54,000 nt of DNA from Perkinsela sp. CCAP 1560/9 (Eukaryota > Protista > Euglenozoa: Kinetoplastea). The stretch spans positions 1 through 54,000 of the forward strand of contig CBFFSA010000053.1 of assembly GCA_965644495.1 (NCBI GenBank), in the 5' to 3' direction. Below are positions 1 through 54,000 of the stretch, piece after piece. Each line of letters begins with the position of its first letter. Position 1 is the first letter of the stretch. The notes beneath the pieces were generated by a model. It saw nothing but the letters and a program-made list of their open reading frames with translations. It was not told the origin of the DNA and did no database searches. The position numbers were made by a program, and so were the translations under genes.

Positions 1-579
1 AAATAACGTTTCAACAAAACCATTTTTACGCGCTTGTTCACGCGTAGTATCCATGTAACGTTTTACTCCAGGATAACGTGCGAAATATAAATCAATGTAA
101 GCTTGTGCTTGTGATTTATCGATTGATAATTGACGTGCCAATCCAAAGGCAGACATCCCATAAATTAATCCAAAGTTAATCGCTTTAGCACTGCGACGTT
201 GTTCGCTAGTGACCTCATCTGGGTGACAGTGAAACACTTCTGCAGCAGTGATCCGATGTATATCAGCATTGTTTGCAAAGGCTTCTAATAGCGTTTTATC
301 TTGGGATAAATGTGCCATGATGCGTAATTCAATTTGTGAATAATCCGCAGCAACAAGTTGGTATCCATTTGGAGCAATGAATGCATGGCGAATACGTCGG
401 CCTTCTTCAGTACGTGCTGGGATATTCTGCAAATTAGGATCAGAGGATGACAAACGACCAGTTGCAGTCACCGCTTGGTGATAGGACGTGTGCACCCGTT
501 TGGTTTTTTGGTTAATTTGTTCTGGCAATTTATCAATATACGCCGAGAGTAATTTGGTTAAATGGCGGTGTTCTAAGAT
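1..579 (-). pseudogene. polA: Bacterial-type DNA polymerase I fragment (polymerase domain), 5'-truncated, runs off the window's left end
   Basis: Manual translation of the minus strand: [54 protein letters not shown]...[18 protein letters not shown]...[21 protein letters not shown]...GFVETLF. These are Pol A motifs A and B, very close to E. coli-type PolA. No start codon; joined out of frame to an RNase H fragment at ~580. Confidence 0.92.
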
Positions 580-580
580 A

Positions 581-736
581 CTTCCTTCCCACATTGTACT
601 TCAACCATTCCCAGCCCCATTTTCCCAATAAACCCAGAACTCACCGATGCATCAGAATAAATATGTAAAGCACCTTCGTCGATTATAAATGGCGTGGTGC
701 CTTCCTCCGCATACTGAAGATCCGATAAATTGGTAT
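581..736 (-). pseudogene. N-terminal RNase H fragment of a LINE-type retroelement
   Basis: Translates as LQYAEEGTTPFIIDEGALHIYSDASVSSGFIGKMGLG, homologous to LQFFEEGSTLWPDYGLLHMYCDGS in the 16481 ORF (first catalytic Asp of RNase H). Confidence 0.65.
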
Positions 737-760
737 CCAACCAACCAACCAACCAACCAA
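737..760 (-). repeat. (TTGG)6 microsatellite tail
   Basis: (CCAA)6 on the + strand, located at the 3' end of the minus-strand RNase H element fragment. Confidence 0.8.
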
Positions 761-1910
761 CACTGGGAGAATTTGCCCAGTTAAAGGATTTACAATTTTC
801 TCCTGAACATTTAACCTTTCAATCCAACCGCGCGGAACTAACTTGCAGAAAATTTTTCGAAAACAAACAAACTTTTTATTTTATGTATCCTAATCATTCG
901 ATCCCTATGACACTTCAGTACTTAGCCTTCGTCTGCTGTATAAGTCACTTGCCGATGTGAGCACGACAGCAAACGGTTCAATCCACTTTTTCTGAAACTT
1001 GCAACGATACAAAGAAAAATATTGGAACTAAATGCACCTCCTATGTGAAATTCATTTTTGCATAAGCATTAGTATGAAAGGTCACTTTTCATGCTCTGTC
1101 ACGTTTACTTTCTTATTGCCCGTAGTTGATCGCGAACTTGACAATGTCTTCGTTGTCTTATTGATTTCCGTAGTCTTCTGTCGACTTTCGTTGTGTTTTT
1201 CGCCTTTTGTCACTTGGGTATCTTCCTCTCCTGTATCTTTTAATCGCTTCTTTTGCGAATGATTCGAACGCGCTTTTTCTAATATAATTGTATTTGGGCT
1301 GACTGTCCGTGAAGGCTCGGGGATAGAATCTTTATTTTTATGCTTTTTTGTGTTTAATACAGTTGAAGTCATGTTGCGCGGTGAATTCCTAGATCTTTTG
1401 ACTGTATTTTGATCACTAGTTTCCTGATTATCGTTTTCATTGGACTTGCTACGGTTTCCGCGTATTTTAGATTTTGTAGCTGGGGGTTTTACGGTCGTTG
1501 TTTCCATTGTTTGAGATTGTTCTATTTTGAAACCTTGTCGCCTACATTGCGTCTTAGTTAAGCGGGGTCCCTGATTCAGACCTGTCTTTCTTTTACTTTC
1601 CAGCATCAGTACTTCCCCGAAATACTTAACTGAGACTTCACGTTTTGCTAGTTCACATGCCTCTTTCGCCATGGAGTCGGCTGTGTCGTTGTATGGGTTT
1701 TCGTTATGGGATTTTACTTTTACGCAATAGAAATTTCTGTTCGTCTTAATATCAAAATAAGCGTCTCTCAGCAATTCCATGGTTTTACGGTTTTCGAAAG
1801 ATTGATACCCAATGAGCCTATATTTATGAACTATTTCGTGAAAGAATTCCCATAGGTACTCCGAATCTGTGTGTAAGATAACATCTCCCTCATACGCCTT
1901 TACCTCTTCT
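737..1910 (-). mobile_element. 3' fragment of an RNase H-bearing non-LTR retroelement (RTE/Ingi-like)
   Basis: ORF 1082..1996 contains VILHTDSEY...VKVKSHNENPYNDTADSMAKEA (RNase H C-terminal motifs) and a low-complexity tail, followed by a 3' UTR and (TTGG)n. The first ~28 aa of the ORF are read from the neighbouring element's UTR. Confidence 0.7.
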
Positions 1911-2067
1911 AATTTTTCTCTCTCTTTCTCCTCTTTCTCACCTCTTGACATACTTTTCCCACCTTTCTCCCTACTTTCCTGCTTTCCCCTACCCAACTTT
2001 TCAACTTTTCAGGGGGGGTAAGGTCTCCCTCAGCTTCGCCTCACCCGGCCTGCAGGCGGCTCCTCAA

Positions 2068-2300
2068 CCATTCGCGCGTTCCGGACCGGGTCTTTCGACC
2101 TCTCCACGGCCTGACTTGTGAACCCTTCCCTTGTTATATGGGAGGGCGCAGGCGCGGGCCTGTGTCGACAGCGACACGGTCACGAAACAGGATGCTGGCC
2201 GACGGGGAGGAGATTCACTGCCCGTGTACTACCTCACTTGGGGTACCTAGCCCTCGCGGGCTAGGCGTGAGTATAGACTCTGTCGACCCGACCAGCATCC
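2068..2300 (-). ncRNA. Conserved structured 3'-UTR RNA element (copy in A)
   Basis: Near-identical ~233-nt block shared with B, C and E; several hairpins with GNRA loops. Confidence 0.7.
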
Positions 2301-2374
2301 GGGCTCACATTAGAGAACCTCACTCATGAGAGAAAGGCTTGAGAATAGGTGGGTAAGACACAGTGGGTAGGGGC

Positions 2375-4426
2375 TTATGCCCCTACCAAAGACCCCGCTG
2401 GATCCGCCACGGGGATGCGTGACACCATCATCCGGGCCTGCGAACGCATGAGCGTAACATTCAGCTCCGTCAAGAGTTCATTTCGCGCTTGGCTCCGTGA
2501 CAGAAACCCCTTGGACGCATTCGCCCGTTGCGTTCCGATATCCCGGAGTAACGCTAGGGCACTTTCACTCCAGGACCCAAAGGACTCTACAACCATTGCT
2601 GTGAAGAGATGCCCGGCTTCGTCTGCTTCTTGTCGCTGTCGCGCCTTGGTCTCGGCATAGTGCGCGGCAAAAGACCCTGGGGTCACCCAGCTAGCATTAC
2701 GGACTGAGTCCAAATACTTTAATTGCTGGGCGTGGGTGACCGCAAAGTCCAATACCATGCCTTGCGCCAGAGTCCCTTTTGCCAAGGATGCAGTGGGCAG
2801 GAAGACATCCGCAGGCCTCGTGAGAGCTCCTCCGGGGCCTCGGTTTCCGAGACTCATCTCGCGCCGTGGTCCCAATTGGGCCTTGGAACAGAAAGATGTG
2901 AATTGTTGTGCCAGGGAGTTGTGGCGGGCGATGATGCCATGCCCATTTTTACAGAGCAAGGCGTGTTCACCGTTCTTGAGGAGAGGGAGGGCACAGCCTT
3001 CGGCGGGACAAGGCCTATCCTCTGGGAAAACATCCACCCCCAACCACCAACGTGATAGCGTCCGGAACTCCGTGGGGGTGAAAGCCAACCCTCTTTGCTT
3101 TGAGGGTGTCACAAAAACCCAGTTTCCGGCCCCTTTACCTGACTGAGAAACCCAGCGTGCCCTTGTTCGGGCGTCTGCCCTTGCGTAAGCAGCATAGAAC
3201 TCCTGTTCAGCGATTGCGTGGCTCAGGTGTTTTTGTCGTGGTACGATGGTTTCTGGTTCTGTGGTGTCGGGTAAAAGGGGGTGGCGGAGGGAATGGGAAA
3301 GTTTTCTTTTCGCCGGGCGTGACTGGGCGTCCCGTGCCTCGTTGTGGTAGTCTGGTGAGCTTGGCTTGAGGATACGTCCAGTATACAGATCGACCAGGAC
3401 AGTCCCAACTTTTTGATTTATTTCGCGTGCCGAATCAAGAAACCCTTCAGCTTCGGCTGCATCCCACTTATCCTTGTCGGAGGCAAAAGCCACAGAAGAA
3501 ACGTATGCGGCCGAGTGGTGAAGCAACGATGAGCGAAGGCCGAATCCCCCGTAACGTTTGGGCCGTTGTAGTTGGTCAAGGGCGGGAAGATCAAGAGGAA
3601 AAAGTGCGTGTTCCACAGCGCGCATGAGGTGAAAATCCAGCTGACGACAGAGTTCTCCGAGGCCTTGGGGAGGGGTGGTACGCAGTGCGTATACCATTTG
3701 GCAGAATCCGGCGCACTGCCTTATAAGGTCGAGGGCCACTTGCGGGTCTTCTATCAGGGAAATGGCTTCCAACGTATCGCGGGCTGGCTCGATCGCGTGT
3801 GTCCTTAGGAAATTCGCACAGTGTTCTGGAGAGCCCACCGGACTCCCAAGGATATCAAAGTTTCCGTCATACCTTATTTTGTCGCTAGGAATGTCGGGGA
3901 AAAAAGCAGAGGTGTGGGCAGACGCAGGGGGGGTGATGATTTCACATTTTGAGAGGTTCAGAAAGAGTCCCCACTGAGTTCCCACTTCCGCGAGAACGTC
4001 TAGTGCCTTCCGGACTTCCTGTGGTTCGCCAATGATCACACCGTCATCGAGATACCATAACTGTGTTTGGAGCTTTGTACGCGATGCGATTTCCTCCGTT
4101 GCACCCGACAAAACCAAAGAGAACAGGAGGGGACCTAGGGGATCACCTTGCTGCACGCCCTCGGCCGAAGGAATTAAATTGTCACCAAATGTTAGACAGC
4201 TGTGGTTGGCGTAACACCACTCAACCCATGGGGACAACTCGGGGAAATGCTTTCGCGTGAGGAAGATAAACACCGGCCTACTGACATTGTTAAAGGCGTT
4301 GCGGAGATCCACTTTACAGAAGGTTATATTTTCGTTTTCCATGTTGTTGAGCATCAACCTACGACAATTGTGAATGACTCGCTCTGCTCCGGCGGGCGCC
4401 GCAACGCCGTACTGTTTGCGGCCTTG
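2375..4426 (-). pseudogene. Truncated RT-REL ORF (lineage A)
   Basis: QYGV, KVDLRNAFN, GVQQGDPLGP, YLDD, CCHC (CPAEGC..HALLC), RHN, RPAD, LDFAVTH, VESFG. Confidence 0.9.
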
Positions 4427-5500
4427 TTTTTTTTTTTTGATAACAATAATAATAAAAAAGGAAGCAATCCACGCCCAATCCATCCGCGCGTTCCAACGTT
4501 TTTAACAAAACGCCTTTTTTTTTTTTTTTTTTGAAACTATCCGTAGAAACCAATTTGAACTTTTTTTTTTTTTTTTTTTTTTTACTTTCTTACTTACTTT
4601 CCTACTTACTTTACTTCGCCCTTATCAACTTCGCCCGCTTCTCTCCCTTATCTCCACCCCCCCAAAGAAACCATCCGTGACTTCCCGACTTCACCCGCTT
4701 CTTTTCCTCACTTCCCCCCCCCGATCATCCATCCGCGCCTTCCAAACTTTGCCCTCCTCTTTCCCTCACTTCCCCCCAGAAATCAATCCGCGCGTGCTCC
4801 ACCCCTTCTTCCAGCAGTGCGCGCTTCGGATCGGGTCTCTCGACCTCTCCACGGCCTGGCTTGGGAACCCTTCCCTTGTTATGCGGGAGGGCTCAGGCGC
4901 GGGCATGTGCCGACAGCGGCACTTTTTTTTTTTTTTTTTGCAATTAATAAGGGGGGAGAAGTATGAATCGCGGCATTGCCTCTATATTTTGACCCAGTAG
5001 ACGAACCAAGTAGGTCCATTGGGGGGGGGTATACGAGTTGAAAACAAACAATCAAATTAGCAATTCTTTTTCTGTCCACAGATGTACCTTTTTTCTCAGC
5101 CCAAAACTAGCAATTTAGTCTCCCCTAAGTATATACTACAAACAAGAAAAACAGTAAAAATTAAAACAAGCAATCCATGCCCAATCCATTCGCGCGTTCC
5201 GGACCGGGTCTTTCGACCTCTCCACGGCCTGACTTGTGAACCCTTCCCTTGTTATATGGGAGGGCGCAGGCGCGGGCCTGTGTCGACAGCGACACGGTCA
5301 CGAAACAGGATGCTGGCCGACGGGTTTTTTTTTTTTTTTTTTTTTTTTTGCAGTTAATAAGGGGGGAGAAGTATGAATCGCGGCATTGCCTCTATATTTT
5401 GACCCAGTAGACGAACCAAGTAGGTCCATTGGGGGGGGGGGTATACGAGTTGAAAACAAGCAATCAAATTAGCAATTCTTTTTGTTTCCACAGATGTACC
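4427..5500 (-). mobile_element. Chain of five short polyadenylated fragments, mostly retrotransposon 3'-UTR pieces
   Basis: T-runs at 4427-4438, 4515-4532, 4561-4583, 4923-4939 and 5325-5349. Intervening pieces match the shared 3' UTR (one diverged, 4584-4922) or are unassigned (4533-4560). Confidence 0.85.
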
Positions 5501-5965
5501 TTTTTTTTTTTTTGTTTTTATGCAAATAAAGAAAATTTTTCTCTCTCTTTCTCCTCTTTCTCACCTCTTGACATACTTTTCCCACCTTTCTCCCTACTTT
5601 CCTGCTTTCCCCTACCCAACTTTTCAACTTTTCAGGGGGGGTAAGGTCTCCCTCAGCTTCGCCTCACCCGGCCTGCAGGCGGCTCCTCAACCATTCGCGC
5701 GTTCCGGACCGGGTCTTTCGACCTCTCCACGGCCTGACTTGTGGACCTTTCCCTTGTTATACGGGAGGGCGCAGGCGCGGGCCTGTGTCGACAGCGACAC
5801 GGTCGCGAAACAGGATGCTGGCCGACGGGGAGGAGATTCACTACCCGTGTACTACCTCACTTGGGGTACCTAGCCCTGACGGACTAGGCGTGAGTATAGA
5901 CTCTGTCGACGAGACCAGCACCCTCAGCCTTCGAACATGCCGGGATCCGCGAGCCTTGGTTTAGG

Positions 5966-8900
5966 CTACTGCAAAATAAGTGCCGGTTGTGGATCTTCAG
6001 CCGGCATGCGTGAGACAAGCATTCTCGATTGAGAACGCATCAGGGTGAGGTTAAGCTCTTGAAGCAGCTGACGGGTAGCTGCTTCTTGAGATAGAGTCCC
6101 CTGGGAACATGAGGCGCGATGCTTCCCAACCCATCTAAGGATTGATAGGGCACTTGCACTCCAAGCACCATATGATTCTACCACCATGGCAACAAACACA
6201 TGTTTTGCTTGTTCCGCCTCCTCTCTCTCTTTCACCTTGTGAGAAGCGGCGTAGTGCTCCGCAAATGATCCTGCCGCCACCCCGTTAGCGTTGCGGACTA
6301 AGTCCGTGTATTTAGGTTGCTGAACGTGGGTGACAGCAAAATCAAGCACCAGACCTTGAGCTTTCTCATAGCCCGGAATAAAGACATCGCCCGGCCTCGT
6401 GGGACAGCCGCCAGGCCCTAGGTTCCCCAGGCTTACCTCACGTGAAGGTGATAAATTCGCCTTGGAGCACGTGTCGGTGAATTGTGTAATGAGCGCATTG
6501 TGGCGGGAGATCAGTCCATTCCCACTTTTGCAAGACACTGCATGGTTTCCTTCGAGGTCGAGAGGTTGTTGGCATGTGTTAATTGGGCACGTGCTCAACT
6601 CGTTGTAGACCTTGGCACCTAACCACCACCTGGAGAGGGCGCGGAATTCTGTGGGTGTGTAAGCGTGGCCAAGCTCTGTTGATGGGATGCAAAATGCCCA
6701 GCTGCTGGCCCCATCTCCAGTCTGAGAGGTGTACCTCGCGCGAGTGCTACTGTCCGCCGCTGCGTACGCACATGAAAATTCGTGCGCCGAGATTGCGTCG
6801 CTCAAGGCACGTTGACGGGGGGTGCAAGAATTGTCCGTTTCTGTACTTTGACTAGATCCTGTCGGAAAAGGGGAGCTGATCTCCTCTAATGCTCTTCCCG
6901 TGTCCGGATCAACTACGGGGCCTCCGCTCCGGCGATTGATGTCCAGGACTGCGGAAGAGAATCCTTCTGCATCTGACGGTAGCCAACGATCCGTCTCTGC
7001 AGCAAAAGCAACTGAAGACACGTACGCCGCTGAGCGGTGCGCAGATGCAGATCGGAGACCAAAACCTCCATACCGTTTCGGGCGTTGAACTTGTGATCGA
7101 GCTGAGGAGCTAAGCGGGCATATATTCCATTCATACGCATGGAGGACTGCTTCATCAAGACGCTGACAGAGTGCAGAAAGCTCATGTGGTGGGGTAGTTC
7201 GAAGCGAATGGACCATTTGACAAAAACCCGCACACTGTCTGATCAATGACAAGGCAATTTGAGGATCTTCGAGCATTTCTATAGCTTCCAGGGTCTCTTC
7301 TGCCGGTTCCACGGCGTGTGTCGTAAGGAAATCTATGCAATGTTGAGCAGAGCCTATGGGGCTCCCAAGAATGTCAAAATTTCCTTCGCGGTTTATCTTG
7401 GGTTCCGGAATATCGGAAAAAAGAGCAGTTTGGTGTGCCGAGGCAGGGTTCGTTATTATTTCGCATTTAGAGGTATTGATGTGAAGACCCCACTTAGGAC
7501 CAACTCGAGAAAGAGTCTCTAAAGCGAAACTGACGTCTTCGGCCTTACCGGCTATTACCCCGTCGTCGAGGTACCAGAGGTGAAGCTGGAGACTGCCTGG
7601 GAGTGCTTCTTTGATCATTTTCGCGGCTTCGAGCATTACGAGGGAAAAAAGGAGAGGCCCTAGGGGGTCCCCTTGTTGAACCCCCTCGGATGATGGAAGA
7701 GTTCTGGAACCGTAAGTTAGGAGACTATCCGTGGAGTAGGTCCACTCCACCCATGCTGACAATTCTGGAAAATGTTTGCGAAGTAAGGCGATGAACGCAG
7801 ATCTGGATACTCTATTGAACGCGTTCGCTAGGTCCACCTTACATAGCACAAAGTTCGTGTCATCGGCATGGCGGGACATAGTCTGTCGGCAGAGGTGGAT
7901 CACCCTCTCCGATCCGGCTGGCGTGGCAACCCCATACTGTATTCCTTTAAACAAGCGACTAGCTTTTTTCTTGGCTGTTAGACATGCCACTTTACCAACC
8001 AAACGACGGATTGTCTCGCCTGCGGCTATAGGTCGGACGTCACATTCTCCTTTCTGAAGTGCACACAATCTGGCCCCAGCGAAACGTTCCTGAATCTCGA
8101 ATGGAGCTTTTCCAGAAAGAAGCACATTGACTACGTCTGTAAGAGCGGTGAGAGGGTGTACTTTCTCGTCCACGTGGGCACGTAGTGCTATCTGAAGGTG
8201 CTCAGCTCTCAGCGACATCGTTCCGCCAGATGATCCCTTGCGAAAGCTTCCCAAAGCGTGCTTAACTTCTTCTTCGTTTACTTTCAAGGGAGGTGCGTTA
8301 GGGTACGGGAGATCTTGAAGCATGCAGTCCTGCGCACGAGTGGGATGCTTTGCCATCAACTTGCAGTACGTTTCGTCGTTGTCAGGTGCAAAGGGTGCCG
8401 CCGTTAGTGCACTCATTCCACGAGAGACTTCACCCTGGCGTACAAGTTTTTCGCATCGTTCTTTTGCCCTTCTTACTTCTTGCGCAAGCTCCTGGTCTTG
8501 ATCTTGGTCTTTGGTTGATGGGTGCGACGACTTCGTGTTGTTTTTGGTCGCTTCAATCCACAGAGCGGTAAATTCCACTTTTCCCCACCTTTCTAGGCTT
8601 TTTGTCACATGTGAGGCATAAGAAAGACGACCTTTGCGCCCCCCGCGGTTCGGGGCCGGTAGAACGCATTTAGGCAGCATGCCGAGACGGGTCCATGCCG
8701 CTACGGAGTTCTCGCTGGCTACGGAGGATAATACATCGGTGAGCGTTTTCGCCCATTGGTAGCGGCATCGGAATGGAACATCCCTAGAAGTGTTGATAGG
8801 AGTCATGCAAATATCAGAAAGCGATGGTAAAGGAAGAGGTTGGACACTCTGTGAGACATCGGTGCTGCGCGAACCGTGGTCCAATGAACTCTGCGTCAAG

Positions 8901-9907
8901 TTATTCGCGGGATTGGCTACAGAGTCAGTCGAGGTTCCTTTGCAAGCGTTGTCGTGTGTTGCTCGTTTGCCTTCTTCGTAATGTCGCCCGCATTTCTGGC
9001 AGAGAAAGCGCCCTTCGTTCGTCCACCAGGATTCGGGCACTTCATTCGCGTGTCTTGTAGCTACGTGGTTGTAGTAAGCTTGCCACCTGCCGCCATGAGC
9101 GAGTGTTTTCCACACGCACCCTTTAACTGGGCAAGTTTTCAAAGAGTCCTGAGGCGTGCTGCGGAATGCGGCTAAAGACGGAGGAAGTTTGGATTTGCCG
9201 CTTGGTGTTTTGTCTGTCCGGTGACCTGTCGTAGGAAAATAATTCGAGAAGCTTTTCGCTATGTCTCGGCGGCGCTTTTGTTTACCGTTTTGAGTGGGCT
9301 CAGGTGTCACGCTGTCTTCGTGCTCGTCACCCTCGGGGCTTGAAGAGTTGGTACCGTCAGTACACGTCGTTGCCGTTCGTTTTATTCGTTTCTTCTTTCT
9401 CCTACCTTTGCGTTTTGTTGTGATTGTGAAGTCAAGTTCAGTAGGCGTGAGGTCTGGAAACATCATCGCGTTCTCTGTGTCAACGGCACCTTCCATTCTC
9501 CTTGTTCGACGCAGGCATCTCTCCTTCACAGCCCTGTTTGAAGTTTGTAATTGGCTGGGTGAATTTGAGTGCGTTCCCTCGAAATGGAAAGGGGAAGGTT
9601 CATCGTCCCGACGCACACTGCAGTGTATCTCTTCCTCGGTTCTTTCACTTGATAGTTCATTCGCATGCCCCAAATCTGGCGTTGAGTCCTGCGTTGCCGT
9701 CTTCATACTTCGAAGGATTTCGTCCGTTCTCTTTTCCCAGTCCTGAGGAATATCATTAGGGAGGGCTGTGGTGTAGATTAGCTCATCGTACGTGCTAGGT
9801 CCCTTCGCTAAAGATTTGTTTGCCGCAAATTGATCCCAGGACCCAAGTGTGTGAGACGACGCCTCCTCCTCGAAGGTCGGATTTTGCTCTTCAACGGATG
9901 TGGGCAT
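5966..9907 (-). CDS. LsmAD-like + 2 Zn fingers + reverse transcriptase + CCHC/REL endonuclease polyprotein (1313 aa)
   Basis: GSWDQFAAN..STYDELIYTT..TEEEIHCSVRR; CPVKGC..YNHVATRH; CQKC..H...C; RPIAAGE, DLANAFN, QGDPLGP, YLDD; CPINTC..HAVSC, RHN, RPGD, LDFAVTH. Confidence 0.93.
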   Translation of the reverse strand: MPTSVEEQNPTFEEEASSHTLGSWDQFAANKSLAKGPSTYDELIYTTALPNDIPQDWEKRTDEILRSMKTATQDSTPDLGHANELSSERTEEEIHCSVRRDDEPSPFHFEGTHSNSPSQLQTSNRAVKERCLRRTRRMEGAVDTENAMMFPDLTPTELDFTITTKRKGRRKKKRIKRTATTCTDGTNSSSPEGDEHEDSVTPEPTQNGKQKRRRDIAKSFSNYFPTTGHRTDKTPSGKSKLPPSLAAFRSTPQDSLKTCPVKGCVWKTLAHGGRWQAYYNHVATRHANEVPESWWTNEGRFLCQKCGRHYEEGKRATHDNACKGTSTDSVANPANNLTQSSLDHGSRSTDVSQSVQPLPLPSLSDICMTPINTSRDVPFRCRYQWAKTLTDVLSSVASENSVAAWTRLGMLPKCVLPAPNRGGRKGRLSYASHVTKSLERWGKVEFTALWIEATKNNTKSSHPSTKDQDQDQELAQEVRRAKERCEKLVRQGEVSRGMSALTAAPFAPDNDETYCKLMAKHPTRAQDCMLQDLPYPNAPPLKVNEEEVKHALGSFRKGSSGGTMSLRAEHLQIALRAHVDEKVHPLTALTDVVNVLLSGKAPFEIQERFAGARLCALQKGECDVRPIAAGETIRRLVGKVACLTAKKKASRLFKGIQYGVATPAGSERVIHLCRQTMSRHADDTNFVLCKVDLANAFNRVSRSAFIALLRKHFPELSAWVEWTYSTDSLLTYGSRTLPSSEGVQQGDPLGPLLFSLVMLEAAKMIKEALPGSLQLHLWYLDDGVIAGKAEDVSFALETLSRVGPKWGLHINTSKCEIITNPASAHQTALFSDIPEPKINREGNFDILGSPIGSAQHCIDFLTTHAVEPAEETLEAIEMLEDPQIALSLIRQCAGFCQMVHSLRTTPPHELSALCQRLDEAVLHAYEWNICPLSSSARSQVQRPKRYGGFGLRSASAHRSAAYVSSVAFAAETDRWLPSDAEGFSSAVLDINRRSGGPVVDPDTGRALEEISSPFPTGSSQSTETDNSCTPRQRALSDAISAHEFSCAYAAADSSTRARYTSQTGDGASSWAFCIPSTELGHAYTPTEFRALSRWWLGAKVYNELSTCPINTCQQPLDLEGNHAVSCKSGNGLISRHNALITQFTDTCSKANLSPSREVSLGNLGPGGCPTRPGDVFIPGYEKAQGLVLDFAVTHVQQPKYTDLVRNANGVAAGSFAEHYAASHKVKEREEAEQAKHVFVAMVVESYGAWSASALSILRWVGKHRASCSQGTLSQEAATRQLLQELNLTLMRSQSRMLVSRMPAEDPQPALILQ

Positions 9908-9952
9908 GGGATCGCGACCCGGGTAACAAAGAACAAATTAATAAAAATAATT

Positions 9953-10019
9953 CAACAAGGTACAGAAACTGTATCTTTATCGTTAAAGAATTCTTTATCG
10001 TTAAAGAATATCTTTATCG
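9953..10019 (-). other. Spliced-leader (mini-exon)-like sequence preceded by two partial 5' copies
   Basis: Sense: acgataaagatatt-ctttaacgataaagaatt-ctttaacgataaagatacagtttctgtaccttgttg. The ACAGTTTCTGTAC..TTG core matches kinetoplastid/diplonemid SL exons. Confidence 0.8.
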
Positions 10020-10811
10020 TTTTTTTTTTTTTTTTTTTTTTGTTTTTATGCAAATAAAGAAAATTTTTCTCTCTCTTTCTCCTCTTTCTCACCTCTTGAC
10101 ATACTTTTCCCACCTTTCTCCCTACTTTCCTTCTTTCCCCTACCCAACTTTTCAACTTTTCAGGGGGGGTAAGGTCTCCCTCAGCTTCGCCTCACCCGGC
10201 CTGCAGGCGGCTCCTCAACCATTCGCGCGTTCCGGACCGGGTCTTTCGACCTCTCCACGGCCTGACTTGTGGACCTTTCCCTTGTTATACGGGAGGGCGC
10301 AGGCGCGGGCCTGTGTCGACAGCGACACGGTCGCGAAACAGGATGCTGGCCGACGGGGAGGAGATTCACTACCCGTGTACTACCTCACTTGGGGTACCTA
10401 GCCCTGACGGACTAGGCGTGAGTATAGACTCTGTCGACGAGACCAGCACCCTCAGCCTTCGAACATGCCGGGATCCGCGAGCCTTGGTTTAGGCTACTGC
10501 AAAATAAGTGCCGGTTGTGGATCTTCAGCCGGCATGCGTGAGACAAGCATTCTCGATTGAGAACGCATCAGGGTGAGGTTAAGCTCTTGAAGCAGCTGAC
10601 GGGTAGCTGCTTCTTGAGATAGAGTCCCCTGGGAACATGAGGCGCGATGCTTCCCAACCCATCTAAGGATTGATAGGGCACTTGCACTCCAAGCACCATA
10701 TGATTCTACCACCATGGCAACAAACACATGTTTTGCTTGTTCCGCCTCCTCTCTCTCTTTCACCTTGTGAGAAGCGACGTAGTGCTCCGCAAATGATCCT
10801 GCCGCCACCCC
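10020..10811 (-). mobile_element. 5'-truncated lineage B copy
   Basis: Nearly identical to the 3' end of B (C-terminal ~104 aa plus UTR); poly(A) as T-run 10020-10041. Confidence 0.92.
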
Positions 10812-10821
10812 GATCCTGCCG

Positions 10822-11269
10822 CCAATCCATTCGCGCGTTCCGGACCGGGTCTTTCGACCTCTCCACGGCCTGACTTGTGAACCCTTCCCTTGTTATATGG
10901 GAGGGCGCAGGCGCGGGCCTGTGTCGACAGCGACACGGTCACGAAACAGGATGCTGGCCGACGGGTTTCTTTTTTTTTTTTTTTTTTTTGCAGTTAATAA
11001 GGGGGGAGAAGTATGAATCGCGGCATTGCCTCTATATTTTGACCCAGTAGACGAACCAAGTAGGTCCATTGGGGGGGGGTATACGAGTTGAAAACAAGCA
11101 ATCAAATTAGCAATTCTTTTTGTTTCTACAGATGTACCTTTTGTTTTTTCTCAGCCCAAAACTAGCAATTTAATCTCCCCTAAGTATATACTACAAACAA
11201 GAAACAGTAAAAACTAAAACAAGCAATACAGACCCAATCCATTCGCGCGTTCCGGACCGGGTCTTTCGA
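10822..11269 (-). mobile_element. Two 3'-UTR-only fragments
   Basis: 10822-10965 is part of the conserved RNA. 10970-11269 is the end of the conserved RNA plus distal UTR and poly(A). Confidence 0.85.
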
Positions 11270-11687
11270 TGGGTTATCCGTGCTCATCAACAAACCTCCG
11301 AGAGAAGAATGCTTGTACAATCATGATCCCCATATCGCCCATGCAGGCTTCATAAGGAGAATGAATCCTGCTTTTTTCTTTAACGTTGCACTGCACAAGC
11401 TCGGAATACGAAGACGTATATATCTTCGTCTTCGTATTTTCAACGCGATGGTGAGCTCCGTCCTTTCATATGGGTGCTCAACTCTCACGCCGAGTAAAAC
11501 AGAGCTTAAATCAGCAGATATAGAAGTCAACAAAATGAGGAGGCTGGCTACAGGAACTCCTTTGTGGGATGGACACAAATCAATCCCAACGAAGGCTCTC
11601 TATCGAGGAGGCTTGATGTTTTCGACTGTAGTGAAAGTAAGCAGAGTCAAACTTGTAGGACACCTTCTAAGTACTAAGAATATTTAG
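11270..11687 (+). pseudogene. LINE RT thumb-region fragment (RTE/Ingi-like)
   Basis: LRLRIFNAMVSSVLSYGCSTLT..EVNKMRRL..RVKLVGHL, homologous to the 21499..22041 fragment. Confidence 0.65.
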
Positions 11688-11897
11688 TTATTCAATAGCC
11701 AGCTTACAAAGACGCGTAAGCTTAGTTAGTTACTATCCCCCTGACAAGGGGGGTAGCGCCAATACGAAACGGAAGAAAACAGAATATGATGACAAAAAAA
11801 AAAACTGGGCACCGCCGGCACCCACCCAGTCGCTAGTTCGTGTATCCCACCGTCTCGCCAAGTTCCATATTGGTAAAAAAAAAAAAAAAAAAAAAAA

Positions 11898-12027
11898 CAA
11901 CTCGTATACCCCCCCCCCCCGAATGGACCTACTTGGTTCGTCTACTGGGTCAAAATATAGAGGCAATGCCGCGATTCATACTTCTCCCCCCTTATTAACT
12001 GCAAAAAAAAAAAAAAAAAAAAAAAAA
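11898..12027 (+). mobile_element. Distal 3'-UTR fragment with poly(A)
   Basis: caactcgtatacccc..ttattaactgc(A)25, the same sequence as the minus-strand pieces near 5350-5460 and 10990-11090. Confidence 0.85.
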
Positions 12028-15000
12028 CTTTAACGATACAACCATAACTTTACTCTTTAACGATAAAGATACAGTTTCTGTACCTTGTTGAATTATTTTC
12101 TTTTTTCCTTTCCCCTTTTTGGTTCAACTAGTATGTCCTGCCGCGAACGTCCATGTACACACTCCTCAGAAAATGAAGCGTTCTTAGCAAGAATGGTGAA
12201 CACAGACGACGTTACATTGAACGAGGCGGAGAAATCACACCTTCTTGGTAGTTGGAATCAATTTGAGGGCAACAGACATCTCATCTCAGCTCCCAGTACC
12301 TATGACGAAAGTCTGTACACAACGGAAATCCCGAGGAATATCCCTGCAGAATGGCTACGCCTCGCTGAAAAAAAATCAGACGACCGCGAAACACCGGACA
12401 CGGGACACCACCTAGCCGAGAATGAGGAAATACAACACTGCGCAGTACAACGAAAGGGTACGACAGCCAACCTTGCAGCTAGTATTTCTACTCTGAAATC
12501 AGGGCCAGCAATCAACGCTGCACTGAAGGATGCAATATCACGTCAACAGCGCAATGCGGATGGGATCAAAGGAGTTTCAAAGACGGATAACCGATCACCT
12601 AGGCGACCCTTGGAAACACGAAGGCAACACCAACAGACTATTAAGGACAGCACCCTCGGCGAACAAACGCCGACACGCTCTCAGCCAGCCCACCAGATCC
12701 AATCACCTCCAAAGCATTCCTCCGGCACAAAACCCATGACTAGCGAAACTGGTTGTTCCGAAGCACAATCGGACGGTAGGCGCGAAGACTTTGGCAACAG
12801 ATATGCCCCACGAAACGGAAGCGACAAGCCCCCGCCACTTCCGCAGAGCGCTCCCAAACACCGCATCTGTCCTGCTGAAGGATGCGCCTGGCGCACGATT
12901 GCACATGGAGGGTCTTGGCAAGCATATTATAACCACGTAGCGTACCACCACAGTACCGGCGTCCCGGCTGCATGGTGGGCAGCGGAAGGCAAGTTCCTTT
13001 GTGAAACGTGCGGCAAACACTACACGCTCAACCGTAAAACTACGCACCCGAAGACCTGCATCGGTCAATCAAGTCAAGCAGCACAAATGTCAGTAGATAT
13101 TTTTTCGCAGCACTCCATCGTAACAGAAACCGCCGAATTACCTACTTTGGCAAGTGTCTGCACACTCGCGAAGAGCACATGTAAAGACGTGCCCCACCGA
13201 TGCCGTCAGCTGTGGGCGGAGATCTTAACTAGCGCTTTGAAGGCAGCAGTACAAGAAAACTCAGTAGCGACATGGACACTCCTTGCCATGCTCCCAAAGT
13301 GTGTGTTACCGGCCCCTCGACGCGGAGGGCGTAAAGGCTACATGGCGTACTCATCCCACGTTCGAAAGTGCATGGAGCGATGGATGGCAAAGGAATACAC
13401 TCAGTTGTGGAAAGAGGCAGCCGCTAATAGACGACAACGAAACCCTGACCCCATTTCGGAACAACATGAGGCCCAGAAAGCCGTCATCCGCGCAGAACTT
13501 CTAGTCAGACAAGGTGAATTCTCTAGAGGTATGGCTGCCTTAACCGCAGCGCCAATGGCAGATGAAAACGAAGAAACATATGCAAAGCTGTTGGAGAAGC
13601 ATCCGGCACGTCAAACTACTACGGAAGCCCTCGCCGACCCTCCACCACATGTCAAACATTTGAACCTCGAAGAATCCGATATTAAAGTAGCCATAAACAG
13701 TTTTCGTCGAGGATCTTCAGCAGGTACGATGGGTCTCCGCCCGGAACACTTACAATCCGCGCTTCTTTCCTACGAAGACAAGAATGTTCACCCGCTTCAG
13801 GAACTCACAAACCTAGCTAATCATCTTCTTTCTGGCAAAGCACCCATCGAAGTACAAGCATATTTCGCAGGTGCGCGACTATGTGCGCTCAAGAAGGGGG
13901 AAAACGACGTTCGCCCTATCGCAGCGGGGGAGACTATTCGTCGGTTAGTGAGCAAGGCCGCATGCAGTAGTGTCCGAATGAAAGCGGGGAAATACTTTGA
14001 AGCACAACAATATGGAGTGGCCACCCGAGCAGGGGCAGAACGTATCATTCACCTTTGTAGGCTTGCAATGGACACTGACACAACAAATTCCGATATAGTT
14101 TTATGCAAAGTTGATTTGTCCAACGCATTTAACAACGTTAGCCGTGACGCATTCATCAGTCTCACCAGAGAGCACTTCCCGGAATTGTCCAGATGGGTAG
14201 AATGGTGCTACGTCGAAACCAGTAGCTTAACTTACGGGCACCGTTTCGTACCGTCCGCGGAAGGGGTACAACAGGGCGATCCCCTCGGTCCTCTTCTCTT
14301 TTCCTTAGTCATGTTGGAGGTTACCAAACAAATTCAGTCGTACACGGAACTTCTTCTAAACCTGTGGTACTTAGACGATGGAGTTTTTATAGGGAAAGCG
14401 GAAGAAGTAAGAAAAGCCCTCGACATACTTGATCACCTCGGACCAGGTCAGGGACTACACCTCAATAGCAAGAAATGCGAGATCATCACACTACCCTCAT
14501 CTGCACACCAAACATCTCTTTTCCCAGATATACCAAAAGACAAGCAAAACACAGAAGGAAATTTCGACATCCTAGGAAGCCCTATCGGATCCCACAAACA
14601 CTGCGCCGAATACCTCATGACCAATGCGATCGAACCAGCAGAAGAAACTTTAGTTGCTTCCAGTTTAATTGAGGACCCGCAGGTCGCCATGGCACTGATA
14701 CGACAATGTGCTGGCTTTTGTCAACTGGTCTACGCCCTACGTACAACACCCCCACAATGCATACAACGCGTTTGCGAACATCTAGACAATTCACTGTTGA
14801 GCACAGCAGAGGAAATACTTTGCCCACTGAACGCCCCTGCCCGCGCTCAGATCCAACGCCTGAAGAGACACGGAGGTTTCGGTCTGCGTTCATCGGAAAT
14901 GTACTCGTCTTCAGCTTACATAGCATCTGTGGTGTTCGCAGCAAGCAAGGACGGATGGAATCCACTGGACGCGGAAGGTTTTTCACCTGCCGTCAACGAC

Positions 15001-16551
15001 GTGAACGCAAAAGCCGGAGGCACTCTCGTAGATCCCGAAACGGGTCGTTTCCTTTGCCCCACCACCCAACAGCGCGACCGATCACATCCCTCTTTTCCAC
15101 CAAAGCCACCCATTCACTCTTCCACACAGGTCGATACAGCCCGCGAGCCATCAGACACCGGACCTTTTTTAGATGCTGACCCGCCGTTGGGCGCTGACCT
15201 TGACATAGATATTGACCCGCCAGAATGGGACGAAAGTATCATCCCACGTCATAAAGATATCATCCGCGCTATAGGGGAAAGGGAGTTTAATATAGCATAC
15301 TGTTCCGCTGATACACGAACGCGAACCAGATGGGTATCACAATCAGGGAAAGGGGCTAGCAGCTGGGCATTCGTCACCCCATCGAAGGACCTGGGCTATG
15401 CATTCAAACCCGCGGAGTTTCGAACCTTGTGTCGATGGTGGTTGGGGGTGGATGTATACGGAGAAACTCGTCCATGTCCCTCGGATGAATGCAAACTCCC
15501 TCTGGGTCCTGAAGGGGATCACGCACTCGTGTGCAAACATGGACAAGGTATAATAAACCGGCACAATTCCCTGGTTGAACATTTTTCCTCCTTCTGCGGG
15601 CATGCCTCTTTGGCACCCCAACGAGAGCACAGTCTTGGCAATCGAGGTCCCGGAGGGGGGCTCACCAGACCAGGCGATGTGTTTCTCCCCACGTATTCCA
15701 AGGCTAAAGGCATGGTCCTTGATTTTGCAGTTACCCACGCTCAGCAAACTAAATACACGGACAAAGTTCGTAACGCTAGCTGGGTAGCTGCAGGATCATT
15801 CGCCGAGCACTACGCCGCGGAAAAAAAGGTGCACCAACGGTTGGAGGCTGAGGAAGCAGGCCATGAATTCACAGCCATGGTGGTAGAGAGCTATGGCTCC
15901 TGGAGCGTGAGCGCAACGTCCGTTCTAAAGGGAGTCGGAAAGAGGCGGGCACAGGCCTCAAATGGGACCCTTAAGGAAGAGCAGGCTACAAATAAATTGT
16001 ATGCCGAATTGAATGTGACCCTCATGCGAGCACAAGCTCGTATGATGGTTACACGCATGGCTGTGCCCGACCCGAACGAGCCCATCACGGAAGGATAGTG
16101 TCGGACCCAACGGATCCTATGGTGGTGACATAGGCCACGGGTGCTGGTCGGGTCGACAGAGTCTATGCTCACGCCTAGCCCGCGAGGGCTAGGTACCCCA
16201 AGTGAGGTAGTACACGGGTAGTGAATCTCCTCCCCGTCGGCCAGCATCCTGTTTCGCGACCGTGTCGCTGTCGACACAGGCCCGCGCCTGCGCCCTCCCA
16301 TATAGCAAGGGAAGGGTTCACAAGTCAGGCCGTGGAGTGGTCGAAAGACCCGGTCCGGAACGCGCGAATGGATTGGGTCTGTATTGCTTGTTTTAGTTTT
16401 TACTGTTTCTTGTTTGTAGTATATACTTAGGGGAGATTAAATTGCCAGTTTTGGGCTGAGAAAAAACAAAAGGTACATCTGTGGAAACAAAAAGATTTGC
16501 TAATTTGATTGCTTGTTTTCAACTCGTAAAAAAAAAAAAAAAAAAAAAAAA
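12026..16551 (+). mobile_element. Full-length CRE/SLACS-type retrotransposon, lineage C
   Basis: SL-like head 12026-12090, intact ORF, shared 3' RNA 16139-16371, poly(A) 16528-16551. Confidence 0.93.
12133..16098 (+). CDS. LsmAD-like + Zn fingers + RT + REL polyprotein (lineage C)
   Basis: First ATG at 12133 (the track's TTG start lies inside the SL). GSWNQFEGN..STYDESLYTT..EEIQHCAVQR; CPAEGC..H..H; YLDD; RHN, RPGD, LDFAVTH. Confidence 0.93.
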   Translation: MSCRERPCTHSSENEAFLARMVNTDDVTLNEAEKSHLLGSWNQFEGNRHLISAPSTYDESLYTTEIPRNIPAEWLRLAEKKSDDRETPDTGHHLAENEEIQHCAVQRKGTTANLAASISTLKSGPAINAALKDAISRQQRNADGIKGVSKTDNRSPRRPLETRRQHQQTIKDSTLGEQTPTRSQPAHQIQSPPKHSSGTKPMTSETGCSEAQSDGRREDFGNRYAPRNGSDKPPPLPQSAPKHRICPAEGCAWRTIAHGGSWQAYYNHVAYHHSTGVPAAWWAAEGKFLCETCGKHYTLNRKTTHPKTCIGQSSQAAQMSVDIFSQHSIVTETAELPTLASVCTLAKSTCKDVPHRCRQLWAEILTSALKAAVQENSVATWTLLAMLPKCVLPAPRRGGRKGYMAYSSHVRKCMERWMAKEYTQLWKEAAANRRQRNPDPISEQHEAQKAVIRAELLVRQGEFSRGMAALTAAPMADENEETYAKLLEKHPARQTTTEALADPPPHVKHLNLEESDIKVAINSFRRGSSAGTMGLRPEHLQSALLSYEDKNVHPLQELTNLANHLLSGKAPIEVQAYFAGARLCALKKGENDVRPIAAGETIRRLVSKAACSSVRMKAGKYFEAQQYGVATRAGAERIIHLCRLAMDTDTTNSDIVLCKVDLSNAFNNVSRDAFISLTREHFPELSRWVEWCYVETSSLTYGHRFVPSAEGVQQGDPLGPLLFSLVMLEVTKQIQSYTELLLNLWYLDDGVFIGKAEEVRKALDILDHLGPGQGLHLNSKKCEIITLPSSAHQTSLFPDIPKDKQNTEGNFDILGSPIGSHKHCAEYLMTNAIEPAEETLVASSLIEDPQVAMALIRQCAGFCQLVYALRTTPPQCIQRVCEHLDNSLLSTAEEILCPLNAPARAQIQRLKRHGGFGLRSSEMYSSSAYIASVVFAASKDGWNPLDAEGFSPAVNDVNAKAGGTLVDPETGRFLCPTTQQRDRSHPSFPPKPPIHSSTQVDTAREPSDTGPFLDADPPLGADLDIDIDPPEWDESIIPRHKDIIRAIGEREFNIAYCSADTRTRTRWVSQSGKGASSWAFVTPSKDLGYAFKPAEFRTLCRWWLGVDVYGETRPCPSDECKLPLGPEGDHALVCKHGQGIINRHNSLVEHFSSFCGHASLAPQREHSLGNRGPGGGLTRPGDVFLPTYSKAKGMVLDFAVTHAQQTKYTDKVRNASWVAAGSFAEHYAAEKKVHQRLEAEEAGHEFTAMVVESYGSWSVSATSVLKGVGKRRAQASNGTLKEEQATNKLYAELNVTLMRAQARMMVTRMAVPDPNEPITEG

Positions 16552-17223
16552 TGACACTCCGTTTTATGACGTTATGATGTGGAACAAGGACCCCAATTCA
16601 CGCGTAAAATCACTATCTGAAGCGTGCGCGGAGGACCTGGGCATTGAAATCGAACACTTATGGGAACAGGCACAAGATCGTACAGCATGGCGTATGCTGG
16701 TTGAAGGCTTGAGGGAGAACCTTGAACCTACCGCACGTTACGTACCTGTGTCAATAAAAAAGCGAGAAATAGAACAAATCTTACTCTCAAACGCGAGCCC
16801 GATGGAAAAGTGGGAATCTTTGCAGTTTTTCGAAGAGGGATCGACGTTGTGGCCCGATTATGGACTCTTGCACATGTATTGTGATGGGTCATCACAACGT
16901 AAATTCAACCAAATAGTCGCGGGAGCTGCGGTAGCTGTGGCACAGAACGGGTATGTTGCCTTTTCGAAGAAACAATCATTGCAAAAGGCGGACGCTACAT
17001 CCATCAGATCAGAGCTTCACGCATTTTTTCTTGCACTGCAAATCGGGGAGGGTAAGCAAGAATCCTTCGTTGTGCATGTCGATTCGGAGTACGTCTGGAA
17101 CTTTTGGCACAAAATACGTGTACCGTATCAGTTGGGTAAATACGCAGACTGGGAAAATGCAGATTTGCTTGAACGTATTTCCAGCTTGGCCGAACGTATT
17201 TCCAGCTTGAACGTATTTCCAGC
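16552..17223 (+). pseudogene. LINE fragment: post-RT AxDRxxWR motif followed by RNase H N-terminal half
   Basis: AQDRTAWR (RTE-like), LHMYCDGS, SIRSELHAF, VHVDSEY; ends in a triple junction repeat. Confidence 0.72.
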
Positions 17224-20200
17224 TTTCTGTACCTTGTTGATTTAATTTTCTATTTTTCTACGCTTATGACACGCCTTTCTCGTACGTCTCGTTTAGATTC
17301 CGAAAACACGCGGAAAAAGGGCAGCAGAACAACAGTGAACAACGGGAAGTCTCACGGGAGAGTTGAAAAACAACGTACTCAACGAGATCAAAGCAAGACG
17401 AACGGAATAAAGGTAGCAGAAGAATCAGGATCGCACACGGAGACACCAGTGAAGGTGAAGAAGACTCCAAAGATCAAGATAATAGGTTCCAAAACACTAG
17501 CCCCGAATTGGGCGGACCATGAGCCTCCGTGTGAAATCACATCGCGGAATCTAATCAAAATCAAAGCCAAGAACTTCCGCATCGGATCTACGAGTCAATC
17601 ACACGAGAACATAGCCCATGACGAAAACCATATCCAAGAGGACCCAGCCAAAGAAATGTCCGAAACAGAAAGCGAGACCAGTGATACAATGTGTCTGGAC
17701 GACGATGGATCGACGCAAGATCGAGTACAGGAGCTAATGACACAGGCCGGCAACAAATCGCCCGACCAAGTGTACAACATCGTTTCCAAGTGGGGCAAGG
17801 GTACAGAATGTGTGATCGAATGGGGCTTCCGACAGAACACTACAAACTACAAGTCAAACGGCATCGTTGTAGGCAGGACCGTGCGAAAATCAACCGTGAA
17901 AGTCAAGATTTCATACGAGCCGGCTCTAGGTCACGATGGTCCATGCGGTTTTCTTTATCTTCCACCGTCCAATAAAATCAGAATCTGTAACCTCCAAGCC
18001 ACTAAGTTATTCAAAATCGAGATGCCGACACAAAATTTGGAGGAACAAGCGGAGCACATCTCATGCGAAGACGGTCAGAGTGACCTTGATCCGCTCCCGC
18101 CTATGGCTCAAATAGACCCATCTTTCGCGGTTCATGTTGTGGCGATTTTCCGTGCGATAATTCGGGGATATGCAGCGGCGGAGCTTGACTCAGAAAAAGA
18201 GGCGATATGGCACAAATTTTTGAATGCGCCTCGCGATTCACTTGCGACAGTACGTCAAGCAATTCGACGAAACCAAAAAGTAGCTCATGTTCGCAACGAC
18301 CGAGAAAACTTGGAAGCTAGCAACTTGAGTGCGGAACAACGGGCGGAGTTAGAAATTGACAGGCGTTCGATCAGGCACGCCCTACAGACGGCGCGGGCAG
18401 GAAACCTTGGCAAAGCAACTCGGATCCTGGACAATGTCTACAAGGAATCAGCTCTCACTCCTGAAGAAAAAGTGCGAAAGCTTCAACAACTTCATCCTGA
18501 AGGCGACGCCATACGAATCTTTGGAGTGTGTTGTGTTTTTTCACTTCAAAAGAAGTGTTTTTTCATAAAGAATATTTTCTTGTAGTATATACAAGGGGTT
18601 AAAAAAGATAAGCTGGCTGCTCGCGCTCGATCTGGTCAAATCTTCGGATTTGACTTGCGTGCTGCGTGGCACAGCTCCTAGCAAGCGATAAGGGGGGGCT
18701 TGTCCTAGGGAGGTAACATCTCCTCGGAGATATTTTGCCTAAAAATCAATCAATCAATCAATACGAATCCCGGAAGCAGACTTCCCACGGACTGGCGTTG
18801 TTGAGAAATCAGAGGTTCGCCTAGCGACCGAAAAATTATCCAGAGGCGCTTCACCAGGACCAACCGGCCTGAGTGAAAGCATGATGCGACTGCTCGTAGA
18901 CGACGAAGAGTCATGTCTTTCACTTTGCCACATGCTTCGGGATGTCATCAACGGCGAAGTTCCTCTGAATGTGCGAAAACGTCTAACCCGATGCAGAATC
19001 ATCGCGCTAGCGAAACCTCAAAATGGAATTCGACCTATTGCGATGGGGGATACCATTCTGAAGATTTGCGGTTCCATCCTTCTACAACGACATGAAAACG
19101 CTCTGCAAAATTTTTTCTCCCCAATTCAACGAGGCATTTTGCAAAAAAACGCATGTGAGTCCATCGTTCACGAACTTTTAAATGAATACGAAGAAGGACA
19201 TGCTATCCTCACCGTCGATTTTAGCAACGCGTATAATACACCACAACGCAACGCCATTGCTGAGGCACTCCTTGGTAATCCCATTTTCAAGCCTTTCATG
19301 CGCCTATTCTACCTAGAATATGGGATTCCCTCTGAGCTGCTATTTTTTGCGCACAATGCTCTGTTTGCTACCATCGAAAGCTCTTCAGGAATTCGCCAAG
19401 GATCGGCACTTTCATCAATGTACTTCTGCGCACTTTTGCAAGGCCCGCTACGAGAACTCATGCACCTCTATCCTGACGTGAAGATCCGAGCATACCAAGA
19501 CGATGTGACTTTGAGCTCCAAAAACGTGCAAGCATTGGAGGCAGCTTTCTTTTACCTGCGTGAGATCGCCGCAGAGATGAACCTCCGAATTAATTTCCAG
19601 AAATGCGATTGGTTTCAGAAGAACATTCCCAACATAGCTCAGCCTCCTCCGTTGGAAAAACTTGGAGTAAACTTTTGCAGTGATGCGATAAAAGTCTTAG
19701 GCGCATACGTAGGTACAGACCAAGTCGTGGAAAATCTGCTGATCAAGAAAATGGAGAAACACAAGTGCCTATTCCGCAGGTTGTTGCTTATGGGTCCCAG
19801 TAATTTGTCTCTTGCCATTCTCCGCCGTTGTACGATTCCACGGCACGATTACCATCTACGAGTACATCGGCCAGGCGCTACTTTCCAACTAGCACAATCC
19901 TTCGAGAACCAAGTAAACAAAGTTCTAGAAAAGTGGAGTGGAGCAGACGCAAACGCCCTGAAACTCGCCGCTCTACCACAGAAACTCGGTGGCCTAGGCT
20001 TAATTTCCTCGACTCTGAAGCAAAAACATTTCTTCGAAACTGCCAGCAAATCTATTGATGAGCACCTTAAACCCAATAACGCTCCGGTAGATCAGAAAGG
20101 CAGCGAAAAAGCTATGAAACAACCGCAAAGTCGAGGAGAGGCAGCGCGCAAGCTATTGAAAAAGAAGCTAAGTGCAGAACACGATAAACAGATAACTGAG

Positions 20201-21147
20201 CTGCAGAAGGATTCTCACATGGGACTTTTATTGAAGCGTACAAAGGAATCAAACATGCATTTAGAAAGCACCAGCAATTATGTAAACCCGTACCTCTTCC
20301 GATACACTTTGATGATGCGTTTGGGCATCGGATTACATAACGCACCGGCCGATGTTATATGCCCTGGATGCTGTGGCCATGAATCTCCTACCAGCATTAT
20401 ACCACACGTCGCAGGATGCTCCCGGTGCTCGGGCATGAATTGCACCAGAAAGCACTCACACATAGTGAGGTACCTCGCAGATTTGTGCTCCAAAGCTGGT
20501 CTCCCTTGTATTATCGAACCGCGCATCCATTCTTCGTTTTTCTGTACTAAGTGCAAGTGTTCCATCTCAGCGGAAGTAGCTGAACATCATCCTTGCAAAG
20601 CCCGCAGAATCCGATCCGGTCCTGATCTTGCTATTATGTGGCCCCACATGGGGGAGGTCCTGTATGATTTTACCGTTGTTCACACTTGTTGCAGCAGCTA
20701 TGCCAAACAAACAAGTACAGCGCTGATGCAGCACGTGCTCGACAAGAAATTCAAGAAGTACGTTACGGAGAAAGGCGTAGAAAGCGACTCTTTTCGTTGC
20801 CTGGCCGCCTCTGACTGCGGTCTTCTGCACAACGACACCAAAACCCTCCTCAAGGCATTATCCCAACGAGCCAAACAAAAGTACGAAGACGTACGTGAGG
20901 CCTTCCAACTCGAGATAGAAAAGCTAGCAGCGTATACTATTGTATCGCAGCTCCGCGAGTATATTCCAGAAGCACATTGGATTGGTGGACTGCGTCAGTG
21001 AGTCGACCAACAAGTTCGCACATTAGAAAAGCTCTTAAAAGTTCTTATTATTATTCACAACGATTATCCGTGTTTAGAATGCCTGCGAGATTTAGGATAA
21101 TACGAACGATCTTTGGGAGAAGGCTCAGAAAAAAAAAAAAAAAAAAA
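17224..21147 (+). mobile_element. Lineage D REL retrotransposon copy 1, disrupted by a 241-bp insertion
   Basis: Same as D2-D5 apart from small 5' indels and the insertion at 18520-18760, which splits the ORF (17266..18585 and 18881..21001); A-run 21129-21147. Confidence 0.9.
18520..18760 (+). mobile_element. SINE-like / short retroposed insertion with 9-bp TSD and (AATC)n tail
   Basis: ATACGAATC is duplicated at 18511-18519 and 18761-18769; the insert is absent from D2-D5; hairpins include GTCAAATC-TTCG-GATTTGAC. Confidence 0.88.
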
Positions 21148-21566
21148 TAGAATATATTTTAGAAGAAAGAATTTTTCAGTCTTGAACCATACAAGATATT
21201 GGGCGTCCGGTGAAGTCAAGACCTTTGCTTGGCCCGTTCGATTTTGAAGAAATACAAGATTTTCGTAGTGAAAGTTCGAGCTCATAGCGGAAACTTTATG
21301 AATGAACTCGTGGACAAACTAGCGAACGAGGCAGCAGTCGAACTCGTGCGTGAACCAGTGAATCCCTCAACCACAGCGTGTAGAGTTATAAATTCTACGG
21401 CCGAATGCGGCCATAAGTGCCGTGATAAGGCCTCATGTCTACATTCCTGTTGTAAGCGACATTTAGGAGTAGCGAAGGATAATGTCAACATTTCTTTGTC
21501 ATAATAGTCGAACACTTAGCCACTTAGTCAGAAAGTGGTATATTATTATTATTATATTATTATTAA
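21148..21566 (+). pseudogene. 3' end of an RNase H LINE with Cys/His Zn motif and (TAT)n tail (repeated in each spacer)
   Basis: VKVRAHSGNFMNELVDKLANEAA (RNase H), CGHKCRDKASCLHSCCK, stop at 21504, then a tattattattatt tail. Confidence 0.72.
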
Positions 21567-22100
21567 GCTCGGAATATATCTCCGAATGTCTTATCAGGTG
21601 CCCTAGAAGTCGTGCCCGGTTTACCTTATGTAGTGTGGAGAATAATGGTGTGTCAACGTAAAGGGCAGTAAGAGGTATACTTTTCCCACGGTGGTCCAAT
21701 TTTGGGCAACGACATATGATGCGACGCATTTTGTTTACCTGAATGTCTACCCAATTTAACGTTTTATCCGTCAATACAAGAGTACCTGAGTTATAGTTCA
21801 GAACGGGGTAAACCAGTGTATCGAAAAGGCGAAGTTTAGTTTTCACAGATAGTGGTGATATCCATATTCCTTGAAATTTTGAGAAGCTTGCCCAGGTAAG
21901 CCGCACCCTGTCCCTAATGCACGCCTTGGGGTCCTGTTCATGAAAAAGGTGCCCTAGGTAACGGTAACTCTCGACGTGTGGAACCTTTCCCAATGTATCG
22001 GATATTATTTCTTCGATGTTGTTATTTTTTCCTATGCTCATCCAGGCGGTTTTGGTGGGCCCAACAGCAATCTTTAAATTCGCAGCAAGAATTGTGCATC
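21567..22100 (-). pseudogene. LINE RT domain 6/7-thumb fragment (repeated in each spacer)
   Basis: NLKIAVGPTKTAWM..VESYRYLGH..KTKLRLFDTLVYPVLNY..RARLLGHL. Confidence 0.72.
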
Positions 22101-22883
22101 ATAAATATTATAAGAAAGAAAGAAAGCACTAAGCAAAACAATATCTTCATTCCCCTCTTCTATCTGATATTTGATACGTTCAATTCTATGCACATTCAAA
22201 ATTCATATGAATACTTTTTTTTTTTTTTTTTTTTTTTTATCATGCAGTATGACTGCAGAGATTGTCACCTAAGAAAAATACACGCAGATCATGTATAAAC
22301 CCCGCACAAAACGGGTTTCCCTTAAGCTTTTCATCATCGCTATATGCTGGCTTCCGTCCAGCTCGGGTTATCGCGGTTTTGAAAAATCGCGAAACTTCCT
22401 CGTATTGCTCTTTTGACAAGCTTCTGTCGACATTGCGAGGCGGTGGCCTTGTTACCTCCGAAAAGTGAGTTGAGCGCTCGCGTAGAGGAGTTGAGCTTCC
22501 CTCTGGCCCCCACTTCGATGACAAGAAGAAAGGTTGCCGTGTTAGTCATTTTCCTTTCGAGTATGACCGGTCATAACATAACGAAATTAAATAATCCCAC
22601 AACACTTCTGTCCTCTCCCAGCTTGCGAACGGGTGACGCGGGGACCACCCATTCGCTCGTCCTACTTCCATTTACAACCCAATCGCACGTTGATGTATTT
22701 CAGCGGTGCCTACTCCGCCCAAATAAATCATAAGGAAATTCCGTATCGCTCACCGTGCCCGTGCTTCTCGATATTCACTGCTACATTGTTTTTTTTGCAT
22801 ATAATTGGGGGGAGTAGTATTGAGTCTAACTATTGAGTCTTTTCTGTACCTTGTTGATTTTAATTTTCTATTTTTCTACGCTT

Positions 22884-25800
22884 ATGACACGCCTTTCTCG
22901 TACGTCTTCTCGTTTAGATTCCGAAAACACGCGGAAAAAGGGCAGCAGAACAACAGTGAACAACGGGAAGTCTCACGGGAGAGTTGAAAAACAACGTACT
23001 CAACGAGATCAAAGCAAGACGAACGGAATAAAGGTAGCAGAAGAATCAGGATCGCACACGGAGACACCAGTGAAGGTGAAGAAGACTCCAAAGATCAAGA
23101 TAATAGGTTCCAAAACACTAGCCCCGAATTGGGCGGACCATGAGCCTCCGTGTGAAATCACATCGCGGAATCTAATCAAAATCAAAGCCAAGAACTTCCG
23201 CATCGGATCTACGAGTCAATCACACGAGAACATAGCCCATGACGAAAACCATATCCAAGAGGACCCAGCCAAAGAAATGTCCGAAACAGAAAGCGAGACC
23301 AGTGATACAATGTGTCTGGACGACGATGGATCGACGCAAGATCGAGTACAGGAGCTAATGACACAGGCCGGCAACAAATCGCCCGACCAAGTGTACAACA
23401 TCGTTTCCAAGTGGGGCAAGGGTACAGAATGTGTGATCGAATGGGGCTTCCGACAGAACACTACAAACTACAAGTCAAACGGCATCGTTGTAGGCAGGAC
23501 CGTGCGAAAATCAACCGTGAAAGTCAAGATTTCATACGAGCCGGCTCTAGGTCACGATGGTCCATGCGGTTTTCTTTATCTTCCACCGTCCAATAAAATC
23601 AGAATCTGTAACCTCCAAGCCACTAAGTTATTCAAAATCGAGATGCCGACACAAAATTTGGAGGAACAAGCGGAGCACATCTCATGCGAAGACGGTCAGA
23701 GTGACCTTGATCCGCTCCCGCCTATGGCTCAAATAGACCCATCTTTCGCGGTTCATGTTGTGGCGATTTTCCGTGCGATAATTCGGGGATATGCAGCGGC
23801 GGAGCTTGACTCAGAAAAAGAGGCGATATGGCACAAATTTTTGAATGCGCCTCGCGATTCACTTGCGACAGTACGTCAAGCAATTCGACGAAACCAAAAA
23901 GTAGCTCATGTTCGCAACGACCGAGAAAACTTGGAAGCTAGCAACTTGAGTGCGGAACAACGGGCGGAGTTAGAAATTGACAGGCGTTCGATCAGGCACG
24001 CCCTACAGACGGCGCGGGCAGGAAACCTTGGCAAAGCAACTCGGATCCTGGACAATGTCTACAAGGAATCAGCTCTCACTCCTGAAGAAAAAGTGCGAAA
24101 GCTTCAACAACTTCATCCTGAAGGCGACGCCATACGAATCCCGGAAGCAGACTTCCCACGGACTGGCGTTGTTGAGAAATCAGAGGTTCGCCTAGCGACC
24201 GAAAAATTATCCAGAGGCGCTTCACCAGGACCAACCGGCCTGAGTGAAAGCATGATGCGACTGCTCGTAGACGACGAAGAGTCATGTCTTTCACTTTGCC
24301 ACATGCTTCGGGATGTCATCAACGGCGAAGTTCCTCTGAATGTGCGAAAACGTCTAACCCGATGCAGAATCATCGCGCTAGCGAAACCTCAAAATGGAAT
24401 TCGACCTATTGCGATGGGGGATACCATTCTGAAGATTTGCGGTTCCATCCTTCTACAACGACATGAAAACGCTCTGCAAAATTTTTTCTCCCCAATTCAA
24501 CGAGGCATTTTGCAAAAAAACGCATGTGAGTCCATCGTTCACGAACTTTTAAATGAATACGAAGAAGGACATGCTATCCTCACCGTCGATTTTAGCAACG
24601 CGTATAATACACCACAACGCAACGCCATTGCTGAGGCACTCCTTGGTAATCCCATTTTCAAGCCTTTCATGCGCCTATTCTACCTAGAATATGGGATTCC
24701 CTCTGAGCTGCTATTTTTTGCGCACAATGCTCTGTTTGCTACCATCGAAAGCTCTTCAGGAATTCGCCAAGGATCGGCACTTTCATCAATGTACTTCTGC
24801 GCACTTTTGCAAGGCCCGCTACGAGAACTCATGCACCTCTATCCTGACGTGAAGATCCGAGCATACCAAGACGATGTGACTTTGAGCTCCAAAAACGTGC
24901 AAGCATTGGAGGCAGCTTTCTTTTACCTGCGTGAGATCGCCGCAGAGATGAACCTCCGAATTAATTTCCAGAAATGCGATTGGTTTCAGAAGAACATTCC
25001 CAACATAGCTCAGCCTCCTCCGTTGGAAAAACTTGGAGTAAACTTTTGCAGTGATGCGATAAAAGTCTTAGGCGCATACGTAGGTACAGACCAAGTCGTG
25101 GAAAATCTGCTGATCAAGAAAATGGAGAAACACAAGTGCCTATTCCGCAGGTTGTTGCTTATGGGTCCCAGTAATTTGTCTCTTGCCATTCTCCGCCGTT
25201 GTACGATTCCACGGCACGATTACCATCTACGAGTACATCGGCCAGGCGCTACTTTCCAACTAGCACAATCCTTCGAGAACCAAGTAAACAAAGTTCTAGA
25301 AAAGTGGAGTGGAGCAGACGCAAACGCCCTGAAACTCGCCGCTCTACCACAGAAACTCGGTGGCCTAGGCTTAATTTCCTCGACTCTGAAGCAAAAACAT
25401 TTCTTCGAAACTGCCAGCAAATCTATTGATGAGCACCTTAAACCCAATAACGCTCCGGTAGATCAGAAAGGCAGCGAAAAAGCTATGAAACAACCGCAAA
25501 GTCGAGGAGAGGCAGCGCGCAAGCTATTGAAAAAGAAGCTAAGTGCAGAACACGATAAACAGATAACTGAGCTGCAGAAGGATTCTCACATGGGACTTTT
25601 ATTGAAGCGTACAAAGGAATCAAACATGCATTTAGAAAGCACCAGCAATTATGTAAACCCGTACCTCTTCCGATACACTTTGATGATGCGTTTGGGCATC
25701 GGATTACATAACGCACCGGCCGATGTTATATGCCCTGGATGCTGTGGCCATGAATCTCCTACCAGCATTATACCACACGTCGCAGGATGCTCCCGGTGCT

Positions 25801-26372
25801 CGGGCATGAATTGCACCAGAAAGCACTCACACATAGTGAGGTACCTCGCAGATTTGTGCTCCAAAGCTGGTCTCCCTTGTATTATCGAACCGCGCATCCA
25901 TTCTTCGTTTTTCTGTACTAAGTGCAAGTGTTCCATCTCAGCGGAAGTAGCTGAACATCATCCTTGCAAAGCCCGCAGAATCCGATCCGGTCCTGATCTT
26001 GCTATTATGTGGCCCCACATGGGGGAGGTCCTGTATGATTTTACCGTTGTTCACACTTGTTGCAGCAGCTATGCCAAACAAACAAGTACAGCGCTGATGC
26101 AGCACGTGCTCGACAAGAAATTCAAGAAGTACGTTACGGAGAAAGGCGTAGAAATCGACTCTTTTCGTTGCCTGGCCGCCTCTGACTGCGGTCTTCTGCA
26201 CAACGACACCAAAACCCTCCTCAAGGCATTATCCCAACGAGCCAAACAAAAGTACGAAGACGTACGTGAGGCCTTCCAACTCGAGATAGAAAAGCTAGCA
26301 GCGTATACTATTGTATCGCAGCTCCGCGAGTATATTCCAGAAGCACATTGGATTGGTGGACTGCGTCAGTGA
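22884..26372 (+). CDS. Lineage D RT-REL protein copy 2 (1162 aa from first ATG)
   Basis: GIRPIAMGD, DFSNAYN, GIRQGSALSS, YQDD, GGLGL, CPGC..HVAGC, RKH, GPD, YDFTVVH. Confidence 0.9.
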   Translation: MTRLSRTSSRLDSENTRKKGSRTTVNNGKSHGRVEKQRTQRDQSKTNGIKVAEESGSHTETPVKVKKTPKIKIIGSKTLAPNWADHEPPCEITSRNLIKIKAKNFRIGSTSQSHENIAHDENHIQEDPAKEMSETESETSDTMCLDDDGSTQDRVQELMTQAGNKSPDQVYNIVSKWGKGTECVIEWGFRQNTTNYKSNGIVVGRTVRKSTVKVKISYEPALGHDGPCGFLYLPPSNKIRICNLQATKLFKIEMPTQNLEEQAEHISCEDGQSDLDPLPPMAQIDPSFAVHVVAIFRAIIRGYAAAELDSEKEAIWHKFLNAPRDSLATVRQAIRRNQKVAHVRNDRENLEASNLSAEQRAELEIDRRSIRHALQTARAGNLGKATRILDNVYKESALTPEEKVRKLQQLHPEGDAIRIPEADFPRTGVVEKSEVRLATEKLSRGASPGPTGLSESMMRLLVDDEESCLSLCHMLRDVINGEVPLNVRKRLTRCRIIALAKPQNGIRPIAMGDTILKICGSILLQRHENALQNFFSPIQRGILQKNACESIVHELLNEYEEGHAILTVDFSNAYNTPQRNAIAEALLGNPIFKPFMRLFYLEYGIPSELLFFAHNALFATIESSSGIRQGSALSSMYFCALLQGPLRELMHLYPDVKIRAYQDDVTLSSKNVQALEAAFFYLREIAAEMNLRINFQKCDWFQKNIPNIAQPPPLEKLGVNFCSDAIKVLGAYVGTDQVVENLLIKKMEKHKCLFRRLLLMGPSNLSLAILRRCTIPRHDYHLRVHRPGATFQLAQSFENQVNKVLEKWSGADANALKLAALPQKLGGLGLISSTLKQKHFFETASKSIDEHLKPNNAPVDQKGSEKAMKQPQSRGEAARKLLKKKLSAEHDKQITELQKDSHMGLLLKRTKESNMHLESTSNYVNPYLFRYTLMMRLGIGLHNAPADVICPGCCGHESPTSIIPHVAGCSRCSGMNCTRKHSHIVRYLADLCSKAGLPCIIEPRIHSSFFCTKCKCSISAEVAEHHPCKARRIRSGPDLAIMWPHMGEVLYDFTVVHTCCSSYAKQTSTALMQHVLDKKFKKYVTEKGVEIDSFRCLAASDCGLLHNDTKTLLKALSQRAKQKYEDVREAFQLEIEKLAAYTIVSQLREYIPEAHWIGGLRQ

Positions 26373-28254
26373 GTCGACCAACAAGTTCGCACATTAGAAA
26401 AGCTCTTAAAAGTTCTTATTATTATTCACAACGATTATCCGTGTTTAGAATGCCTGCGAGATTTAGGATAATACGAACGATCTTTGGGAGAAGGCTCAGA
26501 AAAAAAAAAAAAAAAAATAGAATATATTTTAGAAGAAAGAATTTTTCAGTCTTGAACCATACAAGATATTGGGCGTCCGGTGAAGTCAAGACCTTTGCTT
26601 GGCCCGTTCGATTTTGAAGAAATACAAGATTTTCGTAGTGAAAGTTCGAGCTCATAGCGGAAACTTTATGAATGAACTCGTGGACAAACTAGCGAACGAG
26701 GCAGCAGTCGAACTCGTGCGTGAACCAGTGAATCCCTCAACCACAGCGTGTAGAGTTATAAATTCTACGGCCGAATGCGGCCATAAGTGCCGTGATAAGG
26801 CCTCATGTCTACATTCCTGTTGTAAGCGACATTTAGGAGTAGCGAAGGATAATGTCAACATTTCTTTGTCATAATAGTCGAACACTTAGCCACTTAGTCA
26901 GAAAGTGGTATATTATTATTATTATATTATTATTAAGCTCGGAATATATCTCCGAATGTCTTATCAGGTGCCCTAGAAGTCGTGCCCGGTTTACCTTATG
27001 TAGTGTGGAGAATAATGGTGTGTCAACGTAAAGGGCAGTAAGAGGTATACTTTTACCACGGTGGTCCAATTTTGGGCAACGACATATGATGCGACGCATT
27101 TTGTTTACCTGAATGTCTACCCAATTTAACGTTTTATCCGTCAATACAAGAGTACCTGAGTTATAGTTCAGAACGGGGTAAACCAGTGTATCGAAAAGGC
27201 GAAGTTTAGTTTTCACAGATAGTGGTGATATCCATATTCCTTGAAATTTTGAGAAGCTTGCCCAGGTAAGCCGCACCCTGTCCCTAATGCACGCCTTGGG
27301 GTCCTGTTCATGAAAAAGGTGCCCTAGGTAACGGTAACTCTCGACGTGTGGAACCTTTCCCAATGTATCGGATATTATTTCTTCGATGTTGTTATTTTTT
27401 CCTATGCTCATCCAGGCGGTTTTGGTGGGCCCAACAGCAATCTTTAAATTCGCAGCAAGAATTGTGCATCATAAATATTATAAGAAAGAAAGAAAGCACT
27501 AAGCAAAACAATATCTTCATTCCCCTCTTCTATCTGATATTTGATACGTTCAATTCTATGCACATTCAAAATTCATATGAATACTTTTTTTTTTTTTTTT
27601 TTTTTTTTTATCATGCAGTATGACTGCAGAGATTGTCACCTAAGAAAAATACACGCAGATCATGTATAAACCCCGCACAAAACGGGTTTCCCTTAAGCTT
27701 TTCATCATCGCTATATGCTGGCTTCCGTCCAGCTCGGGTTATCGCGGTTTTGAAAAATCGCGAAACTTCCTCGTATTGCTCTTTTGACAAGCTTCTGTCG
27801 ACATTGCGAGGCGGTGGCCTTGTTACCTCCGAAAAGTGAGTTGAGCGCTCGCGTAGAGGAGTTGAGCTTCCCTCTGGCCCCCACTTCGATGACAAGAAGA
27901 AAGGTTGCCGTGTTAGTCATTTTCCTTTCGAGTATGACCGGTCATAACATAACGAAATTAAATAATCCCACAACACTTCTGTCCTCTCCCAGCTTGCGAA
28001 CGGGTGACGCGGGGACCACCCATTCGCTCGTCCTACTTCCATTTACAACCCAATCGCACGTTGATGTATTTCAGCGGTGCCTACTCCGCCCAAATAAATC
28101 ATAAGGAAATTCCGTATCGCTCACCGTGCCCGTGCTTCTCGATATTCACTGCTACATTGTTTTTTTTGCATATAATTGGGGGGAGTAGTATTGAGTCTAA
28201 CTATTGAGTCTTTTCTGTACCTTGTTGATTTTAATTTTCTATTTTTCTACGCTT

Positions 28255-31200
28255 ATGACACGCCTTTCTCGTACGTCTTCTCGTTTAGATTCCGAAAACA
28301 CGCGGAAAAAGGGCAGCAGAACAACAGTGAACAACGGGAAGTCTCACGGGAGAGTTGAAAAACAACGTACTCAACGAGATCAAAGCAAGACGAACGGAAT
28401 AAAGGTAGCAGAAGAATCAGGATCGCACACGGAGACACCAGTGAAGGTGAAGAAGACTCCAAAGATCAAGATAATAGGTTCCAAAACACTAGCCCCGAAT
28501 TGGGCGGACCATGAGCCTCCGTGTGAAATCACATCGCGGAATCTAATCAAAATCAAAGCCAAGAACTTCCGCATCGGATCTACGAGTCAATCACACGAGA
28601 ACATAGCCCATGACGAAAACCATATCCAAGAGGACCCAGCCAAAGAAATGTCCGAAACAGAAAGCGAGACCAGTGATACAATGTGTCTGGACGACGATGG
28701 ATCGACGCAAGATCGAGTACAGGAGCTAATGACACAGGCCGGCAACAAATCGCCCGACCAAGTGTACAACATCGTTTCCAAGTGGGGCAAGGGTACAGAA
28801 TGTGTGATCGAATGGGGCTTCCGACAGAACACTACAAACTACAAGTCAAACGGCATCGTTGTAGGCAGGACCGTGCGAAAATCAACCGTGAAAGTCAAGA
28901 TTTCATACGAGCCGGCTCTAGGTCACGATGGTCCATGCGGTTTTCTTTATCTTCCACCGTCCAATAAAATCAGAATCTGTAACCTCCAAGCCACTAAGTT
29001 ATTCAAAATCGAGATGCCGACACAAAATTTGGAGGAACAAGCGGAGCACATCTCATGCGAAGACGGTCAGAGTGACCTTGATCCGCTCCCGCCTATGGCT
29101 CAAATAGACCCATCTTTCGCGGTTCATGTTGTGGCGATTTTCCGTGCGATAATTCGGGGATATGCAGCGGCGGAGCTTGACTCAGAAAAAGAGGCGATAT
29201 GGCACAAATTTTTGAATGCGCCTCGCGATTCACTTGCGACAGTACGTCAAGCAATTCGACGAAACCAAAAAGTAGCTCATGTTCGCAACGACCGAGAAAA
29301 CTTGGAAGCTAGAAACTTGAGTGCGGAACAACGGGCGGAGTTAGAAATTGACAGGCGTTCGATCAGGCACGCCCTACAGACGGCGCGGGCAGGAAACCTT
29401 GGCAAAGCAACTCGGATCCTGGACAATGTCTACAAGGAATCAGCTCTCACTCCTGAAGAAAAAGTGCGAAAGCTTCAACAACTTCATCCTGAAGGCGACG
29501 CCATACGAATCCCGGAAGCAGACTTCCCACGGACTGGCGTTGTTGAGAAATCAGAGGTTCGCCTAGCGACCGAAAAATTATCCAGAGGCGCTTCACCAGG
29601 ACCAACCGGCCTGAGTGAAAGCATGATGCGACTGCTCGTAGACGACGAAGAGTCATGTCTTTCACTTTGCCACATGCTTCGGGATGTCATCAACGGCGAA
29701 GTTCCTCTGAATGTGCGAAAACGTCTAACCCGATGCGGAATCATCGCGCTAGCGAAACCTCAAAATGGAATTCGACCTATTGCGATGGGGGATACCATTC
29801 TGAAGATTTGCGGTTCCATCCTTCTACAACGACATGAAAACGCTCTGCAAAATTTTTTCTCCCCAATTCAACGAGGCATTTTGCAAAAAAACGCATGTGA
29901 GTCCATCGTTCACGAACTTTTAAATGAATACGAAGAAGGACATGCTATCCTCACCGTCGATTTTAGCAACGCGTATAATACACCACAACGCAACGCCATT
30001 GCTGAGGCACTCCTTGGTAATCCCATTTTCAAGCCTTTCATGCGCCTATTCTACCTAGAATATGGGATTCCCTCTGAGCTGCTATTTTTTGCGCACAATG
30101 CTCTGTTTGCTACCATCGAAAGCTCTTCAGGAATTCGCCAAGGATCGGCACTTTCATCAATGTACTTCTGCGCACTTTTGCAAGGCCCGCTACGAGAACT
30201 CATGCACCTCTATCCTGACGTGAAGATCCGAGCATACCAAGACGATGTGACTTTGAGCTCCAAAAACGTGCAAGCATTGGAGGCAGCTTTCTTTTACCTG
30301 CGTGAGATCGCCGCAGAGATGAACCTCCGAATTAATTTCCAGAAATGCGATTGGTTTCAGAAGAACATTCCCAACATAGCTCAGCCTCCTCCGTTGGAAA
30401 AACTTGGAGTAAACTTTTGCAGTGATGCGATAAAAGTCTTAGGCGCATACGTAGGTACAGACCAAGTCGTGGAAAATCTGCTGATCAAGAAAATGGAGAA
30501 ACACAAGTGCCTATTCCGCAGGTTGTTGCTTATGGGTCCCAGTAATTTGTCTCTTGCCATTCTCCGCCGTTGTACGATTCCACGGCACGATTACCATCTA
30601 CGAGTACATCGGCCAGGCGCTACTTTCCAACTAGCACAATCCTTCGAGAACCAAGTAAACAAAGTTCTAGAAAAGTGGAGTGGAGCAGACGCAAACGCCC
30701 TGAAACTCGCCGCTCTACCACAGAAACTCGGTGGCCTAGGCTTAATTTCCTCGACTCTGAAGCAAAAACATTTCTTCGAAACTGCCAGCAAATCTATTGA
30801 TGAGCACCTTAAACCCAATAACGCTCCGGTAGATCAGAAAGGCAGCGAAAAAGCTATGAAACAACCGCAAAGTCGAGGAGAGGCAGCGCGCAAGCTATTG
30901 AAAAAGAAGCTAAGTGCAGAACACGATAAACAGATAACTGAGCTGCAGAAGGATTCTCACATGGGACTTTTATTGAAGCGTACAAAGGAATCAAACATGC
31001 ATTTAGAAAGCACCAGCAATTATGTAAACCCGTACCTCTTCCGATACACTTTGATGATGCGTTTGGGCATCGGATTACATAACGCACCGGCCGATGTTAT
31101 ATGCCCTGGATGCTGTGGCCATGAATCTCCTACCAGCATTATACCACACGTCGCAGGATGCTCCCGGTGCTCGGGCATGAATTGCACCAGAAAGCACTCA

Positions 31201-31743
31201 CACATAGTGAGGTACCTCGCAGATTTGTGCTCCAAAGCTGGTCTCCCTTGTATTATCGAACCGCGCATCCATTCTTCGTTTTTCTGTACTAAGTGCAAGT
31301 GTTCCATCTCAGCGGAAGTAGCTGAACATCATCCTTGCAAAGCCCGCAGAATCCGATCCGGTCCTGATCTTGCTATTATGTGGCCCCACATGGGGGAGGT
31401 CCTGTATGATTTTACCGTTGTTCACACTTGTTGCAGCAGCTATGCCAAACAAACAAGTACAGCGCTGATGCAGCACGTGCTCGACAAGAAATTCAAGAAG
31501 TACGTTACGGAGAAAGGCGTAGAAAGCGACTCTTTTCGTTGCCTGGCCGCCTCTGACTGCGGTCTTCTGCACAACGACACCAAAACCCTCCTCAAGGCAT
31601 TATCCCAACGAGCCAAACAAAAGTACGAAGACGTACGTGAGGCCTTCCAACTCGAGATAGAAAAGCTAGCAGCGTATACTATTGTATCGCAGCTCCGCGA
31701 GTATATTCCAGAAGCACATTGGATTGGTGGACTGCGTCAGTGA
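28255..31743 (+). CDS. Lineage D RT-REL protein copy 3
   Basis: As copy 2; two private substitutions (S>R, R>G). Confidence 0.9.
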   Translation: MTRLSRTSSRLDSENTRKKGSRTTVNNGKSHGRVEKQRTQRDQSKTNGIKVAEESGSHTETPVKVKKTPKIKIIGSKTLAPNWADHEPPCEITSRNLIKIKAKNFRIGSTSQSHENIAHDENHIQEDPAKEMSETESETSDTMCLDDDGSTQDRVQELMTQAGNKSPDQVYNIVSKWGKGTECVIEWGFRQNTTNYKSNGIVVGRTVRKSTVKVKISYEPALGHDGPCGFLYLPPSNKIRICNLQATKLFKIEMPTQNLEEQAEHISCEDGQSDLDPLPPMAQIDPSFAVHVVAIFRAIIRGYAAAELDSEKEAIWHKFLNAPRDSLATVRQAIRRNQKVAHVRNDRENLEARNLSAEQRAELEIDRRSIRHALQTARAGNLGKATRILDNVYKESALTPEEKVRKLQQLHPEGDAIRIPEADFPRTGVVEKSEVRLATEKLSRGASPGPTGLSESMMRLLVDDEESCLSLCHMLRDVINGEVPLNVRKRLTRCGIIALAKPQNGIRPIAMGDTILKICGSILLQRHENALQNFFSPIQRGILQKNACESIVHELLNEYEEGHAILTVDFSNAYNTPQRNAIAEALLGNPIFKPFMRLFYLEYGIPSELLFFAHNALFATIESSSGIRQGSALSSMYFCALLQGPLRELMHLYPDVKIRAYQDDVTLSSKNVQALEAAFFYLREIAAEMNLRINFQKCDWFQKNIPNIAQPPPLEKLGVNFCSDAIKVLGAYVGTDQVVENLLIKKMEKHKCLFRRLLLMGPSNLSLAILRRCTIPRHDYHLRVHRPGATFQLAQSFENQVNKVLEKWSGADANALKLAALPQKLGGLGLISSTLKQKHFFETASKSIDEHLKPNNAPVDQKGSEKAMKQPQSRGEAARKLLKKKLSAEHDKQITELQKDSHMGLLLKRTKESNMHLESTSNYVNPYLFRYTLMMRLGIGLHNAPADVICPGCCGHESPTSIIPHVAGCSRCSGMNCTRKHSHIVRYLADLCSKAGLPCIIEPRIHSSFFCTKCKCSISAEVAEHHPCKARRIRSGPDLAIMWPHMGEVLYDFTVVHTCCSSYAKQTSTALMQHVLDKKFKKYVTEKGVESDSFRCLAASDCGLLHNDTKTLLKALSQRAKQKYEDVREAFQLEIEKLAAYTIVSQLREYIPEAHWIGGLRQ

Positions 31744-33624
31744 GTCGACCAACAAGTTCGCACATTAGAAAAGCTCTTAAAAGTTCTTATTATTATTCAC
31801 AACGATTATCCGTGTTTAGAATGCCTGCGAGATTTAGGATAATACGAACGATCTTTGGGAGAAGGCTCAGAAAAAAAAAAAAAAAAAAATAGAATATATT
31901 TTAGAAGAAAGAATTTTTCAGTCTTGAACCATACAAGATATTGGGCGTCCGGTGAAGTCAAGACCTTTGCTTGGCCCGTTCGATTTTGAAGAAATACAAG
32001 ATTTTCGTAGTGAAAGTTCGAGCTCATAGCGGAAACTTTATGAATGAACTCGTGGACAAACTAGCGAACGAGGCAGCAGTCGAACTCGTGCGTGAACCAG
32101 TGAATCCCTCAACCACAGCGTGTAGAGTTATAAATTCTACGGCCGAATGCGGCCATAAGTGCCGTGATAAGGCCTCATGTCTACATTCCTGTTGTAAGCG
32201 ACATTTAGGAGTAGCGAAGGATAATGTCAACATTTCTTTGTCATAATAGTCGAACACTTAGCCACTTAGTCAGAAAGTGGTATATTATTATTATTATATT
32301 ATTATTAAGCTCGGAATATATCTCCGAATGTCTTATCAGGTGCCCTAGAAGTCGTGCCCGGTTTACCTTATGTAGTGTGGAGAATAATGGTGTGTCAACG
32401 TAAAGGGCAGTAAGAGGTATACTTTTACCACGGTGGTCCAATTTTGGGCAACGACATATGATGCGACGCATTTTGTTTACCTGAATGTCTACCCAATTTA
32501 ACGTTTTATCCGTCAATACAAGAGTACCTGAGTTATAGTTCAGAACGGGGTAAACCAGTGTATCGAAAAGGCGAAGTTTAGTTTTCACAGATAGTGGTGA
32601 TATCCATATTCCTTGAAATTTTGAGAAGCTTGCCCAGGTAAGCCGCACCCTGTCCCTAATGCACGCCTTGGGGTCCTGTTCATGAAAAAGGTGCCCTAGG
32701 TAACGGTAACTCTCGACGTGTGGAACCTTTCCCAATGTATCGGATATTATTTCTTCGATGTTGTTATTTTTTCCTATGCTCATCCAGGCGGTTTTGGTGG
32801 GCCCAACAGCAATCTTTAAATTCGCAGCAAGAATTGTGCATCATAAATATTATAAGAAAGAAAGAAAGCACTAAGCAAAACAATATCTTCATTCCCCTCT
32901 TCTATCTGATATTTGATACGTTCAATTCTATGCACATTCAAAATTCATATGAATACTTTTTTTTTTTTTTTTTTTTTTTATCATGCAGTATGACTGCAGA
33001 GATTGTCACCTAAGAAAAATACACGCAGATCATGTATAAACCCCGCACAAAACGGGTTTCCCTTAAGCTTTTCATCATCGCTATATGCTGGCTTCCGTCC
33101 AGCTCGGGTTATCGCGGTTTTGAAAAATCGCGAAACTTCCTCGTATTGCTCTTTTGACAAGCTTCTGTCGACATTGCGAGGCGGTGGCCTTGTTACCTCC
33201 GAAAAGTGAGTTGAGCGCTCGCGTAGAGGAGTTGAGCTTCCCTCTGGCCCCCACTTCGATGACAAGAAGAAAGGTTGCCGTGTTAGTCATTTTCCTTTCG
33301 AGTATGACCGGTCATAACATAACGAAATTAAATAATCCCACAACACTTCTGTCCTCTCCCAGCTTGCGAACGGGTGACGCGGGGACCACCCATTCGCTCG
33401 TCCTACTTCCATTTACAACCCAATCGCACGTTGATGTATTTCAGCGGTGCCTACTCCGCCCAAATAAATCATAAGGAAATTCCGTATCGCTCACCGTGCC
33501 CGTGCTTCTCGATATTCACTGCTACATTGTTTTTTTTGCATATAATTGGGGGGAGTAGTATTGAGTCTAACTATTGAGTCTTTTCTGTACCTTGTTGATT
33601 TTAATTTTCTATTTTTCTACGCTT

Positions 33625-36600
33625 ATGACACGCCTTTCTCGTACGTCTTCTCGTTTAGATTCCGAAAACACGCGGAAAAAGGGCAGCAGAACAACAGTGA
33701 ACAACGGGAAGTCTCACGGGAGAGTTGAAAAACAACGTACTCAACGAGATCAAAGCAAGACGAACGGAATAAAGGTAGCAGAAGAATCAGGATCGCACAC
33801 GGAGACACCAGTGAAGGTGAAGAAGACTCCAAAGATCAAGATAATAGGTTCCAAAACACTAGCCCCGAATTGGGCGGACCATGAGCCTCCGTGTGAAATC
33901 ACATCGCGGAATCTAATCAAAATCAAAGCCAAGAACTTCCGCATCGGATCTACGAGTCAATCACACGAGAACATAGCCCATGACGAAAACCATATCCAAG
34001 AGGACCCAGCCAAAGAAATGTCCGAAACAGAAAGCGAGACCAGTGATACAATGTGTCTGGACGACGATGGATCGACGCAAGATCGAGTACAGGAGCTAAT
34101 GACACAGGCCGGCAACAAATCGCCCGACCAAGTGTACAACATCGTTTCCAAGTGGGGCAAGGGTACAGAATGTGTGATCGAATGGGGCTTCCGACAGAAC
34201 ACTACAAACTACAAGTCAAACGGCATCGTTGTAGGCAGGACCGTGCGAAAATCAACCGTGAAAGTCAAGATTTCATACGAGCCGGCTCTAGGTCACGATG
34301 GTCCATGCGGTTTTCTTTATCTTCCACCGTCCAATAAAATCAGAATCTGTAACCTCCAAGCCACTAAGTTATTCAAAATCGAGATGCCGACACAAAATTT
34401 GGAGGAACAAGCGGAGCACATCTCATGCGAAGACGGTCAGAGTGACCTTGATCCGCTCCCGCCTATGGCTCAAATAGACCCATCTTTCGCGGTTCATGTT
34501 GTGGCGATTTTCCGTGCGATAATTCGGGGATATGCAGCGGCGGAGCTTGACTCAGAAAAAGAGGCGATATGGCACAAATTTTTGAATGCGCCTCGCGATT
34601 CACTTGCGACAGTACGTCAAGCAATTCGACGAAACCAAAAAGTAGCTCATGTTCGCAACGACCGAGAAAACTTGGAAGCTAGCAACTTGAGTGCGGAACA
34701 ACGGGCGGAGTTAGAAATTGACAGGCGTTCGATCAGGCACGCCCTACAGACGGCGCGGGCAGGAAACCTTGGCAAAGCAACTCGGATCCTGGACAATGTC
34801 TACAAGGAATCAGCTCTCACTCCTGAAGAAAAAGTGCGAAAGCTTCAACAACTTCATCCTGAAGGCGACGCCATACGAATCCCGGAAGCAGACTTCCCAC
34901 GGACTGGCGTTGTTGAGAAATCAGAGGTTCGCCTAGCGACCGAAAAATTATCCAGAGGCGCTTCACCAGGACCAACCGGCCTGAGTGAAAGCATGATGCG
35001 ACTGCTCGTAGACGACGAAGAGTCATGTCTTTCACTTTGCCACATGCTTCGGGATGTCATCAACGGCGAAGTTCCTCTGAATGTGCGAAAACGTCTAACC
35101 CGATGCAGAATCATCGCGCTAGCGAAACCTCAAAATGGAATTCGACCTATTGCGATGGGGGATACCATTCTGAAGATTTGCGGTTCCATCCTTCTACAAC
35201 GACATGAAAACGCTCTGCAAAATTTTTTCTCCCCAATTCAACGAGGCATTTTGCAAAAAAACGCATGTGAGTCCATCGTTCACGAACTTTTAAATGAATA
35301 CGAAGAAGGACATGCTATCCTCACCGTCGATTTTAGCAACGCGTATAATACACCACAACGCAACGCCATTGCTGAGGCACTCCTTGGTAATCCCATTTTC
35401 AAGCCTTTCATGCGCCTATTCTACCTAGAATATGGGATTCCCTCTGAGCTGCTATTTTTTGCGCACAATGCTCTGTTTGCTACCATCGAAAGCTCTTCAG
35501 GAATTCGCCAAGGATCGGCACTTTCATCAATGTACTTCTGCGCACTTTTGCAAGGCCCGCTACGAGAACTCATGCACCTCTATCCTGACGTGAAGATCCG
35601 AGCATACCAAGACGATGTGACTTTGAGCTCCAAAAACGTGCAAGCATTGGAGGCAGCTTTCTTTTACCTGCGTGAGATCGCCGCAGAGATGAACCTCCGA
35701 ATTAATTTCCAGAAATGCGATTGGTTTCAGAAGAACATTCCCAACATAGCTCAGCCTCCTCCGTTGGAAAAACTTGGAGTAAACTTTTGCAGTGATGCGA
35801 TAAAAGTCTTAGGCGCATACGTAGGTACAGACCAAGTCGTGGAAAATCTGCTGATCAAGAAAATGGAGAAACACAAGTGCCTATTCCGCAGGTTGTTGCT
35901 TATGGGTCCCAGTAATTTGTCTCTTGCCATTCTCCGCCGTTGTACGATTCCACGGCACGATTACCATCTACGAGTACATCGGCCAGGCGCTACTTTCCAA
36001 CTAGCACAATCCTTCGAGAACCAAGTAAACAAAGTTCTAGAAAAGTGGAGTGGAGCAGACGCAAACGCCCTGAAACTCGCCGCTCTACCACAGAAACTCG
36101 GTGGCCTAGGCTTAATTTCCTCGACTCTGAAGCAAAAACATTTCTTCGAAACTGCCAGCAAATCTATTGATGAGCACCTTAAACCCAATAACGCTCCGGT
36201 AGATCAGAAAGGCAGCGAAAAAGCTATGAAACAACCGCAAAGTCGAGGAGAGGCAGCGCGCAAGCTATTGAAAAAGAAGCTAAGTGCAGAACACGATAAA
36301 CAGATAACTGAGCTGCAGAAGGATTCTCACATGGGACTTTTATTGAAGCGTACAAAGGAATCAAACATGCATTTAGAAAGCACCAGCAATTATGTAAACC
36401 CGTACCTCTTCCGATACACTTTGATGATGCGTTTGGGCATCGGATTACATAACGCACCGGCCGATGTTATATGCCCTGGATGCTGTGGCCATGAATCTCC
36501 TACCAGCATTATACCACACGTCGCAGGATGCTCCCGGTGCTCGGGCATGAATTGCACCAGAAAGCACTCACACATAGTGAGGTACCTCGCAGATTTGTGC

Positions 36601-37113
36601 TCCAAAGCTGGTCTCCCTTGTATTATCGAACCGCGCATCCATTCTTCGTTTTTCTGTACTAAGTGCAAGTGTTCCATCTCAGCGGAAGTAGCTGAACATC
36701 ATCCTTGCAAAGCCCGCAGAATCCGATCCGGTCCTGATCTTGCTATTATGTGGCCCCACATGGGGGAGGTCCTGTATGATTTTACCGTTGTTCACACTTG
36801 TTGCAGCAGCTATGCCAAACAAACAAGTACAGCGCTGATGCAGCACGTGCTCGACAAGAAATTCAAGAAGTACGTTACGGAGAAAGGCGTAGAAAGCGAC
36901 TCTTTTCGTTGCCTGGCCGCCTCTGACTGCGGTCTTCTGCACAACGACACCAAAACCCTCCTCAAGGCATTATCCCAACGAGCCAAACAAAAGTACGAAG
37001 ACGTACGTGAGGCCTTCCAACTCGAGATAGAAAAGCTAGCAGCGTATACTATTGTATCGCAGCTCCGCGAGTATATTCCAGAAGCACATTGGATTGGTGG
37101 ACTGCGTCAGTGA
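33625..37113 (+). CDS. Lineage D RT-REL protein copy 4
   Basis: As copy 2. Confidence 0.9.
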   Translation: MTRLSRTSSRLDSENTRKKGSRTTVNNGKSHGRVEKQRTQRDQSKTNGIKVAEESGSHTETPVKVKKTPKIKIIGSKTLAPNWADHEPPCEITSRNLIKIKAKNFRIGSTSQSHENIAHDENHIQEDPAKEMSETESETSDTMCLDDDGSTQDRVQELMTQAGNKSPDQVYNIVSKWGKGTECVIEWGFRQNTTNYKSNGIVVGRTVRKSTVKVKISYEPALGHDGPCGFLYLPPSNKIRICNLQATKLFKIEMPTQNLEEQAEHISCEDGQSDLDPLPPMAQIDPSFAVHVVAIFRAIIRGYAAAELDSEKEAIWHKFLNAPRDSLATVRQAIRRNQKVAHVRNDRENLEASNLSAEQRAELEIDRRSIRHALQTARAGNLGKATRILDNVYKESALTPEEKVRKLQQLHPEGDAIRIPEADFPRTGVVEKSEVRLATEKLSRGASPGPTGLSESMMRLLVDDEESCLSLCHMLRDVINGEVPLNVRKRLTRCRIIALAKPQNGIRPIAMGDTILKICGSILLQRHENALQNFFSPIQRGILQKNACESIVHELLNEYEEGHAILTVDFSNAYNTPQRNAIAEALLGNPIFKPFMRLFYLEYGIPSELLFFAHNALFATIESSSGIRQGSALSSMYFCALLQGPLRELMHLYPDVKIRAYQDDVTLSSKNVQALEAAFFYLREIAAEMNLRINFQKCDWFQKNIPNIAQPPPLEKLGVNFCSDAIKVLGAYVGTDQVVENLLIKKMEKHKCLFRRLLLMGPSNLSLAILRRCTIPRHDYHLRVHRPGATFQLAQSFENQVNKVLEKWSGADANALKLAALPQKLGGLGLISSTLKQKHFFETASKSIDEHLKPNNAPVDQKGSEKAMKQPQSRGEAARKLLKKKLSAEHDKQITELQKDSHMGLLLKRTKESNMHLESTSNYVNPYLFRYTLMMRLGIGLHNAPADVICPGCCGHESPTSIIPHVAGCSRCSGMNCTRKHSHIVRYLADLCSKAGLPCIIEPRIHSSFFCTKCKCSISAEVAEHHPCKARRIRSGPDLAIMWPHMGEVLYDFTVVHTCCSSYAKQTSTALMQHVLDKKFKKYVTEKGVESDSFRCLAASDCGLLHNDTKTLLKALSQRAKQKYEDVREAFQLEIEKLAAYTIVSQLREYIPEAHWIGGLRQ

Positions 37114-38994
37114 GTCGACCAACAAGTTCGCACATTAGAAAAGCTCTTAAAAGTTCTTATTATTATTCACAACGATTATCCGTGTTTAGAATGCCTGCGA
37201 GATTTAGGATAATACGAACGATCTTTGGGAGAAGGCTCAGAAAAAAAAAAAAAAAAAATAGAATATATTTTAGAAGAAAGAATTTTTCAGTCTTGAACCA
37301 TACAAGATATTGGGCGTCCGGTGAAGTCAAGACCTTTGCTTGGCCCGTTCGATTTTGAAGAAATACAAGATTTTCGTAGTGAAAGTTCGAGCTCATAGCG
37401 GAAACTTTATGAATGAACTCGTGGACAAACTAGCGAACGAGGCAGCAGTCGAACTCGTGCGTGAACCAGTGAATCCCTCAACCACAGCGTGTAGAGTTAT
37501 AAATTCTACGGCCGAATGCGGCCATAAGTGCCGTGATAAGGCCTCATGTCTACATTCCTGTTGTAAGCGACATTTAGGAGTAGCGAAGGATAATGTCAAC
37601 ATTTCTTTGTCATAATAGTCGAACACTTAGCCACTTAGTCAGAAAGTGGTATATTATTATTATTATATTATTATTAAGCTCGGAATATATCTCCGAATGT
37701 CTTATCAGGTGCCCTAGAAGTCGTGCCCGGTTTACCTTATGTAGTGTGGAGAATAATGGTGTGTCAACGTAAAGGGCAGTAAGAGGTATACTTTTACCAC
37801 GGTGGTCCAATTTTGGGCAACGACATATGATGCGACGCATTTTGTTTACCTGAATGTCTACCCAATTTAACGTTTTATCCGTCAATACAAGAGTACCTGA
37901 GTTATAGTTCAGAACGGGGTAAACCAGTGTATCGAAAAGGCGAAGTTTAGTTTTCACAGATAGTGGTGATATCCATATTCCTTGAAATTTTGAGAAGCTT
38001 GCCCAGGTAAGCCGCACCCTGTCCCTAATGCACGCCTTGGGGTCCTGTTCATGAAAAAGGTGCCCTAGGTAACGGTAACTCTCGACGTGTGGAACCTTTC
38101 CCAATGTATCGGATATTATTTCTTCGATGTTGTTATTTTTTCCTATGCTCATCCAGGCGGTTTTGGTGGGCCCAACAGCAATCTTTAAATTCGCAGCAAG
38201 AATTGTGCATCATAAATATTATAAGAAAGAAAGAAAGCACTAAGCAAAACAATATCTTCATTCCCCTCTTCTATCTGATATTTGATACGTTCAATTCTAT
38301 GCACATTCAAAATTCATATGAATACTTTTTTTTTTTTTTTTTTTTTTTTATCATGCAGTATGACTGCAGAGATTGTCACCTAAGAAAAATACACGCAGAT
38401 CATGTATAAACCCCGCACAAAACGGGTTTCCCTTAAGCTTTTCATCATCGCTATATGCTGGCTTCCGTCCAGCTCGGGTTATCGCGGTTTTGAAAAATCG
38501 CGAAACTTCCTCGTATTGCTCTTTTGACAAGCTTCTGTCGACATTGCGAGGCGGTGGCCTTGTTACCTCCGAAAAGTGAGTTGAGCGCTCGCGTAGAGGA
38601 GTTGAGCTTCCCTCTGGCCCCCACTTCGATGACAAGAAGAAAGGTTGCCGTGTTAGTCATTTTCCTTTCGAGTATGACCGGTCATAACATAACGAAATTA
38701 AATAATCCCACAACACTTCTGTCCTCTCCCAGCTTGCGAACGGGTGACGCGGGGACCACCCATTCGCTCGTCCTACTTCCATTTACAACCCAATCGCACG
38801 TTGATGTATTTCAGCGGTGCCTACTCCGCCCAAATAAATCATAAGGAAATTCCGTATCGCTCACCGTGCCCGTGCTTCTCGATATTCACTGCTACATTGT
38901 TTTTTTTGCATATAATTGGGGGGAGTAGTATTGAGTCTAACTATTGAGTCTTTTCTGTACCTTGTTGATTTTAATTTTCTATTTTTCTACGCTT

Positions 38995-41900
38995 ATGACA
39001 CGCCTTTCTCGTACGTCTTCTCGTTTAGATTCCGAAAACACGCGGAAAAAGGGCAGCAGAACAACAGTGAACAACGGGAAGTCTCACGGGAGAGTTGAAA
39101 AACAACGTACTCAACGAGATCAAAGCAAGACGAACGGAATAAAGGTAGCAGAAGAATCAGGATCGCACACGGAGACACCAGTGAAGGTGAAGAAGACTCC
39201 AAAGATCAAGATAATAGGTTCCAAAACACTAGCCCCGAATTGGGCGGACCATGAGCCTCCGTGTGAAATCACATCGCGGAATCTAATCAAAATCAAAGCC
39301 AAGAACTTCCGCATCGGATCTACGAGTCAATCACACGAGAACATAGCCCATGACGAAAACCATATCCAAGAGGACCCAGCCAAAGAAATGTCCGAAACAG
39401 AAAGCGAGACCAGTGATACAATGTGTCTGGACGACGATGGATCGACGCAAGATCGAGTACAGGAGCTAATGACACAGGCCGGCAACAAATCGCCCGACCA
39501 AGTGTACAACATCGTTTCCAAGTGGGGCAAGGGTACAGAATGTGTGATCGAATGGGGCTTCCGACAGAACACTACAAACTACAAGTCAAACGGCATCGTT
39601 GTAGGCAGGACCGTGCGAAAATCAACCGTGAAAGTCAAGATTTCATACGAGCCGGCTCTAGGTCACGATGGTCCATGCGGTTTTCTTTATCTTCCACCGT
39701 CCAATAAAATCAGAATCTGTAACCTCCAAGCCACTAAGTTATTCAAAATCGAGATGCCGACACAAAATTTGGAGGAACAAGCGGAGCACATCTCATGCGA
39801 AGACGGTCAGAGTGACCTTGATCCGCTCCCGCCTATGGCTCAAATAGACCCATCTTTCGCGGTTCATGTTGTGGCGATTTTCCGTGCGATAATTCGGGGA
39901 TATGCAGCGGCGGAGCTTGACTCAGAAAAAGAGGCGATATGGCACAAATTTTTGAATGCGCCTCGCGATTCACTTGCGACAGTACGTCAAGCAATTCGAC
40001 GAAACCAAAAAGTAGCTCATGTTCGCAACGACCGAGAAAACTTGGAAGCTAGCAACTTGAGTGCGGAACAACGGGCGGAGTTAGAAATTGACAGGCGTTC
40101 GATCAGGCACGCCCTACAGACGGCGCGGGCAGGAAACCTTGGCAAAGCAACTCGGATCCTGGACAATGTCTACAAGGAATCAGCTCTCACTCCTGAAGAA
40201 AAAGTGCGAAAGCTTCAACAACTTCATCCTGAAGGCGACGCCATACGAATCCCGGAAGCAGACTTCCCACGGACTGGCGTTGTTGAGAAATCAGAGGTTC
40301 GCCTAGCGACCGAAAAATTATCCAGAGGCGCTTCACCAGGACCAACCGGCCTGAGTGAAAGCATGATGCGACTGCTCGTAGACGACGAAGAGTCATGTCT
40401 TTCACTTTGCCACATGCTTCGGGATGTCATCAACGGCGAAGTTCCTCTGAATGTGCGAAAACGTCTAACCCGATGCAGAATCATCGCGCTAGCGAAACCT
40501 CAAAATGGAATTCGACCTATTGCGATGGGGGATACCATTCTGAAGATTTGCGGTTCCATCCTTCTACAACGACATGAAAACGCTCTGCAAAATTTTTTCT
40601 CCCCAATTCAACGAGGCATTTTGCAAAAAAACGCATGTGAGTCCATCGTTCACGAACTTTTAAATGAATACGAAGAAGGACATGCTATCCTCACCGTCGA
40701 TTTTAGCAACGCGTATAATACACCACAACGCAACGCCATTGCTGAGGCACTCCTTGGTAATCCCATTTTCAAGCCTTTCATGCGCCTATTCTACCTAGAA
40801 TATGGGATTCCCTCTGAGCTGCTATTTTTTGCGCACAATGCTCTGTTTGCTACCATCGAAAGCTCTTCAGGAATTCGCCAAGGATCGGCACTTTCATCAA
40901 TGTACTTCTGCGCACTTTTGCAAGGCCCGCTACGAGAACTCATGCACCTCTATCCTGACGTGAAGATCCGAGCATACCAAGACGATGTGACTTTGAGCTC
41001 CAAAAACGTGCAAGCATTGGAGGCAGCTTTCTTTTACCTGCGTGAGATCGCCGCAGAGATGAACCTCCGAATTAATTTCCAGAAATGCGATTGGTTTCAG
41101 AAGAACATTCCCAACATAGCTCAGCCTCCTCCGTTGGAAAAACTTGGAGTAAACTTTTGCAGTGATGCGATAAAAGTCTTAGGCGCATACGTAGGTACAG
41201 ACCAAGTCGTGGAAAATCTGCTGATCAAGAAAATGGAGAAACACAAGTGCCTATTCCGCAGGTTGTTGCTTATGGGTCCCAGTAATTTGTCTCTTGCCAT
41301 TCTCCGCCGTTGTACGATTCCACGGCACGATTACCATCTACGAGTACATCGGCCAGGCGCTACTTTCCAACTAGCACAATCCTTCGAGAACCAAGTAAAC
41401 AAAGTTCTAGAAAAGTGGAGTGGAGCAGACGCAAACGCCCTGAAACTCGCCGCTCTACCACAGAAACTCGGTGGCCTAGGCTTAATTTCCTCGACTCTGA
41501 AGCAAAAACATTTCTTCGAAACTGCCAGCAAATCTATTGATGAGCACCTTAAACCCAATAACGCTCCGGTAGATCAGAAAGGCAGCGAAAAAGCTATGAA
41601 ACAACCGCAAAGTCGAGGAGAGGCAGCGCGCAAGCTATTGAAAAAGAAGCTAAGTGCAGAACACGATAAACAGATAACTGAGCTGCAGAAGGATTCTCAC
41701 ATGGGACTTTTATTGAAGCGTACAAAGGAATCAAACATGCATTTAGAAAGCACCAGCAATTATGTAAACCCGTACCTCTTCCGATACACTTTGATGATGC
41801 GTTTGGGCATCGGATTACATAACGCACCGGCCGATGTTATATGCCCTGGATGCTGTGGCCATGAATCTCCTACCAGCATTATACCACACGTCGCAGGATG

Positions 41901-42483
41901 CTCCCGGTGCTCGGGCATGAATTGCACCAGAAAGCACTCACACATAGTGAGGTACCTCGCAGATTTGTGCTCCAAAGCTGGTCTCCCTTGTATTATCGAA
42001 CCGCGCATCCATTCTTCGTTTTTCTGTACTAAGTGCAAGTGTTCCATCTCAGCGGAAGTAGCTGAACATCATCCTTGCAAAGCCCGCAGAATCCGATCCG
42101 GTCCTGATCTTGCTATTATGTGGCCCCACATGGGGGAGGTCCTGTATGATTTTACCGTTGTTCACACTTGTTGCAGCAGCTATGCCAAACAAACAAGTAC
42201 AGCGCTGATGCAGCACGTGCTCGACAAGAAATTCAAGAAGTACGTTACGGAGAAAGGCGTAGAAAGCGACTCTTTTCGTTGCCTGGCCGCCTCTGACTGC
42301 GGTCTTCTGCACAACGACACCAAAACCCTCCTCAAGGCATTATCCCAACGAGCCAAACAAAAGTACGAAGACGTACGTGAGGCCTTCCAACTCGAGATAG
42401 AAAAGCTAGCAGCGTATACTATTGTATCGCAGCTCCGCGAGTATATTCCAGAAGCACATTGGATTGGTGGACTGCGTCAGTGA
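38995..42483 (+). CDS. Lineage D RT-REL protein copy 5
   Basis: As copy 2. Confidence 0.9.
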   Translation: MTRLSRTSSRLDSENTRKKGSRTTVNNGKSHGRVEKQRTQRDQSKTNGIKVAEESGSHTETPVKVKKTPKIKIIGSKTLAPNWADHEPPCEITSRNLIKIKAKNFRIGSTSQSHENIAHDENHIQEDPAKEMSETESETSDTMCLDDDGSTQDRVQELMTQAGNKSPDQVYNIVSKWGKGTECVIEWGFRQNTTNYKSNGIVVGRTVRKSTVKVKISYEPALGHDGPCGFLYLPPSNKIRICNLQATKLFKIEMPTQNLEEQAEHISCEDGQSDLDPLPPMAQIDPSFAVHVVAIFRAIIRGYAAAELDSEKEAIWHKFLNAPRDSLATVRQAIRRNQKVAHVRNDRENLEASNLSAEQRAELEIDRRSIRHALQTARAGNLGKATRILDNVYKESALTPEEKVRKLQQLHPEGDAIRIPEADFPRTGVVEKSEVRLATEKLSRGASPGPTGLSESMMRLLVDDEESCLSLCHMLRDVINGEVPLNVRKRLTRCRIIALAKPQNGIRPIAMGDTILKICGSILLQRHENALQNFFSPIQRGILQKNACESIVHELLNEYEEGHAILTVDFSNAYNTPQRNAIAEALLGNPIFKPFMRLFYLEYGIPSELLFFAHNALFATIESSSGIRQGSALSSMYFCALLQGPLRELMHLYPDVKIRAYQDDVTLSSKNVQALEAAFFYLREIAAEMNLRINFQKCDWFQKNIPNIAQPPPLEKLGVNFCSDAIKVLGAYVGTDQVVENLLIKKMEKHKCLFRRLLLMGPSNLSLAILRRCTIPRHDYHLRVHRPGATFQLAQSFENQVNKVLEKWSGADANALKLAALPQKLGGLGLISSTLKQKHFFETASKSIDEHLKPNNAPVDQKGSEKAMKQPQSRGEAARKLLKKKLSAEHDKQITELQKDSHMGLLLKRTKESNMHLESTSNYVNPYLFRYTLMMRLGIGLHNAPADVICPGCCGHESPTSIIPHVAGCSRCSGMNCTRKHSHIVRYLADLCSKAGLPCIIEPRIHSSFFCTKCKCSISAEVAEHHPCKARRIRSGPDLAIMWPHMGEVLYDFTVVHTCCSSYAKQTSTALMQHVLDKKFKKYVTEKGVESDSFRCLAASDCGLLHNDTKTLLKALSQRAKQKYEDVREAFQLEIEKLAAYTIVSQLREYIPEAHWIGGLRQ

Positions 42484-42635
42484 GTCGACCAACAAGTTCG
42501 CACATTAGAAAAGCTCTTAAAAGTTCTTATTATTATTCACAACGATTATCCGTGTTTAGAATGCCTGCGAGATTTAGGATAATACGAACGATCTTTGGGA
42601 GAAGGCTCAGAAAAAAAAAAAAAAAAAATAGAATA

Positions 42636-45600
42636 TTTAACGATAAAGATACAGTTTCACGAGATAAAGATACAGTTTAACGATAAAGATACAGTTTCTG
42701 TACCTTGTTGAATTATTTTCTTTTTCTTTGTCTACTCTCTTTTTGATGGTGATGAACGAGACACACCCAGACAACCATCCTGAGGACACACCTTTCGACC
42801 CTGGAATCATGGATTCTAATCAGAATTCTGTCCACGAAGAAAAATCCCATGAATTGGGTAGTTGGGACCAGTTTAAGGGCAACGAACATCTTATCCGAAG
42901 CGCAAGCACCTATGACGAGAGTTTGTACACTACTGCCATCCCGCAGAATATCCCGCACGATTGGATGCGCCGTGCGCACGCTTTAGAAAAGGATATTGAA
43001 ACGCCCGACATGGGTCACGTACATGACCGAACTGAAGAGGAGATCCATTGTAGTGTCCAGCGTGATATCGATAAGTCTAATAATGCTGATTTCGAAGGAG
43101 CTGATTCGATTCCACACAGCCAACTAAGCACATTTAGCAAGGCTGCGAAGATGACCGATGAGTGCTCTAATGTCAATCCTGACGGAACCGATTCGACTTC
43201 ACTCAGCCAATTAAGCACATCTAGCAAGGCTGTGAAGACCACTGATGAGGGTCCTAATGTCAACTTCGAGGGAACTGATGCGACTTCACCCAGCCAATTG
43301 AGAAAATCTAATAAAGCTGTGAAGGCGAGATTTTTACGACACCTTCGAAACTCAGAACACTCTAAGAACTGTTACGAATCCGAAAGCAGTACGGCCACGT
43401 TCCCAGACCTCACTCCGACGGACCTCGTTTCTCATTTCTCCGTTTCTAGCAGTCTAAAGAGGCGCAAGAACAAGAAGTGCTCTAAAAGAAATATTACCTC
43501 ACAGACATCTTTGAACCAATCAGGCTCCGAAAGCACAGTAGCGACAGAGTCGGGTAGCGACGGAGTCTCCGTTGAACCGGTATCATCACAAGACAGCTGC
43601 GTCACATCGGAAGTAAAGCTTAAGCGGAACCGAGCCACTTTCAAATCCGAGCCTGTTAAATCACCTAACCTCACGCGGAAGACAAAAACATCATATAACG
43701 CTAGAAAGTGCCCAGTTGAATCATGTTTATGGCAAACCGGTCCTCATGGAAATCAATGGCAGGCGTATTATAATCACGTCTCAAACAGGCACGGGGCGGA
43801 AGTAACGGACACGTGGTGGGCAGAGGAAGGAAGATTTCGATGTGCATACTGCAAAAAACATTACCACTTAGGCAAAAAGGAGTCCCATACGCGACATTGC
43901 AAATTTCGCACACACTCATCCGATAACCCTCAGGATCCTTCCCGTGAGGTGAACGACTCCCCGAACCCTACCACAAACGCCGCTGTGATGCCTGAACGCC
44001 CCCCCGGTACGAACCCTAATGATCAGCCCGATCAGATGGAGGATGTTGACAACTTGCTGCCGACCTTATCTTCTGTGTGCACACTGCCGGTGATTACGAG
44101 CAAGGATATCCCTTATTGCTGCAGGGCTGAATGGGCACGAGTACTCACTTCCTGCTTGATGGCAGCCACGCTAGATAATACACTCGAGGCGTGGACTCTC
44201 CTTGCGATGCTTCCGAAATGTGTCCTTCCGGCCCCCCGCCGTGGAGGCAGTAAGAACAAAACCTCTTATGCGTCCTACGTTCGAAAATGTCTTTCCAGAT
44301 GGAACCAAAAGGAGTACATACCCCTCTGGAGTGAAGCAATCGCCAGTCTACAGCGCAAACGCAAATCCCCGGCGCAAGCAACCAGCGTAGAAGAAAATGA
44401 CGACAAGGCAGCTCTACGAGCGGCTAGGCTTGCCCGAGATGGAGAGCTATCGCGTGCCATGACAGCGATGACCTCGGAGCCACTCGCTCCCCATGACGAT
44501 GCCACCTACAATAAACTCATAAACAAGCACCCTCCACGACTCTCTGGCGAAGACCCAGGCGAACAACTTCCTTCATCGTCCGTAACCCCTCTCAAGATCA
44601 CACAGGAAAATGTAACCGAGGCACTCTCAAGTTTCCACAGAGGATCCTCCGGAGGGGCGTTCGGCCTTCGGCCAGAACATGTGCAGATAGCCATGGCATA
44701 TCACAACGATGAGCGCATAGATCCATTGGGAACGCTCACCAAGTTCGTTAACCATCTTCTTTCCGGAGGCGCGATGGACGAGGTCCAGCCGCACTTCGCT
44801 GGCGGACGCTTATGTGCACTTCATAAGGGAGCACACGATGTTCGGCCCATCGCCGCAGGAGAAACCCTCCGGCGTCTCGCAAGCAAGGTTGCGTGCTTTT
44901 CTGTCAAACCAAAGGCCTGTCGGCTCTTCCGAGGACATCAGTACGGGGTTGCAATACCCGCTGGAGCCGAGAGGGTAATACATTTATGCAGATTGACCAT
45001 GGCGGAACACGTTGATGACGAGGACTTCGTCTTATGTAAAGTTGATCTCCGAAATGCGTTCAACCACGTATCACGCAACAGCTTTATTTCGCTCACCCGT
45101 CAATATTTTCCTGAGCTTAGTCCCTATGTCGAATGGTGTTACTCTTCAGACAGCCGCCTAACCTTCGGAGATCGAACGATCACCTCTTCTGAAGGAGTTC
45201 AGCAGGGAGACCCACTAGGCCCTCTTTTATTTTCTCTCGTCGCGAAGGAACTATTTACGGAAATCAAGAAGGCAGCCCCAAGGCTTGACTTAAACATGTG
45301 GTTCTTGGACGATGGGGTTCTGTCAGGCAAATCTTCAGACGTCAGGCATGCACTTGACGTCATTGCAGTCGAAGGTCCCAAGTGGGGCTTACATCTCAAT
45401 GTTGCTAAATGTGAACTCATTACGAATCCAGCTGCCTCTGACCGATTTGCTCTTTTCCCGGACATTCCTGGTTTGAACAAAAACACAGACGGCAATCTTG
45501 ACATCTTGGGAAGCCCTATTGGATCTACAAGCTTTTGTCACCGATACCTATTGGAAAATCCAATCAGTCTCGCTGAGGACTCACTAACGGCAATACAAAA

Positions 45601-47497
45601 GTTGGATGACCCTCAAGTGGCCCTATCGCTCATTCGTCATTGCACAGGATTTTGCAAAATGGTGTATGCTCTACGCACGACACCTACCGCGGAGCTACAA
45701 GACCTTTGCGAACGCCTGGACCGAGCAGTCCAAAACACGACGGAGCGCTTTATCGGTCCTTTGGGTGAATCGGCTCGACGACAGGCCCAACGAGACAAAC
45801 GACACGGAGGATTAGGGTTGAGGTCCGCTGCAACACACGCCACATCAGCATACGTATCTTCTGTGGCCTTTGCGTCTGCAAATGACCGTTGGGACCCCAC
45901 GCAAGCTGAGAGTTTTGAATTCGCAGTACGGGACGTCAATAGGCGCGCGGGCTATAACTTCGTTTCAAATACAGGGAGAATTCCAAAACCTTCGTCTTCC
46001 CCACCTGAACAGTTGAACCCAGAAACAGCAAACTCCGACGATATCATCCCGGACGAAAGAATCCTAGAAGTTTTGCACCCCGACGACGCAGACCCTGAAG
46101 CCTCTCGCCCCGTACTAGTAATCCCGCGACAACGAGAATTAAGCCAGGTGATTTCAGCATCCCAATACTTGGCAGACTATAAAAACGCAGATGACAAAAC
46201 CAGAGCCCGATGGGTATCCCAAACGGGAGAAGGGGCATCGGAGTGGGCCTTTGTGATTCCATCGAAGACCAGTGGTTTCGCTTTCACTTCCGCCGAGTTT
46301 CGCACTCTGACGCGATGGTGGCTAGGGGAAAAAATTTACCCCAAGGCAAGACCCTGCCCTATGGACAAATGTGGGCTCCCGCTAGGCCCTGAGGGGGACC
46401 ATGCACTTTCCTGCAAGAGTGGGCATGGTATCATCGCTCGCCACAACGCTCTTGCCAGACAGTTTGCCCGAGACTGCACAAATGCCGGGCTTACAACGAA
46501 GCGGGAAGTAAGCCTGCATAACACGGGCCCTGGCGGCGGTCTGACGCGACCGGCGGACGTATTTATCTCAAGTTTTCGAGCGGGTCAGGGCCTTGTAATG
46601 GATTTCGCTGTCACACACGTCCAGCAAACAAAATATACGGATCTAGTCCGTGATGCTAGCGTGGTTTCAGCTGGATCCTTTGCGGAAAGATACGCAACGG
46701 AACACAAGCAGAAACAACGGGAAGAAGCCGCCGCAGCCAAACTCCGATTTGCGGCCATGGCCGTAGAATCATACGGCTCATGGTGCCCCAGCGCTATGGC
46801 TGTGATCCGTGACGTGGCAATTGAGCACTCAATGCACTCCGGTAAACTATCCAAAAAAGAAGCCTTACATCGACTTCTTGCTGGCTTGAACGTCACTTTA
46901 ATGCGGTCGCAGGCACGTATGATGGTGCTACGATCCTCACCGACACCTGACCCAGCCCTGATAGGCTATGGCGATATGGAAGTGGTGTAGTTCCATCCTC
47001 TTTTGCATCCTCTGGTCCGGATGTTGGTCGTGTCGACAGAGTCTATACTCACGCCTAGCCCGCGAGGGCTAGGTACCCCAAGTGAGGTAGTACACGGGTA
47101 GTGAATCTCCTCCCCGTCGGCCAGCATCCTGTTTCGTGACCGTGTCGCTGTCGACACAGGCCCGCGCCTGCGCCCTCCCGTATAGCAAGGGAAGGGTTCA
47201 CAAGTCAGGCCGTGGAGAGGTCGAAAGACCCGGTCCGGAACGCGCGAATGGATTGGGCATGGATTGCTTGTTTTAATTTTTACTGTTTTTCTTGTTTGTA
47301 GTATATACTTAGGGGAGACTAAATTGCTAGTTTTGGGCTGAGAAAAAAGGTACATCTGTGGACAGAAAAAGAATTGCTAATTTGATTGTTTGTTAAAAAA
47401 AAAAGAAAATACTTCTGTGGAAATAAAAGGAATTGCTAATTTGATTGCTTGTTTTAAATTCATATACCACCAAAAAAAAAAAAAAAAAAAAAAAAAA
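42636..47497 (+). mobile_element. Full-length CRE/SLACS-type retrotransposon, lineage E
   Basis: Triple SL-like head 42636-42710, intact ORF, shared 3' RNA 47019-47251, poly(A) 47472-47497. Confidence 0.93.
42746..46990 (+). CDS. LsmAD-like + ~29-aa repeats + Zn fingers + RT + REL polyprotein (lineage E)
   Basis: First ATG at 42746; GSWDQFKGN..STYDESLYTT..TEEEIHCSVQR; CPVESC..H..H; FLDD; RHN, RPAD, MDFAVTH. Confidence 0.93.
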   Translation: MVMNETHPDNHPEDTPFDPGIMDSNQNSVHEEKSHELGSWDQFKGNEHLIRSASTYDESLYTTAIPQNIPHDWMRRAHALEKDIETPDMGHVHDRTEEEIHCSVQRDIDKSNNADFEGADSIPHSQLSTFSKAAKMTDECSNVNPDGTDSTSLSQLSTSSKAVKTTDEGPNVNFEGTDATSPSQLRKSNKAVKARFLRHLRNSEHSKNCYESESSTATFPDLTPTDLVSHFSVSSSLKRRKNKKCSKRNITSQTSLNQSGSESTVATESGSDGVSVEPVSSQDSCVTSEVKLKRNRATFKSEPVKSPNLTRKTKTSYNARKCPVESCLWQTGPHGNQWQAYYNHVSNRHGAEVTDTWWAEEGRFRCAYCKKHYHLGKKESHTRHCKFRTHSSDNPQDPSREVNDSPNPTTNAAVMPERPPGTNPNDQPDQMEDVDNLLPTLSSVCTLPVITSKDIPYCCRAEWARVLTSCLMAATLDNTLEAWTLLAMLPKCVLPAPRRGGSKNKTSYASYVRKCLSRWNQKEYIPLWSEAIASLQRKRKSPAQATSVEENDDKAALRAARLARDGELSRAMTAMTSEPLAPHDDATYNKLINKHPPRLSGEDPGEQLPSSSVTPLKITQENVTEALSSFHRGSSGGAFGLRPEHVQIAMAYHNDERIDPLGTLTKFVNHLLSGGAMDEVQPHFAGGRLCALHKGAHDVRPIAAGETLRRLASKVACFSVKPKACRLFRGHQYGVAIPAGAERVIHLCRLTMAEHVDDEDFVLCKVDLRNAFNHVSRNSFISLTRQYFPELSPYVEWCYSSDSRLTFGDRTITSSEGVQQGDPLGPLLFSLVAKELFTEIKKAAPRLDLNMWFLDDGVLSGKSSDVRHALDVIAVEGPKWGLHLNVAKCELITNPAASDRFALFPDIPGLNKNTDGNLDILGSPIGSTSFCHRYLLENPISLAEDSLTAIQKLDDPQVALSLIRHCTGFCKMVYALRTTPTAELQDLCERLDRAVQNTTERFIGPLGESARRQAQRDKRHGGLGLRSAATHATSAYVSSVAFASANDRWDPTQAESFEFAVRDVNRRAGYNFVSNTGRIPKPSSSPPEQLNPETANSDDIIPDERILEVLHPDDADPEASRPVLVIPRQRELSQVISASQYLADYKNADDKTRARWVSQTGEGASEWAFVIPSKTSGFAFTSAEFRTLTRWWLGEKIYPKARPCPMDKCGLPLGPEGDHALSCKSGHGIIARHNALARQFARDCTNAGLTTKREVSLHNTGPGGGLTRPADVFISSFRAGQGLVMDFAVTHVQQTKYTDLVRDASVVSAGSFAERYATEHKQKQREEAAAAKLRFAAMAVESYGSWCPSAMAVIRDVAIEHSMHSGKLSKKEALHRLLAGLNVTLMRSQARMMVLRSSPTPDPALIGYGDMEVV

Positions 47498-47921
47498 GGC
47501 GTGAGTCTATACTCACGCCTAGCCCGCGAGGGCTAGGTACCCCAAGTGAGGTAGTACACGGGTAGTGAATCTCCTCCCCGTCGGCCAGCATCCTGTTTCG
47601 TGACCGTGTCGCTGTCGACACAGGCCCGCGCCTGCGCCCTCCTGTATAACAAGGGAAGGGTTCACAAGTCAGGCCGTGGAGAGGTCGAAAGACCCGGTCC
47701 GGAACGCGCGAATGGATTGGGCATAGATTGCTAGTTTTTATTGTTATTGTTTTTATTGTTCTTATACTTACGGGAGATCGAATTGCTAGTTTTGGGCTCC
47801 AAAATATGAAATTGCTAATTTGATTGCTTGTTTTAAAATCATATACCCCCCCAATGGACCTACTTGGTTCGTCTAATGGGTCAAAATATAGAGGCAATGC
47901 CAAAAAAAAAAAAAAAAAAAA
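47498..47921 (+). mobile_element. 3'-UTR-only fragment (variant distal UTR) with poly(A)
   Basis: Conserved RNA plus distal UTR; A-run 47902-47921; 5' fold-back GGCGTGAGT-CTAT-ACTCACGCC. Confidence 0.85.
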
Positions 47922-49500
47922 TATGGAGGTTTTGGTCTCCGATCTGCATCTGCGCACCGCTCAGCGGCGTACGTGTCTTCAGTTGCTTTTGCTGCAGAGA
48001 CGGATCGTTGGCTACCGTCAGATGCAGAAGGATTCTCTTCCGCAGTCCTGGACATCAATCGCCGGAGCGGAGGCCCCGTAGTTGATCCGGACACGGGAAG
48101 AGCATTAGAGGAGATCAGCTCCCCTTTTCCGACAGGATCTAGTCAAAGTACAGAAACGGACAATTCTTGCACCCCCCGTCAACGTGCCTTGAGCGACGCA
48201 ATCTCGGCGCACGAATTTTCATATGCGTACGCAGCGGCGGACAGTAGCACTCGCGCGAGGTACACCTCTCAGACTGGAGATGGGGCCAGCAGCTGGGCAT
48301 TTTGCATCCCATCAACAGAGCTTGGCCACGCTTACACACCCACAGAATTCCGCGCCCTCTCCAGGTGGTGGTTAGGTGCCAAGGTCTACAACGAGTTGAG
48401 CACGTGCCCAATTAACACATGCCAACAACCTCTCGACCTCGAAGGAAACCATGCAGTGTCTTGCAAAAGTGGGAATGGACTGATCTCCCGCCACAATGCG
48501 CTCATTACACAATTCACCGACACGTGCTCCAAGGCGAATTTATCACCTTCACGTGAGGTAAGCCTGGGGAACCTAGGGCCTGGCGGCTGTCCCACGAGGC
48601 CGGGCGATGTCTTTATTCCGGGCTATGAGAAAGCTCAAGGTCTGGTGCTTGATTTTGCTGTCACCCACGTTCAGCAACCTAAATACACGGACTTAGTCCG
48701 CAACGCTAACGGGGTGGCGGCAGGATCATTTGCGGAGCACTACGCCGCTTCTCACAAGGTGAAAGAGAGAGAGGAGGCGGAACAAGCAAAACATGTGTTT
48801 GTTGCCATGGTGGTAGAATCATATGGTGCTTGGAGTGCAAGTGCCCTATCAATCCTTAGATGGGTTGGGAAGCATCGCGCCTCATGTTCCCAGGGGACTC
48901 TATCTCAAGAAGCAGCTACCCGTCAGCTGCTTCAAGAGCTTAACCTCACCCTGATGCGTTCTCAATCGAGAATGCTTGTCTCACGCATGCCGGCTGAAGA
49001 TCCACAACCGGCACTTATTTTGCAGTAGCCTAAACCAAGGCTCGCGGATCCCGGCATGTTCGAAGGCTGAGGGTGCTGGTCTCGTCGACAGAGTCTATAC
49101 TCACGCCTAGTCCGTCAGGGCTAGGTACCCCAAGTGAGGTAGTACACGGGTAGTGAATCTCCTCCCCGTCGGCCAGCATCCTGTTTCGCGACCGTGTCGC
49201 TGTCGACACAGGCCCGCGCCTGCGCCCTCCCGTATAACAAGGGAAAGGTCCACAAGTCAGGCCGTGGAGAGGTCGAAAGACCCGGTCCGGAACGCGCGAA
49301 TGGTTGAGGAGCCGCCTGCAGGCCGGGTGAGGCGAAGCTGAGGGAGACCTTACCCCCCCTGAAAAGTTGAAAAGTTGGGTAGGGGAAAGCAGGAAAGTAG
49401 GGAGAAAGGTGGGAAAAGTATGTCAAGAGGTGAGAAAGAGGAGAAAGAGAGAGAAAAATTTTCTTTATTTGCATAAAAAAAAAAAAAAAAAAAAAAAAAA
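47922..49500 (+). mobile_element. 5'-truncated lineage B copy
   Basis: Nearly identical to the B C-terminus (ORF remnant to 49028) and UTR; A-run 49475-49500. Confidence 0.92.
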
Positions 49501-50115
49501 CGACTTCTTGCTGGCTTGAACGTCACTTTAATGCGGTCGCAGGCACGTATGATGGTGCTACGATCCTCACCGACACCTGACCCAGCCCTGATAGGCTATG
49601 GCGATATGGAAGTGGTGTAGTTCCATCCTCTTTTGCATCCTCTGGTCCGGATGTTGGTCGTGTCGACAGAGTCTATACTCACGCCTAGCCCGCGAGGGCT
49701 AGGTACCCCAAGTGAGGTAGTACACGGGTAGTGAATCTCCTCCCCGTCGGCCAGCATCCTGTTTCGTGACCGTGTCGCTGTCGACACAGGCCCGCGCCTG
49801 CGCCCTCCCGTATAGCAAGGGAAGGGTTCACAAGTCAGGCCGTGGAGAGGTCGAAAGACCCGGTCCGGAACGCGCGAATGGATTGGGCATGGATTGCTTG
49901 TTTTAATTTTTACTGTTTTTCTTGTTTGTAGTATATACTTAGGGGAGACTAAATTGCTAGTTTTGGGCTGAGAAAAAAGGTACATCTGTGGACAGAAAAA
50001 GAATTGCTAATTTGATTGTTTGTTAAAAAAAAAAGAAAATACTTCTGTGGAAATAAAAGGAATTGCTAATTTGATTGCTTGTTTTAAATTCAAAAAAAAA
50101 AAAAAAAAAAAAAAA
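49501..50115 (+). mobile_element. 5'-truncated lineage E copy
   Basis: Matches E 46871-47461; A-run 50092-50115. Confidence 0.92.
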
Positions 50116-50332
50116 GGGACGGGGTCCTGGGGTTTGGTGGTTGTCCCTATAATTTTGGAAGGTTATAGATGTTAATCGGTTGACAAACTTTATCCTCACG
50201 CCTTGGTTTTCGAAAAAACAAGGTTCCCCAATGTGAGATAAAGGTGAGTAAAGTTTTCTTTACTCTGCGATTAGCGCCTTAATGTTTTTAACCGCGTCAT
50301 TGTTGACACGGCCAAAAAAAAAAAAAAAAAAA
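50116..50332 (+). ncRNA. Diverged homolog of the conserved 3'-UTR RNA, polyadenylated fragment
   Basis: Same stem order with compensatory changes (see findings); A-run 50314-50332. Confidence 0.65.
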
Positions 50333-50335
50333 TAG

Positions 50336-50373
50336 AACTTTAACGATAAAGATACAGTTTCTGTACCTTGTTG
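50336..50373 (+). other. Spliced-leader-like exon (38 nt)
   Basis: AACTTTAACGATAAAGATACAGTTTCTGTACCTTGTTG, followed by the element UTR rather than a GT-initiated SL intron. Confidence 0.82.
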
Positions 50374-50419
50374 AATTATTTTCTTTATTTCATCTTTTCC
50401 AGGTACGCGGTTCTTTCTC

Positions 50420-53400
50420 ATGTCTGAAGACGATCTTCTCAAAGCCTCACCTCCGCCGATGGACGACGATTCATTTTTACAAGAGGAAGCAGTACACAAT
50501 AGAGGATCCTGGGACCAGTTTGCTGGAAACACACATCTCATTAAGCAACGGAGTACGTACAACGAATTGCTCTACACGACCCCTATTCCTGCGAACATTC
50601 CGGAAGAATGGAACATGAACGCCGCCTTGATCTCAACTGAGAACCAGACACGTGATACGGGACAGGTAGATAGTAGCGATGAGGAAACAAACCACTCACG
50701 AGTCATCAGATTACATCATGGACACCAAAAAACGCAATCTGATAGCAACACTATCACTAAAAAGTTTACTCGATGCCAACCATCTTCCACACCCCCAAGC
50801 GTCAAAGGGAATCGGGGAATCGTAAAGTCTCATCGAAAAGCGCGCGAACCAGCTACACCTCGAAAAGGGGAAGCGACGGAACATAACCCCGAAAACAACT
50901 CTCCACGCCAAATAGTACAAGGAACTTCCCTTGAAATCCCACCTTCGACGAGCGAAGCAGTTCTCACGTTTCCATCTTCCCAAAACCGTCCGACACAAAG
51001 GGAGTGCCCCGCAGAAAACTGTATTTGGAAAACTCGTGCCCATGGAGGTCAATGGCAGTCGTACTACAACCACGTTGCTTACCGACACGGAAATAACATA
51101 CCCAATGACTGGTGGACAAAGGAAGGACGATTTCTCTGCGACGCATGCGGTCGTCATTACGATATTAGCAAGAAAACTTCTCATTTGAATCATTGTAAAA
51201 TGCAATCTACACCACCCTCCTCGCAGCCGCCCTCACAACCACAGCAGCCTTCACAGCTGTCAGAGTCCGGGGAAGCCATGTACGATATACAAGGTACGCA
51301 TAGTCTACCGTCCCTAGAGGAAGTTTGCACGACTCAAATAAGCACGTGCAAGGATGTCCCACACCGATGTCGATATCTGTGGACCAGAATTTTTACCGCA
51401 GCCCTCTCCACCGCGGTAAACGAAAACTCACTGAGAGCCTGGACCCTTCTTGCCTTGCTTCCGAAATGCGTCCTACCAGCCCCGTACCGAGGAGGCCGCA
51501 AAGCTCACAAGTCCTATACCTCCTACATCTCAAAGCGAATGGAACTTTGGATACAAGGCCAATATACCACCCTATGGGCCCAAGCAAATTCGGAGCATGA
51601 CAGGAAGCGCTCAAAAGTGCCGAATAATGAGATTGAGGGTGAAGAAGACAAGGCTGCAATACGGGCTGAAATTCTGGTTCGCCAAGGAGAATTTTCCCGA
51701 GGCATGGCTGCCCTTACTGCAGCTCCACTTGCACCATACAGCGAGGAAACCCTGCTAAAGCTGCAGGAAAAACACCCTAGCCCCCATGGTAATCCCATCT
51801 CGTGCCCCCTGCCTCCCCTGGAAGAAGAAGCTTTAAAACTGGACGAATCCGAGGTGAGAAAAGCAGTAGATACCTTCCGTCGCGGATCCTCTGCTGGGAC
51901 TATGGGGCTCCGGCCTGAACACCTCCAAACAGCGCTTCAAGAGCATGTCGACCAGAATATGAATCCTCTTACGACGCTCACTTCCTTCGTAAACCATCTC
52001 CTAGCTGGCAAAGCCCCAGACGAAGTGCAACCTTTTTTTGCAGGGGCACGGCTATGCGCACTCGAAAAAGGGGAAGATGACGTGCGGCCTATCGCTGCGG
52101 GGGAAACCCTTAGACGCCTGGTGAGCAAGGCAGTGTGCCTTTCGATAAAAGAAAAAGCAGGATCCTTCTTTGGACGTCGTCAATACGGGGTCGCAGCGTC
52201 TGCTGGGGCGGAAAGAGTGATACACCTTTGTCGCCGTCTAATGAGAAATAATGAAGAAAATGAGAACATAACGTTCTGTAAGGTGGATCTTCGGAACGCC
52301 TTTAATAACGTGAGCCGACCCGTCTTCATCTTCCTCACACGAAAGCATTTCCCTGAACTATCCCCATGGGTAGAATGGTGTTATGCCAATCACAGCTGTC
52401 TCACATTCGGCAATGATTTTATCCCCTCGGCAGAAGGAGTGCAACAAGGAGACCCTCTGGGCCCACTCCTCTTCTCCTTGGTGTTAGCAGAGGTAACAGA
52501 AGAAATTGCATCAAATTCTAACCTACGAACACAATTATGGTATTTAGATGACGGTGTGCTTGTAGGTGGGCCCAAAGAAGTCCGTAAAGCCCTAGACGTC
52601 CTCGACGAGATAGGACCGAAGTGGGGACTCTTCCTGAATCTCTCCAAGTGCGAGATCATTACCCCCCCAGCATCAGCTCATACCTCCGTTTTCTTTCCTG
52701 ACATCCCCAGTGATAAAATACGGTACGACGGGAACTTCGACATTCTTGGAAGCCCAATAGGCTCTGCGGAACACTGTGCGGAGTTTCTCATGACACACGC
52801 GATTGAACCAGCCCGCGAAACATTAGAAGCTACTGCTGTGTTAGAAGATCCCCAAATAGCTCTCGCACTAATACGGCAATGTTCGGGGTTTTGTCAGATG
52901 GTGTACGCACTGCGCACCACTCCTCCCCAAGCCCTTGGAGAATTATGCCAAAAACTTGACTCTCATCTAGTCCAGGCCGTGGAGCACGCAATTTCTCCCT
53001 TAGGCGTCGCCGCTCGCGACCAAATACAACGACCAAAACGCCACGGCGGGTTCGGACTTCGCTCATCAATTCTCCACCAGTCAGCAGCCTACGTTTCTTC
53101 CGTCGCGCACGCCGCTAGCTTGGACAACTGGGACCCCACAGAAGCTGAGGGATTTTCCAGCTCAGCACATGACATAAATGACAAAGTTGGGACTGATCTG
53201 GTTGATCCATACACTGGACGCATTACCAAACCTAGTGTGCCTGGTGAATATCATGCAAATCGGAGCATCCTTTCCCGCCCAGCGAAAAGAAAACTCGCAC
53301 AATCCCTCAATCACGCCCTTCTCCCGGTCTCGACGGATCAGGAAAAGATCATCCCGAGGCAAAAACATCTCAGCCAAGCTATCTCGGATAGGGAATTTCA

Positions 53401-54000
53401 AACGGCATATTCAAAGGCAGACGCAAGAACGCGGGCGCGATGGATCTCGCAGTCCGGAAAAGGGGCCGGAAACTGGGCTTTCGCAACTCCCTCCAAGACC
53501 AGAGGCTACGCTTTCACCCACACGGAGTTTCGTACCCTAACACGCTGGTGGCTAGGCATGGACGTCTTCCCCGAAGATCGGCCTTGCCCAGCTGACGGGT
53601 GCACCCTTCCCTTGCTCAAGAATGGAGAGCACGCTTTGCTCTGCAAGAACGGCCATGGTATCATCTCACGGCACAACGCTCTGGCCCAACAATTTACATC
53701 GTTCTGCAGCAGAGCCTTCCTGGCGCCACAGAGAGAGAAGAGTTTGGGAAATCGGGGTCCTGGGGGGGCTCTCACGAGACCAGCAGACGTATTTCTGCCA
53801 ACTGCCTCCATCGCCAAAGGATCTTTAGCGCAAGGCATGGTCCTAGATTTTGCGGTCACTCACGCACAGCAAACAAAGTATTTGGACTCAGTCCACAATG
53901 CTAGCTGGGTGACCCCGGGGTCTTTTGCCGAGCACTTCGCGGAGACCAAGGCGCGACAGCGACAAGAAGCAGAAAAAGCAGGACACCTCTTCACAGCGAT
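50420..54000 (+). CDS. LsmAD-like + Zn fingers + RT + REL polyprotein, lineage F (runs off window)
   Basis: Not in the ORF track, presumably because there is no stop in the window. ATG at 50420: MSEDDLL..RGSWDQFAGNTHLIKQRSTYNELLYTT; YLDD; RHN, RPAD, LDFAVTH. The frame is the same at both ends; closely related to A. Confidence 0.9.
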   Translation, partial: MSEDDLLKASPPPMDDDSFLQEEAVHNRGSWDQFAGNTHLIKQRSTYNELLYTTPIPANIPEEWNMNAALISTENQTRDTGQVDSSDEETNHSRVIRLHHGHQKTQSDSNTITKKFTRCQPSSTPPSVKGNRGIVKSHRKAREPATPRKGEATEHNPENNSPRQIVQGTSLEIPPSTSEAVLTFPSSQNRPTQRECPAENCIWKTRAHGGQWQSYYNHVAYRHGNNIPNDWWTKEGRFLCDACGRHYDISKKTSHLNHCKMQSTPPSSQPPSQPQQPSQLSESGEAMYDIQGTHSLPSLEEVCTTQISTCKDVPHRCRYLWTRIFTAALSTAVNENSLRAWTLLALLPKCVLPAPYRGGRKAHKSYTSYISKRMELWIQGQYTTLWAQANSEHDRKRSKVPNNEIEGEEDKAAIRAEILVRQGEFSRGMAALTAAPLAPYSEETLLKLQEKHPSPHGNPISCPLPPLEEEALKLDESEVRKAVDTFRRGSSAGTMGLRPEHLQTALQEHVDQNMNPLTTLTSFVNHLLAGKAPDEVQPFFAGARLCALEKGEDDVRPIAAGETLRRLVSKAVCLSIKEKAGSFFGRRQYGVAASAGAERVIHLCRRLMRNNEENENITFCKVDLRNAFNNVSRPVFIFLTRKHFPELSPWVEWCYANHSCLTFGNDFIPSAEGVQQGDPLGPLLFSLVLAEVTEEIASNSNLRTQLWYLDDGVLVGGPKEVRKALDVLDEIGPKWGLFLNLSKCEIITPPASAHTSVFFPDIPSDKIRYDGNFDILGSPIGSAEHCAEFLMTHAIEPARETLEATAVLEDPQIALALIRQCSGFCQMVYALRTTPPQALGELCQKLDSHLVQAVEHAISPLGVAARDQIQRPKRHGGFGLRSSILHQSAAYVSSVAHAASLDNWDPTEAEGFSSSAHDINDKVGTDLVDPYTGRITKPSVPGEYHANRSILSRPAKRKLAQSLNHALLPVSTDQEKIIPRQKHLSQAISDREFQTAYSKADARTRARWISQSGKGAGNWAFATPSKTRGYAFTHTEFRTLTRWWLGMDVFPEDRPCPADGCTLPLLKNGEHALLCKNGHGIISRHNALAQQFTSFCSRAFLAPQREKSLGNRGPGGALTRPADVFLPTASIAKGSLAQGMVLDFAVTHAQQTKYLDSVHNASWVTPGSFAEHFAETKARQRQEAEKAGHLFTA

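What the first reader, a model, noticed from the sequence alone, without database searches (positions are those of the whole stretch)
9608..9844. Retrotransposon proteins carrying an N-terminal Ataxin-2/Pbp1 LsmAD-like domain
Seen: four otherwise divergent N-termini share GSW[DN]QFxxNxxLxxxxSTY[DN]ExxYTTxxP...EE...H[CS]xVxR (B here; C 12247-12453; E 42857-43063; F 50504-50705). Known: the LsmAD domain (Pfam PF06741) of Pbp1/Ataxin-2 has the pattern WDQFxxNExxFGVxSTFDExLYTT...EEDxYSxVxR. That protein family acts in poly(A)/PABP-linked mRNA stabilisation and RNP granules (trypanosome MKT1-PBP1-LSM12 complex). I know of no CRE/SLACS/CZAR element with this domain. Inference: a captured host mRNP module that stabilises element RNA or targets the RNP to poly(A)-mRNA granules, which could also explain jumping onto poly(A) RNAs. 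Together with the SL head and the shared 3' RNA, this is the best candidate for an undescribed system.
Basis: partly seen in the sequence, partly recalled or inferred. Interest (0 to 1): 0.92.

Follow-up and report, generated by a model that had tools for sequence, protein, structure and literature searches.

The report
Retrotransposons that captured an Ataxin-2 LsmAD domain
Several families of jumping genes in this trans-splicing protist begin their single large protein with a real copy of the LsmAD domain of the host's Ataxin-2/PBP1 gene, kept under strong selection but without the rest of that protein. I found no report of this architecture, and it is a natural test of what the poorly understood LsmAD domain does on its own.

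Summary
B is on the minus strand. B, C, E and F are SL-headed ORFs of 1,200-1,420 aa. Each starts with about 85 aa carrying HxxGSWDQFxxN...STYDExLYTT...TPDTGH...EExxH[CS]xV.

Pfam LsmAD is the top N-terminal hit in all four (E above the curated cut-off). An element-only profile retrieves 1,340 proteins, and 98 of 100 sampled segments are PF06741. hhalign to the host's own PBP1/Ataxin-2 gives 99.4% (E 1e-21), and BLASTP gives 42% identity.

The genome holds at least 105 LsmAD matches but only one SM-ATX+LsmAD+PAM2 gene. The elements carry LsmAD alone.

On a careful tree the element domains are one clade (99/96) joined to host-lineage PBP1 (99/91). This fits a single capture that then spread, including a 5' module swap into a second, deeply diverged element clade.

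Non-synonymous divergence in the domain equals that of the RT and is 2-4 times lower than in the adjoining linker.

Function is inferred, not shown. [quoted passage not shown] Metagenomic sister elements carry a PABP MLLE domain instead, which points to the PABP-PBP1 mRNP.

I found no published LsmAD+RT architecture. First readers noted the same thing on other pieces of this genome, and none of those notes was followed up.

The parts
9943..9989 (-). Spliced-leader-derived head of element B
   Evidence: The SL-like string with the ACAGTTTCTGTACC core heads B, C, E and F. Contigs of a probable RNA run of the same species label match only this stretch and then diverge.
5966..9907 (-). Element B ORF, 1,313 aa: LsmAD, C2H2-like finger, RT, CCHC + restriction-like endonuclease region
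   Evidence: ORF list and translation; Pfam RVT_1 61.7 bits and LsmAD.
9608..9853 (-). LsmAD domain of B (aa 19-100), including the HxxGSWDQF lead-in shared with host PBP1
   Evidence: 18.2 bits; 35% identity over 99 aa, E 2e-13; hhalign 99.4%; AF2 pLDDT 78.
7388..8041 (-). Reverse transcriptase domain of B (aa 623-840)
   Evidence: Pfam RVT_1, E 1.1e-16.
5688..5923 (-). 3' untranslated RNA module of B, shared at about 95% identity with other lineages
   Evidence: blastn of 16099-16480 against the window.
12085..16098 (+). Element C ORF (1,337 aa as listed; first ATG at 12133), with SL head at about 12056-12091
12238..12453 (+). LsmAD domain of C
   Evidence: (22.3 bits).
42728..46990 (+). Element E ORF, 1,420 aa, with SL head at about 42676-42711
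42848..43063 (+). LsmAD domain of E (above Pfam's curated cut-off)
   Evidence: 27.4 bits; 30.9 bits; 42% identity over 102 aa to host PBP1, E 6e-17.
50420..54000 (+). Element F ORF, open for 1,193 codons and running off the window end; SL head at about 50339-50374
   Evidence: no stop; 60% identity in a single frame to the 1,196-1,199-aa lineage L032/L033.
50495..50710 (+). LsmAD domain of F
   Evidence: (21.9 bits).

Best explanation
A group of non-LTR retrotransposons with a restriction-like endonuclease lives in a euglenozoan genome. Their RNAs are mRNA-like, with a spliced leader at the head and poly(A) at the tail. They encode one polyprotein whose first ~100 residues are an LsmAD domain.

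Shown: the domain is real, sits in frame and is under purifying selection. It was taken once from the Ataxin-2/PBP1 gene of the host lineage, without that gene's LSm domain or PAM2 motif. It was then kept through diversification into many lineages and moved as a 5' module into a second, deeply diverged element clade.

Inferred: the isolated LsmAD is a protein-docking module. Through it the newly made element protein plugs into the PABP-PBP1 messenger-RNP machinery on its own polyadenylated RNA. That would favour stability or translation of the RNA, or place the protein at the 3' end where reverse transcription starts.
For: Identity:
- Pfam LsmAD hits.
- At least 105 LsmAD matches genome-wide, mostly in 1,190-1,480-aa open frames, up to 34.4 bits.
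- hhalign 99.4% to host PBP1 and BLASTP at 42% and 35% identity.
- The element-only profile recovers the LsmAD family.
- The three nearest predicted folds are LsmAD clusters.

Host gene: a single ORF with SM-ATX 31 bits, LsmAD 48.6 bits and a PAM2 string. SM-ATX occurs in no element.

Capture and single origin:
- Elements are monophyletic at 99/96, and elements plus host PBP1 plus P0142 form a split at 99/91.
- Grouping the elements with the diplonemid multi-LsmAD proteins is disfavoured (p-AU 0.033).

Selection: dN in the domain is 0.10-0.22, like the RT (0.09-0.24) and below the adjoining linker (0.28-0.53). The finite dN/dS values are about 0.09-0.11.

Module swap: L035 is 55% identical to the LsmAD-less element D after residue 189 yet has an LsmAD head. 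B and L035 are 47% identical in LsmAD and 25% in RT.

PABP-PBP1 axis:
- Sister elements at 40-43% identity carry a C-terminal MLLE domain of 46.8-49.3 bits, in two copies that are 72% identical to each other.
- MLLE binds PAM2 peptides such as the one in PBP1 (PMC11166328).
- In trypanosomes, tethering PBP1, LSM12, MKT1 or PABP to an mRNA raises its expression (bioRxiv 10.1101/2020.03.02.973057).
Against: - No partner of LsmAD is known. Deleting LSm-AD from fly or human Ataxin-2 did not change target choice or granule association (PMC11166328).
[quoted passage not shown] The AF2 model here is not compact (pTM 0.37).
- The elements have no PAM2 motif and no MKT1-binding HNPY motif.
- Element D keeps intact ORFs in a tandem array without any LsmAD, so the domain is not indispensable for every lineage.
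- I found no RNA evidence that the LsmAD-bearing ORFs are expressed.
- dS is saturated, so the dN/dS ratios are rough.
Confidence: 0.5

Rival explanations
1. Decoy. The isolated LsmAD competes with host PBP1 for a shared partner, for example a DDX6/DHH1-type helicase. This would shield element RNA from PBP1-dependent repression or granule sequestration rather than recruit helpful factors.
For: - The LSm/LSmAD region of Ataxin-2 is reported to bind DDX6 (cited in PMC12898128).
- The element domain keeps the family's invariant core but has its own conserved TPDTGH motif where PBP1 has an ERG-type motif. A diverged binding surface would fit that.
- At least 105 copies face a single host gene.
Against: - No binding data exist.
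- A decoy could equally be a separate small protein, yet here it is always fused to the RT protein.
- The MLLE-bearing sister elements fit recruitment as well as they fit competition.
Confidence: 0.2
2. Internal helper. As LSmAD assists the neighbouring LSm domain in Ataxin-2, the captured copy assists folding or RNA binding of the element's own downstream N-terminal region, with no host partner.
For: [quoted passage not shown]
- In every lineage it sits at a fixed place upstream of the zinc-finger region.
Against: - The linker between LsmAD and the zinc finger is long (about 40-170 aa), fast-evolving and variable in length.
- The domain works as a head on two clades whose downstream sequences share only about 20% identity.
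Confidence: 0.15
3. Neutral passenger. The segment is a relic of a chimeric retrocopy with no present function.
For: - This genome makes many chimeric, truncated retrocopies.
- Element D does without the domain.
Against: - Amino-acid constraint equals that of the RT across lineages whose synonymous sites are saturated.
- 14 columns are invariant across 17 lineages.
- The domain is retained in at least 40 long open frames.
Confidence: 0.03
4. Chance resemblance. The block is not homologous to LsmAD.
For: Copy B and several others fall below Pfam's curated cut-off when scored alone.
Against: all point to homology.
Confidence: 0.01

Closest known systems
LsmAD domain of Ataxin-2 / Pbp1 / PBP1 (Pfam PF06741)
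   Same: It has the same conserved core (W-D-Q-F, N, S-T-Y/F, E, L-Y-T-T, acidic run, S-x-V-x-R) and the same length. It gives profile and profile-profile matches. Its nearest relative is the host's own PBP1.
   Different: It stands alone at the N-terminus of a reverse-transcriptase protein, with no LSm/SM-ATX domain, no PAM2 and no long disordered regions. It has an element-specific TPDTGH motif in place of the ERG-type motif.
CRE-clade and other RLE-bearing non-LTR retrotransposons (SLACS, CZAR, CRE1/2; also NeSL, R2)
   Same: A single ORF with N-terminal C2H2-like finger, RT, CCHC knuckle and C-terminal restriction-like endonuclease region; a poly(A) end; association with spliced-leader sequence in a euglenozoan (domain list in PMC12278014).
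   Different: Published CRE anatomy lists RT, RLE, zinc fingers and internal repeats only (PMC12278014). Here an LsmAD heads the protein. Clade placement was not tested. The named relatives found were from a sponge and a dinoflagellate, not from trypanosomatids.
Accessory-domain capture in other non-LTR retrotransposons (my own knowledge: RRM and esterase or PHD modules in ORF1 proteins, RNase H, cysteine proteases)
   Same: A host-type module is fused to the retrotransposition machinery. Relatives found here carry ubiquitin, USP, Ulp1, RNase H or MLLE domains.
   Different: The captured module comes from the PABP-PBP1 mRNP and has no assigned biochemical activity of its own.
Diplonemid PDZ - LsmAD(x2-3) - RRM proteins (e.g. 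Diplonema papillatum KAJ9472136.1)
   Same: LsmAD is used outside Ataxin-2 without an LSm domain. They are the best non-element hits to the element profile (116.6 bits) and share a PDG-type motif before the acidic run.
   Different: These are cellular multi-domain proteins, not mobile elements. They form a separate clade (100/95), and joining them with the elements is disfavoured. No orthologue was found in this genome.

Membership tests
LsmAD domain (PF06741) | Profile match at or above the curated cut-off (25 bits) | tested here: met
   E scores 27.4-30.9 bits. Genome copies reach 34.4 bits in the genome search, 35.8 for L017 and 30.8 for public copy P0005. B, C and F alone score 18-22 bits. 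They are linked to the family through hhalign at 99.4%.
LsmAD domain (PF06741) | Family-wide invariant core residues (W, Q, F, N, Y-T-T, E-E, S, V) | tested here: met
   In a 100-sequence alignment with canonical LsmADs, Q26, F27, N30 and Y45 are invariant, and W24, E42, T46, T47, E91, E92, S96 and V98 are at least 90% conserved. The elements keep them.
LsmAD domain (PF06741) | Fold like other LsmADs | tested here: inconclusive
   AF2 pLDDT is 78 and pTM 0.37, with short helices. The three nearest Atlas models are LsmAD clusters, but TM is only 0.34-0.44. No solved LsmAD structure was found by sequence or by fold.
Ataxin-2 / PBP1 protein family | LSm (SM-ATX) domain preceding LsmAD | tested here: not met
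   No SM-ATX hit in any element protein. In the genome, SM-ATX is found only in PBP1, one 355-aa ORF (possibly LSM12; not checked) and two sub-threshold small ORFs.
Ataxin-2 / PBP1 protein family | PAM2 motif for PABP binding | tested here: not met
   A pattern scan finds PAM2 only in host PBP1 (aa 436) and in none of 17 element proteins.
RLE-bearing non-LTR retrotransposons | Reverse transcriptase domain | tested here: met
   RVT_1 at 52-81 bits in every full-length copy tested.
RLE-bearing non-LTR retrotransposons | CCHC knuckle plus C-terminal PD-(D/E)XK-type endonuclease region | tested here: inconclusive
   The motifs are visible in the translations, and the region is conserved with relatives. 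No profile for this domain was available to score it.
CRE clade (SLACS/CZAR/CRE1/CRE2) | Phylogenetic placement of the RT with named CRE elements | not tested
   No named CRE sequence came back from the searches, and Repbase is not on hand.
CRE clade (SLACS/CZAR/CRE1/CRE2) | Site-specific insertion inside spliced-leader RNA genes | tested here: inconclusive
   Copies are headed by SL sequence. In this window they lie in chains of retrocopies, not in an SL gene array. Target sites were not mapped.

The most novel reading that the evidence does not exclude
LsmAD is an autonomous docking module whose partner is still unknown. Two sister lineages of the same retrotransposon group have independently hijacked the two sides of the PABP-PBP1 interaction: one by copying PBP1's LsmAD, the other by copying PABP's MLLE domain. 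Each ties its protein to its own polyadenylated RNA. The element domain would then be a ready-made, minimal, selection-tested probe for the missing function of LsmAD in Ataxin-2.
Probability: 0.35. Interest if true: 0.85.

Novelty: new variant of a known kind. Interest (0 to 1): 0.72.

Why it matters
Ataxin-2 is a disease gene (SCA2, ALS risk), and its LsmAD is its most conserved domain and the least understood. No partner or activity has been assigned to it, and no solved structure turned up here. In these elements, evolution has cut the domain out, fused it to a selfish element and kept it under RT-level constraint in many lineages. That argues it does something on its own.

For transposon biology this adds a new class of captured accessory module, taken from the poly(A)-mRNP machinery. 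Together with the MLLE-bearing relatives, it suggests that mRNA-like retrotransposons of trans-splicing protists depend on the PABP-PBP1 complex. This is testable with tethering and pull-down assays already established in trypanosomes.

Tried and rejected
- A complex prediction of host PBP1 LSm domain (aa 135-235) with the B LsmAD gave 'no answer' (score 0.00, controls not run). It is neither evidence for nor against binding.
- Sequence and fold searches of solved structures found nothing usable.
- A word-indexed search with host PBP1 found no relatives, so no named kinetoplastid or diplonemid PBP1 could go into the tree. Unnamed representatives were used instead.
- The sequencing-run search gave only contig-level DNA runs and one probable RNA run, which matches only the spliced leader. 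Expression of the ORFs could not be judged.
- Paper searches for LsmAD, Ataxin-2 or MLLE together with retrotransposons returned only irrelevant hits.
- An Atlas feature search of the RT-RLE part gave only unnamed RVT_1 clusters.
- I first read F as a decayed fragment because it was missing from the ORF list. That was wrong: the ORF runs off the window end.
- I considered the diplonemid PDZ-LsmAD-RRM family as donor because it scores highest against the element profile. The tree and AU test favour PBP1.
- The tandem array on contig 62 looked like a solo-LsmAD gene family. It is a mosaic of truncated retrocopies.

Full report
**1. The observation**

Translating the four stated places gives the shared block. 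Copy B must be read on the minus strand; the plus strand there is full of stops. The block lies 20-55 residues after the start of long ORFs:
- B: 5966-9907 minus, 1,313 aa.
- C: 12085-16098 plus, 1,337 aa.
- E: 42728-46990 plus, 1,420 aa.
- F: starts at 50420 and is open for 1,193 codons to the window end. It is a nearly complete copy, not a fragment.

All four are headed by the same spliced-leader-like string. Contigs of a probable RNA run with the same species label match only that string and then diverge, as expected of a real spliced leader. In the four-way alignment 27 columns of the block are invariant while the flanks differ.

**2. Is it LsmAD?**

Yes.
- Pfam's LsmAD model is the best or only N-terminal hit in all four. 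E is above the curated cut-off (27.4 bits in the whole protein, 30.9 for the N-terminus alone). C scores 22.3, F 21.9 and B 18.2.
- A profile built only from 17 element N-termini (A2) was run against 1.84 billion representative proteins. It found 1,340 proteins at E<=1e-3.
- After the element's own copies, these hits carry the match where Ataxin-2 proteins carry LsmAD. Of 100 aligned segments, 98 are PF06741 at E<=1e-3.
- The three nearest predicted folds in the ESM Atlas are LsmAD clusters, though at low TM of 0.34-0.44.
- The AF2 model (pLDDT 78, pTM 0.37) is a set of short helices around one confident long helix, not a compact globule. This agrees with the report that LSmAD is weakly folded on its own (PMC11898529).
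- No solved structure of the domain was found.

**3. The host gene and the direction of capture**

The window's genome (21 Mb, 110 contigs) gives at least 105 LsmAD matches. Nearly all lie in open frames of 1,190-1,480 aa or in fragments of them. The best match is a different kind of gene, a 962-aa ORF with an Ataxin-2 SM domain, an LsmAD and a PAM2 string. This is the host PBP1/Ataxin-2 orthologue.

Similarity of the elements to the host gene:
- Its LsmAD is 42% identical to E over 102 aa (E 6e-17) and 35% identical to B (E 2e-13).
- The similarity begins about 15 residues before the Pfam boundary, at the EKSHxxGSWDQF lead-in.
- hhalign of the element profile to the host protein gives 99.4% probability.

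The SM-ATX domain occurs in no element. MLLE occurs only in two PABP-like genes.

A careful tree of 61 domains gives these groupings:
- The element domains form one clade (ultrafast bootstrap 99, SH-aLRT 96).
- That clade joins the host PBP1 and a metagenomic PBP1-like protein (99/91).
- The diplonemid PDZ-LsmAD-RRM proteins score highest against the element profile and share a PDG-like motif, but they form their own clade (100/95).

Forcing the diplonemid proteins together with the elements costs 15.5 log-likelihood units (p-AU 0.033). The simplest reading is one capture from a PBP1 gene of this lineage. It was an old event, since amino-acid identity is only about 40%.

**4. Selection and modularity**

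Synonymous sites are saturated between most lineages, so ratios are rough. The non-synonymous distances still show the pattern:

| Region | dN |
|---|---|
| LsmAD | 0.10-0.22 |
| RT | 0.09-0.24 |
| Linker after LsmAD | 0.28-0.53 |

Where dS is finite, dN/dS is about 0.09-0.11. So the conservation is at the protein level.

A second, deeply diverged clade is informative. Element D of the window is a tandem array of intact 1,179-aa ORFs and has no LsmAD. Its relative L035 is 55% identical to D from residue 189 onward, but has a different head that carries an LsmAD. B and L035 share 47% identity in LsmAD but only 25% in the RT, and the L035 domain sits inside the element clade. The head has therefore moved between element clades as a module. 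This fits the template-switching chimeras that fill this window. It is also a second sign that the head is useful.

**5. What it may do**

This part is inference. The published domain map of Ataxin-2 is as follows:
- PAM2 is necessary and sufficient for PABP binding.
- LSm is necessary and sufficient for LSM12 binding.
- Deleting LSm-AD changes neither target choice nor granule association (PMC11166328).
- The LSm/LSmAD region is reported to bind DDX6 (cited in PMC12898128).

The elements carry only LsmAD, with no PAM2 or HNPY motif.

One new fact does point to the same machinery. Relatives at 40-43% identity across finger, RT and endonuclease, from a JGI metagenome, carry a C-terminal MLLE domain. 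MLLE is the PAM2-binding domain of PABP. It is present in two copies that are 72% identical over the extension. Two related element groups thus carry modules from the two partners of one complex.

In trypanosomes, tethering PBP1, LSM12, MKT1 or PABP to an mRNA increases its expression (bioRxiv 10.1101/2020.03.02.973057). My preferred reading is a docking module that ties the new protein to the PABP-PBP1 mRNP on its own SL-capped, polyadenylated RNA. The rivals are a decoy role and an internal helper role. A neutral relic and a chance match are effectively excluded.

**6. What is known**

- The 2025 curation of transposable elements in 57 trypanosomatids lists RT, RLE, zinc fingers and repeats for CRE elements, and never mentions Lsm or ataxin.
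- A 2026 survey devoted to Ataxin-2 chimeric architectures does not mention reverse transcriptase or transposons.
- The Diplonema genome paper only counts SLACS-like RT models.
- In the protein databases, every N-terminal LsmAD fragment I traced (P0005, P0145, P0198) and the related RT protein P0002 come from a single ENA assembly, ERZ24900291. That assembly also holds a protein identical to E over the RT-RLE region searched.
- Repbase could not be searched, and clade membership (CRE or another RLE clade) remains open.

**7. Verdict**

The finding is real, and the domain call and the host origin are well supported. It is a new variant of a known kind of element. The functional story is plausible but untested. 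First readers of other pieces of this genome noted the same feature, and none of those notes had been followed up.

Noticed in passing
window 22833-42483 (+), four ORFs of 1,179 aa at about 5.37-kb spacing; partial copy at 17266-21001: Element D is a tandem array of near-identical intact RT/RLE ORFs with no LsmAD. Its relative elsewhere in the genome (L035 = G000:C1:3163500-3168350) has an LsmAD head. D is a natural LsmAD-less comparator.
   Followed up: partly
P0017 (locus L040:529-5661) and P0019, JGI metagenome contigs: Sister retrotransposons at 40-43% identity in finger-RT-RLE carry a C-terminal MLLE (PABP C-terminal) domain of 46.8-49.3 bits. Other relatives carry ubiquitin, USP, Ulp1 or RNase H domains.
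   Followed up: partly
P0136 (Diplonema papillatum KAJ9472136.1), P0143 (Lacrimia lanifica), P0140, P0146, P0153: Diplonemid cellular proteins combine a PDZ-like domain, one to three LsmAD copies and, in two of them, an RRM, with no LSm domain. A fungal protein (P0151) has three LsmADs and a kinase domain. LsmAD is used outside Ataxin-2 more often than its name suggests.
   Followed up: partly
G000:C62:28500-46000 and G000:C30:2268-11639 (locus L043): Arrays of about 2.28-kb period. Each unit is a mosaic of an SL-headed 5' fragment that ends in an A-run just after the LsmAD, plus 3' fragments of other elements. They look like amplified chimeric retrocopies, not a gene family.
   Followed up: partly
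whole genome G000: A first look finds 1,072 RVT_1 candidates in 21 Mb. The 150 scored belong to other RT families with much higher RVT_1 scores (95-135 bits) than the LsmAD elements (52-81). The genome is unusually rich in diverse retroelements.
   Followed up: no
window 1082-1996 (-): A 304-aa ORF whose translation shows an RNase H-like C-terminal motif followed by a lysine/serine-rich tail. Judged by eye only.
   Followed up: no
window 5688-5923, 10216-10451, 2065-2304 (all minus); 16139-16375, 47018-47348, 49071-49306, 49648-49978 (all plus): The ~235-330-nt 3' RNA module is 91-97% identical across element lineages whose proteins are only 45-60% identical.
   Followed up: partly
G000:C5:224356-224571 (+), 355-aa ORF: A second SM-ATX-like hit (33.6 bits) outside PBP1, possibly the LSM12 orthologue. 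It is a candidate partner to test.
   Followed up: no

Follow-up and report, generated by a model that had tools for sequence, protein, structure and literature searches.

A Two-Domain Structured RNA Shared by Diverged Retrotransposon Lineages in the Genome of Perkinsela sp. CCAP 1560/9

The 3′ untranslated regions of at least 10 retrotransposon lineages within one genome, that of the kinetoplastid Perkinsela sp. CCAP 1560/9, have in common a block that is a genuine structured RNA with two conserved domains. Judged from the pattern of substitutions among its copies, the fold itself is under selection. We favor, with moderate confidence and by analogy to R2 elements, a role for the block as the RNA that the element protein would bind for template choice and for the start of target-primed reverse transcription.

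Eight full or near-full copies, 95–97% identical, lie within the window (the whole 54,000-nt stretch of DNA that was analyzed; Table 1), and exact motif matches (277 and 327, with 0 for the reversed controls) place the number of copies genome-wide at ~280–330. The ORFs of the carriers show 61–69% DNA identity, those ahead of the window copies align at 65–74% or do not align at all, and the carrier proteins are 54–68% identical over the C-terminal 300 aa. The central observation of the preliminary description, a near-identical 3′ block on elements with diverged ORFs, is thereby confirmed. Its phrase "almost unchanged" suits the copies in the window but not the block as a whole, for which there are at least three main variants with 84–94% identity (6–16% apart) in addition to remote AT-rich variants of far lower identity. 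The 5′ edge of the block is sharp, since the five bases that precede it vary by lineage. In the inspected copies, the block invariably begins 26–77 nt past the stop codon of the RT ORF on the same sense strand. In element A, for example, the ORF stops at 16098, the block begins 40 nt later, and a tail of ~155 nt leads from the block to a poly(A) at 16528-16552. Across carriers the distance from block to poly(A) is 140–190 nt, and no 3′ sequence other than the block is shared by all carriers, the tails being of two unrelated types. The heads of the elements bear a spliced-leader-like sequence, which suggests that the cell treats the element RNAs as mRNAs.

By RT sequence and by the modeled fold of a C-terminal zinc-knuckle/endonuclease region, the carriers are R2-like. 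The closest matches of the RT are R2 proteins, R2Bm among them (best match 8gh6, E 1.7e-7; R2 chains E 1.7e-7 to 1e-3). In a Foldseek search, a model of the C-terminal 257 aa (pLDDT 84.6) hit first the C-terminal region of R2, with seven PDB chains at E 4e-6 to 5e-4 (probability 1.00), and PD-(D/E)XK nucleases came next. A sequence search of this domain against the PDB returned no match, so its R2 likeness is visible only by fold search.

Table 1. Features of the block, its copies, and a related non-coding element (window positions; both-side changes for P1–P4 were counted in a MAFFT alignment of 13 variants)
Feature	Position	Strand	Remarks
Block, reference copy (element A)	16139-16371	+	288 bits, model R1
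Domain I	16139-16249	+	P1–P4 plus invariant 3′ bulge
P1, 12-bp closing stem of Domain I	16139-16150 with 16238-16249	+	5 pairs changed on both sides
Long-range helix, 5′ strand GTCGACAG	16152-16159	+	partner 16268-16275
P2	16161-16172 with 16202-16213	+	4 pairs changed on both sides
P3 hairpin	16173-16181 with 16186-16194	+	3 pairs changed on both sides
Invariant 3′ bulge ACCCCAA (Domain I)	16195-16201	+	
P4 hairpin	16216-16221 with 16230-16235	+	3 pairs changed on both sides
Domain II	16252-16360	+	P5–P9
P5, closing stem of Domain II	16252-16262 with 16351-16360	+	
P6 hairpin, loop CTGT	16262-16267 with 16272-16277	+	
Long-range helix, 3′ strand CTGTCGAC	16268-16275	+	P6 loop plus P6 3′ strand
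P7/P8 long hairpin	16286-16299 with 16309-16330	+	bulge TCACAAGT
P9 hairpin, GAAA loop	16339-16350	+	
Conserved 3′ extension CGCGCGAATGG	16361-16371	+	counted into the block by the preliminary description; proposed helix unsupported
Block of element C	2068-2300	−	ORF 2375-4483 (−); 285 bits, model R1
Diverged Domain II fragment	4819-4922	−	86.5% identity
Domain II-only copy	5186-5324	−	truncation at P1 3′ strand
Block of element B	5691-5923	−	ORF 5966-9907 (−); 276 bits, model R1
Block on B-type element	10219-10451	−	element 5′-truncated
Domain II-only copy	10827-10965	−	truncation at P1 3′ strand
Block of element E	47019-47251	+	ORF 42728-46990 (+); 289 bits, model R1
5′-truncated block	47503-47715	+	begins within Domain I, immediately 3′ of poly(A)
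B-type block	49071-49303	+	on truncated element
E-type block	49649-49881	+	carrier copy truncated within ORF end
Short non-coding element ending in poly(A)	50116-50333	+	remote AT-rich homologue at 50167-50311

The folding energy of the sense strand is −110.8 kcal/mol (z = −4.46 relative to shuffled sequences, compared with −2.58 for the antisense strand), and all but one of the helices put forward in the preliminary description are kept in 61 distinct variants. Over 75 pairs in these variants, 98.6% of the paired cells are filled by pairs, whereas sliding the partners lowers this value to 31–44%. When 13 variants, remote ones included, are aligned by MAFFT without regard to structure, 17 of 44 pairs have both sides changed, as opposed to 4–6 for slid partners. 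In Domain II, pairs 146/155, 165/214, 170/211, and 180/193 (numbering of alignment A3) show changes on both sides in 19–21 sequences. Comparison of the two main variants shows 13 substitutions in paired columns; 12 of them preserve the pair, four as double compensations. When the 31 substitutions that separate these variants are placed randomly, four doubly substituted pairs have p = 0.04; this evidence is modest by itself, and the case depends on the remote variants. The rate of change in paired columns is 2.3 times below that in unpaired columns. Variants common to at least two sequences avoid the stems (26 paired to 34 unpaired), whereas singleton variants do not (24 paired to 7 unpaired; Fisher p = 0.002 for shared versus singleton) and are probably the result of decay after insertion. 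The proposed helix that failed is TTCG[CT]G/CGCGAA. It has zero covariation, two of its pairs are broken in 13 and 5 sequences, and it cannot form in one lineage whose ORF ends are intact. An alternative in which UUCG pairs with CGGA is a better fit. The 3′ extension is itself replaced in one lineage.

The two domains are joined by a long-range helix. An upstream ACAG had been suggested to pair with the CTGT loop of P6 as a pseudoknot, and this pairing not only finds support but grows to 8 bp with compensatory changes. The eight pairs are 100% paired in 11 variants and include three compensatory changes, and one position of the P6 loop swaps a G-C pair for A-U. The 8-bp helix and the local P6 hairpin are competing pairings, with computed energies of −11.7 kcal/mol for the long-range duplex and −6.2 kcal/mol for the hairpin. 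Lineage H, the sampled copies of which are mostly open at the ORF end, has a C-A mismatch within the long-range helix.

The phylogenies of block, ORF, and tail are in conflict, and recombination breakpoints fall inside the block and at both of its edges. Lineages A and F have blocks that are 100% identical and proteins that are only 64% identical. Lineages C, F, and K have proteins with 79–83% identity, but the block of K is of the other type, and B and B2, with 98% ORF identity, have blocks that differ by mosaic. Because the phylogenies disagree and mosaics exist, we attribute the near-identity across lineages to module swapping. The preliminary description had raised the prospect that identity comes purely from gene conversion without covariation; exchange does explain the near-identity, but covariation is present. 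The same comparisons (A/F, C/F/K, and B/B2) make exchange real for a reading in which the block has no function, was spread recently by recombination or template switching, and owes its structure to a G+C-rich sequence as a by-product. We regard this reading as very improbable. Exchange can yield neither the 17 of 44 pairs in which both sides changed in a compensatory manner nor the persistence of a common architecture in remote variants of far lower identity, and the avoidance of stems by shared but not singleton variants would be left unexplained.

The breakpoints within and beside the block also favor another proposal, namely that the two strands of the long-range helix pair between two RNAs and form a dimer-linkage site that promotes template switching, hence the mosaic modules. 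Complementarity between the two segments holds in all variants, and in two of these the segments are palindromic. The covariation is equally compatible with pairing inside one molecule, however, and the mismatch in lineage H counts against this proposal as well. We know of no description of non-LTR element RNAs dimerizing through such a site and consider it quite unlikely here. Less doubtful, although still unlikely, is a "passport" RNA read by an entire guild of diverged R2-like reverse transcriptases, in which a switch between two mutually exclusive pairings, P6 and the long-range helix (the latter within a single RNA or between two), would couple template choice with template switching. The block would then be recognition site and recombination hot spot at once and would thereby homogenize the 3′ ends of the guild.

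Searches for known RNA families gave no indication of a previously described RNA. Rfam at the gathering score found no match to the block in the whole window, the R2 3′ UTR family included, and at permissive E-values nothing fell below E 0.01 for 16050-16560 and four other loci, ribozyme models included. The best scores (E 0.05–0.13) belonged to two hairpins, one of 20 nt and a GAAA hairpin of 16 nt, and are not credible. ARAGORN found no tRNA for the block, and BLAST of a phage collection returned no match, as was to be expected. JGI metagenome contigs yielded zero hits in two scans for exact motifs, a result of little weight since only exact matches are detectable. Model R1 gave only noise on the contigs of three distant RT relatives (38–40% identity), two of which stop within 61 nt past the ORF. 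With no homologue found outside the Perkinsela genome in these metagenome scans and contigs, the covariation comes entirely from paralogous copies in one genome. Strong covariation together with the empty Rfam result supports the earlier suggestion of a novel cis-acting structured RNA, whereas the accompanying suggestions of a ribozyme or a captured host RNA have no support. A self-cleaving ribozyme or a derivative of a tRNA, 7SL, or snRNA would agree with a compact fold containing a pseudoknot, and retroelements elsewhere bear ribozymes and RNA-derived heads. Yet Rfam is empty at E 0.01, as is ARAGORN, no known ribozyme model matches, and the starts of truncated copies do not share a fixed cleavage point. 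The DNA copies continue across both block edges, so processed ends are not evident. Every copy inspected lies within a retroelement, and none stands alone. We judge an origin of this kind highly improbable.

What had been described as the block moving in UTR-only pieces turned out to be ordinary 5′-truncated copies joined from poly(A) to head, some of which were afterwards amplified in 2.28-kb tandem units. Truncated copies begin at varied points, 18–52 nt upstream of the block or within it. There are, in addition, short non-coding partners. These have a constant 5′ end, and their diverged homologue of the block keeps the architecture of Domain I. In the copy listed in Table 1, the homologue corresponds to a remote Domain I plus P6 (48 bits, E 5e-13), with poly(A) directly 3′ of P6. 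As this copy was retroposed with Domain I and P6 only, the greater part of Domain II may not be required. A SINE-like element at 18511-18769 was considered as a relative of the block and proved unrelated.

Since the carriers are R2-like, an RT-recognition scaffold comparable to the R2 3′ UTR is the best reading of the block. The element-encoded protein would bind the block RNA to select its template, and the bound block would start target-primed reverse transcription in the fashion of the R2 3′ UTR. Lineages would be able to exchange the block because all use the same handle, and short non-coding partners that bear a version of it would be copied in trans. We infer both protein binding and the priming role by analogy. 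With carrier proteins only 54–68% identical, common recognition of the block is assumed. One point against RT recognition is position, since the R2 and UnaL2 elements are at or beside the 3′ end, but 140–190 nt separate the block from the downstream poly(A). This location, shortly past the stop codon and far upstream of the poly(A), would suit a block that acts on the element mRNA through stability (for instance as an exonuclease-resistant structure), nuclear export, translation, or choice of polyadenylation site in an organism with trans-splicing and coupled polyadenylation, as would the spliced-leader-like heads if the RNAs are treated as mRNAs. In exonuclease-resistant RNAs a junction strand pairs with a downstream hairpin loop, and the long-range pairing of the block may resemble this arrangement. 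Rfam contains no matching exonuclease-resistant family, however, truncated copies do not pile up at the 5′ edge of the block, and the presence of the block on non-coding partners fits mobilization better than translation control. We consider an mRNA role possible but unlikely, and we retain RT recognition as the preferred reading.

The R2 3′ UTR RNA element binds protein and initiates target-primed reverse transcription, and cryo-EM structures exist for R2Bm and R2Tg. Both it and the block are located in the 3′ UTRs of non-LTR elements of the RLE type that have an R2-resembling RT and endonuclease, and both are multi-helix, pseudoknot-capable RNAs in a size range of about 230–250 nt. The block nevertheless shows no covariance-model or sequence similarity to the R2 element (Rfam R2_retro_el). 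The R2 element abuts the target junction, whereas the block is followed by a 140–190-nt tail and poly(A). Also unlike R2, the block has been exchanged among at least 10 lineages in one genome and has two domains joined by a covarying long-range helix. In stringent LINEs such as eel UnaL2/UnaSINE1 and zebrafish L2, the LINE protein recognizes a 3′ RNA structure that is shared with SINE partners (PMC1636434, PMC4176376). The Perkinsela system is similar in that a block homologue occurs on autonomous elements and on a short non-coding partner. However, a stringent LINE tail consists of one stem-loop, a few dozen nt long, at the extreme 3′ end of an APE-type element, ahead of short repeats, whereas the block is a 233-nt two-domain fold that is set back from the poly(A) of RLE-type elements. 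Arkhipova and Morrison in 2001 reportedly noted a conserved 3′ UTR in GilM and GilT of Giardia although the ORFs had diverged; we know of no structural model or covariation for that UTR. GilM and GilT are protist RLE-type elements of the CRE clade in head-to-tail arrays (PMC10088271). The likeness to Perkinsela lies in these protist RLE-type elements, their head-to-tail arrangement, and the 3′ UTR reportedly kept in spite of diverged ORFs. Finally, diverged autonomous and non-autonomous retroposons of the trypanosomatid ingi/L1Tc group have in common Pr77, a 5′ module of 77 nt that acts as a promoter (PMC1874656). Like the block, it is a short module shared by retroposons of spliced-leader-using protists; unlike the block, which is a 3′ module and matches no ribozyme model, it is a 5′ module of APE-type elements. 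Pr77 also has ribozyme activity.

Efforts to engineer R2-type elements for gene insertion are under way, and in these elements the protein accepts a template by virtue of the 3′ UTR RNA. In Perkinsela, a single fold maintained by compensatory change is apparently accepted by at least 10 proteins that are 54–68% identical, as well as serving non-coding partners, and this fold is a candidate for entry into Rfam as a new family. If binding is confirmed, comparison of the proteins with their RNA variants would point to the features of the RNA and the residues of the protein that determine template specificity in RLE-type retrotransposons. Confirmed binding would also offer insight into how the sharing of a recognition module may drive recombination and competition among co-resident lineages.

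The block (16139-16371, 233 bases) carried in the 3′ UTR of element A begins 40 nt past the stop of a 1337-aa ORF (12085-16098); downstream come a ~155-nt tail and then a poly(A) run at 16528-16552. A BLAST comparison of the block with the window returned seven further full-length copies at 95-97% identity together with 5′-truncated copies, whereas in window self-comparison the ORFs ahead of these copies either align at only 65-74% over part of their length or fail to align, as expected from the preliminary description of a near-identical 3′ block on diverged ORFs. The description "almost unchanged" fits the block type first noticed but not the block as a whole, since a second main type (84-88% identical to the first), a third type, and mosaics of types also exist. 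Counts over the full 21-Mb assembly are 277 for a 22-nt motif of Domain I and 327 for a 23-nt motif of Domain II, with zero occurrences of the reversed-motif controls, and at least 150 full-length copies score above 277 bits with the covariance model built in this analysis. ENA assembly ERZ24900291 also contains this organism. Block copies are spread over many contigs, megabase-sized ones included. In a sample of 72 distinct copies with flanking sequence, the ORFs of at least 10 lineages, separated by their C-terminal peptides, stop 26-77 nt upstream of the block.

Several lines of evidence were collected for a conserved fold. The sense strand folds at -110.8 kcal/mol (z = -4.46), a value reached by none of 200 shuffles, and the z value of the antisense strand is -2.58. 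Over 61 distinct sequences, 98.6% of the cells of a 75-pair consensus are paired; the figure is 31-44% once the 3′ partners are slid by 1-3 columns. The two main block types are separated by 31 substitutions, 18 in 90 unpaired columns and 13 in 150 paired columns; eight of the latter make up four double compensations, four retain the pair via G-U, and the remaining one disrupts a terminal pair. At least four doubly substituted pairs would arise under random placement with p = 0.04, which is suggestive without being conclusive. The structure is established as real by covariation in remote variants. One form, AT-rich, was detected by the covariance model at window 50162-50336 with 48 bits (E 5e-13), along with relatives of it on five other loci and two more remote forms. 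Thirteen variants (mean column identity 71%) were aligned with structure-blind MAFFT over Domain I and the initial hairpin of Domain II. In this alignment the paired fraction of cells is 94%, and 17 of 44 pairs have changed on both sides versus 4-6 in slid controls, a count that 0 of 500 shuffles reached. The model-fitted alignment has 37 of 77 pairs changed on both sides, although fitting of this kind is biased towards the model. Folded alone, the remote form gives the same Domain I, with its closing stem, a stem containing a hairpin, the 3′ bulge, and the second hairpin. Energy, pairing, and compensation thus all uphold the earlier claim of a structured RNA. Comparison with Rfam found no family at the gathering score and none below E 0.01 in permissive mode, and ARAGORN found nothing in the block; judged on the copies inspected, a ribozyme or a captured RNA is highly improbable.

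The block is built of two domains (see table). An invariant seven-base 3′ bulge accompanies P2 and P3 in the Domain I junction, and hairpin P4 is variable in sequence. In Domain II, the P6 and P9 loops are CTGT and GAAA, respectively, and P7/P8 has a bulge containing CAAG that is similar to the Domain I bulge. Each domain contains once a unit consisting of a five-pair stem, a nine-pair hairpin with a closing G-U, and a 7-8-base 3′ bulge. This sub-motif (window 16168-16206 and 16286-16330), whose bulge contains C(A/C)CAA, is present in the remote variant too and could reflect duplication inside the block or provide a twofold platform for protein binding. The outermost helix first proposed, TTCG[CT]G/CGCGAA, did not hold up. 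It shows no covariation, two of its pairs are broken (in 13 and 5 sequences), and it is impossible in a lineage whose sequence changes directly past ...CGGAAC. Because that helix lacks support and an alternative pairing, UUCG with CGGA, accounts better for the variation, the functional 3′ edge of the block is placed near 16360.

Positions of the two domains and of truncated or related features
Feature	Position	Strand	Description
Domain I	16139-16249	+	12-bp stem P1 closing a junction with P2, P3, and P4
Domain II	16252-16360	+	stem P5 closing hairpins P6, P7/P8, and P9
Truncations at the 3′ strand of P1	window 10965-10975, 5324-5398; L056:2276; L046:1964 (sampled genomic loci)		
Short version of the non-coding element	window 50116-50333		poly(A) directly after P6
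Degenerate stretch in lineage H	L030 545-598; L072 and L059 (sampled genomic loci)	reverse (L030)	upstream of the block in L072 and L059

A pseudoknot between an upstream ACAG and the CTGT loop had been proposed; it is supported and extends further. In all variants, 16152-16159 and 16268-16275 are complementary segments able to form 8 bp. Covariation is seen at three positions of this helix, including a loop base outside the P6 pairing, where the remote form has A-U in place of G-C. The long-range helix has four bases in common with the 3′ strand of P6, and therefore the full helix and the P6 hairpin are mutually exclusive; computed energies are -11.7 kcal/mol for the long-range duplex versus -6.2 kcal/mol for the hairpin. 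One lineage, whose ORF ends are mostly open, has a C-A mismatch in the long-range helix, so that seven pairs are apparently tolerated. Use of the block as a dimer-linkage site is unlikely.

The histories of ORF, block, and tail differ from one another. Lineages A and F have identical blocks and C-terminal proteins only 64% identical, and the I, J, and K blocks are 96-97% identical versus 61-70% for their proteins. The C, F, and K proteins are 79-83% identical, yet the K block is of the second type, 85% identical to the others. ORFs B and B2 are 98% identical and their blocks differ because that of B2 is a mosaic of the two types. Downstream of the block lies one or the other of two unrelated tail types, in combinations that vary even inside one ORF lineage (C versus C2). 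Given these disagreements, the near-identity of the block across lineages is due to repeated module exchange, by template switching or recombination, rather than slow evolution. Identity due purely to recent gene conversion, with no covariation, had been named as grounds for rejecting the earlier claim; exchange is indeed the source of the near-identity, but the compensated pairs show that covariation is present. Of the variants common to at least two distinct sequences, 26 fall in paired and 34 in unpaired columns, with 18 of the 26 keeping the pair, and of the singleton variants, 24 fall in paired and 7 in unpaired columns, with 13 of the 24 breaking it (Fisher p = 0.002 for the paired/unpaired distribution). 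The singletons are probably post-insertion decay. Selection is still acting on transmitted copies, and the idea that the block merely hitch-hikes is very unlikely.

In Pfam, the carrier ORFs match only an RT domain and an LsmAD-like N-terminal region. Among PDB sequences, their RT is nearest to R2 proteins (8gh6, E 1.7e-7; 9nl2; 8ibw). The C-terminal 257 aa contain a motif of CCHC type, along with acidic residues and lysines that read like a restriction-like endonuclease (RLE), and a sequence search of PDB gave no match for this part. A model built from an alignment of 20 relatives (pLDDT 84.6, pTM 0.84) matches the C-terminal part of seven R2 chains in Foldseek (E 3.6e-6 to 4.6e-4, probability 1.00), followed by PD-(D/E)XK nucleases. 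The RT affinity and this modelled fold together identify the carriers as R2-like, RLE-type non-LTR retrotransposons. The N-terminus of element E (ORF 42728-46987, residues 60-114) matches the LsmAD domain of ataxin-2/Pbp1 above the cut-off (E 4.8e-6), and that of element A (12085-16095) matches it weakly. Distant metagenomic RT relatives (P0019, P0021, and P0037; 38-42% identity) bear extra host-like domains, either MLLE/PABP C-terminal or ubiquitin, which suggests that RNA-metabolism modules were captured repeatedly in this RT clade. Full-length elements start directly after a preceding poly(A) with a sequence ending ...CAGTTTCTGTACCTTG (window 12026-12090, 50336-50372), which we take to resemble the spliced leaders of euglenozoan protists; the head at 12026 is preceded by an incomplete duplicate of its opening 14 bases. 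A different RT lineage with 1179-aa ORFs forms a 5.37-kb tandem array at window 21499-42483 (units 99.9% identical) and contains no block copy.

The UTR-only pieces first described are 5′-truncated copies, each attached to the poly(A) of a preceding copy. Four of the ~12 copies truncated in or near the block start within the 3′ strand of P1 (46-row model alignment), as if reverse transcription often halted on meeting the stable Domain I. Elsewhere in the genome, 2.28-kb arrays are tandem amplifications of a chain of truncated fragments. They lie on contigs C30 and C62 (locus L030, G000:C30:8220-11452, reverse strand), and each unit strings together several 5′-truncated, poly(A)-ended retro-copies, including two distinct types of block and an ORF start headed by a spliced leader. 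In lineage H, a degenerate Domain II-like stretch (…GCACAGACCCACGTTTGCGCCCTC…) between stop codon and block may be a relic of an older 3′ module. A separate non-coding element, with constant first bases directly after poly(A), bears the remote block homologue and a related tail and behaves like a SINE partner. The SINE-like element at window 18511-18769 is unrelated to the block; its second copy, 95% identical, is on another contig (L035:523-749).

We lean towards the block being a recognition RNA for the carrier RT, which the carrier protein would bind to start target-primed reverse transcription in the fashion of R2. The block is the sole 3′ sequence common to all carriers and non-coding partners, it is on the sense strand, and its fold is under selection. 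Precedents point the same way: R2 protein binds a pseudoknotted 3′ UTR RNA that is necessary and sufficient for initiating target-primed reverse transcription (PMC12222951), and in stringent LINEs the 3′ structure common to partner SINEs has the same role (PMC1636434, PMC4176376). R2 elements are the nearest characterised relatives of the carrier proteins. Unlike the simple R2 case, the block is set apart from the poly(A), and every carrier protein would have to accept it although these proteins share only 54-68% identity. Action at the mRNA level is a less likely role, though one with some plausibility. Nothing resembling the fold was found in the literature searched. A LINE 3′ RNA that marks the template is of a known kind, with a fold here that is absent from Rfam; swapping among at least 10 lineages and a covarying inter-domain helix are unusual.
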